Origin: Adineta vaga
Taxonomy: Eukaryota; Animalia; Rotifera
DNA: 64,000 bases
Reading direction: 5' to 3'
Assembly: GCA_021613535.1 (NCBI GenBank)
Contig: CP075497.1
Location: forward strand, 310,001 to 374,000
The notes under the pieces are model-generated. The model searched no databases. It saw only the letters and a program-made list of their open reading frames with translations, and had not been told where the DNA came from. The position numbers were made by a program, and so were the translations under genes. Within the stretch, counting starts at the first letter, position 1. Each line of letters starts with the position of its first letter. This document shows, one piece after another, positions 1 to 64,000 of this stretch.

Positions 1-164
1 CCAAGTATCGCACCACAACCTATAATAATACTTTATTTTGTTATTTATAAGGAATTGTCACATAGTAGTACGTTGAGAAAGTAGTTGAACTTTGATCATT
101 CATTGGGAACGAATTTAAGTCAAACTTTAACTTCGTGTTTATTTTTAAATATGTTATCTGATAG

Positions 165-3100
165 GAGTGGCCATGCATGACTACATCCGCCGTTCTTTTA
201 CAAAACTGAAGGAATACCTACTAGCATTCAATTTATTTCCATCTGTACCATCTTCAACAGATCAATATGAGCTGCAAACTCAACATATATCAACAAGATT
301 ATTTCTTCTACTATTGATTCTAGCATTATTTATTCTTCTCTTATATACTTCGTTACAAACTGTCACAAAAACATTCACTGTTCAAACACCAACTCTTGAA
401 CAATATTTACAATTATATTCTGAACATGAACAAATACTCACATGTCCATGTACTCAAATATCAATCTCTTATGAAAAATTTCTGTATATTAAATACACAT
501 TACATCAAATATGTCATAGTTTGTTTCTCGCCGATGAATGGATTTCACATATAGGCAAAGGAACTGGTTTTTTCTCAACCCTGGATTTTCGAGCGACGGG
601 TGATTATACATTTCAAGCGTTGAGAGGATTTTGTCAATTAATCGAAGACATACTTTTTAATAGTTTGACTCAATTCAATTCGAGACAATATGTTAGTGGA
701 TTTGTCACGCCCACACAGCTGTTTGGGGCACAAACTGAATCATTCAGTAATCAGTTACGGTCATCTACAACAAACAGTTTTATTCTATCTCTGAATATGA
801 TCCGAAATACAACCCAAGCAAACGCACTATTTACCACAACTCAAAGTAGTTTTTACTTTTACGTACACCGAATTGGAATTGTAGCTGTGCTTCCGGAGAG
901 TTATTCTGATTGCAGTTGTGTTGTATCAAGTGCCTGTACTACTCCATCTAGTATAAAGAATGCGGATAGTGTTGAAGTCTTTTTCAATGTAACCGGTATA
1001 TATACAGGATGCTACCTGATTGAGTCGTTATTTCAATCCAATCTCCAATGCCTCTATGATCAAAACTGTGTAGATAAACTAAATAGTTATATGGTAACAT
1101 TATCGATTAGTTCAGAAGCTTTAAACGCATCAATATCAAGTGAATATTTTCCAAATTCCACTATTATGGACATTCTCAACAATTTAATGATCGAAGAATG
1201 GAAATTAACTCAAATCTATGACAAATATTATAATGAATGTCAACCTTCACACTGCAGCTATACTATTGAAATAAGAAATGATGTTATTTACATCATCACA
1301 ACATTGATTGGTATAATTGGTGGTTTAACAACAGTTTTGAAATTTATTGTATCAAGACTAGTCAAGTTTATAAGAAAGAAGAAAAATGTTACACTGACCA
1401 ACGTCGGTAAGTTGCAATAGTCATATGAGACAATGCAAATAATAATATATTTCATATTCGTAATTCAACACTTTAAAGTCACAATAACTGATCACTGTAT
1501 ATTTTACTACGAGATTAACCTTATTAAGTATCATGAGCTTCATTCACTCGATTCATTTGATGTTTAACAACAAATTCAAACTCTATTCTGTGATTATTAA
1601 TATAATTAATATTTTGTTAACCCCTATTTTCGTTCCAAGATTCCTCGGCTGATGCTGTTTCAGAACATAAGAATTATTTTTTGTTTGAAAGAACCCATCA
1701 ACATGCAGGATAATATAGAGTTCTTTTCTTGATTAAAGTTTTTTGAAAGTTACATATACAGACGTTTCTATAACTTGACCCGAATTTTTCTAATGAAAAG
1801 AAAAGTTCCATGAAACTTCTACATAACCTATTTCTTCCTCACCTCTTTAAAGTTATAATGAATAAAGTATTCATTCCTTATACTCATTTGCTTTCAGTAA
1901 TGACAAAAAAGGAACGAGCAATAGTATTATGGCAAAAATACAAAGACTTCTTGCGAAATTTCAATTTATTTCCATCTGTACCACCTTCAACGGATCAATA
2001 TGAACTGCAAACTCAACACATATCAACAAGATTATTTCTTCTTCTATTGATTCTAGCATTATTTATTCTTCTCTTATATACTTCGTTACAAACTGTCACA
2101 AAAACATTCACTGTTCAAACACCAACTCTTGAACAATATTTACAATTATATTCTGAACATGAACAAATACTCACATGTCCATGTACTCAAATATCAATCT
2201 CTTATGAAAAAATTCTTTATATTAAATACACATTACATCAAATATGTCATAGTTTGTTTCTTTCCAATGAATGGATTGCATATCTTAATCAATATGATGG
2301 TTGGTCTATATCTTCCTTGGACTTTCGAGCGACGAGCCCTTATGCATTTCAAGCGTTGAGAGGATTTTGTCAATTAATCGAAGACATACTTTTAAATAGT
2401 TTCACACAATTGAATTCCACTCAGTATATCAATGGATTTGTCACATCTCTAGAAGTAATTCAAATACAAACTCAATTACTGAGTCATCAATTTAAATCAT
2501 CCATTATCGACAACTTTTTTCTGTCATTTAATATGATTAGAGATACTACAGAAGCAAATCATTTGTACTCAGGACTTAAGACAAATTACATCGTATCATT
2601 GGTGAACCGATCCAATATTCAATGGATACTAACGTCTGATCGAAATTACAAAGATTGTGATTGCGGTATGTCAAGCGAATGCATTCAATCGTCGCCCATT
2701 TATCAAAGCTCTAGTAACATAATTGCATTCAATGCAACAGGTTTCTACACAGGATGCTACGTGATTGAGTCGTTACTTCAATCTAATCTCCAATGCCTCT
2801 ATGATCAAAACTGTGTAGATAATATACAGGTTCTTTTGGCACCAGATTTGGTAATGGATCTGACCGCTCTCAACCCATCAATACCTAGTGAATATTTTCC
2901 AAATTCCACTATTATGGACATTCTCAACAATTTAATGATCGAAGAATGGAAATTAACTCAAATCTATGACAAATATTATAATGAATGTCAACCTTCACAC
3001 TGCAGCTATACTATTGAAATAAGAAATGATGTTATTTACATCATCACAACATTGATTGGTATAATTGGTGGTTTAACAACAGTTTTGAAATTTATTGTAT

Positions 3101-3183
3101 CAAGACTAGTCAAGTTTATAGCACATCGGATTCGAAAATGGAACATGAACGTTGTTCCAGAAATATCGACTGCTGAAACGTGA
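165..3183 (+). CDS. Modular 2-TM / Cys-rich ectodomain protein (bdelloid-type family); last two module exons 165-1406 and 1898-3183, 5' end probably outside the window
   Basis: Two paralogous ~420-aa modules (FNLFPSVP..STRLF-TM..CPC..CYxIESLLQSNLQCLY..YYNECQPSHCSY-TM). Acceptor tag at 162-164, donor G|gtaagt at 1407, acceptor ttcag at 1897; all phase 1 and in frame. Confidence 0.8.
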
Positions 3184-3399
3184 TATTTTATTACATTGAT
3201 ATCAAAATTACATTTCATATGAAAAAAGAAGATTGAAGACAATCGAACTTGCAAAAGTTTCCAAATATAATAGTTTTGTTCTTTTTTGTTTAAAAGAATA
3301 TCTTAAAACTAGATTGATGGATTGTTTCTTTTTGAACATTTTGAGCAAAAGAAAATGAGGGTGTGGGTGTGGGTGGGTGTGAGTAAACTGCGACCTGAA

Positions 3400-3790
3400 T
3401 TAGTTGTCAATGAAAAATCATTTGAGTTAGCAAAGTAACTATCAAAGCAATTTGCCGACCGTATACCTTCACCATTACAACTAAATTCTGAATTAGAAAG
3501 ATGGCAAAGAAAATGTAATGATTTGCTTAAAATAAAAGATTGGAATAAAAAATAGATAAATGATATTCTCAAAGATGCAGATAATTTATTAATTTTTTTG
3601 GCAAGATTACCCGTATCAACAGCTTCATCGACTAAGAGAAGTTTCAGTCTGTTATTAAGAATTAAAAGTTATTGTAGATCTACAATGGAATAAAACAGAT
3701 TAAACGGATTGGCTGCTGCATATATTCACAAAGATGTTGATTTAAATACAGATGAAATATTGAAATTATATGTATACAAATGTATAATTG
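3400..3790 (+). mobile_element. Degenerate hAT transposase C-terminal dimerisation-domain remnant
   Basis: Translates across frameshifts and stops as LPSPLQLNSELERWQRK..LARLPVSTASS..RSFS..RIKSYCRSTME*NRLNGLAAAYIHKDVDL. Confidence 0.7.
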
Positions 3791-5508
3791 TCGTCTTGAT
3801 TTTGATTTTTAGTTTCATTAGTAAATATTATACACAGAGATACAAAAAGTGAATAATATTTAGCTCAACTTTGAATTGAAAGTTTTATTTAATTATAATG
3901 AAAATAATCGCATTTTTTGTTATGAACAGAAACTTGTTTCATTTTTTATCTTAATAAATTAATAAAACTTGTTTTTTTTTCTTGTATTTTGTTATTGTTA
4001 CAACCTTTCTCGAGTGAAAAATATTTTTGCTCAGAACATAAAACTTCATCTGTATTGATCAACGTTTTATTCATTCGTTTTAATATATTTATATCAATCA
4101 ATTTTATAATGTATTCAATCTCATTCATATTTATTCTTATTTGACGATAATTATGTAAGCGTATGGTATTTCAAAGAGTACGACTATTTTAGTTGAAGAT
4201 TATTTACAGATTCTATAGATAAACTTCGTTTCGCTCCTTTAATTTGCTTTTTCCATCTGTTTCTATGAATACAGATTATTATAGTAAAAATATAGACATT
4301 CTTAAATACATATAAAAAACTCTTTATTTCATTTCCAAAACAAAAGATAATGATCAATTAATGACCTGATGATGTGTAACTACACGAGTACTGCCTATCA
4401 ACATTGTATTCTATTTCCGTGCGTTTACCTAATACAGCTAGAGAGAAAAATACAAAATCGTTAAATCTGTCTGCACCATAATTAAAGATCTCCTATACGA
4501 AGAATTTAATACTCGTTCTCCTGAACAAATTAAATTCTATCTATTCCTTTTATCGTAAGTTATTATTTATCAAAATTTTCTCTTAAAATCTTATAACTTA
4601 TATCAACTAGTTTAATATACGTATTTTCTCGAGATAATATCGTTCTAGCTGAAATTATGTCGATCAAAGTGTATTTTGATAGAGTTTGATATGATATCTT
4701 CCATAGTAACATATTTCTATATAAAGGCTTTGTTAGAAAATCGATCTAATATATAATGATATGTTAAGAAAGAGCACGTCAATCATAACACAACAAAAAC
4801 AAATCTGGACAATTAGACTCATGATCAAGGGGATAAGTATAGAAACCAAATGCAGTAGCATCTAAGAATCCAGTTGACACAAAAGCAACCACAAGTTGGT
4901 TTAATTAGATCAGTAGAATAAATTTAAATAAAAATGATTCCGTCTGACTGTAGAGCGTGTAGTTAGAGTGCTCATATCATCCACAACTATCTACTTAAGA
5001 CGAAACCACTTAATCATTGAATTATTAAAAATACACTTCCCATTGCCGGAAGATTAAGGGTGGTGAGAAAAAATATTATAAATGAGATGAAAAATTTTAG
5101 AGCAATACAAAGATTCACGATTATTACATATATGTTCATGAGTATCTCTAGATGATTAATGTGGAAATAGATTGACATGAATGTCAATATTTTTAAAACA
5201 TCTAAATTTCAAATATTATCATGTTTCTTGATTTCTGTGAATAATATCCAAATTTCATTTTCTTATTTTATCTTCATTTCTGAAATCAATTGAATATTAA
5301 ATCATTTATTATTATGTATATAAATAGAACTTATCTTCATATGAAAGATAAATCGAATCGATCTTTTCATTCTCTATTTATACAAATAATTATTTATATT
5401 CTCATGTGCGTCATCATAAGACGAAAAAAGAATATTTTTTGTATCACATCAATAATGAGTCATCATCCGTTCTTTTAAGACTATACTATAAAAAGACACA
5501 ACCCACAC

Positions 5509-7718
5509 ATGAGTTACCTATCCCATACATTGCTCATTCGATTTAATGTCATTTATATTCATAATTACATATTAAACGTGTCTTTTTTTCTTTTATTCCC
5601 CACTATCTCATTCTATTATTTTCACTTATTTATTATTCAGATATGAAATCTCCATTGATAGAAAACCAAATGGCTGATAATGAAGAGCAACAATTAACAA
5701 TGACAAACAAAATCGAAAATAACGATAATCATATGAAAACAAATAGTTACATACCATATACAATTGATATGACAGTAATGAATAATAATAATGATGAAGA
5801 TCAATGTAAAACAATACGTCCTTGTCGAATAATTGATTTAACTGATAAAATATTAAAAGATAAGATAAGTAATTCAATATCAACATCATTTGATCCAATA
5901 ATTGGATATGGAGAAGAATCTCTTTTATCACTTCGTGAATCATGTCAATCACTTATTAATATTATTTATAATATATCATATTATGTTGAAATAGCACTTA
6001 ATAATACTTCATCTAAACCATCTGATGGATTAACAATTGATGAAAGTGCTTCTATTCGTCTTTATACAATGGAATGGGGTAAAGGTAATCAAAGTCTTTA
6101 TTTTATGCTTAATCGTGCACTTAATAATCCAAATCGAGAATATCTTCAACCTTATATGAAATATCTTAAATTATTATTAACTGCATTAGTTAAATTACCT
6201 TGTATGTCACCATTAACAATATGGAGAGGAGTTACTGAAGATTTAAGTAAAGAATTTTTACCTGGTTCATTAATAACATGGTGGGCATTTTCATCATGTA
6301 CAACAGAATTAACTGTTCTTGAAAATAATATTTATTTGGGTAAAAATGGTAATCGAACATTATTTTCAATTGAAACAATTAATTGTCGAACAATTCGTTC
6401 ACATTCAGATTTTATAACTGAAGATGAAGTTATTCTTTTACCAGGAACACAAATGATTGTACAATCACAATTTATGCCAGCTATTGATCTTCATATTATT
6501 CATTTAAAACAAATTATACCTCAAGATATTTTATTAGAACCACCATTTCAAGGTATTTTATTAAAATCAAATATTATTTCTTTTTCTTTATTTCATTTCT
6601 TTCAAATATTTAGGTGCAAATTTTTATCCTGAACCTAAGTAAATTATTAATTTAATTTTTTCTTTTTTTCTTATTTAATCTATTTTATATTTAGAAAACG
6701 TTCGTGGTATCGAAAGAAAACATTTCAGATTCCAATTTGTTTATTTGCAATGTTAATCATTGCTGCAATCATTATTGCTTCGGTTCTTGGAACAAGATTG
6801 GGTAATAGCGAAAATGGTACGATGTTTTTCTTTTTATGAATTGTATTGAATTGAGAAGTTTAAGACATTTGATTTTCCAAGAATCTTTCTCGTCATAATA
6901 ATATGAAAATTTAAATCATTTTTCTTTTCTATACAATAGATACTACTATCAATTGGAAAGGTGGTATGTGGGCTTTTTCGTGTGATTTTCCTGGTATAAA
7001 TACGAATATTGTCCCATCTGAATCATCGTTATGTGGAGAGAAATGTCAAAAAGATTCAAATTGTACACATTTTACGTGGACTAATGAAAACGGTGGTACT
7101 TGTTTTATGAAAGGAGGAAATGTAACGAAACAAGATGCATTCTTCAAAAATGATCCAACTATGATCTGTGGTGTAGCATATCTTAATGATTATGTAATGA
7201 AAAATCAAACTGTAAATTGGGAAGGAAACGATTGGGCTTATGCTTGTGATTTTCCTGATAATACTTTTTCAGATATATTAAGTATAGCAAATGATTGTGG
7301 TGTATTATGTTCTCAAACTCCACCGTGTTCTCATTTTACATGGAGTAAATATAATGGTGGTACATGTTTTATGAAAAAGGGTAATACGACAAAACAAGAT
7401 GCAGTCGTCACTAATGATCAGGGTATGGTCTGTGGTGTTGTACCGACAATTAATATTACGATATCAAATGAAACTATTCAATGGAAAGAAAACAACACAG
7501 CGAATTCATGTGACTTTCATAATAATGATCTTTCAAGCGTTCGAAGTGTAGTAACAGACTGTATTGGATTATGTTCTAAAACTCTATCTTGTACTCATTT
7601 CACGTGGAATTATCATGATGGTGGTACATGTTTTATGAAACAAGGAAATGTATCAAAGAATGATGCATTTTATACAAGTGATCCCACTATGATGTGTGGT
7701 ATTTTACTTTTTCTATAA
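5509..7718 (+). CDS. Type II membrane ADP-ribosyltransferase (ART-TM-3x PAN/apple), copy A
   Basis: Exons 5509-5512 (tentative; an alternative ATG is at 5643), 5641-6552, 6614-6638, 6695-6816, 6940-7718, phases consistent. R-S-E motifs WRGV / FSSCT / EDEV; basic stretch KKRSWYRKK then TM IPICLFAMLIIAAIIIASVLG; three CDFxxN..C..C....CTHFTW...GGTCFMK repeats. Confidence 0.85.
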
Positions 7719-7806
7719 AATATTTTATCACTAAAATGTTTTTGTGTATTTTATTCGATAATAAAAGTTTAATTAAATATTTTTACATGATATAAAAGAA
7801 AATAAA

Positions 7807-10085
7807 CTATATTAAACCACATATCATATTTAAATCATTAGTAGCGATTGCATCTTGTTTGGTCATATTACCCTTTTTCATAAAACATGTACCACCATTG
7901 TATTTATTCCATATGAAATGAGAACACGGAGGTGTTGTAGAACATATTCCAGCACAATCAGTTCCTATACTTATGATATTCGATATATCATTACCAGGAA
8001 AATCACATCCAATTGCTTGATTATTTTTTTGCCAATCTAAAGTTTTATTTGTTATCATGTAATCGAACGTATATGCTATACCGCAGATCATAGTTGGATC
8101 ATTTTTGAAGAATGCATCTTCTCTCGTCACATTTCCTCCTTTCATAAAACAGGTACCACCATTTATCTCAGTCCATGTAAAATGTGTACAATTTCGATTA
8201 TCGTAACATTTACCACCACAAGTTGGTGCAGAAGTTGAAACATTTGATATATCATTGCCATTGAAATCACATGAGTAAGCCCAATTTCTATCATCCCATC
8301 TGATTGTAGTATCAACTAAAGTTTTAAAAAAATTAGTGTGAAGCTGACACCACGAATTCAAATGAGTTCGAACTCCTTGAACAATACATTGCCACAGGTC
8401 GGGAACTACGTGAGGGTGTAGAGAATAGCTGTGTGAGCGCTACAACGCATCCTCCGACCTCCGGCAACATAATTTTCAGAAGTTCGAACTCGATTTGAAT
8501 TCGTGGTACTAGCTCAAGAAAAACTTTGTATATCTCGAGAAAAGAAACTATTCCAATATTTAACTCAAAAATATCTTACTTATTTTCTTCTTTTTAGATT
8601 TTGTTCCAAGAACCGAAGCAATAATGATTGCAGCAATGATTAACATTGCAAATAAACAAATTGGAATCTGAAATGTTTTCTTTCGATACCACGAACGTTT
8701 TCTAAATATAAAATAGATTAAATAAGAAAAAAAGAAAAAATTAAATTAATAATTTACTTAGGTTCAGGATAAAAATTTGCACCTAAATATTTGAAAGAAA
8801 TGAAATAACGGAAAAGAAATAATATTTGATTAATAAAATACCTTCAAATGGTGGTTCTAATAAGATTTCTTGAGGTATAATTTGTTTTAAATGAATAATA
8901 TGAAGATCAATAGCTGGCATAAATTGTGATTGTACAATCATTTGTGTTCCTGGTAAAAGAATAACTTCATCTTCAGTTATAAAATCCGAATGTGAACGAA
9001 TTGTTCGACAATTAATTGTTTCAATTGAAAATAATGTTCGATTACCATTTTTACCCAAATAAATATTATTTTCAAGAACAGTTAATTCTGTTGTACATGA
9101 TGAAAATGCCCACCATGTTATTAATGAACCAGGTAAAAATTCTTTACTTAAATCTTCAGTAACTCCTCTCCATATTGTTAATGGTGACATACAAGGTAAT
9201 TTAACTAATGCAGTTAATAATAATTTAAGATATTTCATATAAGGTTGAAGATATTCTCGATTTGGATTATTAAGTGCACGATTAAGCATAAAATAAAGAC
9301 TTTGATTACCTTTACCCCATTCCATTGTATAAAGACGAATAGAAGCACTTTCATCAATTGTTAATCCATCAGATGGTTTAGATGAAGTATTATTAAGTGC
9401 TATTTCAACATAATATGATATATTATAAATAATATTAATAAGTGATTGACATGATTCACGAAGTGATAAAACAGATTCTTCTCCATATCCAATTATTGGA
9501 TCAAATGATGTTGATATTGAATTACTTATCTTATCTTTTAATATTTTATCAGTTAAATCAATTATTCGACAAGGACGTATTGTTTTACATTGATCTTCAT
9601 CATTATTATTATTCATTACTGTCATATCAATTGTATATGGTATGTAATTTGTATTCGTTACATCTGTATTATTTTGTTCAATGAGATTCTGTTCCATTGA
9701 CGGAATTTTCGTTGCTGAAAAAGAAAAGTAAAATAATTTTATATTTAAATGATTTTTTAACATTTCTTTATCGTAATAGGAAAAAGACTTAAAATCTTTA
9801 TTTGAATCAATAAGAAAATGAGAAATACATTTGAATAGGACAAGTTGAGGTTATTGAGTTTAACTTCTTATTTTCAAAAATATTAAAGGTTATTTTTTGA
9901 CTTTTAATTCAATTTCTTTTCAGTGTTATATAAAATCGAAAATTTGTTTTAAAAAAATTCAATTATAAGAACAATTACCTTTGAAATAATCTGCAATGAA
10001 AACGAAAAAAAGATACGTTTATAGTTTAATTATAAATCTAAATGAGAACAAATCAATTGATGAATGTATTGGATAAGTTACTCAT
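7807..10085 (-). CDS. Type II membrane ADP-ribosyltransferase (ART-TM-2x PAN/apple), copy B, inverted paralog of A
   Basis: ORF 8783-9763 is nearly identical to the copy A ART; the TM exon near 8580-8701 matches A; the PAN exon near 7807-8315 has two repeats. 5' micro-exons ATGA (10085-10082) and ATTATTTCAAAG (~9990-9979) give MNYFKATKIPSMEQ. Confidence 0.85.
8342..8514. mobile_element. Hairpin MITE-like insertion in an intron of ART copy B
   Basis: About 60-bp imperfect inverted arms (agctgacaccacgaattcaaatgagttcgaact... / ...agttcgaactcgatttgaattcgtggtactagct); absent from the equivalent intron of copy A. Confidence 0.7.
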
Positions 10086-10504
10086 GCATAGGTCGTTTTT
10101 TTCTCACATTTGTATTGAAAGAACGAATGACTCAGTATTGATATAATATAAAAAATATTCTTTTTTCGTCTTATTATGACGCACATGAGAATAAGGTAGT
10201 GACTTATATATAAAGAGGGGGTCGGTTATTAAGACTTTTTTTTCGTGATTTGAGCGTGGGTAACTCTCTGGAGGGTGAGAGTGGTTGTGGATGTCTTCTC
10301 TTTCACCACCCACACCTTAGTTGATTATTTCTTTGTTGACTTTATGCAGCGAGAGAAAAAGAGCATCTTTTCATTTGCTTTTATTTGAGATATTCTAGAA
10401 TGTTAGATAAAATAAAAAATGGTGGATGTCAGTGTCGATGTAAATAAAGCATTACTATATATTCTCATCCATAGTGAAACTCGAATAAAACATTTGAGTT
10501 AGAA

Positions 10505-12414
10505 TCAAAATAGAAGTCTTTGTTCATTGTATTGAAAATACGTGTTTTTATTTTTATAAATAACCGTCCAACGATGATGTTGTCCATGATAGAGTCTTTT
10601 TTGTAATTTCTCGATGATATATTCTGAAATATGAAAACTTGTCAAGCACATTATAAAATGTTCCACATTGTTTTCTTCAGAATTGGCTACAATTATCTGT
10701 AGTAATGATCGAACATCGAATTTGCCGATATCTGTCAGCTCCAAATATGTCATGTATGGACATAAACATAGAAGAAATTGAACTTGTTCCAATGCAATGA
10801 ACGGTCCAAGTCGTACACTGACAATATTCTTGTGTTTGAAAGGTGTTTTAGAGGAGTTCCATTCGATTCCGAACGAAAATACATTGACAATCACCAGAGA
10901 AACAAGATTAGATAATAGATGCATTAAATGAAAGAAAATTTCTGGCAATATTTTACAGTAAATAAATAATTGAGTGATCTGTGTTGAAATGAAAAATGGA
11001 CGAATCTAGTTGAGAAATCTTTCAAGATTCCGAACGAAAGAAAGATCGAAGAGAATGAGTGAAATAGCTCCAGACAGTTGGACTGATTCGCTTGTTAACA
11101 TATGATTAGAGATGATTCGATCGGTTAGTTGACATTCAGAAAACGTATTAGATCTTTTTCTAAATCAAAAAGAATGAGATTGGTTATTTCATCGAATAAA
11201 CGTTGCAGACGTACTTTAACGGACTAATTGAAAAAGTGATCGATCCATCATATTTCTGATATTTCTCAATTTGAATTCGAAGCAACCATTGTCGTTCAGT
11301 CCAAAATGAAGAGCAAAATCGATTCAAGAATGTATGATAAGAATCTGATGAATATTGGTGAATAGAATAAATCTTACATTGTATATCAAACACACGTAAA
11401 CAAGGCATCGATATTGTAAACAATCGTTCCCATCGTTCCGCATTGATGTAGGCTATATTATACAAACCTTTTATGCGTAAGACTTGCAGTTCAAAGGATA
11501 ATTTCATCATAAATAATTCAAAATGATCAAATATCATCTGACAATCATCAATTGATAGGTATCTTAAATTCGGCAATGTAACTGCATATTGTAGATCAAT
11601 ATATTCTCCATGTTCAAATATACTTTTACAAACGAGTCGAGTAAGTTTTGTTGTACACGAAAGAATACTAATGAGATTGTACAAACTTAATGATTCAAGT
11701 AAGACTAAATGGTTGATTGAACTAAGGAGATTTTGTTGAGAATATGTGAAGAAAAATAGAGACAACTTGATTGAAATCGTACAATATTTCAACGATGATG
11801 AACTACAAAGAATTGTATAAAGATTATTCATTCCTAAAGTATTATTATTATGAACAGTTAAAGAAACAAGTCGTGATAGACAAGATAAACTGCTTAGAAT
11901 AGAATTAAATATATCCAATGGAGTGTTATACAGAATCAATGATTCCAAATGATAAAATGAGTCATCCAACGAAAAGAAAAGAGCCGGAAAAGGATCTTGT
12001 ACATAATCAATAAGTTGAAGTGCAATAATTCGATATTTATTTAAAGTGATAAAACATGAACGATCGTCGATATGGGATTTATTCGATTGCGAATACAATT
12101 TGATCTTTAATAATAATGTTGGACTTTGCAGAAGATTATCTAAATGAATATTGAGTTTGGAAAAAGCACGAAAGATTTCCCAACCATCGAGATAATCAAA
12201 AATTTCATGGAAAATTTCATTCGATAAATCTTTCAGATATGTTTTTATTATTGACTATAAATATTTTCAATTCTTCTTACCTTTGATAATCAATTATATC
12301 TGAAGAGAAGAAACAAAAACAATTTCTTTAATATATTCATTTTTTTGAATGTTTACCTCGTGATTTCTTTTCGAATAATTGTACATCATCGATGTTTTCT
12401 TTACTTGTATTCAT
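10505..12414 (-). pseudogene. Divergent F-box/LRR-type protein, probably truncated or pseudogenised
   Basis: N-terminal F-box-like LKDLSNEIFHEIFDYLDGWEIFRAFSKLN and LRR-like body with AERWERL..MPCLRVFD..FWTERQW. In-frame TAG at 11008-11006; I could not phase the 5' micro-exons. Confidence 0.65.
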
Positions 12415-13303
12415 CTCGTTGATTGTCGAATACAGCAACGAATAAATCGTTTATATGCATTTCTTTCTTCGTTCTTTTTATATAACGTTGGAAAAAACCA
12501 ACTTTCGATTCAGTATTTGATCTCGTACGATGACGTTATTTGTATTTCTTCGTATGATGCAATTCGTAATGTAAATATTTGTAATTAATATTTATCTGAT
12601 TACATATATTATAAAATAATTTTCTTTGAATTAATTTTGAAGAGATCCATTGAAAAATAATAGTTAAAATTAAGAAAATATGTTATTAAATAATAATGTA
12701 ATTATATATAAACAAATTGATGATAAACATTTATGAAAATAAATATTATTATTTAATTTACTTTTACATATCTAAATAGATTAAATAAAAATCAATAGAA
12801 AATATTTAAAAGAATTAAATAAATAAATTGATGAAAATTAAATTGAGAAAATGGTTTTTTTTTATGAACATTTGATTCGTCATATCCTGGATAATGATAA
12901 GTTGCAGATAAGTCACGAGATTTATGATGAAATATTTGTATTACATAGATATGATATGTATTATCGTCTTTCTTTAATTCTTATAATCAAATTAGTATTT
13001 TTAAAGCAGAGATCAATGAATTTGATCTGATATTTATTCGTAGATAATTGATAAATGTATTCATTCAATCTATTTTAATATTTTGTTACTCAATATTAAA
13101 AAACTAAAGATTTCTCTCTTTTTCAAATCATTAATATATTTATTAATCGTTTCTTTAGACATTATACAAAGATCATTTAATTCGAAAATGAGCTATTGTT
13201 CCATTATTAGAAAATATCTTCTATCTCATACACTTTTTTACATTATACATAACTTGTGGATAAAATCCGAAGTCTCCGTATTTATGATTGTCTATATATA
13301 TAT

Positions 13304-16300
13304 GAGCTAATTGCAAGTTTATTGTACCGTTGTATTTTTGAACGTAAAATTTCAATATCTCGAGTTCTACTCAACCAATCCTCTTGATTTTTTTATCATA
13401 TGCTCTACTAAGTAATTACAATCATCACTGAAAAAATCACTAAATTATCTTGGACCAGTCCTGAGATATTGGCTGCGCAACGTTCAAAAGTCCGATTTAT
13501 GCTGCCATCTTTCGGAGGAAAAGCTGTATGGTCAAGTGATTATGTGTCATTTGAACTTGACAGTTGGTGATATTTTTAATACTCAATCTACACTTCTCAA
13601 ATATGAAACTTGTTGATTCTTTCGATGTAGTTTTTCTTATAATTCCATCGCAATATCATGTGTACATGCAACTCTCTATTTTCGGTCACGCGAGATTAAA
13701 ACTCATTTTGCTACTCAGTGGTCCGCTCAAAACTAATCAGACTGGTGTCAAACGAAAGGCAGTTGATACTATATGAAACCACTACACACTATAAAAGAAT
13801 TGTCCTACTTCTTGTTAATAAAATATCTAAACTAAAATTCAAAAAGTCGAGTGACATACAAAATGTCACGCGAGATTCATCAATTTTTTTGGAGCACAGT
13901 TCTATTATACTACGCCAGAACACAACCAAACTTTCACCATTTTGACTACTCATTGTGGTCGATATCTGGTAAAAATATAAGAATCAGAAGACTTCTCTAT
14001 CGTGCGAAAGACGGAAAAGATTGTGAATATGTCACGCGAGATTTTTTTCAGAAATTTGTCACGCGAGATCTTTACGCATTTAATTACCTCATACATAAGT
14101 TTGGAACGAATGCTTTATATATGACTTAGTACCATATGTAAAGAGCTACGACGGGATATATGAGCTGACTCTACTTTGAATTTGACAGATGGGGAAAGTT
14201 ACAGGAAAACGTTAACGGGTATGCATACCTATTAATTATTCGCTTATTTTCAATTTTTAGAGTATAAATACATACATACAAATATATTTAAAATAGAATA
14301 CGCCGCTTTATTCTCTCGTCTAAACGAATTATGGTTTCTCCTGAGCATATTCAACGTTACAACTTGAAATACCGACAAAAACTTCAGCACCGACGAGCAA
14401 TATCGAAATCTTTTGACCTTCATTTTAAAGCGAAACAAAATGCAAGACAAAGAAAGTGTCGACAACAGAAAAAAGAAACTCAGAAAAAGGTAGCAACTGC
14501 TTCTGCATCTCCATCAAACAAAATAACCTCACGAAAGACCGAAGGAGCTAAACGTCGTCGAGTCAATGCCAGGAAATCGAAAAATCAAACTAAAAAATTA
14601 CTGAAAAAAGTTCAACAACTACAGAAAGAGAATCTGGTGACCAAAAGATTATTATCTAAACAACATTCAGCAAAAATGAAGAGTGTTAATACAACACCAG
14701 CTACATCACCAACACGTTTGTTCATTAATAATATTAGTCCATCAGCCAAGACACGTGCAACCAAACGATTACTTTCTGAAAAAGAAAATTTATCTCGTGG
14801 TTCTGTTTCAAAATTAAGAAAAATAGGTGTAAATTTATCCAACAATTACAATCCACCGTCTAATACACCATCAGCACTCCAAAAAGATATCGAAGACTTT
14901 CTATGTCAAGATGACATTAGTAAACAAGAACCTGATAAGAAAAAACAATTGCACGGAAAACAGATTAGATATCTATTGAACCATTTATCGACTATTCATC
15001 AACGATTTGTAACAGAAACTGGTAACAACTGTCATTACTCAACATTCACACGATATATTCCAGATTTTGTGGTAAAACCAAACGCCAATGATTGGGGTAC
15101 TTGCTTGTGTGTCACCTGTCTTAATCCTCAAATGAAGTTTGAAAAATTACAAAATTTAAAATCTCGATATTCAATTGTAAAATCAGTACTTATCGATGGT
15201 TTAACAGATATAACAGAGCTGGTTACAGATGAAATTAAAACAAAAGATTTCAAGAGTAATTTAGCAATACTCAAAGATGAACGATTCACTATAACATACA
15301 GTGAATGGATTAAGAAGAAGAACGACGAATCTAATATCTTGATCTCAACAAAAACAACGGTCACTTCATCTATTGCAGATTTTGTGGACAAATTCACAAA
15401 TGAAATCGAGGTATGCATGTAGAGTCATATTAGAAAGAAGGAAAACAATAGAGCGAAATTTGAAATTATCACAACTACAAGCATTCGCATTGTATGAGCG
15501 AAGCTCTTGAAAAGGGAAATATTTCAGTGTTCTTTTTACTATGAAGGCAATGATGATTTTTTTGTGTTCGTAGAATTTAACACATCATGTTGATCGAATG
15601 CGTCAACAATATCGAGCAGCAAAGAGTGCAAGACAAATGGCAATCGAAGAAGACGATGTTGTTACTATTCATTTAGATTGGTCCGAGAATTTTAACTTGA
15701 AGCAAGCACGTCCAGATAAAGGTAAATAACTGGGTAGTCGATCTTTACTTAAAGATTTAGATATTACAATGCTTAGAATAAAGTTTTCCTTTGCTAATCG
15801 TCGTACAGATTTTGCTATTCCTACGAATTATTATTATTGACAACTAAAGCATGTTTTTTTAGCTTCATATTACTATGAACAACATATATCAATATTAAGT
15901 GGCTATGTATGGAAAAAAGATGATTGTTATAGTTTTGGTTCTGTGTCCGATGATACTAATCATATGTCGGAAGCGGCATGGACAGCATTACAACCGATAT
16001 TGAACAATTTACAGAACAATTCGTCGAAAATTACCAAGTTAAATTTTATATCTGACTCACCTGTTTCTCAGTATCGAAACAAAACCACTTTTTATTTATT
16101 GAAACAATATGCTACGAGTAATGGAATTACGGTGAAATGGATTTACCTGGAAACTGGTCATGGGAAAGGTATTGCTGATGCTATCGGCGCAACTATTAAG
16201 AGATTGATGGATCAAGCTGTAGCATTTCATCCAGATGAATCTTATACAAACGCACTTGATCTGATTAATGATATTAAGAAAAACACGACTATCAAACTTT

Positions 16301-17071
16301 TTACTTATACGAAAAATGAAATTGACTCATTCAAGAAAAGTATACCATTACTGACAACTGTCAAAGGAACAGCATCATTTCACGAAGTCACGCTTAAACC
16401 AGATGGTAAATTTTATGCAAAAGATACTTCTTTTGGTGCTGAGCGATTGCTGAAAGTAGATTTTTAGATAGATATTGATTTTTTAGACTATACACTATTT
16501 CGTTTTATTTTATTTTTGTGAGTGATGTATAGGTGAAAACATAGATTAGTGCTGGCAAAGCTACTTATTTATCTTTTAGTTTTTTATATTAAACTGTATT
16601 ATGTATTTATCCTTGTCATTTTAACTAATAAAACTAGATAACAATTGGGGTCAAAGCATAAATATTGATACTAGAAAGCTTAAATTCATACGTCAAACGC
16701 AGACTATATCACGATTAAGTTCTTTAGGCACTCTATAAGATTTATATTCCGAACAATTCTCACACTAAATATCACATTAGTATACGTCGTTATGCACAGA
16801 AAACCCTTCTATCATATAACCACAAGTACTAACATCATATCCAAAAAAAAAGGATTTTCAATAGATATGCCAAAAACTTATATTTTGCGACTTTTATGCT
16901 ATTAGAAAATCTCTCCTATCTCGACTATTTTAATAGTGATAGTTGGGAAAATTTAATCCTATTCTCTTCTCATGTACTACTATAGAATGCACTATGCATT
17001 ACGTTCAAAATCAGAAATTTTTTTTTGTCGATTTTTTTTATCAAACGGTACAATAAACTTGCAATTAGCTC
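13304..17071 (+). mobile_element. Full-length Sola2-like DNA transposon (3768 bp)
   Basis: Perfect 28-bp TIR GAGCTAATTGCAAGTTTATTGTACCGTT at both ends, ATAT on both flanks within (TA)n, internal transposase. Confidence 0.88.
14331..16467 (+). CDS. DDD transposase (Sola2-like), 3 exons: 14331-15410, 15574-15721, 15863-16467
   Basis: Spliced frame is open. Motifs CLCxxC, LDWSENF, SDDTNH, ISDSPVSQYRNK, ETGHGKGIADAIG. Confidence 0.85.
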
Positions 17072-17490
17072 ATATATATTAACAAAGATCAATCGAAAAT
17101 TTAATCTTCTAAGAAACATATCATATGATTTAAAGTAGAAAAATATTTTTTAATTGTTTATAAAATATCTAATTTTATATTTCTTCTATTGAAATTCATG
17201 TGTCAAGGTTGATATACAAGAAAATAATTAGAACAAGTTAAGAAAAGAAAATTATTAATAGACATTTATTTTATGTTTTAATTATATATTTTTATTAATT
17301 TATATTTTATATAGAGAACAGAAACGAAAGAGAAATTATTTTTATTTTCATACATAGTTTGATTAATTATTTATTGTTTTTATTGATTTAAAACAGTTAT
17401 TTTGTCTATATATATATATATATATGAATAATTGTAATTTAACAAACCAATTTCTCTCATATTCAAGTCTTTTGATATACATTCATAAAA

Positions 17491-17751
17491 ATGTCTTCAT
17501 GTGGTGAATATGAATATTCTATTTGTTATTATCCTGATAGTCAAACTCATATAACATGTGTTGAACAATCTCCAACATATACTATACGTAATGAAGTCAT
17601 ACCAATTAGTTCTTTTGACGGTAGATCTTTGATCTGTTATCAAAAACCTGTGCGTTGTTGTGATATATATTCTCATTGTTGTACAAAATGTATTAAATGT
17701 TGTACCAACTGCATTACAATGGATTTAGGACCAAATGATGCTATTATATAA
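17491..17751 (+). CDS. Small Cys-rich protein (86 aa), unknown function
   Basis: aaaaATG start context, open frame in very AT-rich DNA, C-terminal CC..CCxxCxxCCxxC cluster, AATAAA near 17803. Confidence 0.5.
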   Translation: MSSCGEYEYSICYYPDSQTHITCVEQSPTYTIRNEVIPISSFDGRSLICYQKPVRCCDIYSHCCTKCIKCCTNCITMDLGPNDAII

Positions 17752-18339
17752 GAGTTTTTTTAATTTATTTCCATAGACTTTGTATTCTTTTCACATAATT
17801 AGAATAAACTTTTAGGAAAGAAACTTATTTTATATTTTTTTCCAAGAATTTCTTCATCATCATCGTTTCATTTTTGTCAACTCAAAAATAGAGTACACAT
17901 ACAACTACATCCGATTGAGCTATTGGAAAAAAACGTTGTTCTTATCTTGTGAGAAAAATCTGCAACAAGCCAAAATAATATACAAATAAGCAGAACGATA
18001 GTAGAGAGAAGATTCAAAGTATACTGTACAAAAAAAGTGAAGATTAATCAACGGTTACGTCGTTTTTTATGTCAACGTATAATAAACCCATTTTTAACCG
18101 TATTTGACGAAACTATAGACTTTTTTTTCGTTTATGAGATATTTCGAAAATGGATTTATTTTACGTTGGAAATTCATAAAACTTTATTTCTTTAGAATAA
18201 TAATGATGAGTCGAGTTGACACATCAAACATGACCTTGTACACGAAAGATACGACAAACGGACGAGCATATTCGACCAAGACGACGTATATTTCAAAATT
18301 ACGCACTTTTATGGTTAGACAATGGGATTGATCTGTCAA

Positions 18340-19260
18340 ACAAAGAATATCAGTTATTCATAATGCTTCTCAACTTTGATAGAATTTATATATTTAGTAA
18401 TATTACATGTCAAGAAGAACAATGGATAAAGCCATGGTTTAAAATCAATGATGTAAATGAAGTCTGTATGTGAAGCACTACGTTTAGCTACGAAAGAATC
18501 CAATCAAAATTCCATCGCGATGAGTTTTATATCAACAAGTCGTGATCCATCAGTTTCAACTTGCTTGGTCGAAAGTTCTGCAGACAAACTGAATACAGTG
18601 GACATCCTATTTAAAATGTTTATCCATCCTTCTGTATCAACAATTCCATTTGCTTCTATTCGAGATAGAAGTTAAAGAAGAAACTTCATGGAGACGATTG
18701 GGAAAGTTAATGATCAGAATAGGCCAATTAAACAAAGCTGAAATACTCTATAATTCACTAATGGATCATGCTTGTTGTGAAGGTGAAAAAGCTCTTGATC
18801 ATATAAATCTTGCTGTACTCAAAGCGAAGCAAAATCATCCTCAGAAAGCTATTGATTATTGGTAAATAAGTAATTGAATTTTTAGAAAAAAACGTTTCTT
18901 ACAATTCGATAGGTGTGGCATATCATCAGATGAAAAATTATTCAAATGCTCTTGCATCTTTTCAAATGAGTTTGTCGATTCCTTTCTATCATAAAGCATT
19001 TGTGATCATGAAAAAAACTCTTCATCCAAATGATCTTGATTTAGCCACTTATTACAATAACATCGGTGGAATCTATAGTGAAATAGAAGAATATCCAAAA
19101 TCATTAGAATTTTACAAAAAAAGAACTTGAAATCTTTGAAAAACGGTTTCTCTCAAATCATCCCTCACTGTCTGTTCTCTATCTTAACATTAGTATGGTA
19201 TACAAGAGCATGATACAATACTCAGAAGCAATTGCATTTTGCAAAAAGGGATCTTGTAAT
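18340..19260 (+). pseudogene. Decayed ART-TPR protein gene
   Basis: Fragments FISTSRD..ILFKMFIHPSVSTIPFASI (ART-like), WRRLGKLMIRIGQLNKAEILY and LHPNDLDLATYYNNIGGIYSEIEEYPKSLEFYKK (TPR), broken by frameshifts and stops. Confidence 0.75.
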
Positions 19261-19643
19261 TATTGAACAAACCAATTCTTTTTTTGACTAACTACAAAAT
19301 GAAACATATCTAGATACTACAAAACTTTTTTCATACCGTGTATTTTAAAGAGTCTATGTTTTAACATCAATTCCTCATTTCTTCAATGATATTTTGATGA
19401 TAATTATCACCTTTCACTTCCAGCATATAATTCTATTACGACTTATTTCTTTTCTGCAATGTTCTTATTTTTCTGCAATGTTCTTATTTTTCTTTGACAC
19501 ACACACATACACACATAGTACGAATGCGTTCACCTTGTTTTCTTTTTTTGCGTCTTACGATTACATTAACATTATTTTTCCTTCAATACAAAATAGTACG
19601 AATGCGTTCACCCTGTTTTTTTCTTGGCAAGTACGTCATATGG

Positions 19644-19677
<34 letters not shown>

Positions 19678-19733
19678 CGAAACATTTTAACGATTCGTTA
19701 CACAATAAATCTAATACTTTTGTAAAACTAAAT

Positions 19734-20846
19734 ATGTGCTCTGCATCATCTCAATATCAAACAATGCCGGAACGTCAATTAGGTAAAAATGGTCCAAAAA
19801 TATCAGCTATTGGTTTTGGATTAATGGGTTTAGTTTCATCACCTGGAATTTCAACATCGGATGATGAAAGATTTAAAATCTTGGATCGTGCTATTGAACT
19901 TGGTTGTACTTATTTTGATAGTGCTGATATATATGGTGATAGTGAAGATTTATTAGGAAGATATTTCAAGAAATATCCAAATCAACGTAAAAAAGTTCGA
20001 TCAAATATTTTATTTTAGAATGAATTTTAAAAGATTATTTTTTTTAATTTTAAGGTACTTCTTGCAACTAAGTTTGGTAATGTAGTTAGTTCTGATTTCA
20101 GTTCTCTTTCAGTTCGTGGTGATGCACAATATGTTCGAGAAGCATTTGAAAAAAGTTTAACAAGACTCAATCTTGATTCAATCGATTTATACTATGTACA
20201 TCGTATTGATAAAAAAGTACCTATTGAAGAAACAATAAATGTTTTAAAAGAATTTGTTCAACAAGGTAAAATCAAATATATTGGTTTATCTGAATGTTCA
20301 AGTGATACACTTCGACGAGCATATAGAATTCATCCAATTACTTGTGTACAAGTTGAATATTCACCATTTAGTTTAGATATTGAAAAACAAGAAATTGCTC
20401 TTTTAAAAACATGTAGAGAACTTGGTGTAGCAATTGTTTGTTATTCACCTCTTGGTCAAGGTATTCTTACAGGAGGAATTAAAAGTCCAGATGATTTTCA
20501 ATCAAATGATTATCGAAGATTTTATCCACGTTTTTCCAAGGAAAATTTTCCCAAAAATCTTGAATTAGTCAACAAATTGATACTAATTGCTAAGAAGAAA
20601 AATTGTACACCAGGTCAATTAACATTAGCATGGATTCTTTCTCAAGGTAATGATTTTATTCCAATACCAGGTACACGCAGAATCAAATATTTAGAAGAAA
20701 ATTTTGCAGCAACTCAAATTAATTTAAGTAAAGAAGAACAACATGAAATTCGAGTAGCTTGTGAAACAGCCGATATAGTAGGTGAACGTTTTCCGGAACA
20801 TCTATGTGTCAATTTATATGCCGATTCAGGTCCTAAGAAAAACTAA
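19734..20846 (+). CDS. Aldo-keto reductase (yakc/AKR13-like); exons 19734-19994, 20055-20846
   Basis: RQLGKNGPKISAIGFGLMG, DSADIYG, ATKFG, IDLYYVHR, IGLSE, YSPLG, PIPGT; catalytic D-Y-K-H present. Confidence 0.92.
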
Positions 20847-20898
20847 AATATTCTTATGAAATATTTAATTTAATTTTATTTGAAAATAATAAATAAAA

Positions 20899-22353
20899 TT
20901 AAGAAATATGTAAAACAGTTTGTATAAGTGGTGTTATTTGATCAATAGTTTGTGATGCTCTTATTTGTATATTAATAAATTCTCGAAATATTGTAGTACA
21001 TGTTTGAAGTCGAAAAATGTCTGTAATCATACGAGTAAATTGTTTATATGTTTTTATTTCACCTTGTTTATCAATTAAATAATTCCAAAGTATTTTTATA
21101 TAATAAGATTGAGCTCGATATACAGATAAAGAATTGTTAAGTGATGGTTCATTTTCATTCATTGATAAACCTTTAGAAAATATAAGAATAATCGTTAAAA
21201 GAGAAACTAATACTAAATCTTCATTAAGTGTTTCCATAGAAGAAATCATTAAATGAATTATTTTTGTATATATATTACTTGATGGATCACATATATTATA
21301 AAATTGACGTTTATTATCTGCTCCATCATATTCTTGAGAAGAATTCGATTGATTTATAGGTTTACAATTGTAACATAGAATGATACCAAAAAGTGAAAGA
21401 AGATTATATTTAATTAAAATAAAACGATCATCAGTATTTAAATTTTCAAATTCATTAATTAATCGACAATATTTAATAATATGAAGAGCAAGTTTATTAT
21501 GTGATTCTGACCAAGAGATTAATGCAGAAACACGATCAGTTAAATCAATTAGTTCTTTAGGTCCTTCTAATTGATTTTGAAAAATTAATAAAAAATCTGA
21601 TTGAATTGTATCAATAATAATCAAATCTTCAACTGTTAATGTTTCTAAAAATATATTTTTATCATTATTATTAAATGTTTGAGAAATACATGTTGATAAA
21701 ATATTTTGATTTTTTTCAAAACCTTTTCTTCGTTGTATTTCTTTTTGACTTAAAATAAAATTTGTTTTCATTCCCATTGCAAAACATCGAGTTAATCGAC
21801 ATCGATGACATTTTGAACGTTCTCCATTTACAATTTTACATTGATTTTCATTTCTTGAAGAACATTTTAATTTTGTCTAAAAATAAATTTAATTAAAAAA
21901 AATGAATCAAAAAATAAACTAACCAAATCTTGATGAGCATAACGATGAAAAAATGCTTTACATGATGCACAAGAAAGAACATCGTAATTAAATCCAATTG
22001 CACGATCACCACAAATTTTACAAATTAAATCGATTGATTTTCTTGATAATTTTCTTCGTTTTTCTTGATCATCTTGATCTGCATCGAGTGCTCGTTTATA
22101 TATTTGATCATTATTTGAATCCTATGAAAATATATTTATATGATTAATTAACATTTTAAATATTAAATATACGAACAAGTTCTGATAGACCAGCAAGAAG
22201 AGTCCAATTGATAATATTATTATTTATCATTGAAGTAACTTGTTTAGGATCATCTAAATCAATAATATGTGTATCTGAGACTTGTTTTGAAGCTATTTCA
22301 TCAACTAAACCTTCATTTGATGTTATAAATATCATTTTAGTTTGTTTTGTCAT
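20899..22353 (-). CDS. Nuclear hormone receptor (NR1-like), 3 exons
   Basis: C4 zinc fingers CKICGDRAIGFNYDVLSCASCKAFF and CHRCRLTRCFAMGMK; LBD signature INEFENLNTDDRFILIK. Exons ~22353-22177, 22121-21924, ~21877-20899. Confidence 0.92.
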
Positions 22354-23016
22354 GATTTTTCAATGTATGAGCTTTATTTTCTTAGTTTTTATTCAACAAG
22401 GTTAATGTTAAATAGAATGAAAACAACAACAACAACTGCGTTGGTTGAGAAAAGAAGAAAAAAAAACAGCGTGAAGAAAAGAAGAAAAACACGCAAAAGA
22501 AAAAGAAGGAAGAAAAATAGTAATTATGTTTCATCATTACAATGCATTTCTTTATGTGAGTACGTTCACGTTAACAATTGTACTGTAGATTTTTATTTAC
22601 TGAACATTTATTTATAATCATTATGTGTATTCAGTAACGACTGATAGATAAAATATCATTGAAAGATATTTGCAGTTCGTTTAAATGACTAAAAGAATAA
22701 ACTAATTTAATAATTATTGACAAAGAACGCTCAGGGTGTGCATGTGAGTGAAGCAGAGATACCATGACTCACATCCACACCCACCCTCAAATTCTTGCTC
22801 GAGACAGAGTCACTTTGAGTATGTAAAACGTGAGTATCATAACAACATTCACATCCATATCATATTCATCTATTTTGTTCTTTGTTTTCTTTTTTCTTCA
22901 TTGGATATATTTTTACATGTCGTGACAAAAATGTACGAAAGGAAAGAAAGAAAATACCAATAGATCATTATTTTTCTCATGTTGTCTTCATTCACTTATT
23001 CGTCACTTCTTCAGAG

Positions 23017-23265
23017 ATGAAAGTCTCTGTAAAAACACTTGATAACTTCATTATGTCATTCGAAGTGAAACCATCAGATTCCATCGAAACACTGAAAATT
23101 CAAATTGAAAATATGATAGGCCTACCACCTTATCGTCAACGCATTATATACCGAGGTCAACACCTCGATAGTCTTCGTACATTCAACGACTATAATATTG
23201 AAGATGGAAGTGTAATTCATACGACAATTCAAATTAAAGATTTCAATCTCCAAAAATCGTCGTGA
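23017..23265 (+). CDS. Single-domain ubiquitin-like protein without C-terminal GG
   Basis: MKVSVKTL..FEVKPSDSIETLKIQIENMIGLPPYRQRIIYRGQHL..RTFNDYNIEDGSVIH. Confidence 0.8.
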   Translation: MKVSVKTLDNFIMSFEVKPSDSIETLKIQIENMIGLPPYRQRIIYRGQHLDSLRTFNDYNIEDGSVIHTTIQIKDFNLQKSS

Positions 23266-24132
23266 ACATTTAATAATCAGGGCTAAAATAGAATTTTTTT
23301 TAATAAGTCATTTTTGTACTTTGATTATTTCGATACTAATAAAAATCGATCGTAAAATAGTCAACAAAATGATTAATCATCTTTGGCGCGTTTTGTTCTG
23401 TGATATATATGATTTAGTTCTTATGATCGTATGCTTGTCATCTGTATCTGTAGAGTTGTACTCTATAGTGTGAGTATTAGTTATATAGCATACATCAATA
23501 TATTATATTGATTTGTCTCTTTCTCTCTCTCTCTATATATATATATATTTATCATAGTTGAGAGAGGATCTATCTCATTTATTATCATTAATTATCTAGC
23601 ATTGAGCTAGCCGTATATCTGAGCATTTTAACCTTACCTTTCTCTCTGGAGACTATTACAGAAAATCTAACAACATCACATGTAGTGACAATTCAAACAT
23701 TGATAAATATATTATTGTGTCTTCTCATCTCAGTCGTATCAAATCATTACTTGAAATATTTTACACAAAACATCACGAAAAAGCACAGTGCATATTTAGA
23801 GATTAAGAAGTCGTTAGATACACATCCTACCATCTGAGTTGTTCTCTAATTCGTCATTTGCAAAGCAAAAAACGTCACCCGATGTGTTGCTATAACTGCA
23901 TTGATACGATTGTTCGTTCTCTTCAATTGACCATAGATAGCCATAATCTTCTGTGTAATTTAATTTTTAAAACCAACATTTATCTTATCAGAACTTTCAT
24001 TCATCTGGTTTTTTTTCACATTCTTTGTTTATGAGATATCAACGAATGACATAGAAGAAGAGAAAAGAATAGAAGTATTATCTTTTCATAAGTGAAGGTC
24101 AACAGACAACAATTTTTGTTATAGAATTTAAA

Positions 24133-26763
24133 ATGTATCTCGGTTGGATTGATTATGGAGTTTTAATTGTACTATTGAGTAGGATTATACATCGAATGGT
24201 ATCTTCAATGAAACTAACTGTTATTTGTGTAATATTTTTAGTTTCCTCTGGTGGTATTGGTATTTATCACGGTTGTGTAAGATCAAAACAAGTATCAACA
24301 AAAGAATTTCTTGTTGCTGATGGTCAAATGAGAGTAATATGAAAATTATTTGAAATTAAATTAATATGTTTATTCTTTATTTGTATAGATATTACCAACA
24401 GCAATGAGTCTATTAGCAAGTATAACATCTGCTGCATCTCTTCTTGGAATGCCTGTTGAAATCTATTATTATGGAACAATGTTTATCTATTGTAGTATGT
24501 TATAAAAGAATGAATTGATTTAATTTAATTTGATAATTTCTTTTTAAAGTCATTTCATGGTTTCTTGCAACATATTTAACAATGAAATTTTTCATTCCAA
24601 AATTTCATTTAATTGGAAATATTAGTATTTATGCTGTAAGTATTTAACGAATATTTCTATAAAATAAAAATCTTTTAAAATTTAAGTATCTTGAACAACG
24701 ATTTTCATTAACAATTCGTATATTGGTTACATGTAGTTTTATTTTAGTTACTGTAAGTATAAAAATATTGATTATATTTTTGAAAATAAAAATTGATCTA
24801 TTTTAAGATTCTTTATATGTCTGTTATTCTATATGGACCAAGTTTAGCTTTAAGTCAAGTAACTGGATTAAATATTTGGATTGCAGTTGGATTATGTGGA
24901 GTCATTTGTACGATTTATACGAGTATTGTAAGATATTATATTTGTATAAATAATTAGATTTTCAAATGAAATTGTATATAGGGAGGAATGAAAGCCGTCA
25001 TTTGGACTGATGTTATTCAAGCATCAATTATGTTTCTTGGTCTTATTTCAACTATTATACTTGGTATTATTGTTATTTTTTTAGAAAATAAAATTTCAAT
25101 TTTTATTTTAATTAAAACATTAAAAGGTTTAATTGATGCTGGTGGAATATCAAAAGTATTTGAAATAGTAAAAAATGGTAATCGATTACAATTTTCAGTG
25201 TTTGTATAGATTTTAATAATTAAAATTTTGAAAATGAAATTTAAATATTTAAAGTATTTCATTTGATCCATCTATTCGTTATACAATATGGAGTATATTA
25301 ATTGGAACAACATTTTCTAGTACAGCTCAATATGCTTGTATTCAAACTCAAGCACAAAGATATATGTGTGTTAAAGATACAAAATCAGCACAAAAGTATA
25401 TTTTAGAAATAAAAATTCATTTATTTTTTCTTATTAAAATATATTTTGTTTTATTAAAGAGTAGCTTGGACTAATTATATAATGAATGTTATTATGCAAA
25501 TGCTTTGTTTATGTGTTGGATGTTTACTTTATGCTAAATATAGTCAATGTGATCCTCTTCGAGCAAAAATTATTTCTCGACCAGATCAAGTAAAAAGAGA
25601 AAAGAGAGAAAGATAAATTCATTTATTATTTAGATGTATCCATTATTTGTTATTGAAACATTAGGAAAATTTCCTGGTTTAACAGGTCTTTTTATTGCTT
25701 GTATATTAAGTGCAACATTAAGTACATTTTCAAGTGGAGTAAATAGTATTGCAACAGTTATTCTTGAAGATATTTATAAAAGATTATCAAATAAAATTGA
25801 AATATCAAATAAACAACAAGTTATTCTTTCAAAAATATTATGTAAATTATATTAATAACAATTCTTCAAGATATTTATTTTCTTTTATTGATTATATAAT
25901 ATAGCGGTGTTAGTTGGTTGTTTAACTGTATTTATGGCATTTATTGTTTCTTATATGAAGAGTAATATTATTACAGTAAAATAATATCTTTTTTTTTAAT
26001 ATTTATTTCATCACTTTTTTCTCTTTATTTAGATAATTGTTCAAATATTTGGTGCATTTGTTGCTCCTATTCTTGGTTTATATTTACTTGGATTATTTTC
26101 ATCACGAGTTAAAACTCCAGTAAAAAATAACGAATTTATATTTAAAAAAAAAACAAATAAATTCCTAATAATATTTAGAGTGCATTAGTATCTTTCTTTC
26201 TTTCATTAATATTTCAAATCTTTGTACTTTTTGGATCAATATTTACTGATAAACCATTGAATAAACAAGGAGGAAGATTACCTACTTCTATTCATGGATG
26301 TATACCATCGTCTATTAATAATATAACTATTTCAACAACAACAACAACAACAAATCGTAGGTAATGATATATTAAAATGAATTTAATTTACTTCAAATGA
26401 ATTGATCTTTATTCTATATAGTTATCATGTATTAATGCCTCTTTTTTCTATATCACCTCTTTGGTTTATTTTTAATGGAACTATTCTTACTATTGTTTTA
26501 GGAATGATTTTTACTTTTATTCTTGGTAAATTTATTTTATTTAAATTTAAAAGTTGGAAAAAATTATTTTTTTTAATTTAGATTCAAAAGATACAAAAAT
26601 TATTAATCCATCTTTATTAATATCTCGAAATGAAATATTTTCATGTTTTTCATCAAGAAAAGTAAATATTCTTAATATTTCATATCAAATATTTTCAATG
26701 TTTTTCTAGGAAAAAGTCAAACGAACAGATGGAACTATGATCGAACAGGAAACTATGCTTTAG
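24133..26763 (+). CDS. SLC5 sodium:solute symporter (SMCT/SMVT-like), many short introns
   Basis: EFLVADGQM, PTAMSLLAS, YLEQRFS, GGMKAVIWTDVIQ, QRYMCVK, CDPL..RPDQ, FPGLTGLFIACILSATLSTFSSGVNS; stop at 26761-26763. Confidence 0.92.
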
Positions 26764-27379
26764 AACAAACTCGAAGAAGAAAAAGGTTCTAATTATATTG
26801 TTTATCCACTCTCTATATAAATACAACAACATGTTTTTCAAATAAAATTCTTGATTTATTTGTTTCTTTCAAGTGCATAGTATTTATTAACTGTTCCTCC
26901 AATGAATCTTACTTGAGAACTAACAAATTTTTAATTTTCTAAATAATATTTACTACGATACATCGACATCTGTAAAAATCGCCAGAGCACAAGAAATATC
27001 GAGTATTTATCTTCTTTTCTCCTAAACAAGTTTTCACAAACTTCTACACGTCCAAAGGTCAATACTCTATATCTGAAGTAATATTATAACTCCGATATTA
27101 ATTAATCTAAACATTTCAAGTTCATATCTTCTGAAAAACAGATCATATAAGGGATGAACACCGGGGGGGAATATTATCTTGTTAGAGAATAGATTATAGA
27201 TAGGGATGTAATTATTTCTTTTTAAAAATAAACTCATTAGTTTCAGACTGTTTTTCATAGATCTATAGATGAATAATCTTATTCTTTGTAACATTCCCAT
27301 TAAAAAAATCTTTTACAAGAGAAACAAAGTGATAAAATATTTCACATATATATTCTCTTATTTGTCTTTTAACATTTGA

Positions 27380-28357
27380 GCTTTTCTTACATTCTCCAAC
27401 ATAAATATTTCTTATCCTGTTCGTGCTTGGCTGTATTTTATCTTTGTCATACCATCTAGTCTTTGTGATTTATTTAATCTCTATCATTTTCTTCTTAATC
27501 GAACACTTCGACAAGCTCTCAACAATCATGTCATTATTATTGTGCTTTGTCTTGGTCTTTTCTTCAATCTAACTGATATTATCTGGTATATCTATCACTA
27601 TGCAACTGGTTGGTCATTGTCATCAACATATATATTCTATATCATATGGGTATTCCTCGACTATGCTATATTTATATCAGTATTACTGCTCATCGCCTGG
27701 GGCTCTATTGAACGACATATTCTGGTATTTCATTCACATCTACTTGTAACACGAGCAAAGTGTTTCCTGCTTCATTATTTACCATTGATCATCATAACTA
27801 TCTATCCATTTATCTATTATTCAGTTATATTTTTTGTTCTACCCTGTGATATTCCAGTCAATTATGCAAAAGCAAGATGTTATATTGATTATTGGGCATA
27901 TGCGACCGACCTGATGGTGCAATGGGATAATATAGCACATAATATTGTGCCTATATTTACTATTGTAGTTTTTAGCTTTGCTTTGCTTGGACGGATTTGG
28001 TATAATAAATATCGAATTCGTCAAAGGTTTCAATGGAGAAACTATCGAAAAATGACCATTCAGTTGTTGTCAGTGTCTGTGGTCTACTTTATTCTATATT
28101 TTCCTACAGTGTTTATGTATACTCTGTATATGGCTGGTGTCTATTTCGATTATATGGACGATTACTTTTCTGTAGGTTATTATCTATGTTATTTTGTCAT
28201 ATTGTTGACACCATTTGTATGTACTGTTTCGTTACCTGAATTTCGAACTAAACTTCATAAGATCACTCGAATTTGTCGTCGAGCGAGACGTACAGTTGGT
28301 CCGACAATATTAATCATGGATCATCGGATAGTGGATAGAACAGATGTAGCGAAATGA
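27380..28357 (+). CDS. Rhodopsin-like orphan GPCR (bdelloid expanded type); start codon not found
   Basis: LRQALNNHVII, WGSIERHILVFH (DRY-like), RFQWRNYRKMTIQLLSVS, LLTPFVC. Frame is open from 27380 but preceded by TGA at 27377, with no in-frame ATG before TM1. Confidence 0.75.
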   Translation, partial: AFLTFSNINISYPVRAWLYFIFVIPSSLCDLFNLYHFLLNRTLRQALNNHVIIIVLCLGLFFNLTDIIWYIYHYATGWSLSSTYIFYIIWVFLDYAIFISVLLLIAWGSIERHILVFHSHLLVTRAKCFLLHYLPLIIITIYPFIYYSVIFFVLPCDIPVNYAKARCYIDYWAYATDLMVQWDNIAHNIVPIFTIVVFSFALLGRIWYNKYRIRQRFQWRNYRKMTIQLLSVSVVYFILYFPTVFMYTLYMAGVYFDYMDDYFSVGYYLCYFVILLTPFVCTVSLPEFRTKLHKITRICRRARRTVGPTILIMDHRIVDRTDVAK

Positions 28358-30181
28358 TTCTGATTGAAGTCGTCATATAAACAGAAAGAGATCTATGAAA
28401 GATTGAGTTTCCTAATTGTAAAGATCATATCTTATGTCCTGCTCGTTGACAAGTTTTCATCGTATTTTTATTTTGTCAATGTTTGATTGATCTCTCGATG
28501 TTAAATATGGTGTCGTGTATTTGTTTCTTAATACCTAAACATATCTTATTCTACACATCTTTCCTATATTTAATGGACATGTTAACTAGAAAATCATATG
28601 CAAATATTGAATCAAATTGCCACGATATATTAATAGACTTCTACTAGATTACCTAAATAGTCAGATAGTAAGAAGATATCTGACAGTGTTAAAGATCAAC
28701 TTTTCTTGTATCATCTAAGGATGATCTCTTCGTCGACGTTCATCGTTATCTAAAGTTGAGTTTTCTCATAGTATAAAGCATCAATTTAATTTCATGTCGT
28801 CTGATATAAATAAAATGTCTCATCTAATTTGTTTCCGCTTTCTGCAGTTTTATGACAGTATAACAGAATCATTGAGCAGGGTTGTTATTATTGAACTATG
28901 TCACATATATTATCAGATACATCGTCTGTAGAAATAAGGCGGCATATGCATTGAAAACGTGGCAAAAAGAAAAGTGTCGAATCTATGAAAATTCAATAAT
29001 AAGTCCATATGTTGCTCGAATAATGCATTTCATTTTCCACTTGCGATATGAGCAAAGATAAAGTAGCCAATAATTCGTCAATGTAGATGTGGTTGTTGTT
29101 ATAACAATTCATAAGATTATCGATTCGATTTTGAATACCATTAGTAGAGTTTGATTTTGGTCGGTGTGTGGCACCTGTGCTAATTTACACATACAGGTGT
29201 TGCAATCGGCTTTTCTCACTAACAATGACCACTCATCGAAAGAAAATGATTTTTCGAAAACAAAATAGATCAAAATGTTGAGCGTCGATCCCTTTATCAC
29301 GGAAAAAAAGAATAAGATTGTGGGCCATTTTCTGAGAACTTTTGAAAATGGTGATCAAATTCGGACAGAATGTTCTACACCACTTTTATTGAGTAGTTAA
29401 AGCGATTTGGTTTGATTTTTCTTTCAAATTGAAATATAAAGAATTTGTATTCAACTTATTCATTTGTATGCGTTAATTAGAAAAGAAAAGATGTATTTTA
29501 TTCATCGTATAAAAGTATAGAATTATCATTATTGTAAAAGAGAAAAGAAATAAATATGAGGATATGGGTGTGAGTGGGTGTGAATGTGAAAAAGAGGAGA
29601 TACCGACACCCAAACCACCCACCAACACCCTATGTAACTCGATTGATTTTCGAAGAAGTGTTTATAATATCTCAATAAATATTAAATGCGGATAGTTATG
29701 CATAAAAACTTTCTCTAAACACGTGCAGAGGCGCAGAACAACACCTTTTAATACAAGCATTTTAAAAACTAGGATGGGTATGGGTGTGGTTTGGGTGTGG
29801 ATATCTCCTCTTCTTTCACACCCACACCCACACCCTCGTTCTCAGAGTACGTTGCGGAGAAAAGCGTGTCATTCATTTGATTATAATAGAGAAACTTGTA
29901 TTGTCTTTAAATATTTCGTCAGTCGTGTGTCATATCTTAAGCAAATAGATTTTTATGGTATGTATCTTACTTTATTCTACTCTTTATTCACATCGTTCTT
30001 TTAAGAAATATTTGATAAATATCATCGTCGACAAACACATACTGTAAAAATAATCGAAAGATTTTATTTGAAACTACTATCGTAAACGTTTGCAATTTCT
30101 TATCAAACAATTAAAGTATACTGGTAAGATACTGCACACACATCATCATCATTTTTATCTTTATATTTAATATAATTGTAA

Positions 30182-32907
30182 ATGGCACGAGTAAGTAACT
30201 CTGTGTTTTCTTTGATGAATGTAATTTCGAGTTATTTCACCTTAGAAATCGCTACCGATGTATTTTCGTGCATATGGCTTTCCGTGTGCTATTGATGCTG
30301 GTCCAGAGCATAATGAAAAAGTTGATAATACGTGGATGTCAGAAGATGTTGATTTAATTACAGAGTTCCTCGTTCAACGCGATGCTAAAATGGGCATGGA
30401 ACGAAAAGATTTGAGTGAAGAACATCAAAAGCTTCAAGAAGGCAATCCGTATTTCCCTGCATCGGCGACTTTCGATACCTATCCAGAAATCGAAGCTACT
30501 ATTCCAGAGTCTCTCGATTTCAAAGTAACAGGACCAAGACTATTACTTGCCGTCGATAAACAGCAGAACAACAACTCGAAGTTGCAAATATTCACAGATA
30601 ACTGTATAGTGTTTCTGTACCTCACAGGCCATGGTATGTCGCAAACATTGGCCCAAAAACTTGGTAAGCTTGAAGAAGACGACAGTGTTAAACTTGAACT
30701 TCCAAAGTACACGAAATATCCTGTAGTACAGAAGAGCACCTATGATAAGAGAAAACAGCTGAAAGGTGGCGAAATACTTGCATACAAATCATTCTTGAGC
30801 CTCAACGATTTTTACAGCGAATTCTTCCTTGGAATGCAGATGGAAGAGATTAAAAATCTCCATCTCATTATCGTAGCAGATTCATGTCATTCTGGACATT
30901 GGGAACGGTTCAGCAAAACTGATGCAATTATTTTCGATCCCGATGCTGATCTTTCCATAACTGTTCAAACAGCGAGCGAAATGGATACTCCATCTCATGG
31001 ATATTATTTCACTCCATTGTTTATCAACTTCCAAAACTTACAGCAGCAGGAACTCGATATTCTTGAAGATAAGTTCAAGTCGTTGACTGCAAAAGAAAGA
31101 GATCAGCTTCTTAAAGATGTACCAGTGCAGCAGTTCCCAACATTCACCCATGGTCGAACAGATGTATCCTTAATTTCGAAGAATAACAGGTAAGAACTTA
31201 TTTGATAATTCAGTTCCCACTGTTTAGATAGAGATCCAAGAGACTAAATTTCTTTTTGAACATAGACTCAGCCGGGTATATGTCCAAATTGTGTTTGCAT
31301 TAATATCTGACATCTTCTATTTATATATTGAGTAAATGAATACTTAATTTTTAGCAAGTACAATTGAAAAGTTCATTAATTTGTTTTCTGGTTTTTTGAC
31401 TTGATTTTATTTTTGATGTAGTTAAGAATTTCTAAAGGTTACAGAAGTAAATTCCAACAAGCAATGTTGAAACGTTAGACAGTCACCTATATTGATGTGT
31501 TTCAGGTCTTATATTTTCACATCCATCATTAAATGAAATTCGAGTATAGAATTAAGTGTAAAGATGGAGCTAAGTCTGGTTTCAAGTTTGAATTTGAATA
31601 AACCCACAGCTCACTATGATCGCAAAAGAACAAAGTTTTTACGAACGCAAAGTCGATGTGAAAATAAAAAAATTTCTACCATTCGAAATTAGACAAAAAG
31701 TATTGTTGTTGGCTGCTACAAAGAAGAACTGAAAAGTTGTAGGAGTAGAGAATAGAAGTATATTCGTCTCCTCTCGTCTACCTTTTCTTAATCTTTTACT
31801 TTGTTAGATTAGTAATTACTTCGAATTTGTTTTCTTGAGTAACTTTTAGAATTTCATATTTGAAAGGTCTCATATTTTTTCTGAATCAGAAAAATTCGTA
31901 TGAATGCGAGTTCCAAAGCACACTAATAACATTCTGCTATTTTCTAGGCGTCCAGAAGAAGGAAATCATTTTCGTATAATAGATCCGTCGACGGAACTCG
32001 CAGGAAAACTGTATCTTACAATACATAAGCTACGTTTCTTTGTTGATAAATGGTTTTTTGCTTTCTTCGCTAAGCTTTATTACAATGAAAATTGGCTTGG
32101 GATCGATGTATCAAGTTTAACAAGACCAATTCTTAGGGGAAGTAACGCTAAATCGTTTATCAAGAACTTGATTAAAGAAAGAAGAAAGAAACTAGTTATC
32201 AAAGGTATGAAACTGACAATGTATGATGACGATGGACGGCTGGCCGTACCTACTCCTGCGTGTATTGTTGCATTGAAATCAAAACATGATTTTGCTGATA
32301 AAGCTGGACCAGAGAAAGAACATGAATGTTGGTATCAATTGCATGTTCATTATGATGGTCAGAATGAGTTTCCAGGTGAAATTACACATTTGAAAGTGTA
32401 TTATGCGAAGTATTGTTGTGTAAACAACAAAGAGCGCGCCAAAGGTGAGTGATCTACACATACTCAAATGAGATTGACACTCTGGATCAAAGCAGCTAAT
32501 AGAGAACAACTTGTATCGTTTTTTTTTGCTGATTGTCTTTGAAAAAAGTTCTTTATGCTATAAGAAAATTAACTATTCATTTAATAGGCTTCACGGAAGG
32601 ATCGTGTGATGATCTGAATGACGTGAATGAAGTCAAAGCAGAAGCTGGAAAACCGGTGAACAATGGAGGTAAACATCCACATCAAACTGACTATTATTTG
32701 GAAGGATGGCAGGAGTACAAAGAATCAATACGAACTACGTTGGAACAATGGGGTCGAAACCAAATAAAGGAAATGCAAATGGATTCAAACAGGGTGGTCG
32801 AACTGCCCATAAATGCTTGGCAAGATAAAACTCAGTGGAAGAAAGAGGATTCTGTTCAGTTAGGCAACATCGTAGCCGTACGAAAGTGTCGGTTTTTACT
32901 CACCTAG
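30182..32907 (+). CDS. Caspase-fold (clan CD, metacaspase-like) protease with an unknown C-terminal region; exons 30182-30190, 30246-31189, 31948-32444, 32588-32907
   Basis: FLYLTGHG and IIVADSCHSG dyad motifs; three GT-AG introns with matching phases 0/2/1. Confidence 0.75.
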
Positions 32908-33787
32908 TGACATAGTCAGAACAGAAAAAACTTAGACTTAGTGCAACCATCAATCATTAATAAAAAAAGAAATAGTGTATTTTTAAGATCAATAAAATTT
33001 GTCGTATTCACATTCTCTCCCTTTCATTCTCATTTCATATCAGACTTAATAAACCTTCTGTTTTGCAGCTATATTTCGACTTGTTCAAGCATCGCGGAAT
33101 TACGTTTTTTCCTCTTTTGTCTTCAGTATCTTAGCACAATAAAGCCGGCTAAGGTTCATTATTTTCATAATGTATACAAGCTAACATACCCTACACATCT
33201 CAAAAGTTTCGTCAGATTTCTTTTTTCTTTTACGAGTCTCAAATTAAAAAATATGCTTCTGACGGAATCAGCAAAAATGGTAATGCGTTTCCAGCAGCAT
33301 GTCAAGAATTGTAAAGTTTAGCGAAACTGTAAGTGTAACAAAAAACTTTTGTATTTAAAAGTTAAAGTCCCTATGACTAGCCACACATCTGAATGAACAA
33401 AATTAAAATATTTAACAACAATACGCTCCTACAATTAGAGAAAGATTTCGTGACGGAATCACAGTTTGAAAATGTTGAAATTTCAAGAAATTTTATTTAT
33501 TCGAATAGATAAATATAATCCATCAGAGTTTATATGCAAACATTATAAAGGATGAAATAATTAGTAAAATTATTAGGTTGACAAGAAATTTTTGCGTTTT
33601 CGTCGAAAATTTCCTGGAATAGTTGAGGAAATTCTAGAAGTTTCCATACTAAAGCTATATATAGGGGGTATGAACATCTTTCGAACTACAACAAAATTAA
33701 GGATACGGATGTTGATCTCGAAATTAGAAATGAATATATCTCGTCGAGAGCTCAGAGTGCTTCAACTTTATGAATTCTGTTTGGATC

Positions 33788-33870
33788 ATCTTGAGAGTGC
33801 ATGTGGATGATAGCACTGAAGTGTGACTCACATACACACCCACGCCCAAACCTACCCACACCCTCAAGAT
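33788..33870. repeat. Representative copy of a dispersed telomere-like hairpin repeat (about 15 copies in the window)
   Basis: ATCTTGAG..GT-rich arm..spacer..CACACCCAC..CCCTCAAGAT; other copies are listed in the findings. Confidence 0.75.
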
Positions 33871-34025
33871 AATTTTCCTTTCCAGTTTCATCGGATTTTT
33901 CAAAAGAACTGCTTAATCTATGTATTCAATCAGTTAAATGATTTTTCTTCCTTTTCTTGAGAAAGAAAAAGAAAATCTATGCAATAACATATGATGTAAT
34001 TCTGTAGGTTGATGCAAAAAAAATC

Positions 34026-34097
34026 TATCCATGCCGGGATTTGAACCCGGGTATTGGCGGTGAAAGCGCCACATCCTAACCGCTGGACTACACGGAT
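34026..34097 (-). tRNA. trnE-TTC: tRNA-Glu(TTC)
   Basis: ATCCGTG/CATGGAT acceptor stem, anticodon arm TGGCG-CT-TTC-AC-CGCCA, T-loop GGTTCAAATCC, downstream T-run. Confidence 0.92.
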
Positions 34098-34329
34098 ATG
34101 ATATTTTTAGGATGAAAGATATTTCATTCAAACATTACCTTCATTTTATATTCTATTCCAAGAATTAATCGAAAGTGAATTAACTCAAAGAAATGTGTTT
34201 TTCTCTGGTATTTTTACTAATCTTCGCTTTAACGTCGTTATTGACGGTAATGAAAATGTCATTTTAACGACAAATTACACGAAGTTCCTGAGTAATTCAT
34301 CAAATCGTTCATATCAACAGACACCCACA

Positions 34330-34540
34330 CCCTACAGAACCATCTTCTATCTTCTATGATGTTTCATATGCTGTGAAACTTGTGCGTGGATGTTACATTC
34401 TTGAAGCGTTTCTTCAATCAAATTTGATCTGTTTTCATAATCAATCGTATGTCAATTATCTTCGTCGTGCATTGAATACAACAGAACCATTAAATATGAT
34501 CATTATACTTAATACTATTGATCGTACAGTAGAATTTTGT
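34330..34540 (+). pseudogene. Fragment of the 2-TM Cys-rich module family
   Basis: RGCYILEAFLQSNLICFHNQSYVNYL matches the family motif GCYxxExLLQSNLxCxY. Confidence 0.65.
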
Positions 34541-35366
34541 TTGTAAATTATTTGATTTATTTAGATTCATTGCTTATCAAATGTTGTATTGATTAGAAAA
34601 TACGAAATGTGTTTATTCATACAAATTTCATTGTAGAAATATTCGAGTGTTTGAAACAAGAATCGAATCTAATGCGGAACAACCTGATGATATTTCCGGT
34701 AAAAGTTTCGATTCATCGTCGAAATTGAACAATTCGAGTAAAAGAACAAGTCATATGTACCGATAATATTCAATCTAAATGTTGTTGATTATTATTGGGA
34801 AATGATTAGAAGAGATTTAAATTGAACATAAATATTTCTTTAGAAAAGATATTCTTCTCTATAAAATTATAAAAACAATATATTTATTTCTCAAGAAAAT
34901 GAAATACTATTGAATAAAATTTCGAAAGAATATTATATTTTCTAATTATAACTTTATACTCGGCTGTTATTCTTGATACATTAAACAAATAAATATGAAA
35001 TTCTTTGTTTTACTTTCCTTAGACGAGCTATGATTTGATGCAAAAACATGAAATATTTGTCGGACGGAAAACAATAACTTTTATCGTATAGAATATGACT
35101 GATGTTTTTCTCGATTGTTATATAATTTATTCTATCACGACGAAAATAATCGAATATTTTCTTCGATGAAATTTTCGACCATTCTTCCTTTTCTTTTCAT
35201 ATTTGATCTATTTACAAAGGATATTTGACCGATGTAAATAAATTTTTATAATTGGAGGAAAATTGTATTCACATACCAATACGAATCGGATAATTGTGTA
35301 ATTTCGAAAAGAATCAATAATAGAAGAGTAAGTATAGTGAAGAATTGATATAACATAAGAATAAAA

Positions 35367-36356
35367 ATGTTAAATATTATTATTATTATTATATTGTTTA
35401 TAATTCTTAATCAAACATTTGCTTATCGTTGGCGTAATTCATTTGCTATGAGACCAGCTGGACCAGATGCTCATTGGGGTTATGATTGTCCTGGAAATGA
35501 TTTTTTCAATTTTCATACATCAGGCTTCGAGTGTATGGATGCTTGTCGATGAACATCTGAATGTACTCATATTGTATGGTCAGAAACAAATAATCATACG
35601 TGTTATTTAAAAAATGGTTTATTTTCGGATAAAAATCTCAATTTTATTAATGATCGTGATACAATGTGTTCAAAATCATTTTCTAAAGTAATAGAAGATA
35701 AAGAACTTGATAAATTTAATAATACCATTGAATATAAATGGGATTGTCAAATTCCAAAATGTTCTCTATTTGCTGGTATACTTCGAAGTGATAATCCAGT
35801 TAATGTTTGTCTTAGTGATGGATATTCATTATCGGAAATTAGAAAATTCTTTAAAATTGGTAGTTTGAGAATGTTTATGCACGATCCATCGTATATGTGT
35901 AGTAATCAACAACCATGGTTTATTAATGATTCTTTAGCTTATGGATATGGTTTAATGGAATATGACGTAACTTCAGATATAGATTTTTGTTGTATTTGTT
36001 ATAAATTAAATTTTATGGACAATAAATTAAAACACAAAACAATGATCATTTAAATTATTCATCATGAATCGCAGTTTCACAGAGGTAGGCCTTTAGTTGT
36101 ATTATATGCTCCAGGAAGTAGTGATTATACTGTAAAATGCATCGATCAATGGCGAAATGGTAATTATCAATATGAGTATTCTTCAGATATAAAATCACGT
36201 GAAGAATGTTTTAAACTTCCTCAACCAATACAAAATGGATGTTTATTTAAATATGATTGGTTTAAAGGTATTGAAAAGCCAAATATGATTTATACGAAGA
36301 CACAATGTCCAAAAGAAATTATTGATAGAAGTGGATGTTATCAAGGTGTTGTTTAA
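35367..36356 (+). pseudogene. Signal peptide + PAN/apple + GH45 endoglucanase-like gene with two in-frame stops
   Basis: One continuous frame: DCPGND..C..CR*..CTHIVW..TCYLK; YKWDCQIPKCS; YMCSNQQPWFINDSLAYG; CCICYKLNF; KTMII*; CFKLPQPIQNGCLFKYDWF..CPKEIIDRSGC. Stops at 35550 and 36051. Confidence 0.82.
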
Positions 36357-37554
36357 TCTTTAAAGAAATTCTGTGAAAAAAGAATTCGATTAATTTGCTT
36401 GTTGCAATTTTTTGTCTAACTTTTGATCATCGTATGTCATTTTCTTGTGAACGAATAAAAATATCAATGACTCTCGTATCATTAGATGCAAAATTTAATG
36501 CTGATTGTGAATATGAGATTGAAATTATAAATAGTAGAATTTTCCTAGAAAAGAATTCGATTTACTAGAGGAAGTGGGTCATATATGTTTCTCGTTTTTT
36601 ATAACTAAACTGAAGATTCATACATGGAAAAATTTATTCAGAATTTTTCGTCCAAGAATGCAAAACAAGAACCAACTCTCCAAGTGATTCTATTCGAAAT
36701 AACATTATTTGGATCATTCGAGCCATAGATACGCATAAGTTTATATATTGTGTACAAGTCAAACCTACTATGAATGTTTGCTATGCTGCGCATTGTGTTT
36801 GCTAATGGAACAATATTATATACAAAAGACAGAGAATAGGTTGCGGCACATACTAAAGTAAGAAGAACAAATATATCATTAACAGAATAAATCATAATGA
36901 CTCACATGAAAGTTTATTAGTTGCGTCTAAACAAACAAAAAGTCATTCATTAGAAAAGAAATCAAAAGCTCATCCTTATATAAGTATAAGGAAAAAATAT
37001 AATCAGTGAGAACATGATTCTATTTTATTATATCAATTATTTTCTTGCGAAATCTCTTCGAAGTATATACAATGTTAAAACAAGAACTTTTTAATGACAA
37101 CATAGTGCATGCATTGGTAGTAGAATAGATCGTGACACAGAACATCTATATTCATTTAATCAATAGAAGTATAACAAAAAAGATTTCACGAATTATACTA
37201 TAGAAATAGTTTAGTACTGGAAAACATCCATACCCTCACCCTTTAAAACGATTGCAGTAAAATTAGTTTTGTGAAAGCTAATAAAATGCATTCAAATTTG
37301 AAAACAATTGTGCTTAAAAAACATAGCTTGATAATATTCTTCAGTAGGTTTTGTAATAAATGTGGATCATTTTTCTTTATCAATGTAGAATAAAGAACAA
37401 TATGACGCAGGTAGTGGTAGAGAAAGCGTTAACGTTTTTAAGTAAATAACGTCACAAAAAAAAGATAACTAACGATGAGAAGTTCTATTTATTGCCAATT
37501 TCTTTTAGAAATATTTATTATATTTCATTTTAAGAACAAATTTTTATTAATGAG

Positions 37555-39901
37555 ATGTTTTGTATAACAATCTTCCGTGTTATTTTCGCAGTTTTAGCAA
37601 CATTAATTATTGCCGATGGTTCATATCAGTTTGATTATTCTGGCAAAAATGCTGTTGCTGATTTACTTTCTGTAGCTCGAATTAGTAGAAGAAAACCAGG
37701 TAAAGTACCATCAACACTATCTGAGGTAGGAGCCGAATCCAAAAAAAGGGTTTATATAGCTTCGTATATACATAATCATATATTTTTATGAACTCTTACA
37801 GTTCTCATTACTTTCAGTTACTCAATGTCTTCAGCCATTTGGTATTCCAAATGTTTTTCCAACTGGGTTTTTACCATATTCAGTGATCTCAAATGATTTC
37901 GACAATGATGGCAAACGAGACCTAGCAATTGCCAATGCTGGGGACAATACTGTTAGTATTTTGTTAGGAAATGGTAATCGAACGTTTAGAAACCAGATAG
38001 TATATTCAACTGGGCACAATCCATTTTCAATCATCTCGGGTGATTTTAACAATGATAGTAAAGTAGATCTAGCAGTGGTCAATTTGGACAATGATACAGT
38101 TAGTGTTTTGCTCAATAATGGGGATGGAACATTTCGCAACCAGAGCGTGTACGCAACTGGTAGCCAACCGTTTTCTTTAACAGTGGGTGATTTTACAAAT
38201 GATGGCAAATTAGATCTAGCAGTGATCAATACTGAAGATAATACGGTTAGTGTTTTACTAGGAGATGGCTATGGTAGATTTAAAAATCACACAGTATATC
38301 CAGTTGGGAATACTCCACGCGCTGTGGTAGCAGGTGATTTTACAAATGATGGCAATGTAGACTTGGTAGTAACTAATATGAGAAGTTCTACGTTTAGTTT
38401 ACTTATCGGCAATGGCAATGGAACGTTCCGTGATCAGATGGTATATTCAACTGGCAATGAACCATATTCAGTGATTGCATGTGATTTTAACAACGACAAT
38501 AAACTGGATCTGGCAATTACTAATCTGTTTATGCCAATGGTAACTATTTTTCTTGGTAATGGGAATGCAACGTTCGAAATTTCGGGCGGATACAAAGTTG
38601 ATGACGTACCGTTTTCAGCCATATCAGGTGATTTCAATAAAGATGGCAAACTAGATATTGCAGTAACCAGTTTTAATAACGATGTAATTAATGTTTTTCT
38701 TGGTAAAGGTAATGGAGAATTCAAAAATCGGACAACATATTATGCAGGACTCATGCCAATTTCAGCTACATCGGATGATTTCAACAATGACGGTAAACTA
38801 GATTTGGCAGTAGTCAATAGTGATAATGCAATTGTTAATCTTCTTTCTAATAATGGAGACGGGACATATCGAGATCAAAGACGGTATCTAACTGATTACA
38901 AACCATATTCAGTGATCTCGGGCGATTTTAATAAAGATGGCAAACCAGATGTGATAGTAGGTAACTATGACAATCCGGTAGTGACTGTACTTCTAGGTAA
39001 TGGACGCGGCGCATTCGAAAATCAGACAGAGTACTTAGCTGGATATTATCCACGTGCAATAATATCAGGCGACTTTAATAATGATAATATATTAGATCTA
39101 GTAGCGGCCAATAGTGACGATAATACGGTTAGTGTACTCCTTGGTAATGGTGATGCTTCCTTCCGTAATCAAACAATGTATTCAACTGGAAATCAACCAA
39201 CGTCAGTGGTTTCGAGTGATTTCAACAATGACGGCAAATTGGATCTTGCCGTAGCAAATGTTCTAAGTAACTCCGTTAGTATTTTACTTGGCAATGGTGA
39301 TGGATCATTCAGCAATAAGATGGAGTACTCAACTGGTAGCGAACCAACTTCTGTCATATCTAATGATTTCAATAATGATGGATATAAAGATTTAGCAGTA
39401 GCAAATGTTGTCAGTTGTACAGTGAGCATATTTCTTGGAAAAGGCGATGGTACATTCGGTAATCAGACAGTATACTTCACTGGATTGTTTCCTAGATCAG
39501 TGATATCAAATGACTTCAATAACGATGGTAAACTAGATTTAGCAGTAGCCAATTCATACTTTAATCAGAATGGTACAGTCAGCATTTTTTTGGGTCGTGG
39601 AGATGGCACATTTGATAATTCCACTGAATACATGACTGGATATGGACCATATGCAGTGATCTCCGGTGATTTCAACAACGATACTAAACTTGATTTAGTA
39701 GTGGTCAATGGCGCTAGCTCAACAGTTAGCGTATTACTCGGCAACACTGACGGCAGCTTTCAAAATCAGCTACAATATCTAAGTGGAGAAAGTCCAAAAT
39801 CAGTAACATCTGTTGATTTAAATAACGATAAAAAACTTGACTTGGTAATCGCAAATAAGGTGGGATCCAGTTTGACCATTCTTCTGAACTCTTGTTCATA
39901 A
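37555..39901 (+). CDS. Secreted FG-GAP/VCBS repeat protein, 14 repeats; exons 37555-37699, 37818-39901
   Basis: Hydrophobic N-terminus, phase-1 intron, 14 DFNxDGxxDL..LGNGDGTF repeats. Confidence 0.9.
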
Positions 39902-40499
39902 GCAAGATACAACCGTACTTTCCTTTATATTTTTCATTGTCATTTCGAATAAATATTTAACCAGAAGTACTTCAATTTAGATTATTTAGAGGATATTAGT
40001 ATATGAGTTACAACTATATCTATCTCATCATACATATGTATATACGCATAGACAAAGGAAACTGTCAAAACTCGATTATGTGGAGAAAAATAATCAATTC
40101 GAATCGATGTAAATAGAAATAATGGATTTTCATAAATTTTCCTTCAAACATATTATTTCTATCAGTTATAAATTTAGTGAGAAGACTGTCATGATATATC
40201 TAAATAATTTAGAAAAAAATACTAAACGATAGAACAAAAATGTCAGTCTTTTTTAATATTTAAGCTTATTGTTTCCGTTAGGGTTACGAGCCATTTTTTC
40301 AATAAAATAAGAATAAAATGATGCACATCTGTTTTTTAGTATTATTTCTTTCACACATTACCTTCTCTTTAGAATAGATAAAATAAAAGAACAAATTGAA
40401 TCTATGAGAGATCTATGATAGATACACATATAAGCATTTTTATAATAGATCATCAATATCAACAGATATGGAGATCAGGTTTTTCCCATTTCATAGTCC

Positions 40500-40935
40500 T
40501 TCTAACTAGCTACTTGATCTAGATCTGGGCAATTCGGTGTTAAAATACAGTTTTTGCCCGTTCTGAGACCTTTTCCAAGCATTGTTTCATTAGGAAACTA
40601 CGATTTGACTCAAAACCAATATCAGATTCGGAATCAGCGTTAAAAATTTAGTCGATTCATATATGTTTTAAATAATTTTGAGAGAAAAACTTTTTCAAAA
40701 AAAAATCTTTATCTCCCTCAGGGATGTTCTGGCTTATAATGACAATTTTTTCGATAATTCAGCCATTTCTCGAGAGATCAATCTCATCTTCGAACTCGAC
40801 CGAGATATTGATGAAACAATTATGTGCACAAAGTTTCAGCTCATTCGAATGTAGTTGTGAAGAGTTATCGCGTAAACGGCCGGACGGACACACAGACCGA
40901 TTATAGTAGTGTACTCACTTTTTGAGTACACAAAA
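40500..40935. mobile_element. Possible Helentron/DINE-like non-autonomous element end
   Basis: cggccggacggacacacagac microsatellite-like tract, then perfect hairpin GTGTACTCA-CTTTT-TGAGTACAC (40909-40931) and an A-run. Left boundary uncertain. Confidence 0.45.
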
Positions 40936-41712
40936 ATAGTTTAAAAACAATGCTTATAGCCATACGTGAACAATAAAAGATTTAAAAAATTAATATCACC
41001 AATTAATTCTAATAATATAATAAATCTTATATCACGAATAACAAAGAAATAATATTTTAAATGTCGAAATTCTTTCAACTTTTAGATTATCATCAATTGT
41101 TGAAATTCATAGAGTCAACACTGGCTCGACCGGGGATATAATTATATCCTATTTGACGAGGATGAAAATGTCGTTACACTCGCTGTACCTCCTCTCATCT
41201 TTAAAGTTAAATTGAACAAAGAATATAGCTCTTCAATTGGAAGAAAAGTAAAAGAGAGGAAGAAACGATGTAGAATAAGTTTTAAAAAAGGTCTGTATAA
41301 ATCAAAGAAAATTTTATTTTCATTAATTAAATTCATTTGATAATTTATTGTTATTATATTAAACTTTTTCTTCATCTATATTCTTACAATTGAATCTTGA
41401 TATTATAATATTGATATATTTCATAGAACTAATATAACACAGTTTTTAAAACATAGTTAACATAGACTATGTATATAGTTTCTTTCATCCCTTGATTCAC
41501 TTCATAAATTCAGGCAACTTTTACGTTCTGTTAGAAAATATAGAAAAGATTAGAAAATCACTCTCTCTCTCTCTCTTTCGTTCGATTATAAATTCTAAAC
41601 AGTAGACATGTGATATAGTCTATTTTATATAAACGTTTCTTCATATACATCACTATCTGATCAGTTATCTTTCTATACGAAAAATTCATATATATATATT
41701 ATCTGTAGGATA

Positions 41713-42706
41713 ATGAATTCTCAATTGACTTTAATAGTTAATGAACAAACAGAGAACAACAATACTGATGATACTTTACAAATGAAGCATGAAAAAGAAG
41801 TAGTAAGTTTAATTTCATTGTATTTTACAATATAATTTCTTAAATAATTCTTTTGATATGATTTAAAAATAGAAGAAATCTTCGTAGAATAATGTTGAAT
41901 ATTTTAACTTTTTTGTATTTTTATAGAATGAATTATCATTGAATATGAATTCCGAATCAGATAATATGACGAATTCTCAAATATTAAATAAATTAGTTGA
42001 TTATCATAAAAAACGTATACGTAAACAATGGATAAATACACTTATTATTTCGGGAATTTTGTTATTAATTGGTATAATATTAATTCTAATATCGTCTCTT
42101 CTACCTCAATGTAACAAATCATCTAATGAATGTTCACAAATAGATCATATAATCTTATCAATTGGTATAACAATTTGTATTGTCGTTACTTTAGTAGTTT
42201 GTATTGTCTCTTCTATTTGGCCTTTTTATATGAAAAGAATATTTAATGGTTTAAATTCTAATGATATTAATAAACAAATAACTATTTGGAAATTATCTGG
42301 TGAAGAATGGACATTTTATTTAAATTATATTTATAATAATAAAGAAAAAGTAATTTATAGAGATTATTTATCATGTTTTAGTTTTAATCAACAATTATAT
42401 GAAGAATTAAATAATCGTCAATATGGATTTATTATTTTTTATGAAAATGGTTTTATTATTGATCAATTATATTTTATTTCATTTAAGAAATATATTTTAA
42501 TTGATATACAATTAAAAACATTCTCTTCAGATTTATCAATATTAGGATTAAGATTTAATACTTTTTTAAGTGGAAAATATAGAAAATATATTTCTTTTGA
42601 TATATTTGCACCATCATCAATAATACACAATCAATTATATCAATTGATTTATTCATATGAAAAAAAGAAAGCTACTCCGTGGGATTTACTTCCAGATTTT
42701 TATTGA
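41713..42706 (+). CDS. Two-TM membrane protein of unknown function; exons 41713-41802, 41927-42706
   Basis: Phase-0 GT-AG intron; two hydrophobic helices separated by a short C-x6-C loop. Confidence 0.7.
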
Positions 42707-43209
42707 ATTGACAAAGATTTATATATAAACATTATTCTACTTATACTTTAAAAAAAAGACTATTCAATATACTATTGATTTCTTTTTTCTTTTTTTAACA
42801 ATAAAACATTATATTCTTGAGGGTGTGAGTAAGGATGGTTCTTATTGATTATTCATTCTCACCCACACCCTTCAACATTGATATGATAGTATGGTGAAGT
42901 TTCGTCATCACTTTATGTCAGTCGTTTTTTGCCCATACACAGGCTCATATTGTAGCAATGGTAATAAACCATTGTGAGGGTGGATGAGAGCGACGGCGAA
43001 TAAGAGATAACTACGACCTAGAAAAAGAATACAATTGTCTACTTCTATAGTTCAATAATTCTGTTAATCCATTCTTCACAAAAGCTTGGTTAAATCGTAT
43101 AAATCGAGTATTTCAGGCAAAATGAAAATATAGAGAAAAGCATGGATATCAATATAATTAAAATAGTTTAGCAAATGAGAATAAAAGATTATTATTCGCA
43201 CAATTTCTA

Positions 43210-43860
43210 TCATATGTGTGACTTATAATTTGATGTTGTTGTTGTAGTTGAAATTGGTACGATTGACGTTTGTCTTTCATAAAATATTCGAAATATTATA
43301 TGAATAACAAATGGAATGATCAATCCACCAGACAAATCCAAAAAAAGTATCATAATACAAACTATGTGGAAATTCTGTACATATGAATAAGTAATACACA
43401 TTGTCTCATAAGAATAATTTCTATACCAATGATCAACAAATAATTGATCAATCATATGTTGAACAATTTCATTCATTCTATATTGATCGAGTGATGAAAG
43501 TATTTCAATTGTTATATTTCTTGACTGTTGTCTAAAATTATATTGAATCAAATCTAAACATGTCTGATTATATAGACATTGAAATGAAGATCGTAATATT
43601 GATTTAATTGGAATATATCCAATAAAAAAAAACATCGATAGATGAATTATTAAGTACTAATGGTTCTGAACAATTAATTGAAGTTCTATGGGTACATGAT
43701 TTATTATTATTTGTTATAGGAATGGTATAAAATGGAGAATAAGCTTTCCTTTTCGAGGCAGTATATTTTCAATTTGTTTCATATAAGGAATAATTTCATT
43801 GAAATTAATTCACCACTAATGAATTTTGTTTAATAAAATTGTGTTAAACTTGTATTCATC
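43210..43860 (-). pseudogene. Decayed 2-TM Cys-rich module family gene
   Basis: LRSSFQCLYNQTCLD..IVQHMIDQLFVDHW..YE.MC.TYSY..LSGGL, with deletions and frameshifts. Confidence 0.7.
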
Positions 43861-43921
43861 GTTTCTGCAGTTCATTTACATACAGATTTAAGAACTTGAG
43901 ATTGAGAGTGTGGGTGTAGAT

Positions 43922-44940
43922 TAGTGGCGTAACCAGGGGGTGGCCAGGGGGGGCTCAGCCCCATCACCGGGCTTTTGAGCCCCACCATCCAAATTTTAGA
44001 AAGGGAATGAAATTTGGCAATTGAAGGTCTGTTCTTGCGCAAATCTTTTTGGAGTGAAACTGAGCTTATCTTTCACTCTCATTTATCGATATTATGAACA
44101 TCTTGTAATAATGAAAGTATTACAGATCTAAAATATTGATCTGCATATGAGCTGTCTCAGCGCTTGTTAGATTAGTAAAAAGTACAATCTATATTAGTGT
44201 CGTTGTAGATATGTGAAAAGAACGTTCTCGGAAAGGGAAATGATCAGAATGACTGATGGTCGATTGAGTAATATTGCTTTAATTTCTATTGAACATTACA
44301 TTAAAATTATCTAGGAAGAAAAGACGTTCAAGACAGTTGTCAGATTATACTGATATAAAAATTTGTCTTATTTCCTTGTCTTTAGAAATATTTTTTGCAT
44401 GTACACATGAGCTGATCATTCATTGACATCAATCAGCTTATAGACTTCTAAATGTACTTTAATACAGTGTTCAAAAATTTAGTAATGTTAGCATTTCTTA
44501 ATCAACTTTATTATTAGTAATGCAATCTTTGAAGTATCAATTAGGTCTTTTTTAGTCTTGCCTCAAATCTCGTATGTTTTTTCCCAAAAAATATACCTGC
44601 GCAAATCTTCCCAAGAGACTTGTAGAAGCGCACTCGGGTTTTAAACGTTAACTTAACTAAAAAACGAGTTACTTCAGAATCTAATACGGTTTCTTTAAAA
44701 ATTATATAAGCATATGAGACATCCTTGCGATTTTTCGCACTAATTCTCATACTACACATCCGAAATTTTCAGAACATGCTTAGCATAAGAGGATGCAACT
44801 TTGTTATAAAAAATGGCGTATCAGTCCGATCCTCTCGACAGAAAAATGGCAGAAACTAGATTTGTCGTTTAATTTCACTAAGGGTATACATAGCAGTGGG
44901 GCTGAGCCCCACCACTCTAAAATTTCTAGTTACGCCGCTA
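43922..44940 (+). mobile_element. Non-autonomous hAT element (1019 bp)
   Basis: TIR TAGYGGCGTAACYAG, 8-bp TSD GTGTAGAT (43914-43921 and 44941-44948), subterminal GGGGCTSAGCCCC palindromes, internal remnant RMTDGRLSNIALISIEH. Confidence 0.88.
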
Positions 44941-45660
44941 GTGTAGATGAGAGTATAGAGCTCACACTTACATCCACGCCCTCCCTATACCTTAAGACTT
45001 CTGAAATGTGCCTTGGCAAGTACAAAATCATGATTACGTTAGCTTCATTTATCCTCACATCCTCAAACAAATCATTATATACACACAAGGACACTCGTTA
45101 AAGAAAGAAGCTAACAACTTATTTTGATCTTTTAATGTCCCCATTCAATTTTTCTCGTTTGTGTTTTGTCTTCCTGTCATTTTTGTTACTTAGAGCATCA
45201 TATTGTGTTTTCATTTCTGTTTGGCTCCATGTATTTCTTCAATACTTTTCTTACACAATCATTGCTGTATTTTACTCTTATTATATGCATCGGTCACTTT
45301 TATTTCTTCTTCTCATATTCCTATTGCTGTAGGACGCATTGATGACATTAGGGTGGGTGTGGGTATTATTATTCAGCCACATCCCACACCCTGAAAACTG
45401 CTATGCGCCTGCGTAAAAATCACTAATAAGTCAAGCATCGGTTGCATATGATCGGAGCAATAGATCATATTACATAATTGAAACAAGTGTGAGATGGGTG
45501 AAGGTGTCTATCCTCTCTTACGTCTCACTCACGCGCACAGCCACTATGTATATAATTTTATGCCTTTGTTCTAAAATAGACATAATACACAATGAGGAAA
45601 AATAAATGCAAAAATAGACGATTTATTATGAGGTATCCACTGTAGTATTTATTTTGATGA

Positions 45661-48600
45661 TCAATTACAATCAGCTGAGAAAACACCGACATTATTTCCA
45701 TCGTAATTTGGAACAATAAGATCGAGTTTACCATCAGAATTAATGTCTGCTGTTACTACAGCATAAAGAGGATATCCTGTAGCGTAGGTCTTTTGAGAAC
45801 CGAAAGTACCGTTTCCAATATTGAGGAGAACGCCAACGTTGTTTGACGCGGAGTTTGCAACAATGATGTCTAATTTGTTGTCTCCATTCATGTCGCCAGT
45901 TACTACAAAGTATGGTTGCGAACCAGTGGCATAGATCATTTGAGTCCCAAACGTTCCAGTGCCGGTATTAAGGAGAACACCAACGTTGTTTGAGCCGTAA
46001 TTAGCGACGATAATGTCCGGTTTGCCGTCTAAATTGACATCAGCTACTGCTACAGAATGCGGCTGACTGCCAGTTGAATAAGTGACTTGAGTACCAAATA
46101 TACCAGCACCACTGTTAAGGAAAACACCAACGTTGTTTGCACCATTATTTGCGACAATAATGTCGGGTTTGTTATCTCCATTGACGTCAATTGCCGACAC
46201 AGAATGCGGCTGAGAGCCAGCTGGATAGGTCACTTGAGCACCGAATGTACCAATTCCGGTGTTGAGGAGAACACCGATATTGTTTGACAAAAGGTTTGCA
46301 ACAATAATGTCGGGTTTGTTATCTCCGTTGAGGTCAACGATCGAAGCCGAATGCGGCTGAGAACCAGTACCGGTGGAATAGATGACTTGAGGCGCGAACG
46401 TGCCAGTACCATTATTAAGAAGAATGCCAACGTTACCTGCATCAGAATTTGCGACAATTAGATCGAGTTTACCGTCGGAATTGACATCAACTGCTCCGAC
46501 AGACCACGTCAAACCAGGACCCACTGAATATTTGACTAGACCAGCAAACGTACCGTTACCAGTATTAAAAAGAATACCAATTTCATCTGAGCCAGAAAGT
46601 CCCACCACAATGTCCGGCTTTCCATTACCCTTAAGGTCACCTGTTGTTATGGGAAATGGCTTAGATCCACTGCCAGTTGAATAGGTAATTTGTGTCGTAA
46701 AATTTGTACATACAACTGTTATGAGAAAACAAAACATTAGCTTTTATGTGATAATATCGAAGGATCGCGTTATTGAAACGGTTTTGTTTTTGTAAGAACT
46801 TTCTCTCAGAAATTGCTGCTACAAAGCAAACGAAAAGGTAGGAAGTGTTTTCTTTGAAAAAGTTTTCGCTTGCTTTCGATTAATCTCAATATTTTGTCTT
46901 ATTACCATCACAGTTTCTACTAGAGTATATACCCTCATATGTCTAACTGCAAACTGACAGGCTGTCGTATTTTTAAAATACTTAGTTCAGATTATGTGGA
47001 AAATTTCACATTAGTTTTAGACTGGAAGTTTATATCCAGACTCATCAATGCGAATTTTGGCACGACAGATAGAATTCAATAAAAGTCGTATGTATATAAA
47101 GGTAAGTCAAAGCACACGAGAATATATGCACAAACAACGCACTCGCATGGACAAATTTTGGTATCTCGTGTCATATGTTATCTCATTATAAAGAAACAAC
47201 AAGTTTTCTAGTCTGTTCCTTTTATCTGTAGTGCGCCATCAACTACGCGACAAGAAAACAGGGTAAGATTGAAAAAGTCAATGAGAAAAACCGGATGGTT
47301 AACAGCTTCTTCTACTAGCCCTATAGACAGAATGTTTATCGTATATGGGAGTACAAAAGCAAATGCGATCTTACCTCTTGTAGTTGATGTTGTCAATGCT
47401 GTTGAGGAAACCGTTGTTGAAGCTGTTGTCGAAATCGTTGTTGATGCTGCTGTTGTTGAAGCTGTTGTGGACACCGTTGTTGAAGCTGTAGTAGAAATCG
47501 TTGTTGAAGCTGTAGTGGAAATCGTCGTTGATGCTGCTGTTGTTGAAGCTGTAGTGGAAATCGTTGTTGATGCTGCTGTTGTTGCGTTTACTGGTTGTAC
47601 TGATATTGTGATTGTTGCTGAATTAGGTTTGGTGAGAAAGGAGAGAAGTATTGCAGCAATAATAGTGCCAAGAAGAATAAGAGCAATTAGAGACAACAAT
47701 AAACAGCAAGGTGAACATCGGAAACAAATGGAATAAAGAAAACTAAGTAAAAGATTTTCAAAATATAACATGGAAAAAAGTGCAAAACATTTATTTACCC
47801 TTTCTTTTTGTTTCTTTTTGACTTCTGATATCGTGTATCTCTTAAATCTGTTTGGTTTAACTGTTTATCAGGTACCTAAATTGATTTAAAAGATAACTAT
47901 GAATAACAAATAAATAGGTAGTTTCGGTCAGATATGCGCCGAGTAGCTTGCATTCAATCAGTAGGATACAAGTATTTAATTTATGTATGTCTACCTGCTG
48001 ATAAGAACCCAATTTTGGACGGAATGCATTATTTTCGGTTCATACTTAATCCAGTAGATTGACATACAAAAAATCAGATGCTTGTTACATTTTGATATAA
48101 CACAAGTTCTTAGCAATTCATTCAATTATTAACTATGCAGTTTTAGCATAAAATCAATTCAAAATATTTGTAATATTGTACCAACTTAGTTTTACATCTA
48201 ATCACTGACTTTCAAATATAGGGATGAGTTCTGTTTATTTTTACTGATGAATCATTATTGACTATTGATGCTCTTTCTTGATTGTATGCTTCATATTTCC
48301 CAGCTGTGTCATCTGTTCTTGTTGGCAGGCCATTCTGTTGTGGTGAGTTTTTCTTCATATCATAATTTTTGTCTTGACTGCGTAATGGCTATTACGAAAG
48401 AAAAAGACCTCAACAGATTTTGAAATGACAATCATAGTCACACAATCACCCTCCATTATCAAAATATTTATGAACGTTATTTAAAGGATCTCACCGAAAG
48501 CAAATTGTTTTCATGCTTGACAGACTTGTTGCTTGTTGAAGTGATACTCTTTGGTGACCGAATGGTTGCATGAATGACAACATTAGGTCGCTTGGCTTTT

Positions 48601-48838
48601 GCTTTTAAACCAGGATTCTATATTAAAATAGTTTGAAAGTGCAAAGACAAAAAATAAACATAAAAAAACTTACTTGATTTTGCGATGATGAGTGATGAAC
48701 TTGACCATCTATTTTGAAAGTGGATGGTGGAGATTGTGAATGACTAACTTTAATATTGTGTGTATCTTTTGATGATATAAATAGTACGCGATTTGGATCA
48801 CGTCGTGTTGTTTTGATGCTTTGCGACTTAATATTCAT
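45661..48838 (-). CDS. Type II membrane protein: cytoplasmic tail, TM, Thr/Ser mucin stalk, 7x FG-GAP propeller
   Basis: Basic KSKRNKKKG, then CFRCSPCC and TM, TTASTT repeats (47380-47590), phase-1 splice into 7 DxNxDxKxD repeats. One 5' exon near 48000-48060 is unresolved. Confidence 0.8.
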
Positions 48839-49281
48839 CGTACAATGTAGGAATTTCAATGTATTCTGTCGTATACATTAATAAAATGAAAGTTTGATTT
48901 TCAGCCGACGACTGCATTCAATTTTATGTTGTAAGCAAGAAGAAGAAAGACAGCGTATAATTATACATATTGAGGGTTTCCTAAGAATGGAGTATTGTAC
49001 ACTACAGACTAATATAAAAGTTTCTTATGTATGTAAATATAAGGTTTATTTTTTTTAATTAAATCGAATTTTCTATCAAAAGAACTGAAGAAAAGTACAT
49101 CCCCAAGAGTGTACGTTTTAAGAATGTTGTCAGAAGACACTTCCTTTTGAAAAATAGACTTCTATGTCAATCGTTCCTTCATTCAGAATAGAAGCTATAT
49201 CGATCTTGAGGGTGTGGATGTGAAGTATCTTTATTGTTTTCTACTACACTCACGCTCACACCCACCCTAGAAATCAAATCT

Positions 49282-52200
49282 TTATTTTAAAATATATGAT
49301 GCTCTTTTACTCATATATTTAATAGCGAGAGTTTTCATAAGTTCAATGAATTCTTGATTATGTTCTTGTATTTCATTGTGTGCCAGTTCGTGACATATAA
49401 CCATGTAGTAAAAATTGACAATATTCTGAACAATAAAATTTGATGGAGTTGGATTTTGTTGAAAACTAGTAAATTTTTTCGCATAGACTTGTTCGAAATA
49501 ACGAAGATTAAAGAAAAGAGAACCATTATTATTGAAAGCAATACGATCTGTCAAAACGAAAATCGAAGAATAGATTTATTTAATATCTCATATCTACTTA
49601 CTTCCATTAATATCTCGAAAAAGATGAAAAATATTAACGGGTAGTTCAAATACATGTTGTGCAAGATTATTTAGAACCCATGCGAGTTGTTCAGCTTGTT
49701 TAAGCATATCTTTTGTGATAGTTGCATTTTGTTCAATAAAAAGAGGAATTGAATAAAACATTTTTTTATAACGTTTTCCTGTAATAGCGGATTTTTCTAT
49801 ACATTGATATTCGATACGTTGTTGAACATTTTCTGTTTGACTCAGCAGTTGATCGGTATAACTCTGACACTCACGAATCATATTCTGTATCCACTCGTCG
49901 TCATCTCGATGTAAAGATTCAAAATCATCAATACGATGATCACGATTAAATCGTTCTTTTGTTGATATCTGACGAAAATTATCAGTAGATTTCACGTCAG
50001 GTTTTTGTTCACATTGTGAATCTAAAATCAATTCTTTTTAAATCCAATACACATATAATCTTTATATTTACCATTGTTTCTTGATTTTTGTACTTTATTA
50101 GATGAATTATCTTTATTGATATTACCTTGTGAACGATTCTCAATCACAGGTTTATCTGTTTCCATTTTTGGCGATAGAATTTCATTATCTCTATACGATG
50201 CAGAGGGTGTTGACGACATGTTATCATCGATCAACTGATCCACAGGCACATTACGTCGTTTTAGTTGCGCTAATGACAAAAAAAGTTTATCTTTTAATAT
50301 AGAAATTTGTTCATCCGATGGTTTTCGAAATACAAATTGAGCAAATACAGTTGCAATATGAAAATATTCAATTTCATGTTCATCTTCTTGTAAATATAGA
50401 ATTACGTTGTCGTCATTGGCAACAATTGAACAAAACATACTTTCATTTCGCTATAATATATATATGAAAGTTTTATAAATAAAATTAAGAATATAATCTT
50501 AATTACATCAAGTATAATCGTTTTCTCTTGAAATGTTAATTCAGATCGTATATTATCGTTTTCATAAATTAATAAATTTTTTTCTAAAAGCTTAAAATGA
50601 GTTGTATTAATATCCAATAATCGCTCACACTATATGAAAATGAGAAGAAATCAGTTTTTCTTTCTTTTAATCAAATAACCTACGTGATTATTAACGAATA
50701 AAATTGGAAAACGATGAGAAATTAATTCTTGTAATTTTTCACATCGATTCGATTGACTTGTTTTACCTAAAAAATTGATTAAATTTCTGAATCTATTCAA
50801 CTCTTTGTTAAAGATAAACTTACCAATTGGAAAAGATGTTTCTTTAACATAATTCGATATCCAAGGTGCTCCAAAATTTTCATATAAATTTTGAATTTCA
50901 ACAATATATGGTGCACATAATAATTGAAATTTTCTTACACAAAGAGAATGATCATCTAGAAAAACATCACATGACTTCACAATTTCGAATGTCTCGTGTT
51001 TACTATCAATTTTCTTATATCCAAGACACCAAGGTTCATTAGATAATCGATGCTTTAGAGTTGTTGTCAATTTTGATATATCCACTGCAAGTTTTTTCAA
51101 GCAATTTATATAAAACTCGATTTTATCGGATAAAATTTCCTTATTATCGTAAGAACTACGAAAATAATTTTGTTGTCGATCCAGAATAATCTGAGCAAGT
51201 ATTAATGGTGATGGTGAATAAGAAACACCAATTTTCTTTAGAAAACAATTTCCTTCTTTTCCAAAATTAACATAATCAATTAATCCATTTGTATTGTGAT
51301 CATTATTTATCGAATTATCTGAATAAATAAAAACTTCATATGGTTTTTTCCATAAATTATTTCCTAAAGAAAAAAAAAAAAAGAAGAAAATGTTTTGTTT
51401 AATAAAAAGAAACTTTTCTATTTAATATAAAACAAACCTTGAATAAAAAGAGGAATAAAATCAATTTGATTAACATATTTATTAAAATGATCATCATTTT
51501 GTTGATAAATTTGATTAAAATAACTAAAAAGTTTAATTAATATTTCATTTATTAATAAAAATTCATTTTTTCTTTTTAAAAATAAATCAAAAATAAAATG
51601 AATTGTTGGTGATGATTTTATATTAAATATTGATTTATTTAATGAATATTTATTTAATAATTCAATTACTTGAGATAATAAAATATTACATAATGGATTA
51701 TTATCTTAAAAATAATATAAAATAAAGAAATATTTATTAAATTTACAATTTACCTATATAAACTTCAATTGTTTTTGATAAAATAATTTCATATTTATTA
51801 TTAATTAGATTTAGTGAAGAACGTGATGGAAGAAATGAATAATTTTCATAAGATTTTGTCCATAATTTTGAATAATATTCAGAAAAATATTTAATAAAAT
51901 AAATAAATGATAAAGATAATTTATATTTCGATTCATTTGTTTTTTCTTCAACACATTTTTCATTATGTTCTTGAGTAATTCGATGAAATAATAATTCTAA
52001 ATCAACAAATTCACGAACACCTAATTCTTTAAGAAATAAATATTCTTTGGAATTTAATTTTATATTAAGCCAATCAATTATTGGTAATTCACAACAATTT
52101 AATTCATTTTTAACACATGGAAAATAAAGTTCTTGTGGAACATATCGACGAGTTGTTGTTCCCGTTGAATTAGATACCGTTCCTATTCTCAGAAAATGAA

Positions 52201-55200
52201 ATATTGAAATTAAAGGTGATGATACTTTTATGTACATCCTTATCCTAAAGAGTATATACTAACCTTGAAGCCATCTATTTCGTTTCAAAGCATCAAAATC
52301 TGCATCAGTCATATTCTCCCGTTCTTTGATTAATCTTTGAATTAATATTTCCATTGTTTCATTGAATGATAAAGTTTGAGATTCAATAAATGATTGTAAA
52401 TGAAAAGTACGACATCCAATTCGTTTAAGAAATTCAATTGAAACGAAATCTTGTTGAATGATATTGAATTCAATAATTGGAATATCAGATGATGAAAGAA
52501 TTGTTGATGGAATATATGATTCATCAGGTATTCTTATACCACGTGTTGTTTGTATACATTTAATATCAGATAAAATTAATTTTATTTTATTCCATTCTGA
52601 TTCTTGAAATAGATTTGATTGTTTTGAAAGAAAACTAAGTAATTGTTCATTAGCACGTAAATGATAAAATATATATCCTTGATTTGGATGTAAATAATAA
52701 TCAATTATCTCGATAATTGACCATGGAGTTAATTTTAATTTTCTTTGAAGTTCTTCTCTTGAAAAATGAATAACAATATTATTTGATAAAATATATTGTG
52801 GAAGTTTAAGAAGTGATGGAATATTAAATAAATCATAATATTTTAAGTTTTTAACTAATATTATATTTGATTGAATTGTTTCTTGAAATCGAACAAGAGA
52901 AAGAATACGTTGAGACCATTCATTAGTTATTTCATTTCTAGATAAATAATGAATTAATTGAATAAATTCTTTAAGTGTAAGAATAGAAATGGATTCGGAA
53001 AGTTTATGTTCAATTAATTGATAATCAACATATTTTATTAATCCACGTTGATGAAAACATCTAAGAAAATCATTTTGACATAATTCAAATGAAACAAGAG
53101 GAATTCGAAGAAATAAATCGATATATGGAGAAGAAGATAAATATGCATTTTTAAACAAATGTATACGTAAACGAGAGTCTGTTGTTGAAGTAATCACAGG
53201 TACAAAAAGTTTTGATTCATTAATGAAGAATGCTGATTGAATTGTATCACATAAAAATAAGAAATATATATGTATATGTTATGTATATTTTGATATATTT
53301 CATACTGATCTCATTGTTTAGTACAGAAGATTGAAATTGAAATGGAGAAATTGAAAGAAATGCTTCTTGTTTTGTTTTGATAGATGTACTATTAGTTATC
53401 ATTTGATCATAAATAAATCGAACAATTTGTCCAGTTGACAAAAGTAATTCTTTATTCCATTGTGAAATATATGAATCTTGAAAATTAAGATTTTCACGTT
53501 CGATTGTTGGTATAAAATGACTGAAAATATGCATTCCAATGCCTGTTGTTTGTTGTGTTCCAAGACCAATAAATATATAACCTTGAAATATATTAATCAT
53601 TAATATTATAATTGAAAACAAAAGCAATAGTTAACTAACCAGTAGGAATTATTTTTTCTTTACAGAATTTGATTGGTAAAATGGATTTGAAAATTGTATT
53701 ATCGATTTCAAGATCTGTTGATGATTGAATTTGTTTAATTACCTATGAAATGGAAAGATATGAAAATATTAAACGAAACAGAAATCAAATGTACAGAGTT
53801 GGGTGTATATAAAAGTTCAATATGAATTGTATTTAGTAAATCTTTCTTTAGAATGTGTCGAATTTGTTGATGAAATTCTTTATTAATTATTACAGATGCT
53901 TTTATAGAAATATGATTTAAAGTAATAGAAGGACCATCAGTAATTGTGAATGTTTGTTCGTTTTGAACAATTGAATCAAAACGAAATAAATGGTTCAAGG
54001 ATTTTTTTACATCAAAATCCACTATAGTCATCGGTAAGATTTGACGTGTTTTAGTCTTGCGAATTTCAAATACGTTTTTATCATTGATTTTAATAACAAG
54101 TTCATTAATATGCTTAGTAAATGAAAGTACTAAAATCAAAAAAAATATATACAGAAGATATATAATATGAGAATTGTTATTTTTAACCTTTTGTGAAATA
54201 ACTTTTCAGTTGAGGTAAATTCATAGTTAAGAAAGTTTCAGTTTGCTCGGTAATTGGATGATTCAATAAAATATATTTTTTGTTTAAAGATAAACAAATT
54301 GAAGTCGGATGTGGTTGTTTCTCAACAGGTAAACTACGAATACATGTTTTCAAAACTTTATCATCTTGCCAAGTAAAGGTCATCAATTTTGTCCCCGAAA
54401 TAATGATTGGTTCTTCACAAAGTGAAAACACAGAGAAAAATCCAACACCAAACTGACCAACTGAATCAACGTCCGTATTTCCTTCTGCAATAGTAGCTAC
54501 GCGATTCCAATCGATTTCACTAAAATCACGTCCATTGTTAGTTGCACAAATTTCTGTAATACAACTATTATGAAAATCCATCTCTAAGAAAATAAACAAC
54601 GATTCGATTGATAAAATTATATGATCGACATCCTCACTCCAAAATTCTTCGGGTATTACTACTTTACGCTAACACCACACACACCCAACTTTTCGAGATG
54701 GCATGTTGGTCACTCCTACTAACACCCACAACTCGATGAGTTATGCTCACTAACACCCCCTTTCTTAACCTTTTAAGAGAAGTAAACCCCTGACAAACTC
54801 GAAAAAATCACCTTCTTCAACGCTAACACCCAATAACTCTCTTATAGTCCACACAAACATCCAAACTAGTCTAAACTAACACCCACACAATTGAAAAATC
54901 TACATTTTTGAAAGCAAACGTCGTGTGCTCCCATTGAGTTTTAGGGATCTGGGTGAACATCTGGGTGGAATTCTTAAGGGTCTCAAATTAGTGCGCGAAA
55001 GTAGACCAGAATTTTCCCATTTCTTTCTATGATATACACCCTCACTCATGAGGCTGAAAGGGTACAAAGCTTATGAAATATGTTGATATGAGTCTGTATG
55101 AATATGTGTGGGTGTGGGTGAAGATAGGGATTGACTTGTTCATATTAAGCGAAGGATGAGTTTGGTAGCGAGTAAGCGTTAATGCACTTTAGGACATCAT

Positions 55201-55813
55201 AGAAAGAAATGGGAAAGTTCTGGTCTACTTTCGCGCACTAATTTGAGACCCTTAAGAATTCCACCCAGATGTTCACCCAGGTCCCTAAAACTCAATGGGA
55301 GGACACCACGTGTGCTTTCAAAAATGTAGATTTTTCAATTCTGTGGGTGTTAGTTTAGACTAGTTTGGATGTTTGTGTGGACTATAAGAGAGTTATGGGG
55401 CGTTAGTGTTGAAGAAGGTGATTTTTTCGAGTTTGTCAGGGGTTTACTTCTCTTAAAAGGTTAAGAAAGGGGGTGTTAGTAGCAGTGACCAGCATGCCAT
55501 CTCGAAAAGTTGGGTGTGTGTGGTGTTAGCATAAATTAGTAATACCCAAATTCTTCTTACCCGACATATCACTTGAACATCGTTCAACATTGTCGGATGT
55601 TGAACAAGTAATTTCGAAATGAAATCATGTCGCTCCAGCATCGTCGGCATTTTGAATAAGTTCTCGACAGACAACAAATTCGGACGAATAACGAGCGAGC
55701 ATTTTGTCAATTAAATTTCGTATATTAACTCGAACCACGGCCTTTTTCCCACCATTTTGTACTGTCGCTCGAATAGTATCCGCTGATGGGAACGGTACGG
55801 AACTGGTTGCCAT
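49282..55813 (-). pseudogene. GHKL ATPase + DUF3684-like + C-terminal HExxH protein, multi-exon, with an in-frame TGA in exon 1
   Basis: VRVNIRNLIDKMLARYSSEFVVCRELIQNADDA, TNNG, IAEGNTDVDSVGQFGVGFFSVFS, GLGTQQTTGIGMHIFSHFIPTIERE, IAFNNNGSLFFNLRYF, ICHELAHN. TGA at 55627-55625, after which the frame continues to a phase-matched donor. Confidence 0.78.
54651..55547. mobile_element. Foldback / Mutator-like non-autonomous element in intron 1 of the GHKL gene
   Basis: About 350-380-bp inverted arms (54651-~55033 and ~55196-55547) starting GGGTATTACT; 9-bp TSD AAATTCTTC (54642-54650 and 55548-55556). Confidence 0.88.
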
Positions 55814-56484
55814 ATTTTGATATACTATATATTCTAAAAAAAAATAAATACAAAACTTATCGACGTGGCAGTACTTTGTGAAACAATTTTCACTGCTGAG
55901 TGAAACTTTCCAACATAAATCATTAAATGAATTTTTTTCTTCTCCAATATATATACAAACAATAGTTATTGTCATAAGAGAAGACGGAAGAGAATAGAAA
56001 AACAACAAACAATCGCATCAAGAAGAATGAGAATTAAAACGAATAGAAAGAAATAATAGAGACGAAAAAATTTTGCATTCAAGTTATTCGTGGGTGGATG
56101 AGTAACACAAATTGCGCAGTACTGTCGATTTGAAGGTGCACACATGAGTGAAGAGAACAAACACAGGCATATGCCAATATACATTCAACCCAAGGAGGAA
56201 AGAGTGGAATCCTAAATTGCAGGATTTGATGATTTCCATCAATTTTGAAAAATATCATAGAGAAAATCCATCTTGAGGGTGTGGGTGTGACATACTACTA
56301 TCATCCTCACCCTCAACCACATCTTTTCAATAGAAGCAAGTGTCTGTCAATAATCATATACTGAACAATTATAACGATCGATATCTTTCTTTATTTCTCT
56401 ATTAAAATAATCGATGATATGACATAAGTGATTTATAAATAAAGATGTCTGAATTCGATCGTGTTTCGCGTATGAATGTGATTA

Positions 56485-57113
56485 TTAATTAGCCCAACAA
56501 GGTGATCGTTGATCTGAAATATGAATCCAAAAACGTGTATCATCTCTTACATTCCCATAAGCAACGAAACTCCAGCCACCTTGTTGATAACTTGATGTGA
56601 GTCCATATGCAGTCCATTCTGAACCTGAATATCGAGTATTATTCATACCAGGAATCAATCGTCCATCATGAAATGCTGCAGTAACCCAACCATCTCCAAA
56701 TGATTCTTTACAAAACATATCAACTTCGTGTACATTTCGAAATTGTAATCCTTGAACAGGAATAGTTGTTGCTACAGATCCCATTAACCAACCGCCATTC
56801 AGGTTTGGATTGTTCGTAAAAATTGGATAAGCTGGCCGTGGTGAGAAATCAATTCTTTTACAGAGAACAGGCAATTTTCTACTGCAATCAGTATCACCTG
56901 TATAAGGATTACATTCATTTGGAGGTTTACCACAGACAAAACCATCAACACCAAATTGAGTGAAATGATACGATTTTTTGAATGTTAAACCCATTCGAGC
57001 TAGAATGTGACAGAAACATATTAATGAGAAATATCTCTTTGATCATATTTACCATTCACTGCAGGAGTTACATTACCAAATAAGAATACGATGAATAAGA
57101 ATGCATAAACCAT
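56485..57113 (-). CDS. Small secreted Cys/Trp-rich protein; exons 57113-57053, 56999-56485
   Basis: Signal peptide MVYAFLFIVFLFGNVTPAVNA, phase-1 intron, domain CNPYTGDTDC..LPVLC..GGW..FC...FG.GW..FHDG..GGW..RFWIHISDQ..CW. Confidence 0.82.
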
Positions 57114-57777
57114 TTTTACTTTGTTTTAGTAGTAGTAATGTAAATATGTTGAGTAAGAAACAAAACGATATAAGTGTATCATATTCTTGAAGAATGCATC
57201 ATTTTATACTATGGAAGCAGATAGGATTATAAAGCTTAGTGCCATCATCAAATTATTCCATAATTTCTTCCTTGAAAACACTTTGAGGAAGTACTTAAGA
57301 GGCGAAGAAAGGTATTCCCCTTAAAATAGATGCCTAATAATCTTCATATATCCTATGAAAACTATATTTCGAAGGTGAGTGGATGAGGGTGTAGTTTAGA
57401 TATATATTTTACTCTCACATTCATCTCAAGAAGTGACTGTTCTTTTTCAAATTAATTCCCTGCCATCAATCCAGAAATCTTCAATCAGCTTTATTCTCAG
57501 ACCAAATAATATCATTGTATTGAATTTATCATTTGAATTGTTCTATTCTTTTACTTAATAATAGTTTCATTGTTATCAAAAGCAAACTTTGCATTGAATA
57601 AAGGACACACTCGATTTTAATGTATTATTTCTTTATTGAAGGATATCTTTTTCTTTATATAGTGTTAAACGAAGCATGACAAGAAAAAAAATCATATTCA
57701 TATAAGTAATCGTTATAAACTTGTATATATTCATTTGTTTTACCTTCGTTTATATAACAAATATCTCTATAGAAAAT

Positions 57778-58073
57778 ATGAATACAGACGACGCTGTTTT
57801 TAGTGGATTTGCTGGTGGACATGATTCAGGTAAAACTTTATGAGTTTTCAAATTAATAAACGAAAACCTTCTTTTTTTTATCTTTGAAAAGTTCCTGGTG
57901 TCGGAAATGTTCTTCCATCAGCAGGTGGTTTTGAAGGAATCAATACATCTGATAATCCTCAACTAGATGCTCATACTCATGTTGATCCAACTAATTTTCC
58001 TGGTGTAGTTCATTGGGGTCCAGAACAGGTTGTTGCACGTAGACTACTTCAACAACCTCCAGTTGATAAATAA
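57778..58073 (+). CDS. Two-exon 77-aa Gly/Pro-rich small protein (not in the ORF track)
   Basis: Exons 57778-57829 and 57892-58073: MNTDDAVFSGFAGGHDSVPGVGNVLPSAGGFEGINTSDNPQLDAHTHVDPTNFPGVVHWGPEQVVARRLLQQPPVDK; AATAAA downstream. Confidence 0.65.
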
Positions 58074-59237
58074 AATAACTCCATTCGATTAAAATCTGTT
58101 TAATATAAATCATCATATTTGCATTTTTTAAAAAAATAAATCATCAATAACAATCGAATTGGTTAATAATCTTTTTACTGAGAATGAAAAAGGGTTTCAA
58201 TGTGATATGATACAAAAAAAAATTATTTCTTCGTTATTAAGGATGAAAACTGGTTGCCTGTCGTTGTTATAGAGGTAAAGACCCTCAACGACGATTTCTC
58301 CATGAAAACATGGACGAAGCTAAGTTAAAAAGTACATCATTATAGAAAGAGTGCCCATCGAAAGATCAATCAACTGTACTATTTGATACACGTTAGGATA
58401 AGATAAATAAAAGTAGATTAATACTTTTTTTGAACACGTTTTTTTTTCAAAACGCGCTACACCATATAGTTTTGTCTTTCCTTTGTTCGAAGTAAGAAAA
58501 AATAACACACATCTATGATACATTATTCTTTTACAAAATATTTTCTCGCTCTATATTTTATATTTGATTGAATAGCATCTCTTCGAATGAATCTTCTCAT
58601 AGAAAGAAAAAACTATCAAAATTAATATAATTTACTTAATTGTAATGAAAACTTTTTCACAGGAATATGATGATGTTGAAAATGAAAAACATCCAGCATT
58701 CCATACTAAAATAATTACAATATATCCAACCGTTAAGCTCAGTCTTTCATAATCTTCTTTGCCAAAAGTACAAGGACTAACAAAGATCATGTAGAAATAA
58801 ATATAAACATACCACTAAAAAATCCGGGCATGTGGTGGGAGTGTTTGTATAGAATAGATACATTCTCATCCTCAAGAAATATAAAGAAAAATTAATTATT
58901 TCGAACACAGATTATGGTCGTATGCAAAATATTTTATTACGATTGAGAACGCACTGTAAAAAGTAATGCGTTTGAAGAATTACTATCAGTAAGATTGTTT
59001 TGTAATTATATTGATGACGATAAAGCAGAATCATGTACTTCTTCTCTTTCTTTTCACAGTTTTAGTTCGTCGCATTTTATGCTGGAATGAAGAAAATATT
59101 TTCTCCTTATTCAGACAGATAAAGTTGGAGTGGGTGTAGTACTCACATCCACCCTCAGTTTATAAGACTGATCCGATTTACCCTAGTTGCGGTAATTCGG
59201 ATCAACTGTAACATCTTCCCAATTTTTTCGCTGATAC

Positions 59238-59400
59238 TAGGCGTGTGACAGTTCAAGTTCAATAGTCCGTGAGAACTAAATCGGCGAAACGAGTGATCAG
59301 TTCCATTTCACATAACCTGAACTGGTCACCATCGACAGTTCAAATGAAATGAACTGGTCATTAGTTCCAGTTCAATCGAACGAGGACTGTCACATACCTA
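59238..59400. mobile_element. hAT-type MITE (163 bp)
   Basis: TIR TAGGYRTGTGACAGT, 8-bp TSD GCTGATAC (59230-59237 and 59401-59408), internal gaactg/cagttc repeats. Confidence 0.85.
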
Positions 59401-60317
59401 GCTGATACGTTTTTTTTTTGTACATGGTATCATGGAGATTCTTTCACCGGTGGACAGAATGTGTTTGGTTCTAATTGTGATTAAAAAAATCACCTTCATG
59501 TTACGTTCTACTGTTGAGAGCGAAACAAAATATGATCGATGTCTCAAATTTTGATCCGAATTACCTCAGACGTCTCTATAATTCTGAACCACCTCCGATA
59601 AAATGGTTATAACAAATCAATTAGAAATCAATCTTTGTATAGAATTAAGTATATAAACAGCTCCGTCCGTCATTTTTTCATAAACTATAGGATTACATTA
59701 ATTATGTTTATAGAAAGTTTTCTAATTCATCTCATATAATTTAATCTCTTCCTTTATAAAAATTCAAATTTTATGAAACATGAACTAACAATTATAAATA
59801 TTAAAATAAAATAAAATATATCAGGAATGTGAGGATGGTGGATAATCAAAGAAAACACCCACAACCTAAAGTGACTATGACTTCTTTAGAATTATTTTGT
59901 TAGATAGTTTGGAAGTACGAGACACATTGATGAACAGGGCGATCAAACCATGTATTAAATCATTGATGTGATCAAATACAGTTAAGAATTAAATAAATCT
60001 CTACGACGAACATTATTTATTTTAATTAAATAACAAATATACAACGATACGTTTACAAAACAAGGACAACATCAATCTTTGAATAAATATATTCGAATAA
60101 AATATAAGGAAAAAGATTAATTAGATAAAAACGTTTTTTTTGGAATATTTTTTCTTAATTTTTCCAATTTATTTTATGTTTCTAAATGAGCTTATCATAA
60201 TAATATTTTAAATGTACTATCAAAGTCAAAAGAATTTATCTCAATAATCAACACTTATTACTTAAGTAATGTTTTCTCTTATAAAATCAATTGTTATCAT
60301 TCATTACCTGATAATAA

Positions 60318-61676
60318 TTATGTTTGGTTTATTGGTATTTGTGAAGTGATTCTTCTTCTTCGTTTTTCAATTATCCAACTGATGAGATTCACTAATCTTG
60401 GAAAAATAAATTTTAAAATCTTGATCAGACCACCAGTAAGTCCAATTAATAATGTAATAATATAAATAATATTATTCTTTGTTTTATGAATATAACTACA
60501 TTCTTTTGGTTGACATTCATTATAATATTTTTCATATTTTATCGAAATATTCCATTCTTCAACCATTAACCGATCGAGTAGTTGTTGAAGTGTTGAATTT
60601 ATTGAATAATTACTTGATAATGATGCATCAAGTGATGTCATATTCATTGATGTTGATGATGGTGATATAAAATAGGATTGTAATTGAGTTAAACAATTTT
60701 GATTATAAAAACATTGAAGATTTGATTGTAGAAGAGCTTCGACAATAAAACATCCTCGAAACATACCAGGTACAAAAAAAGCCTCTGGATCATCCACAAA
60801 ATCTTGGTATACAAGTGGTGTAGAACATATTGCCGAAGCATCACATCCACAATCAGAATAGATTGCTGAAAGTGATATCACGTAAATAGTACCATAGAAA
60901 TTTTCAAGACGATAGTTTGTATTGAGTGCTGAATATAAAGCATTACTTTGAGTTGTACTCCGGATCGTATCAAGTGAAAGAATAAAAGTATTTGTTATTG
61001 ATGATTTAAATTGATCAATGGATACTTTAATTTGTGATTCAAATAAATCTAATGATGTTACTGTTGTACTAACATATTGATTCAAAGAAAATGTTAGCAA
61101 ATTATCAGAAATTGTTTTATTCACTAATTGACAAAATTCACTCAATGCTTGAAAAATATTAACAGTGAACTTTCGAGGATTGTCGAAGATTAAATTGATA
61201 AGTACATCCAAATTATTAAGATATTGAATCCATTGTTGAGTAACATAAATACTTGTACATACTTGATGTAATGTATAATCAATATGAAGAAATGTTTCAT
61301 AATCAATTAAAATATTTTTACATGGACATGAAAGTGTTTGTGAATATAATGAATAATGTTGTAAATATTGATCATATGTTGGGTTTGGAATTGTTGATGT
61401 TTGTGAAATTGTAATCAATGAATTATATAAGAATAGAATAAATAATGAACTGATGAGAAAGAAAATAAATAATCTTGTTGATATGCGTTGATTACGAAGT
61501 TCATGTTCATTTGTCGAAGGTGGTATCGATTCAAAAAGATTGAAAGTTTTTAAAAAGATTTTGAATTTATTCCAGAATGATAATATTAATTGATTTTTAT
61601 TGATGTCTTAAATACAAAAAATAAATCATATATAAATGAATTCTAGTTTACTCTGATGCTTTGAAGGCGATACCAT
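60318..61676 (-). CDS. Single-module member of the 2-TM Cys-rich family; exons 61676-61652, 61606-60318
   Basis: [71 protein letters not shown]; 45-bp phase-1 intron. Confidence 0.82.
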
Positions 61677-62501
61677 GAATATTTATCGAAGATTATTTCT
61701 AGAGTTAGTCAGAATGATTATGTTTGTAGATGACAGACAGTCATTGCCTTGAAAATGATGAAGTTAGAATCAAATCGAAAAATTTCAATGAGCTCAATCT
61801 ATACTATTTAATTTTATCGAACTTTGGTGATATGTTCGTTTTAATTAGATGCGAATTAACGTAAAATAGAGAATTTATTTGTTTTCGTTATAATTATAAC
61901 ATAGAAAAGTAATATCAAATATATTCAATAATGAAGTAAGAATTTGATATCATCAATATGTAGTTTATTATTCAAATAGTCAAAATGCATAGCACAATGA
62001 TATCTTTCATAAGAAACTCAAATAAAAATACAGGCAGCTAAAATTCACTATAATTATGTATTATATGTTTAGTTCATACAAAGAAAACATTTATGTATAT
62101 ATATGAAAGAATTTATGTACGCATATTTTTTCAACTATAAACTTGTTCTATGCAATATTACTCTACATGTTTTAGTAAGATAGTTTTTCTCGCAGATATC
62201 AAGAGCAATGATAAATAAATTCGGGGTTAAATAATATGTCTTAAACAAAAACAGATAACTTTCATTGGAACTCGAATGAAAATCAAACAACTAAATAAAT
62301 ATTAATCAATAAAAATAAATCTGAATATATATATACTATTAGCAGAGATAATCATTGAATATAATTATATCAGTAAATATTTATAGTTTGTTCTGACCTT
62401 TCCAAGACTCAGAATTTATCTTTTTTTCTCGTAGTACAGTGAAACTCAATTGGTCTTCCCGTTATGTAGTTTTACATTTTATTGTTTTATTTCACCTATC
62501 T

Positions 62502-62780
62502 CCCAGGACGATGGTTCCTAGAAGCAGGATTCCGCTTATTTCCGGTGCAAACCTGCAGGATATCTATGTTTTCCGCGTTGGATTACTATGGGAAAGTGTG
62601 TGGAATCCTCTTGAGGGAACCGGTGATCGTATCCGACAATCGGTTATGGCAGGTTCTTGTCGGTTCCCAACAAAACCGGATAAATCCGACGACAGGATTT
62701 GGTCGCCGGAATACTGCTTTCATGAAATCTACGGAAGGTCCTGGAACTGGACGGTTCTGGACCGGATTGTTTGACCTGGG
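62502..62780. mobile_element. GC-rich MITE-like repeat with CCCAGG termini
   Basis: CCCAGG...CCTGGG ends, CT on both flanks (possible 2-bp TSD), internal ccgg/tccg repeats, GC island in AT-rich DNA. Confidence 0.55.
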
Positions 62781-64000
62781 CTTTTCAATAATCACTACAT
62801 CATTAGAAAGCGCATAGCTTGCTGCATTTTATGGTATATTAATTAAGAATAACAAAGAAAATCAAAAGATAAAAAATTGTATCACAAAAAAAGATGGTAT
62901 TTTTTCTATCGATGTAAACATTTTCTTCGAATACTAGAGTACAAGGGAAAATTTAACAAATGAAATAATAGTGTATGATATCATGCAGATTTCTACATGT
63001 AATACTAGGCCTGCCATCTGTACTATAATTGGGGATACAGTACCTCATTGCGACCCCAGGTATCCTCACAAAAACTTGTACCCTTGAGGTACGCATTTTG
63101 TATCCCATTTCGACCCTTTTCACTTTAAACCACTTATGAGTTCTCTTTTAACAGAATTTAGAAAAAGTACTTTTTCTGAGCAGATTTAGAACAGTGCATA
63201 AGTTCACGAACAGTTTCTGAGCGAGTTTTCGTTCAAGAAAATGATCTGAATCCTGGAAAGTTTATTAACTTTACCATATGACACCATTCTGTATAAAAAT
63301 CGGCTGAGAACGACAAAAATTTGATAAGTTTCAGATCACTACATAAACTACGCCAGCTCTCGTGTGAAATTGTTCCACCATATCTACAAATCTCGGCTAC
63401 CTTGAATTCTATAGCGTATAAAAAGAATTGGGCTACTTAGTCTCCATAACCCATATCGTTTTTAACAATATTTGCATTTTATTTATTGAAGAAATCTATT
63501 TCGAAAACCGTTTTACTTCTGAACTAGTAATTTGCGAAAGGAGAACAGTGTAGATCATTTTTGTATAACGAAAGGCAAATATGAAATTTTACATCAAAAG
63601 AGACGATTTTTGCAATAATATTCTACAGTATCGGCTTTGATTTTGAAAAAAAATCTATGTACCCAACCGATGTACCTCATTTGAAAACAACTTGTACCTC
63701 ACATATACTCCATCGTAAATTTTTCGTACCCTATTCCGGACCTCATGAGATGGCAGCCCTGTGTAATACGCAACTTTTATTAGTTTGTAATGATAACTCC
63801 CGATGTTACCGATGTTCAACTGTGCAAAATGCCAATTACTCTCATTTGACAAAACGCGTAAAGAAACACACCATTATACTATCGACCAAAACTTAGATGA
63901 TAAATACAATTTTGTCAGAAAACTCTCGAGATATATATCTCTATATGTAACTCAAAAGACCATACATGCATTATTATTTGTTAAATAATCAACTAACTAT

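Follow-up and report, generated by a model that had tools for sequence, protein, structure and literature searches.

The locus lies in a 64,000-nt stretch of the bdelloid rotifer Adineta vaga (contig CP075497.1), analyzed as a whole and called the window here, and comprises two protein-coding genes of like architecture arranged tail to tail. Gene A (5643..7718, + strand) has four exons and three introns, and its joined coding sequence of 1836 nt is open over 611 aa. Exon 1 (5643..6552) begins with the ATG at 5643, encodes a disordered segment (aa 1-77) followed by an ADP-ribosyltransferase (ART) domain (aa ~78-303) and ends in phase 1. Intron 1 (6553..6613, 61 nt, GT..AG) leads into the 25-nt exon 2 (6614..6638), which carries the conserved juxtamembrane motif GANFYPEPK, and intron 2 (6639..6694, 56 nt, GT..AG) leads into exon 3 (6695..6816), where the basic stretch KKRSWYRKK runs into a transmembrane (TM) helix and a short stalk. 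After intron 3 (6817..6939, 123 nt, GT..AG), exon 4 (6940..7718) encodes three PAN/apple repeats and closes with the stop codon TAA at 7716-7718. An Rfam search of 5000..10500 gave no match.

The original prediction had splicing join separate ART and PAN reading frames through a TM exon, with junctions at 6552/6614, 6638/6695 and 6816/6940. All three were found as GT..AG joints in contigs from runs X1, X2 and X3 (study P1) and X11 (study P4): the joint over intron 1 in X1 and X2, that over intron 2 in X1, X2 and X3 and that over intron 3 in all four. Exon 1 lay under RNA-like contigs of X1, X2 and X11, the same three runs whose contigs contain exon 2. A single X11 contig of 1846 nt, made up of 5633..6554, exon 2, 6695..6815 and 6939..7710, covered nearly the full coding sequence of gene A with the introns gone, and an X1 contig reached from 5707 to 7292 (5707..7292). 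The joint-bearing runs are recorded only as 'RNA?', a guess, or '?', and were taken as cDNA because they contain intron-less GT..AG joints; no splice joint of gene A occurred in the genomic runs X8 and X10. In addition, the database protein P0075 (424 aa) is exactly identical to residues 188-611 of gene A and therefore represents an independent gene call with the same junctions. The ART domain, the TM exon and the PAN repeats of gene A are encoded on one transcript, seen in contigs of two studies.

Gene B (9697..7807, − strand) likewise has four exons and encodes 503 aa. Exon 1 (8842..9697, − strand; ATG at 9697..9695) contains the ART domain by Pfam, exon 2 (8758..8782) is again 25 nt long, and exon 3 (8580..8701) encodes a basic stretch as in gene A and a TM helix (8661..8602) followed by KSKKKKI. 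Intron 3 (8316..8579, 264 nt, GT..AG) contains an inverted-repeat insert with no further copy within the window. Exon 4 (7807..8315) encodes two PAN/apple repeats (8271..8083 and 8007..7819; Pfam PAN) and ends with the stop codon at 7809..7807. The joint 8315/8580 was present in X2 and X3 contigs. An unbroken X3 contig spanned 8840..9515 of the ART exon, and this exon had zero cover in X1 and X2, a hole that is uninformative given the near-identity of the two ART copies (95-100% from aa 35 onward).

The two genes are related by an inverted repeat of ~1.1 kb (left arm 5712..6829, right arm 8567..9682) that spans the ART domain, introns 1 and 2 and the TM helix. Repeat search resolved the arms into one segment of 853 nt (97% identity) and another of 265 nt (94%), and blastn aligned 1064 nt at 98.7%. 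Across this ART-TM part, genes A and B are thus 98.7% identical in DNA, introns included, whereas their ectodomains have diverged (dS 0.50, dN 0.28). The near-identity of the ART-TM parts is most simply attributed to gene conversion between the inverted copies. Positive selection on the ectodomain was also considered and was not supported by the pairwise A/B dN/dS of 0.56.

The ART domain of gene A matched Pfam PF01129 in exon 1 (E 1.3e-06, 28.4 bits; cut-off 22.3), and that of gene B scored 28.6 bits against the same cut-off. Among 126 aligned family members, 114 matched PF01129, with a best E of 2.4e-26. The catalytic R, SxC and ExE motifs, reported earlier as intact, are present in both genes and were located in gene A at R195 (6225..6227), S217-S218-C219 (6291..6299) and E260-D261-E262 (6420..6428), the last being the arginine-specific signature. 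Conservation across the family is high: R195 is R in 118/126 members, S218 is kept in 123/126 and S217 in 109/126, and the two glutamates E260 and E262 in 106/126 and 118/126, respectively. An arginine specificity is predicted, although the R-S-ExE motif alone is no proof of activity and cannot separate a transferase from an NADase. The AF2 model had a pLDDT >92 over aa 80-303 of gene A, and Foldseek returned 143 PDB matches at E <= 0.001, of which the top ranks listed were R-S-E ARTs, including HopU1 (3u0j, 1e-10), Vis (4xzk), rat ART2.2 (1gxy, 1.7e-10), XopAI, Tre1 and C3; the fold is accordingly of the R-S-E type named at the outset. At the cysteine positions checked in the alignment, C219 was the only conserved one, and hence the ART domain has no conserved disulfide pair.

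These data bear on whether the ART could be inactive, serving as a pseudoenzyme scaffold or binding module, or whether the transcript could be chimeric or otherwise artefactual. The modest Pfam score of gene A would fit such a reading, as would the PDB chain sequence search with the ART exon, which recovered no ART and only one spurious match (E 0.45). The retention of R, S and both glutamates in 106-123 of the 126 relatives and the confident ART-like fold model speak for an enzyme, and the spliced contigs of two studies, together with the recurrence of the ART-TM-ectodomain architecture in Adineta steineri and in ENA/JGI assemblies, speak for a genuine transcript. We regard inactivity or artefact as very improbable.

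Exon 4 of gene A matched PAN_4 (E 2.5e-15) and PAN_1 (E 7.4e-15) in three stretches by Pfam. From first to last Cys, the repeats occupy 6981..7169, 7245..7433 and 7509..7697 (+ strand), each 63 aa long with six Cys. The AF2 model of the PAN region (pLDDT 83) was matched by Foldseek to the apple domains of factor XI and prekallikrein (2e-10), with further matches to the Sarcocystis lectin SML-2 (5e-06) and to MIC4. A glycan ligand is therefore one option only, as the lectins rank below factor XI, whose protein-binding apple domains are the best structural neighbors. When the PAN exon was matched to other proteins, the partners in the ten matches were GH5, GH45, GH20 or thaumatin (4), proteases (2) and ART (3), with PAN alone in one; a signal-like hydrophobic N-terminal segment was present in five of the seven non-ART matches. 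The fusion of PAN to a GH45 glycanase noted earlier near 35367 has both domains, but its reading frame carries an in-frame TGA at 35550-35552.

The orientation of the protein in the membrane was assessed by hydropathy, flank charge and analogy. As had been noted, KKRSWYRKK directly adjoins a 20-residue hydrophobic segment (aa 326-345, 6735..6794), whose Kyte-Doolittle mean is 2.94 over 19 residues, with flanks of net charge +6 (N side) and 0 (C side). Among 61 longer homologues, 29 had exactly one hydrophobic helix, located 40-100 aa past the ExE motif. In a set of 29 proteins (gene A, gene B and 27 single-helix homologues), none had an N-terminus resembling a signal peptide (10-residue hydropathy at most 1.73); the N-terminus is hydrophilic, and its first 40 aa contain no hydrophobic segment. 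The N-side flank carried the higher net charge in 23/29, an equal charge in two and a lower one in four (medians +5 vs +2), and N-x-S/T sequon density rose from 1.1% before the helix to 2.5% after it. One TM helix, no signal peptide and a more basic N-side flank are the features of a single-pass type II protein; gene B, whose flanks are nearly equally basic (+6 N side vs +4 C side), is less clear. Because of these properties, and because TM-less paralogues join the ART to cytosolic-type domains and the PAN subtype has secreted partners, a type II topology with a cytoplasmic ART and outward-facing PAN repeats is predicted. Several independent in silico lines thus give good support to the arrangement first proposed, which retains the status of a prediction.

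The opposite arrangement, in which both ART and PAN are extracellular, either because the helix inserts with its N-terminus outward or because the protein is processed, would resemble the vertebrate ARTC enzymes; the sections of a 2010 review dealing with characterized vertebrate arginine ARTs describe all of them as ecto-enzymes (PMC3102197). The flanks of gene B and of the four relatives with a more basic C side would be compatible with it. It is nevertheless the faintest of the possibilities weighed here, given the 0/29 signal peptides, a folded domain of ~300 aa ahead of the helix, the prevailing N-side charge, the cytosolic partner domains on soluble paralogues and an ART that has no conserved Cys pair, in contrast to the six Cys of every PAN repeat.

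The ART family is very large in this bdelloid rotifer genome. In a quick version of the family tree, all 28 of the 28 TM-bearing rows fell within one clade of 39 (SH-aLRT 96), and its sister clade consisted of 16 soluble LRR-type rows with LRR, ankyrin/TIR and HSP70 as partners. The clade that holds every TM-bearing member has the ART, the juxtamembrane motif and the helix in common, and combines this conserved unit with interchangeable ectodomains (PAN, Laminin-G-like, FG-GAP, peroxidase and LCCL). Eleven rows of the clade have no TM; in seven of these, the protein jumps from the end of exon 1 or exon 2 directly into the ectodomain, as expected if automatic gene models missed the TM micro-exon. 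The TM was absent from ARTs fused to LRR_6 (0/11 with TM), NHL, Kelch, ankyrin/TIR, HSP70 and clathrin. Further partners in the census (n=126) were ubiquitin, UEV, Ras and SAM, one protein (P0052) combines ART, ankyrin and TIR, and the family also includes a MACPF-like fusion.

Taken with the transcript structure, these features make it reasonably probable that the products of genes A and B are single-pass receptors, with a predicted cytoplasmic R-S-ExE ART and outward PAN repeats, in which a ligand controls arginine ADP-ribosylation or NAD+ consumption; a receptor role and enzyme activity are what we infer for both. The PAN ectodomain would bind a polysaccharide or another surface ligand, as suggested by the occurrence of this PAN subtype otherwise on secreted glycoside hydrolases, thaumatin and proteases. 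This binding would turn the ART on, probably through clustering, and the output would be arginine ADP-ribosylation of a cytosolic target.

The same topology would also serve a constitutively active enzyme held at a membrane patch, where it might modify, for example, actin or trafficking proteins, with PAN acting as an adhesion or localization module for matrix, cuticle or cell-cell contact and with no ligand-controlled signaling. Protein-binding apple domains as the nearest structural neighbors of PAN, an ectodomain dN/dS of 0.56 with no sign of an arms race, and the FG-GAP, Laminin-G and LCCL domains of the clade, which are common adhesion modules, are all in keeping with such a tether. A single conserved ART-TM part combined with many unrelated ectodomains is instead the pattern of a sensor family, which the soluble ART-LRR, ART-NHL and ART-TIR paralogues also fit, and the PAN subtype is otherwise found on secreted hydrolases and thaumatin. 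A purely tethered enzyme is therefore judged unlikely.

A second variant leaves architecture and topology unchanged and alters the output: the ART would act mainly as an NAD+ glycohydrolase or hit an essential target, so that ligand binding leads to cell death or shutdown and not to a reversible signal, comparable to TIR-domain NADases. ART fusions with TIR/ankyrin, LRR and the MACPF-like domain would suit such a suicide-type immune receptor, and the structural neighbors of the domain are cell-disabling toxins and effectors. The first E of the ExE motif, kept in 106/126 members, is on the other hand a signature of arginine transfer according to the pertinent passages of PMC3102197, and we rate this variant somewhat below the tethered enzyme, as improbable. 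The ligand-controlled receptor remains the preferred reading.

Extended to the family, this reading would define a bdelloid class of single-pass surface receptors with an arginine-specific ART, and not a kinase, TIR or death domain, as output, with swappable glycan- or surface-binding ectodomains and parallel soluble ART-LRR, ART-NHL and ART-TIR sensors; we put this forward tentatively, as a generalization that may well not hold. If true, it would be the first receptor class to signal by ADP-ribosylation and the first native animal R-S-ExE ART to face the cytosol. Intracellular arginine ADP-ribosylation in animals has long been known biochemically, and ARH1, the enzyme that removes the modification, is cytosolic. 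On the enzymes that install it, the 2010 review states, in the sections concerned, that characterization of an intracellular arginine-specific ART was still lacking and that such ARTs appeared to be confined to phages, bacteria and vertebrates (PMC3102197). A transcribed animal family whose receptor-like members carry an intact R-S-ExE ART predicted to face the cytosol offers a concrete, testable example, and ART-TM-PAN genes may represent a new mode of transmembrane signaling or innate immune sensing. Full-text literature searches found no description of rotifer ARTs, ART-TM-PAN proteins or receptor-like ARTs. Portions of two reports record enrichment of the GO term 'protein ADP-ribosylation' in A. 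vaga stress responses (PMC10809525, PMC12220480); these enrichments may derive in part from the rotifer ART family, beyond PARPs alone.

As the original prediction held, vertebrate ARTCs face outward, being secreted or GPI-anchored ecto-enzymes in the account given by the relevant part of PMC3102197. Genes A and B share with ARTC1-5 the PF01129 domain, the R-S-ExE motif, the fold (the match to rat ART2.2, 1gxy, at 1.7e-10) and a predicted arginine specificity. Unlike the ARTCs, the rotifer proteins have no N-terminal signal peptide, and their ART, predicted to lie in the cytosol, is followed by one internal helix and by PAN repeats. One of these repeats forms the C-terminus, with no GPI signal, and no conserved ART Cys pair was found.

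The best or near-best structural matches, HopU1 (3u0j), Tre1 (6drh), Vis (4xzk) and C3, are bacterial R-S-E effectors and toxins that act in the cytoplasm, as is predicted here. These enter another cell by secretion systems or binding components, whereas gene A is an animal gene with three GT..AG introns, its predicted product stays in the membrane of the producing cell and Pfam detected no toxin delivery domain in genes A and B. Toll-like receptors and SARM1 are sensor modules coupled to cytoplasmic NAD+-consuming TIR domains, and the rotifer proteins would parallel such TIR receptors and adaptors in joining a sensor to a cytoplasmic NAD+-using domain, the two even meeting in P0052; TIR and ART differ in catalytic fold and chemistry. 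A parallel in overall design is offered by the plant G-type lectin or S-domain receptor kinases, described as an expanded family with roles in immunity and stress responses. Both have a PAN-containing ectodomain, one TM helix and a protein-modifying cytoplasmic enzyme, the last predicted in the rotifer case. The output here would be an ART and not a kinase, the protein would be type II with an N-terminal enzyme as opposed to type I, and homology is confined to PAN.

Gene A was shown to be transcribed and to encode a single-pass protein that combines PAN repeats with an intact ADP-ribosyltransferase (ART) motif. It lies tail to tail with gene B across 5643..9697, in an AT-rich window (~30% GC) with short GT..AG introns. 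The exons of gene A (5643..6552, 6614..6638, 6695..6816 and 6940..7718, +) were joined in silico to an open frame of 611 aa, and those of gene B (9697..8842, 8782..8758, 8701..8580 and 8315..7807, -) to a product of 503 aa. In both genes Pfam placed the ART domain (PF01129) in exon 1 and PAN_1/PAN_4 in the final exon, and exon 3 codes for KKRSWYRKK followed by a hydrophobic segment of 20 residues. There are three PAN repeats in gene A and two in gene B; each contains six Cys and is 63 aa long, counted from the first Cys to the last.

The original prediction that the ART, membrane-spanning helix (TM) and PAN parts share one transcript was confirmed for gene A, as contigs from runs X1 and X2 (study P1) and X11 (study P4) join all exons. 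The predicted junctions 6552/6614, 6638/6695 and 6816/6940 were all found with GT..AG joints in X1 and X2 contigs, including a 1349-nt X1 contig that crosses all three from 5707 to 7292. In the second study, a 1846-nt X11 contig (5633..6554, exon 2, 6695..6815 and 6939..7710) covers almost the entire 1836-nt gene A coding sequence with introns removed. Because intron-less GT..AG joints are present, these runs, labelled only 'RNA?' or '?' in their records, were deduced to be cDNA; no gene A splice joints were found in the genomic run X8. The database protein P0075 is identical, letter for letter, to gene A residues 188–611.

Gene B is supported by a chain of overlapping contigs, with no single spanning contig. 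The joint of its intron 3 (8316..8579) is present in X2 and X3, and an X3 contig runs unbroken across the ART exon (8840..9515) and into the shared exon 2/3 sequence. The public A. vaga model of gene B, P0040, omits residues 130–280, which form the catalytic core, and is chimeric, joining ~250 aa from an unrelated upstream gene (ORFs ~10508..12254, -) to gene B. A splice skipping residues 130–280 was not supported by the continuous X3 contig. Separately, high-depth contigs from X1, X3 and X11 (one of them 581 nt long, at depth 317) share only 18-nt ART-exon stretches with the window (5845-5862, 8844-8861 and 9532-9549) before diverging from it, and are probably transcripts of other, more strongly expressed ART paralogues.

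By profile, motif and fold, the ART domains of both genes belong to ARTC/PF01129. An AlphaFold model of the gene A domain, built from a 126-sequence alignment, had pLDDT >92 at residues 80–303 and a disordered N-terminus; its Foldseek neighbours were R-S-E ARTs (HopU1, Vis, rat ART2.2, XopAI, Tre1, C3 and ExoT). The predicted intact R-S-E motif was borne out, with R195 kept in 118, S218 in 123, E260 in 106 and E262 in 118 of the 126 aligned members. This conservation speaks against the rival reading of the proteins as pseudoenzymes, in which an inactive ART would serve as a scaffold or binding module. The ExE variant is described in PMC3102197 as a mark of arginine specificity.

Membrane orientation was examined across the family. 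Exactly one strong hydrophobic segment occurs in 29 of 61 longer homologues, always 40–100 aa past ExE. In a topology set of 29 (gene A, gene B and 27 of the single-helix homologues), none has a hydrophobic N-terminus, and net charge is higher on the N side of the helix in 23, equal in two and lower in four; the N/C-side values are +6/0 for gene A and +6/+4 for gene B. N-x-S/T sequons occupy 1.1% of positions ahead of the helix and 2.5% behind it, and in many relatives the helix is followed by a stalk rich in Ser/Thr or Pro. Among alignment positions checked, C219 is the only conserved ART Cys, compared with six Cys in each PAN repeat.

The presence of a TM in the 61 longer homologues follows the type of partner domain. 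Among proteins with outside-type partners it was found with Laminin_G_3 (14/14), FG-GAP (6/8), peroxidase (3/7), PAN (3/5) and LCCL (1/1); among those with cytosolic-type partners it was absent throughout, namely with LRR_6 (0/11), NHL (0/3), Kelch (0/2), ankyrin/TIR (0/1), HSP70 (0/1) and clathrin (0/1). Seven TM-less outside-type proteins have the end of exon 1 or exon 2 joined directly to the ectodomain, which suggests that the TM micro-exon was missed in their gene models. The combined lines favour an N-terminus inside, a cytoplasmic ART and PAN repeats outside over the rival of an ecto-enzyme, whose catalytic domain would face outward. The originally proposed arrangement is therefore favoured by hydropathy, flank charge, sequons, Cys and partners, and its orientation is a prediction.

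The family is very large: at 50% identity, 3195 representative clusters were counted at E <= 0.001 and 373 at E <= 1e-30. In the set of 61 longer ART-exon homologues, every one of the 51 with a named organism comes from a bdelloid rotifer (Adineta, Rotaria or Didymodactylos), A. vaga being the nearest. Among the 120 near-length matches listed, the named ones are bdelloid except for a single record that bears a Sphagnum assembly label, and Rotifera is the top phylum in four of the five ESM Atlas cluster rows listed, the fifth being Haptophyta. A Pfam census of 126 members returned ART in 114, LRR_6 in 30, NHL in five and PAN in three, with single instances of ubiquitin, UEV, Ras, SAM and a MACPF-like domain.

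In a quick maximum-likelihood tree of 58 ART cores, all 28 TM-bearing sequences fell within one clade of 39 (SH-aLRT 96), sister to 16 soluble sequences with LRR_6, ankyrin/TIR, HSP70 or clathrin; NHL fusions were placed outside both. A juxtamembrane motif, LLEPPFEGA.LYPK ... WY[RK]KK, is common to the whole TM clade. Inside that clade, fusions to PAN, Laminin-G, FG-GAP and peroxidase are intermingled, so ectodomains were swapped on a conserved ART-helix part. The window also holds two long ORFs rich in FG-GAP repeats, an ectodomain type of other ART-TM paralogues (37760..39898, +, E 2.6e-115; 45664..46743, -, E 6.9e-75); Pfam found no ART match near them within the window. Its further genes (20031..20843, +; 20902..21876, -; 50654..53278, -) include an aldo/keto reductase, a nuclear-receptor-type zf-C4 ORF and two DUF3684-matching ORFs.

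Genes A and B differ in how far their parts have diverged. From residue 35 to the helix end they show three non-synonymous and two synonymous differences (dS 0.01), and their DNA, including introns 1 and 2, is 98.7% identical across 1064 nt; for the PAN exons dS is 0.50 and dN 0.28. Gene conversion between the ART-TM arms, which are inverted relative to each other, would explain this most simply, the ectodomains being older and diverging. The pairwise omega of 0.56 gave no sign of positive selection on the PAN exons. The regions upstream of the two genes (5397..5594 and ~10000..10193) are related, with 78.8% identity over 198 nt, and the promoters were therefore part of the duplication. Intron 3 measures 264 nt in gene B and 123 nt in gene A. 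The gene B intron holds a GC-richer insert, with inverted-repeat arms at ~8329-8377 and ~8478-8527, that resembles a small foldback or MITE-like element; it matched nothing in Rfam and was not repeated elsewhere in the window.

The PAN model (pLDDT 83) best matched the apple domains of factor XI and prekallikrein (2e-10), with weaker matches to the galactose-binding lectin SML-2 and MIC4. Searching with the PAN exon returned ten matches: three ART-PAN proteins and seven non-ART proteins, comprising tardigrade GH5 and GH45 enzymes, a CBM1-bearing GH20 enzyme from a chytrid, a rotifer thaumatin, an astacin, a trypsin and one PAN-only protein. Five of these seven have a signal-like hydrophobic start. 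From these partners and starts, the PAN subtype is read as an extracellular accessory module, frequently attached to proteins that degrade or bind polysaccharides; a glycan is a candidate ligand that fits the partner enzymes. The window itself contains a gene at 35367..36053 (+) that combines GH45 (Pfam E 7.9e-13) with a single PAN repeat of this subtype and begins like a signal peptide (MLNIIIII...). Both domains of this previously proposed fusion are present, but the reading frame carries an in-frame TGA (35550-35552) at an ordinary residue position between the third and fourth PAN Cys, which could mark a pseudogene allele, read-through or an error in the assembly.

We propose that the PAN repeats bind an outside ligand, possibly a polysaccharide, a microbial surface or a food surface. 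Ligand-driven clustering would then switch on the predicted cytosolic ART, which may ADP-ribosylate arginines on putative cytosolic targets or consume NAD+. Rival readings are a constitutive, membrane-tethered enzyme, which would act without such switching, and a suicide-type receptor, whose output would be NADase activity.

No published description of rotifer ARTs or of the ART-TM-PAN architecture was found, one possibly relevant review lying outside the literature covered. Enrichment of 'protein ADP-ribosylation' is reported in two A. vaga transcriptome papers (PMC10809525, PMC12220480), of which the spaceflight study discusses it with reference to PARPs. Automatic ART + PAN models, for example from A. 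steineri, already exist in public databases; as far as we have seen, the reading is new and the sequences are not. Vertebrate ecto-ARTs carry a signal peptide and a GPI anchor and expose their catalytic domain to the outside, whereas the A and B proteins lack the first two and have a catalytic domain predicted to face inward. The ectodomains of plant G-type lectin receptor kinases likewise contain PAN, and the A and B proteins resemble receptor kinases in layout.

Follow-up and report, generated by a model that had tools for sequence, protein, structure and literature searches.

The window, i.e., the whole stretch of DNA analyzed (64,000 nt of Adineta vaga, assembly GCA_021613535.1, contig CP075497.1, positions 310,001-374,000, forward strand), contains two convergent genes, A and B, arranged tail-to-tail; all positions below are window-based. 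Both reading frames are intact, and both encode an ADP-ribosyltransferase (ART) domain, a transmembrane (TM) helix, and PAN/apple repeats, in this order. Protein A (611 aa) has three PAN repeats and protein B (503 aa) has two; the public gene models of the pair obscure this ART–TM–PAN architecture. The arms of the inverted repeat occupy 5712-6829 and 8567-9682. The A. vaga copies counted here are the two at this locus, on this one of the homoeologous chromosomes. The first in-frame ATG was assumed to be the start codon of gene A. The genes comprise the following features.

5372..5594, forward strand: upstream (promoter/5') region of gene A, 77% identical to 10217-10000, with a 67-bp core at 93%
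5643..6552, forward strand: exon 1 of A, variable N-terminus and R-S-E ART domain (PF01129, E 1.3e-6; structure model and fold matches)
6614..6638, forward strand: exon 2 of A, a 25-nt micro-exon (GT-AG introns, frame kept)
6695..6816, forward strand: exon 3 of A, basic motif and the only transmembrane helix (by hydropathy, near aa 324-344; spliced in X9 and X15)
6940..7718, forward strand: exon 4 of A, three PAN/apple repeats (PF14295 in three copies), predicted ectodomain, stop codon at 7716-7718
7719..7806, no strand: 88-bp spacer between the stop codons, AATAAA at 7760 and 7801 (forward) and at 7755-7750 (reverse)
7807..8315, reverse strand: exon 4 of B, two PAN repeats (PF14295 in two copies), frame intact, stop codon at 7809-7807
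8316..8579, reverse strand: intron 3 of B with a hairpin of about 190 bp (GT-AG, phase kept; fold z -11.2)
8580..8701, reverse strand: exon 3 of B, TM helix identical to that of A, then a lysine-rich linker
8758..8782, reverse strand: exon 2 of B, micro-exon identical to exon 2 of A
8842..9697, reverse strand: first coding exon of B, N-terminus and ART domain (PF01129, E 1.1e-6)
10000..10217, reverse strand: upstream region of gene B, homologous to that of A

The splice joints of A at 6550-6612 and 6638-6695 are present in contigs of X9; this run, X15, and X19 were judged RNA-like from splicing or by an automated guess, no run being annotated as RNA. Splice-like signals upstream of the first coding exon of B make a non-coding intron likely there. 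The hairpin in intron 3 of B is missing from A and is likely a MITE-like insertion; a search of 5200-10400 against Rfam, hairpin included, gave no match. The distance of about 88 bp between the stop codons given in the preliminary description is exact, and the poly(A) signals predict that the 3' UTRs of A and B overlap by approximately 50 nt. A contig of A from X19 stops at 7785, and an unstranded contig of X9 extends across the two stop codons. Formation of dsRNA by the two UTRs, as put forward in the preliminary description, is hypothetical.

A sequence search of the ART domain against the PDB returned nothing useful, and fold searches were therefore needed. The structural model for A (pLDDT 84.5) has the ART fold (Foldseek E 3e-10; VIA-align Z 16.8, rmsd 3.3, 204 aligned residues), its best structural matches being ART2.2, the 6drh toxin, and HopU1 (Z 16.8, 16.5, and 15.8, respectively). 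The R-S-ExE motif is intact (R195, S217/S218, and E260-D-E262 in A; R195, S218, and E262 in both copies), and R195, S218, E260, and E262, assigned by motif and fold rather than by residue-level superposition, are invariant in all 118 aligned relatives. By sequence and model, A and B encode an R-S-E (ARTC) ADP-ribosyltransferase domain whose activity is predicted. As a rule, the ExE motif points to arginine specificity. The listing of ART relatives holds 3243 entries, and an Atlas search found rotifer ART clusters only, at 0.84 or less.

The PAN repeats score above the cut-off with PF14295/PF00024, and the model of those of A (pLDDT 89.9) matches apple domains with E 2e-11. By sequence, the solved structures closest to the repeats are those of MIC4 and SML-2, two galactose lectins, whereas Foldseek places factor XI and prekallikrein, whose apple domains bind protein, at the top. 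Related PAN repeats are fused to glucanase, cellulase, thaumatin, and GH20/CBM1 proteins, and by analogy the PAN half is predicted to bind microbial or food-surface glycans. A complex prediction for the two ectodomains was uninformative (score 0.00).

The similarity between A and B is concentrated in one part of the genes, and a short patch in the PAN half of A is polymorphic:

5747..6795, forward strand: homogenized tract in A (ART, two introns, TM), 99.3% identical to 9647-8601
8601..9647, reverse strand: homogenized tract in B, counterpart of 5747-6795
7076..7129, forward strand: polymorphic conversion patch in PAN1 of A, where another allele matches B at all 9 positions that distinguish A from B (maximal extent 7058-7130)

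These tract ends lie within 4 bp of those claimed earlier (about 5747-6795 and 9648-8605). Over the 1.05 kb of the tract, the copies differ by 7 substitutions and one 2-bp indel, and six of these eight differences fall in 6527-6587. The intron 6553-6613 contains two substitutions and the indel, and the intron 6639-6694, rightly placed in the near-identical stretch by the preliminary description, is identical in both copies. The divergence of the N-termini and PAN exons, with three versus two repeats, was likewise described correctly: the N-termini (35 aa in A, 17 aa in B) align poorly, and the PAN repeats, when compared in register, are 75% (A1/B1) and 78% (A2/B2) identical at the nucleotide level, versus 62-70% for cross pairs. 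The comparison of dS and dN suggested there demonstrates that divergence is not uniform along the gene, with 2 synonymous differences per 199 sites in the tract (dS 0.010, dN 0.004) and 36 per 99 sites in the PAN exon (dS 0.50, dN 0.26; Fisher p 1.5e-17). A recent duplication of the whole gene was rejected, because the flanks on both sides of the tract are only 75-78% alike.

The tract has very probably been kept near-identical by repeated gene conversion between the paralogs. This conclusion is supported by three observations: (i) synonymous and intronic identity sits inside a duplicate with flanks 75-78% alike, (ii) a B-identical patch segregates in an allele of A, and (iii) a second genome repeats the pattern. 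Arm-to-arm conversion, as proposed in the preliminary description, thus gains strong support, but two of its corollaries fail. Conversion is not limited to the effector half: the patch in PAN1 (seen in X9 and X11 contigs and absent from X15, at contig level and unphased) means that it enters the sensor half as well, although old A-type and B-type residues persist there. Nor is a palindrome needed, since in the second genome direct-orientation copies 17.7 kb apart share a 249-nt identical ART run. As in concerted evolution, the paralogs are closer to each other than to orthologs in the tract, where all ART quartet sites follow species (112/0/0 for species, type, and third pattern), and an ortholog signal is found elsewhere.

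The same appearance could result from an assembly artefact, in which two alleles were set next to each other or polishing made the arms alike, and the palindromes in the A. vaga assembly of 2013 are indeed described as scaffolding artefacts (PMC8494291). The tail-to-tail junction is bridged by a single contig in all four DNA runs, and also by one X9 contig; since contigs bridge it in four DNA runs, A and B are not alleles placed side by side. Moreover, PAN3 of A itself occurs as two alleles in every one of the four DNA runs, and intron 3 of B does so in X3; the contigs of the tract are collapsed in independent assembly graphs, at 1.6-2.6 times the depth of the junction contig; and an unbranched spliced contig of 1846 nt links the N-terminus of A to the PAN exon of A. 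The pattern also recurs in another genome. All of this run evidence consists of contigs, single reads spanning the repeat being absent, and the runs and the window may come from one strain. At position 6000, the contigs of X1 and X5 are unlike both arms, a point in favor of polishing; the exact eight differences may therefore in part be its product. An artefact as the source of the whole pattern is very improbable. Three of the 13 protein records (P0335, P0338, and P0343) show ART domains and ectodomains in swapped combinations and were set aside, since assemblies built from short reads may switch between copies where the cores are identical.

The second genome (L002/L005), likely a bdelloid, contains two inverted pairs with the same combination of homogenized ART and divergent PAN. 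Among its four copies, pS ranges from 0.00 to 0.13 in the ART core versus 0.26-0.51 in PAN, and the identical runs reach 387 and 249 nt. In three cross-species PAN quartets, the numbers of sites following species, type, and the third pattern are 38/22/0, 31/25/3, and 41/26/2, with type exceeding the third pattern in each (p 2e-7, 1e-5, and 2e-6); a fourth quartet is not significant (31/14/9, p 0.20). Type sites are clustered between the window and L001/L006 (p 1e-4), two separate contigs that are treated as one species by assumption; at the codon level, clustering is not significant in one of three quartets (p 0.25). The residues that separate A-type from B-type across three genomes are W/Q at repeat 2, E/S, N/(E,D), and G/x. 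From these sites we infer that both sets of residues predate the species split and, with them, that the A/B duplication probably is older than the split of the sampled species. A strict trans-species tree of the whole PAN exon was rejected, because A clusters with B within each species (94/96), the second genome excepted; the signal of the whole PAN exon is mosaic.

These data suggest that conversion spans the whole gene and is tolerated least at the type-defining PAN residues, and it is reasonably probable that selection holds the two ectodomain types distinct. The alternative is neutral, homology-dependent conversion, in which the constrained ART and TM parts stay similar enough to convert on, tracts are stopped by indels and by intron 3 with its hairpin insertion, and the PAN halves diverge by drift, two sensors not being selected for. 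The tract ends do match the N-terminus, which is rich in indels, and the region of the linker and intron 3, the domain-wide dN/dS of PAN is about 0.5, type sites are enriched for amino acid changes in only one of three quartets (p 0.001, 0.73, and 0.74), and B is barely visible in RNA. On the other side, conversion enters PAN, as seen from the patch and the species-pattern sites, yet the type residues separate A from B in three genomes and persist despite between-genome synonymous pS of 0.46-0.78. Neutral conversion with drift is an unlikely account. With respect to the earlier picture of a constant effector and a diversifying ectodomain, the former part holds for the near-identical ART/TM tract, whereas the PAN dN/dS does not indicate positive selection.

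Protein A contains a single hydrophobic window above 1.6, and the hydropathy scan revealed none of the hydrophobic N- or C-terminal segments of vertebrate ecto-ARTCs (ART1-5), only the internal TM. A signal peptide and a GPI tail are absent, a basic cluster lies on the ART side, and the PAN side carries 18 cysteines and nine N-glycosylation sequons. One TM helix, N-side basic residues, and a disulfide-rich C side are predicted features of a type II single-pass protein. The call is weaker for B, because its TM is directly followed by five lysines (KSKKKK). Taken together, a type II receptor-enzyme with cytosolic ART and external PAN is the somewhat favored topology. The ART–TM unit recurs in the family: the TM follows ART directly in 26 of 60 longer relatives, with the ART side more basic in 22 of the 26, and the ectodomains that follow are LamG (13), FG-GAP (6), peroxidase (3), PAN (2), and unassigned (2). 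Cassettes with LamG, FG-GAP, or peroxidase ectodomains occur in other bdelloids.

Alternatively, conversion may be real and the proteins either non-immune (with a part in adhesion, feeding, or the sensing of matrix glycans) or of the opposite topology, i.e., ecto-ARTs like the vertebrate ARTCs. Structurally, the nearest match is ART2.2, an ecto-enzyme; four sequons lie in the ART half, and PAN/apple domains bind proteins too. Furthermore, the arginine-ART GO term (431 A. vaga genes) is enriched, at class level, only among genes down-regulated after fungal exposure (Nowell 2024, supplement 14, PMC11258130). Against these points stand the distribution of cysteines, sequons, and basic residues and the missing signal peptide and GPI tail, and the hundreds of ART copies with many swapped ectodomains would fit a conflict-driven family. 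This alternative appears rather improbable as a whole, and a specifically immune role of A and B is itself doubtful. As for expression, A is spliced in X9 and X15 contigs, and PAN1 and the 5' half of B have no cover in the three RNA-like runs, which is a weak hint.

The explanation that we prefer, to which we assign a probability of roughly 0.6, is that A and B are converting inverted paralogs encoding type II receptor-enzymes with two PAN types selected apart. Repeated conversion would overwrite the ART-plus-TM tract; the PAN ectodomains would bind microbial or food-surface glycans outside the cell; and ligand binding might cluster the receptors and thereby activate the enzyme to mono-ADP-ribosylate a cytosolic target on arginine, with NAD+ as substrate.

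Receptor kinases and receptor cyclases are textbook examples of ligand-controlled enzymes; searches of open-access literature turned up no animal receptor that is a ligand-gated arginine ADP-ribosyltransferase. Tentatively, and with the odds rather against it, bdelloids may have an undescribed receptor-ART class, in which a toxin-type cytosolic arginine-ART and TM cassette is joined to interchangeable lectin-like ectodomains (PAN, LamG, FG-GAP, and peroxidase) and arranged in inverted pairs, where conversion would keep one effector and reshuffle patches of two ancient sensor types. If so, an asexual animal would gain recombination-based receptor diversity without sex, in a family that is large. 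Unlike the earlier A. vaga palindromes judged to be artefacts, the locus is a genuine inverted duplicate of small size in which a conversion patch segregates, and it makes the rate of inter-paralog conversion and selection against it measurable in an ancient asexual.

The ART domain of A and B shares its fold (Z 12.6-16.8, with up to about 200 residues aligned) and the R-S-E triad with ARTC, or cholera-toxin-like, mono-ARTs (rat ART2.2, HopU1, Vis, ExoS, and the 6drh toxin), at just 15-20% identity. Vertebrate ARTCs are described as GPI-anchored or secreted with an extracellular ART (PMC10789625), whereas A and B have one internal TM between ART and the PAN array. The membrane-anchored ARTD PARP16 likewise has its ART on the cytoplasmic side of a TM helix, the side being predicted in A and B, but belongs to the H-Y-E family and has no large variable ectodomain in its description there (PMC10789625). 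With the PAN/apple lectins MIC4 of Toxoplasma, SML-2 of Sarcocystis, and CBEL of oomycetes, A and B share the PAN fold and the CxHFT(W/Y)...C..K motif; these lectins are reported to bind galactose/GalNAc (PMC6608980, PMC3532174), the glycan ligand of A and B being putative, and are without ART fusion.

With respect to the mode of evolution, the converting duplicates with islands of divergence in the type-C/type-N test of Osada and Innan (2008) also display clustered ortholog-shared sites amid paralog-shared ones, read as selection against conversion (PMC2588116); A and B differ in belonging to an asexual animal, in recurring as inverted pairs, and in the homogenization of an entire enzyme domain. 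Y-chromosome palindromes are inverted repeats with arm-to-arm conversion as well (PMC7953838), while the arms here are about 2.4 kb long and mostly 75-78% alike, with a near-identical part of 1 kb, and direct-orientation ART copies convert too in the second genome. Finally, vertebrate paired receptors (KLRC, KLRA, and PIR) are neighboring genes with domain-restricted homogenization, or "merohomogenization", as in A and B, but of the opposite polarity, the ligand-binding domain being described as homogenized and the signaling part as different (PMC3210942). Because the pattern at this locus reverses that of vertebrate paired immune receptors, the earlier statement that it is typical of immune receptors was too strong.

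Genes A and B, tail-to-tail paralogues coding ART-TM-PAN proteins, have the following exons:

5643-6552, 6614-6638, 6695-6816 and 6940-7718, plus strand, gene A (611 aa)
9697-8842, 8782-8758, 8701-8580 and 8315-7807, minus strand, gene B (503 aa)

All six introns are of the GT-AG type, both reading frames are open, and Pfam gives the domain order ART followed by three (A) or two (B) PAN_4 repeats, with a single TM in between. The matching named Adineta vaga records are a truncated model of A (I4U23_027375) and a fusion of an upstream gene to B that skips the catalytic core (I4U23_027376). Since both public models drop part of the ART domain (window 5643-9697), database domain counts of ART-TM-PAN genes are too low. 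In the sequencing runs judged RNA-like, X9 contigs show splicing of all three A introns, and a 1846-nt X15 contig extends from the A N-terminus through its last PAN; only the PAN2 end of B is seen (X9, X19). Intron 3 of B contains a hairpin (8333-8512, z -11.2), likely a MITE-like insertion, and two alleles of this region differ at 20 of 241 bases.

The near-identity of about 1.05 kb noticed in the preliminary description was confirmed: 5747-6795 of A and 9647-8601 of B differ by seven substitutions and one 2-bp indel. Six of the differences lie within 61 bp, which suggests that the region was built from conversion tracts of unequal age. Synonymous divergence is not uniform along the gene (dS 0.010 in this tract vs 0.50 in PAN). 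The DNA upstream of the genes is 77% identical and the PAN repeats, which are in register, 75-78%, so the gene in its entirety was duplicated long ago and its middle part is young. The feature as a whole is real.

Because earlier Adineta vaga palindromes were judged artefacts in the portion of the source available (PMC8494291), contigs from four DNA runs of four separate studies were compared with the window, taking the best-supported rows listed. Among these matches, one contig bridges the 3' ends of A and B in all four runs, PAN3 of A has two versions in all four (6 and 8 differences relative to the window), and B intron 3 has two in run X3, so A and B cannot be two alleles of a single gene. 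Contigs of the tract are collapsed, at 1.6-2.6 times the depth of the junction contig, depth being a rough guide only. These are assembled contigs, no single molecule covering the entire repeat, from runs that may share the window's strain.

Conversion extends beyond the catalytic and TM half: a patch in A PAN1 (7058-7130) has the B state at 9/9 A/B differences in X9 and X11; X15 has the window's state. The 5' switch falls in an 18-bp stretch common to A and B. The assemblies of these runs presumably used 31-mers, longer than this stretch, and no X9 contig continues from the patch into B 8059-8315, which makes an assembly-graph jump unlikely. The patch is segregating, and its direction was likely B to A.

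Poly(A) signals at 7760 (plus) and 7755 (minus) predict a 3' UTR overlap of about 50 nt. In X19 a contig of A stops at 7785, and in X9 both stop codons lie on a single contig, contigs carrying no strand; functional dsRNA from these UTRs seems improbable.

Among metagenome contigs 51 loci were recovered, five of them with the ART exon (L001-L005), L002/L003 and L004/L005 each being the same DNA in two assemblies. L001 shares the three intron positions of A, and L006 is a B-like PAN exon. The contig of L002-L005, likely bdelloid, carries two ART-TM-PAN pairs, each arranged head to head, separated by 17.7 kb. Its four copies have pS of 0.00-0.13 in core ART and 0.26-0.51 in PAN, with identical runs of up to 387 nt inside a pair and up to 249 nt between pairs (direct orientation), identity that assembly collapse could inflate. 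Of these four copies (L002 3475-6498, L005 3475-6513), three are single open frames without the three introns common to the window and L001, and the other is likely interrupted by one intron of 54 nt. A third ART-TM gene (L005:3-1367, minus strand), has a different ectodomain lacking a domain assignment, and the second inverted pair lies 2 kb away from it.

Quartet sites were counted after a method given in the available part of PMC2588116, as species/type/third-pattern sites, type meaning A-type or B-type PAN residues. The ART quartet gave 112/0/0, and the PAN quartets gave 38/22/0, 31/25/3, 41/26/2 and 31/14/9. Within the second genome, most ART sites support grouping by pair (16/3/6) and most PAN sites grouping by type (8/57/5). 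Tests of clustering at codon level in three quartets gave p of 1e-4, 0.014 and 0.25, a PHI-like test gave p of 0.009-0.02, and a tree of the whole PAN groups by species. We read these site patterns as indicating A and B types older than the sampled species, an ART homogenised completely, and a PAN that is a mosaic. Selection likely keeps the two types, although type sites are enriched for non-synonymous changes in only one of three quartets.

The ART model (pLDDT 84.5) has structural matches in ART2.2, the 6drh toxin, HopU1 and Vis, and none of the 118 aligned rows departs from R, S, T or either E. For the PAN model (pLDDT 89.9) the matches are apple domains from factor XI, prekallikrein, SML-2 and MIC4. 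Comparable repeats occur as fusions with glucanases, thaumatin and proteases, and with a GH45 gene in this window. A type II membrane topology is predicted, since no signal peptide was found in the A and B proteins, a basic cluster precedes the TM, and the C-half is cysteine-rich. The likeliest mechanism, putative at each step, is that the ectodomain would bind glycan, the glycan-bound proteins would cluster, and clustering would then lead to arginine ADP-ribosylation in the cytosol.

Sixty of 61 longer ART relatives were examined (P0004 left out): 26 have ART-TM-ectodomain order, 20 have no TM, and 14 are unscored since the motif search missed; all named ones are bdelloid. Three relatives (P0335, P0338, P0343) combine the ART half of one paralogue with the ectodomain of another, as real swaps or assembly chimeras, and a near relative labelled Sphagnum balticum (P0031) is probably rotifer contamination.

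Elsewhere in the window, a secreted-looking PAN + GH45 gene (35370-36360) has in-frame stops, reflecting a pseudogene or unseen introns. FG-GAP arrays (37760-39901, 45661-46743) resemble ectodomains on ART-TM in other bdelloids; no ART was detected with them. A foldback element (54648-55550; arms of ~370 bp, 94-97% identity) breaks a sacsin-like gene (PF25794). Perfect 36-bp inverted repeats at 13296-17079 flank ORFs (14292-16467) with no good Pfam match, likely a DNA transposon. A tandem duplicate without Pfam match (149-3183 and 60318-61607) is 86-98% identical in patches, with one more copy, inverted, at 70% identity, and may likewise be under patchy conversion.

No paper on the ART-TM-PAN architecture was found among open-access titles and listings, and in the available parts of the rotifer papers among PMC12220480, PMC10809525, PMC12957317, PMC8878817, PMC3482391, PMC10789625, PMC6608980, PMC3532174, PMC7953838 and PMC5916493, ADP-ribosylation is a GO term or absent. 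Gene conversion itself belongs to a known class of mechanisms. What appears novel is its polarity here, together with the polymorphic patch in the sensor half, sensor types shared across species, and the family of receptor-ARTs. An immune role is favoured by family size, the toxin-type effector and lectin-like ectodomains, and the available text of PMC11258130 proposes glucan-binding proteins as possible recognition receptors. In the part of its supplement 14 available, the Arg-ART GO term after fungal exposure is in down-regulated sheets only, with 6 and 19 of 431 genes in Adineta vaga and 8/366 in A. ricciae. The pattern had been called typical of immune receptors; against such a role count these down-regulated sets, a PAN dN/dS of about 0.5 and the reversed polarity of vertebrate paired receptors, which, in the portion of PMC3210942 available, homogenise the opposite half from A and B.

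Follow-up and report, generated by a model that had tools for sequence, protein, structure and literature searches.

A candidate two-domain clan CD protease family with members in bdelloid rotifers and a coral

Metacaspases are generally stated to be absent from animals (PMC4357240; PMC3417536; PMC6426788), the generally accepted animal complement being caspases and paracaspases (PMC4357240). Bdelloid rotifers are the published exception, explained by gene transfer. Nowell and colleagues counted 101 PF00656 proteins in Adineta vaga and 69 in A. ricciae, many of them flagged as having a bacterial or fungal origin, and one infection-induced bdelloid gene matches a fungal metacaspase (PMC11258130). 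A gene in a 64,000-nucleotide stretch of the A. vaga genome (the window; contig CP075497.1, positions 310,001 to 374,000) raises the question of what kind of protease such motifs denote in an animal, and where it came from. A preliminary description of the locus reported a metacaspase-like gene in an animal. The metacaspase-like features are present, but such genes had already been published for bdelloids (PMC11258130), which removes the headline surprise.

The gene lies on the forward strand at positions 30182-32907, and its features are collected in Table 1. The FLYLTGHG and DSCHSG motifs start at 30612 and 30879 in a common forward frame, within a single stop-free stretch of 315 codons. Four exons, separated by three GT-AG introns of 55, 758, and 143 nt, encode 589 residues with no internal stop. 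This product (P0004) is identical to the NCBI entry 'hypothetical protein I4U23_027383 [Adineta vaga]', from a 13.9-Mb contig. Runs X10 and X11, from one sample, gave contigs that join all three introns, and introns 2 and 3 were cleanly joined in run X9, from a separate study. Contigs of run X18 contained no splice joint. As the library type of these four runs is unrecorded, the RNA evidence consists of the spliced joints themselves. Transcript contigs also extended past exon 4, to 32968. This is a genuine gene, and the bdelloid rotifer transcribes and splices it.

The motifs and introns of the preliminary description were thereby confirmed, in one frame and with GT-AG joints in transcript-type contigs from two studies. 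Its estimate of about 270 unrecognized residues after DSCHSG fits the size of the unrecognized part, which is the last ~270-285 residues, but not its position: 369 residues follow DSCHSG, and the first ~85 of these belong to the protease fold. P0004 has neither a signal peptide nor a hydrophobic stretch (best 19-residue Kyte-Doolittle mean, 0.99). Neighboring genes in the window are eukaryotic and animal-like, and include a nuclear-receptor zinc finger, ubiquitin, FG-GAP, PAN, ART, aldo-keto reductase, GH45, and tRNA-Glu.

Table 1. Features of the protease gene and telomere-like units of the window (window positions).
Feature	Position	Strand	Description
Exon 1	30182..30190	+	Met-Ala-Arg; transcript contigs extend upstream to 30024
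Exon 2	30246..31189	+	Residues 4-317; whole predicted clan CD protease domain (~5-305)
D30-x6-D37 motif	30324..30347	+	S1-pocket loop/helix of clan CD, placed by profile alignment
His132, GHG motif	30630..30632	+	Predicted catalytic residue, from conservation and profile alignment
Asp215-Ser-Cys217	30879..30887	+	Predicted S1 Asp and catalytic Cys, each in 34/34 rows
Exon 3	31948..32444	+	Residues 318-483; variable linker, then start of C-terminal domain (K406, P421, H450, H452)
H450-x-H452 motif	32342..32350	+	C-terminal domain; H450 in 30/31 and H452 in 31/31 rows
Exon 4	32588..32907	+	Residues 484-589 and stop; remainder of C-terminal domain (W561, W567, R585)
Telomere-like units	22734-22784, 29565-29630, 29781-29835, 33790-33869, 42821-42870, 45353-45391, 49210-49265		

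Relatives of P0004 were found only by exhaustive comparison. Word-index searches of 5.8 billion proteins returned P0004 itself or no match, while index-free phmmer against 1.84 billion representatives retrieved 41 proteins at E ≤ 0.001 and seven at E ≤ 1e-30 (P0004 included in both). Because the family surfaced only with the index-free search, the word-index blanks reflect low sensitivity. Members are ~15-40% identical to P0004 over aligned positions. Among the 30 of 40 non-self members that were looked up, five carried organism names, all animal, and none a prokaryote name. The named bdelloid members are from Rotaria socialis, R. sordida (two proteins), and Adineta steineri, and one member shares a cluster with a pair of neighboring gene models from the coral Desmophyllum pertusum, which lie on a 10.7-Mb scaffold. 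In the D. pertusum annotation the two domains form these two adjacent models (P0069 and P0070), whereas P0037 and P0071, from the same cluster, are single chains; the coral arrangement reflects either a split made in annotation or a frameshift.

In an L-INS-i alignment, the His/Cys dyad and H452 were present together in 24 of the 41 proteins. Eight had the protease part only, seven the C-terminal part only, and two neither part in full, with one-part and incomplete records being mostly short. As both parts co-occur across the family, the partner domain is a constant family part rather than a rotifer appendage. Three members bear extra domains (P0028, P0038, and P0009, with ankyrin repeats, a MYND finger, and a FAF1/UAS-like region); the FAF1/UAS-like addition may be a gene-model fusion.

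The predicted protease domain holds the catalytic motifs at its most conserved columns. Asp30 was found in 28 of 28 alignment rows and Asp37 in 31 of 32. Around the candidate catalytic histidine, Gly131, His132, and Gly133 were present in 33/34, 34/35, and 32/35 rows, respectively, with one row probably being a misaligned fragment. Asp215 and Cys217 occupied all 34 rows having a residue there, and Gly178 (35/35), Gln244 (35/35), and Pro301 (34/34) were likewise invariant. Ser219-Gly220, Gly255, and Phe258-Thr-Pro260 were also among the best conserved columns. In a family whose members share only ~15-40% identity with P0004, conservation of the motifs at this level is more than chance. FLYLTGHG and IIVADSC fit the clan CD order, in which His and then Cys end two hydrophobic strands, with Gly beside the His.

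Homology was assessed against an alignment of 27 bacterial PF00656 domains, which as a check was itself able to retrieve GSU0716, Yca1, AtMC4, TbMCA2, MALT1, and caspases from the PDB. The family profile matched the bacterial set by HHalign (97.3%, E 2e-11), and global alignment of residues 1-310, at 98.7% over 217 columns, brought Asp37, GHG, DxC, the TxQ strand, G..FT, and Q.P into register. A reversed profile gave 0.37%, and 30 column shuffles scored at most 16.6 vs 89.9 for the real profile. Asp37 shared a column with the 'ND' Asp found in bacterial C14 domains and AtMC4. Residues 241-303, the p10-like region, were in register within the whole-domain alignment; alone they gave only 4% probability (E 0.01).

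Comparisons with the PDB, the Atlas, and NCBIfam agreed with this placement. In the PDB, AtMC4 was the best match, or among the best, for three of four family profiles, at weak E values of 0.044, 0.014, and 0.0048; the fourth profile gave no such match. PF00656 was carried by 27 of the 30 nearest Atlas clusters (score 0.91), with 120 of 256 shared features, below the typical same-family level. The NCBIfam bacterial caspase model NF047832 was weakly matched by 32 of 49 aligned members (E ≤ 0.1). P0004 alone matched no caspase model in Pfam, NCBIfam, PHROGs, PADLOC, or the PDB, and exon 2 translated alone matched Peptidase_C13 in Pfam at E 0.067. AlphaFold2 runs on single sequences without an alignment returned pLDDT values of 31.9 and 29.9. 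Matches to catalase, dehydroquinate synthase, and importin were partial and weak, did not recur across profiles, and were rejected. From the global profile alignment and the near-invariant dyad, we predict with high confidence a clan CD fold, as the preliminary description had proposed, with an intact His132/Cys217 dyad.

Residues predicted to line the S1 pocket point to the likely specificity of the enzyme. The TbMCA2 pocket contains Asp95, on helix 1, and Asp211, which precedes the catalytic Cys by two residues. At the equivalent positions MALT1 is also acidic, caspases have Arg and Gln, and legumain has Arg-His (PMC4357240). The acidic helix-1 residue and the acidic residue two before Cys define the basic-P1 pockets of TbMCA2 and MALT1 (PMC4357240). 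The family has Asp37 and Asp215 at the places of TbMCA2 Asp95 and Asp211, in register with bacterial C14 and AtMC4, together with Asp30, an additional invariant Asp in the same loop as Asp37. Because both pocket residues are acidic and the Arg-His pair is absent, a basic P1 residue (Arg/Lys) is predicted, and we regard this as probable. Legumains also have a helix-1 Asp, so Asp37 alone cannot fix specificity. The pocket would be metacaspase-like rather than caspase-like, as first described, given Asp37 in 31 of 32 rows, Asp215 in 34 of 34, and no helix-1 Arg. The acidic S1 pair is nonetheless common to paracaspases and is not diagnostic of metacaspases.

The C-terminal domain is the second constant part of the family. 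Conservation over residues ~340-589 included Phe349, Phe354, Phe355, Lys406-Leu407, Pro421, Trp561, Trp567 (28/30), Arg585 (25/27), and the two histidines of the HxH motif. The domain had no match in any library searched (Pfam, NCBIfam, PHROGs, PADLOC, and PDB), even with family profiles, and an Atlas search with residues 315-589 gave no usable match. HHalign of this part against bacterial C14 gave 0.13%. The unrecognized partner domain of the preliminary description is upheld by these results and by the presence of both parts in 24 of 41 members. As possible readings of the HxH domain, HIT, JAB, cupin, and cystatin-like folds came into consideration; none is claimed.

Docking of residues 1-310 with residues 322-589 was predicted with a score of 0.59, compared to 0.20 for the best control. 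Of 78 solved pairs 51 reached the docking mark, as did 2 of 108 mismatched pairs, and passes at ≤0.60 comprised five of the 78 solved pairs and all four mismatches that passed. A pass at 0.59 is of a kind more often wrong than right. The runs, which did not use the family alignment, agreed in at least 39% of contacts with a partner pLDDT of at least 31, and the partner fold is uncertain. The model lends weak support to docking of the C-terminal domain on the protease domain.

Our preferred explanation, which we hold with slightly more belief than doubt, is an unnamed two-domain family of Arg/Lys-directed clan CD His-Cys proteases, in which the C-terminal HxH domain would dock on the protease domain and gate it until a cut or signal. 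The protein would be a single-chain zymogen, presumably cytosolic because it has no hydrophobic signal or membrane stretch. The HxH domain would pack on the protease and keep it in check, and signal binding, or a cut in the variable linker (~305-345), would free the active site. The linker of P0004 contains Arg and Lys, and self-cleavage there may be the switch; the linker showed no conserved site for such a cut. Once freed, the enzyme would cut after Arg/Lys without needing calcium. Self-inhibition by C- or N-terminal parts is common in clan CD (PMC4357240). The released HxH domain might itself be an effector, as has been suggested for bacterial EACC1 caspase fusions (PMC7159879).

That last possibility can be taken further: the HxH domain may be the working part, a metal-binding or enzymatic effector (e.g. 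a nuclease or hydrolase) that the protease only releases by self-cleavage. His450, His452, Lys406, Pro421, Trp567, and Arg585 are conserved like the protease core, a pattern more suggestive of an active site than of a cap, and the C-terminal effectors of EACC1-type caspases are thought to be released by autoproteolysis (PMC7159879). In contrast, the effectors of conflict systems vary, while this domain is constant in the family; it is matched by no library, and the EACC1-associated model NF047832 gives only 15-26 bits against a cut-off of 140. We consider this reading unlikely as the whole account, although it is compatible with the gated-protease explanation and not exclusive of it.

For the gated protease, a role in stress or immune signaling is a tentative suggestion that we doubt somewhat more than we believe. 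Involvement in defence or cell death is a guess based on the family context; a fungal pathogen failed to induce most of the caspase-domain genes of bdelloids (PMC11258130).

The origin of the gene bears on whether it belongs to the described bdelloid expansion of C14 genes. It could be a highly diverged metacaspase or orthocaspase acquired horizontally as part of that expansion, with the partner domain from the same microbial donor. The setting is favorable: many of the 101 PF00656 proteins in A. vaga and the 69 in A. ricciae are flagged as foreign and are highly divergent (PMC11258130), transfer candidates make up ~8.3% of A. vaga genes (PMC8494291), and other genes in the window look foreign. 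The GC3 of the gene (0.36) lies at the top of the range set by 14 other window ORFs (0.05-0.35).

The family tree comprised 36 members (five short fragments omitted), was unrooted, and had organism labels on six rows, all animal. The named rotifer proteins and eight others formed one clade (99/99), and the coral lay apart in a clade of 11 rows (100/99). As drawn from the midpoint, the tree does not make the rotifer and coral clades sisters, and the rotifer clade includes three proteins of GC-rich type (P0014, P0015, and P0031; GARP/FYMINK 1.29-1.44 vs 0.51-0.72 for the five named rotifer proteins), both of which favor acquisition. Yet these three are long branches nested within the rotifer clade.

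Several observations weigh against acquisition with the C14 expansion, and no donor was identified. Searched with the family profile, 401 Bacteroidota genomes (a sample of one phylum) yielded no two-domain member, nine of them holding short motif-only matches, and tblastn of phage and plasmid records found no relative. Exact-pattern scans of viral and JGI metagenome contigs also found none, although these scans missed known JGI family proteins. A single pattern match in a genome contig was rejected as chance, lying on the strand opposite an unrelated ORF. No member passes the PF00656 cut-off, none of the 30 looked-up members bears a prokaryote name (five having an organism named), and the coral member sits on a 10.7-Mb scaffold. 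The horizontal acquisition first proposed for this gene gained no firm support, as the family extends to a coral genome and no prokaryotic member was seen. We judge acquisition with the C14 expansion rather improbable.

Transfer in the bdelloid lineage is still plausible, and vertical descent with many losses or transfer among eukaryotes may also explain the distribution. Vertical descent with losses has been argued for most animal Tiamat genes, which have a similar spread among aquatic invertebrates (preprint 10.64898/2026.09.30.754977). It is possible, though in our view doubtful, that this is an overlooked clan CD family native to invertebrates of aquatic habitats, corals and rotifers at either end of their range, and perhaps to microbial eukaryotes, acting in immunity or cell death as an Arg/Lys-specific, calcium-independent switch that unleashes an HxH effector by self-cleavage.

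Telomere-like units flank the gene, two upstream and one downstream. Each is a G-rich arm followed by a C-rich arm of the rotifer telomere repeat, TGTGGG (PMC8494291), and several have matching ends. These units occur throughout the window (Table 1) and provide no evidence of transfer of the gene.

Comparison with named clan CD families places this one between them. Metacaspases and orthocaspases (C14B; TbMCA2, Yca1, AtMC4, and GSU0716) share its motif order (helix-1 Asp, hhxxGHG, hhxDxCxSG), small-residue strand, G..FT, Q.P, acidic pocket positions, and intact dyad. Unlike them, the family has an invariant Asp30, Gly178, and Gln244 and a constant C-terminal HxH domain, occurs in animals, and falls below the curated PF00656 (Peptidase_C14) cut-off in all 41 members (best E 0.012). 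Its His-to-Cys spacing (71-104 residues, median 88) is ~35 residues longer than that of the 27 bacterial domains (37-70, median 53). The four-Asp calcium site (TbMCA2 D173, D189, D190, and D220) is not conserved: by alignment-based mapping, no more than 10 of 35 rows have Asp at positions 188-191, and 7-11 of 34 have it at positions 224-225. The calcium-site DD pair is itself kept in only 12-13 of the 27 bacterial C14 domains. A plain metacaspase is thus contradicted by the failed PF00656 test, the spacing, and the calcium site.

Caspase C14A features are also absent, with Asp rather than Gln two before Cys in 34 of 34 rows and no Arg on helix 1. The paracaspase MALT1, an Arg-specific C14B protease of animals, resembles the family in its acidic S1 residues on helix 1 and two before Cys and in the C-terminal domain that follows (PMC4357240). 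It differs in that no death or Ig domain was matched by Pfam in the 41 proteins, although their C-terminal domain may bear a remote likeness to one, and MALT1 was absent from the PDB matches of every family profile at E ≤ 10. Bacterial EACC1-associated caspases (NF047832; PMC7159879) similarly fuse an N-terminal caspase-type domain to a C-terminal one. In our family the C-terminal domain is constant rather than variable, the A. vaga gene is eukaryotic with introns, and scores are far below cut-off: among 17 members scanned, 14 reached 15-26 bits and three had no match, nor did P0004. Ordinary Bacteroidota caspase domains score up to 131 bits on this model.

The C13 family offers a further candidate identity, a legumain/GPI8-like transpeptidase or Asn/small-residue protease with its C-terminal domain serving as an activation cap like that of legumain. 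The likeness includes the CxSG motif, the conserved Gly178 strand, a short distance from Cys to the next strand (24-40 residues, median 29), and an extra C-terminal domain, a known regulatory feature of legumain (PMC4357240). Peptidase_C13 was also the commonest Pfam match, in nine of 41 members at E ≤ 0.07; three marginally exceeded the PF01650 cut-off of 22.8 (23.0-26.2 bits over ~50-70 profile positions), with P0004 below it. Such weak matches are also given by ordinary bacterial C14 domains, however, and the family profile scores bacterial C13-match and C14 proteins alike (best 25.7 and 24.6 bits). None of the 32 rows that reach Asp37 has the Arg-His pair ahead of the helix-1 Asp, Asp replaces Glu two before Cys in 34 of 34, and P0004 lacks a signal peptide, making a C13 enzyme improbable. 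By their own tests the family would belong to none of the named clan CD families, although it would work most like C14B.

The notion that the motifs match only by chance, or that the gene is a contaminant or mis-prediction, draws on P0004 alone matching no caspase model and on a partial phmmer match to Prp31 (E 4e-4, residues 78-159), but it is largely refuted and highly improbable given spliced joints from two studies, a 13.9-Mb contig, homologues in three further bdelloid species, a near-invariant dyad, and a collinear, controlled profile match. Prp31 identity was rejected, as the match disappeared with family profiles.

Other features of the window were observed in passing. A multi-exon gene on the reverse strand (~49600-56020) has a Sacsin-type GHL ATPase domain (PF25794, 54183-54665) and likely encodes a Tiamat/Sacsin-like protein, as reported for rotifers (preprint 10.64898/2026.09.30.754977). 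Apparently inside it, at 54651-55547, is a MITE-like inverted repeat with telomere-like repeats and arms of 290 nt (96.6%) and 77 nt (94.8%). A recent inverted duplication at 5747-9647 contains a pair of ADP-ribosyltransferase-like ORFs, with 99% identity across 1052 nt, that enclose two convergent PAN-repeat ORFs (82% alike). Inverted repeats of 44 nt (95%) at 13288-17085 bracket ORFs 14292-15422 and 15841-16467, which have no Pfam match, and likely delimit a DNA transposon.

What is new relative to the bdelloid Peptidase_C14 expansion (PMC11258130; preprint 10.1101/2021.09.04.458992) appears to be the family itself, unnamed, profile-evading, and common to rotifers and a coral, with a conserved HxH partner. 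Both concern divergent, non-metazoan-looking caspase-fold genes in the same animal group, whose origin was called obscure. The expansion is defined by a PF00656 match, which P0004 lacks, and the present family has a coral member and its own partner domain. In the open literature, with most subscription journals outside its scope, we found no account of the two-domain family or the coral member. Since no member passes PF00656, P0004 is probably not among the 101 proteins counted in A. vaga, and a family invisible to the standard caspase model would be missed in caspase-gene counts. Were it merely another transferred gene of the known expansion, its interest would be modest. If active, the family would add a clan CD member to the animal protease set, together with a new conserved domain bearing an enzyme-like HxH motif.
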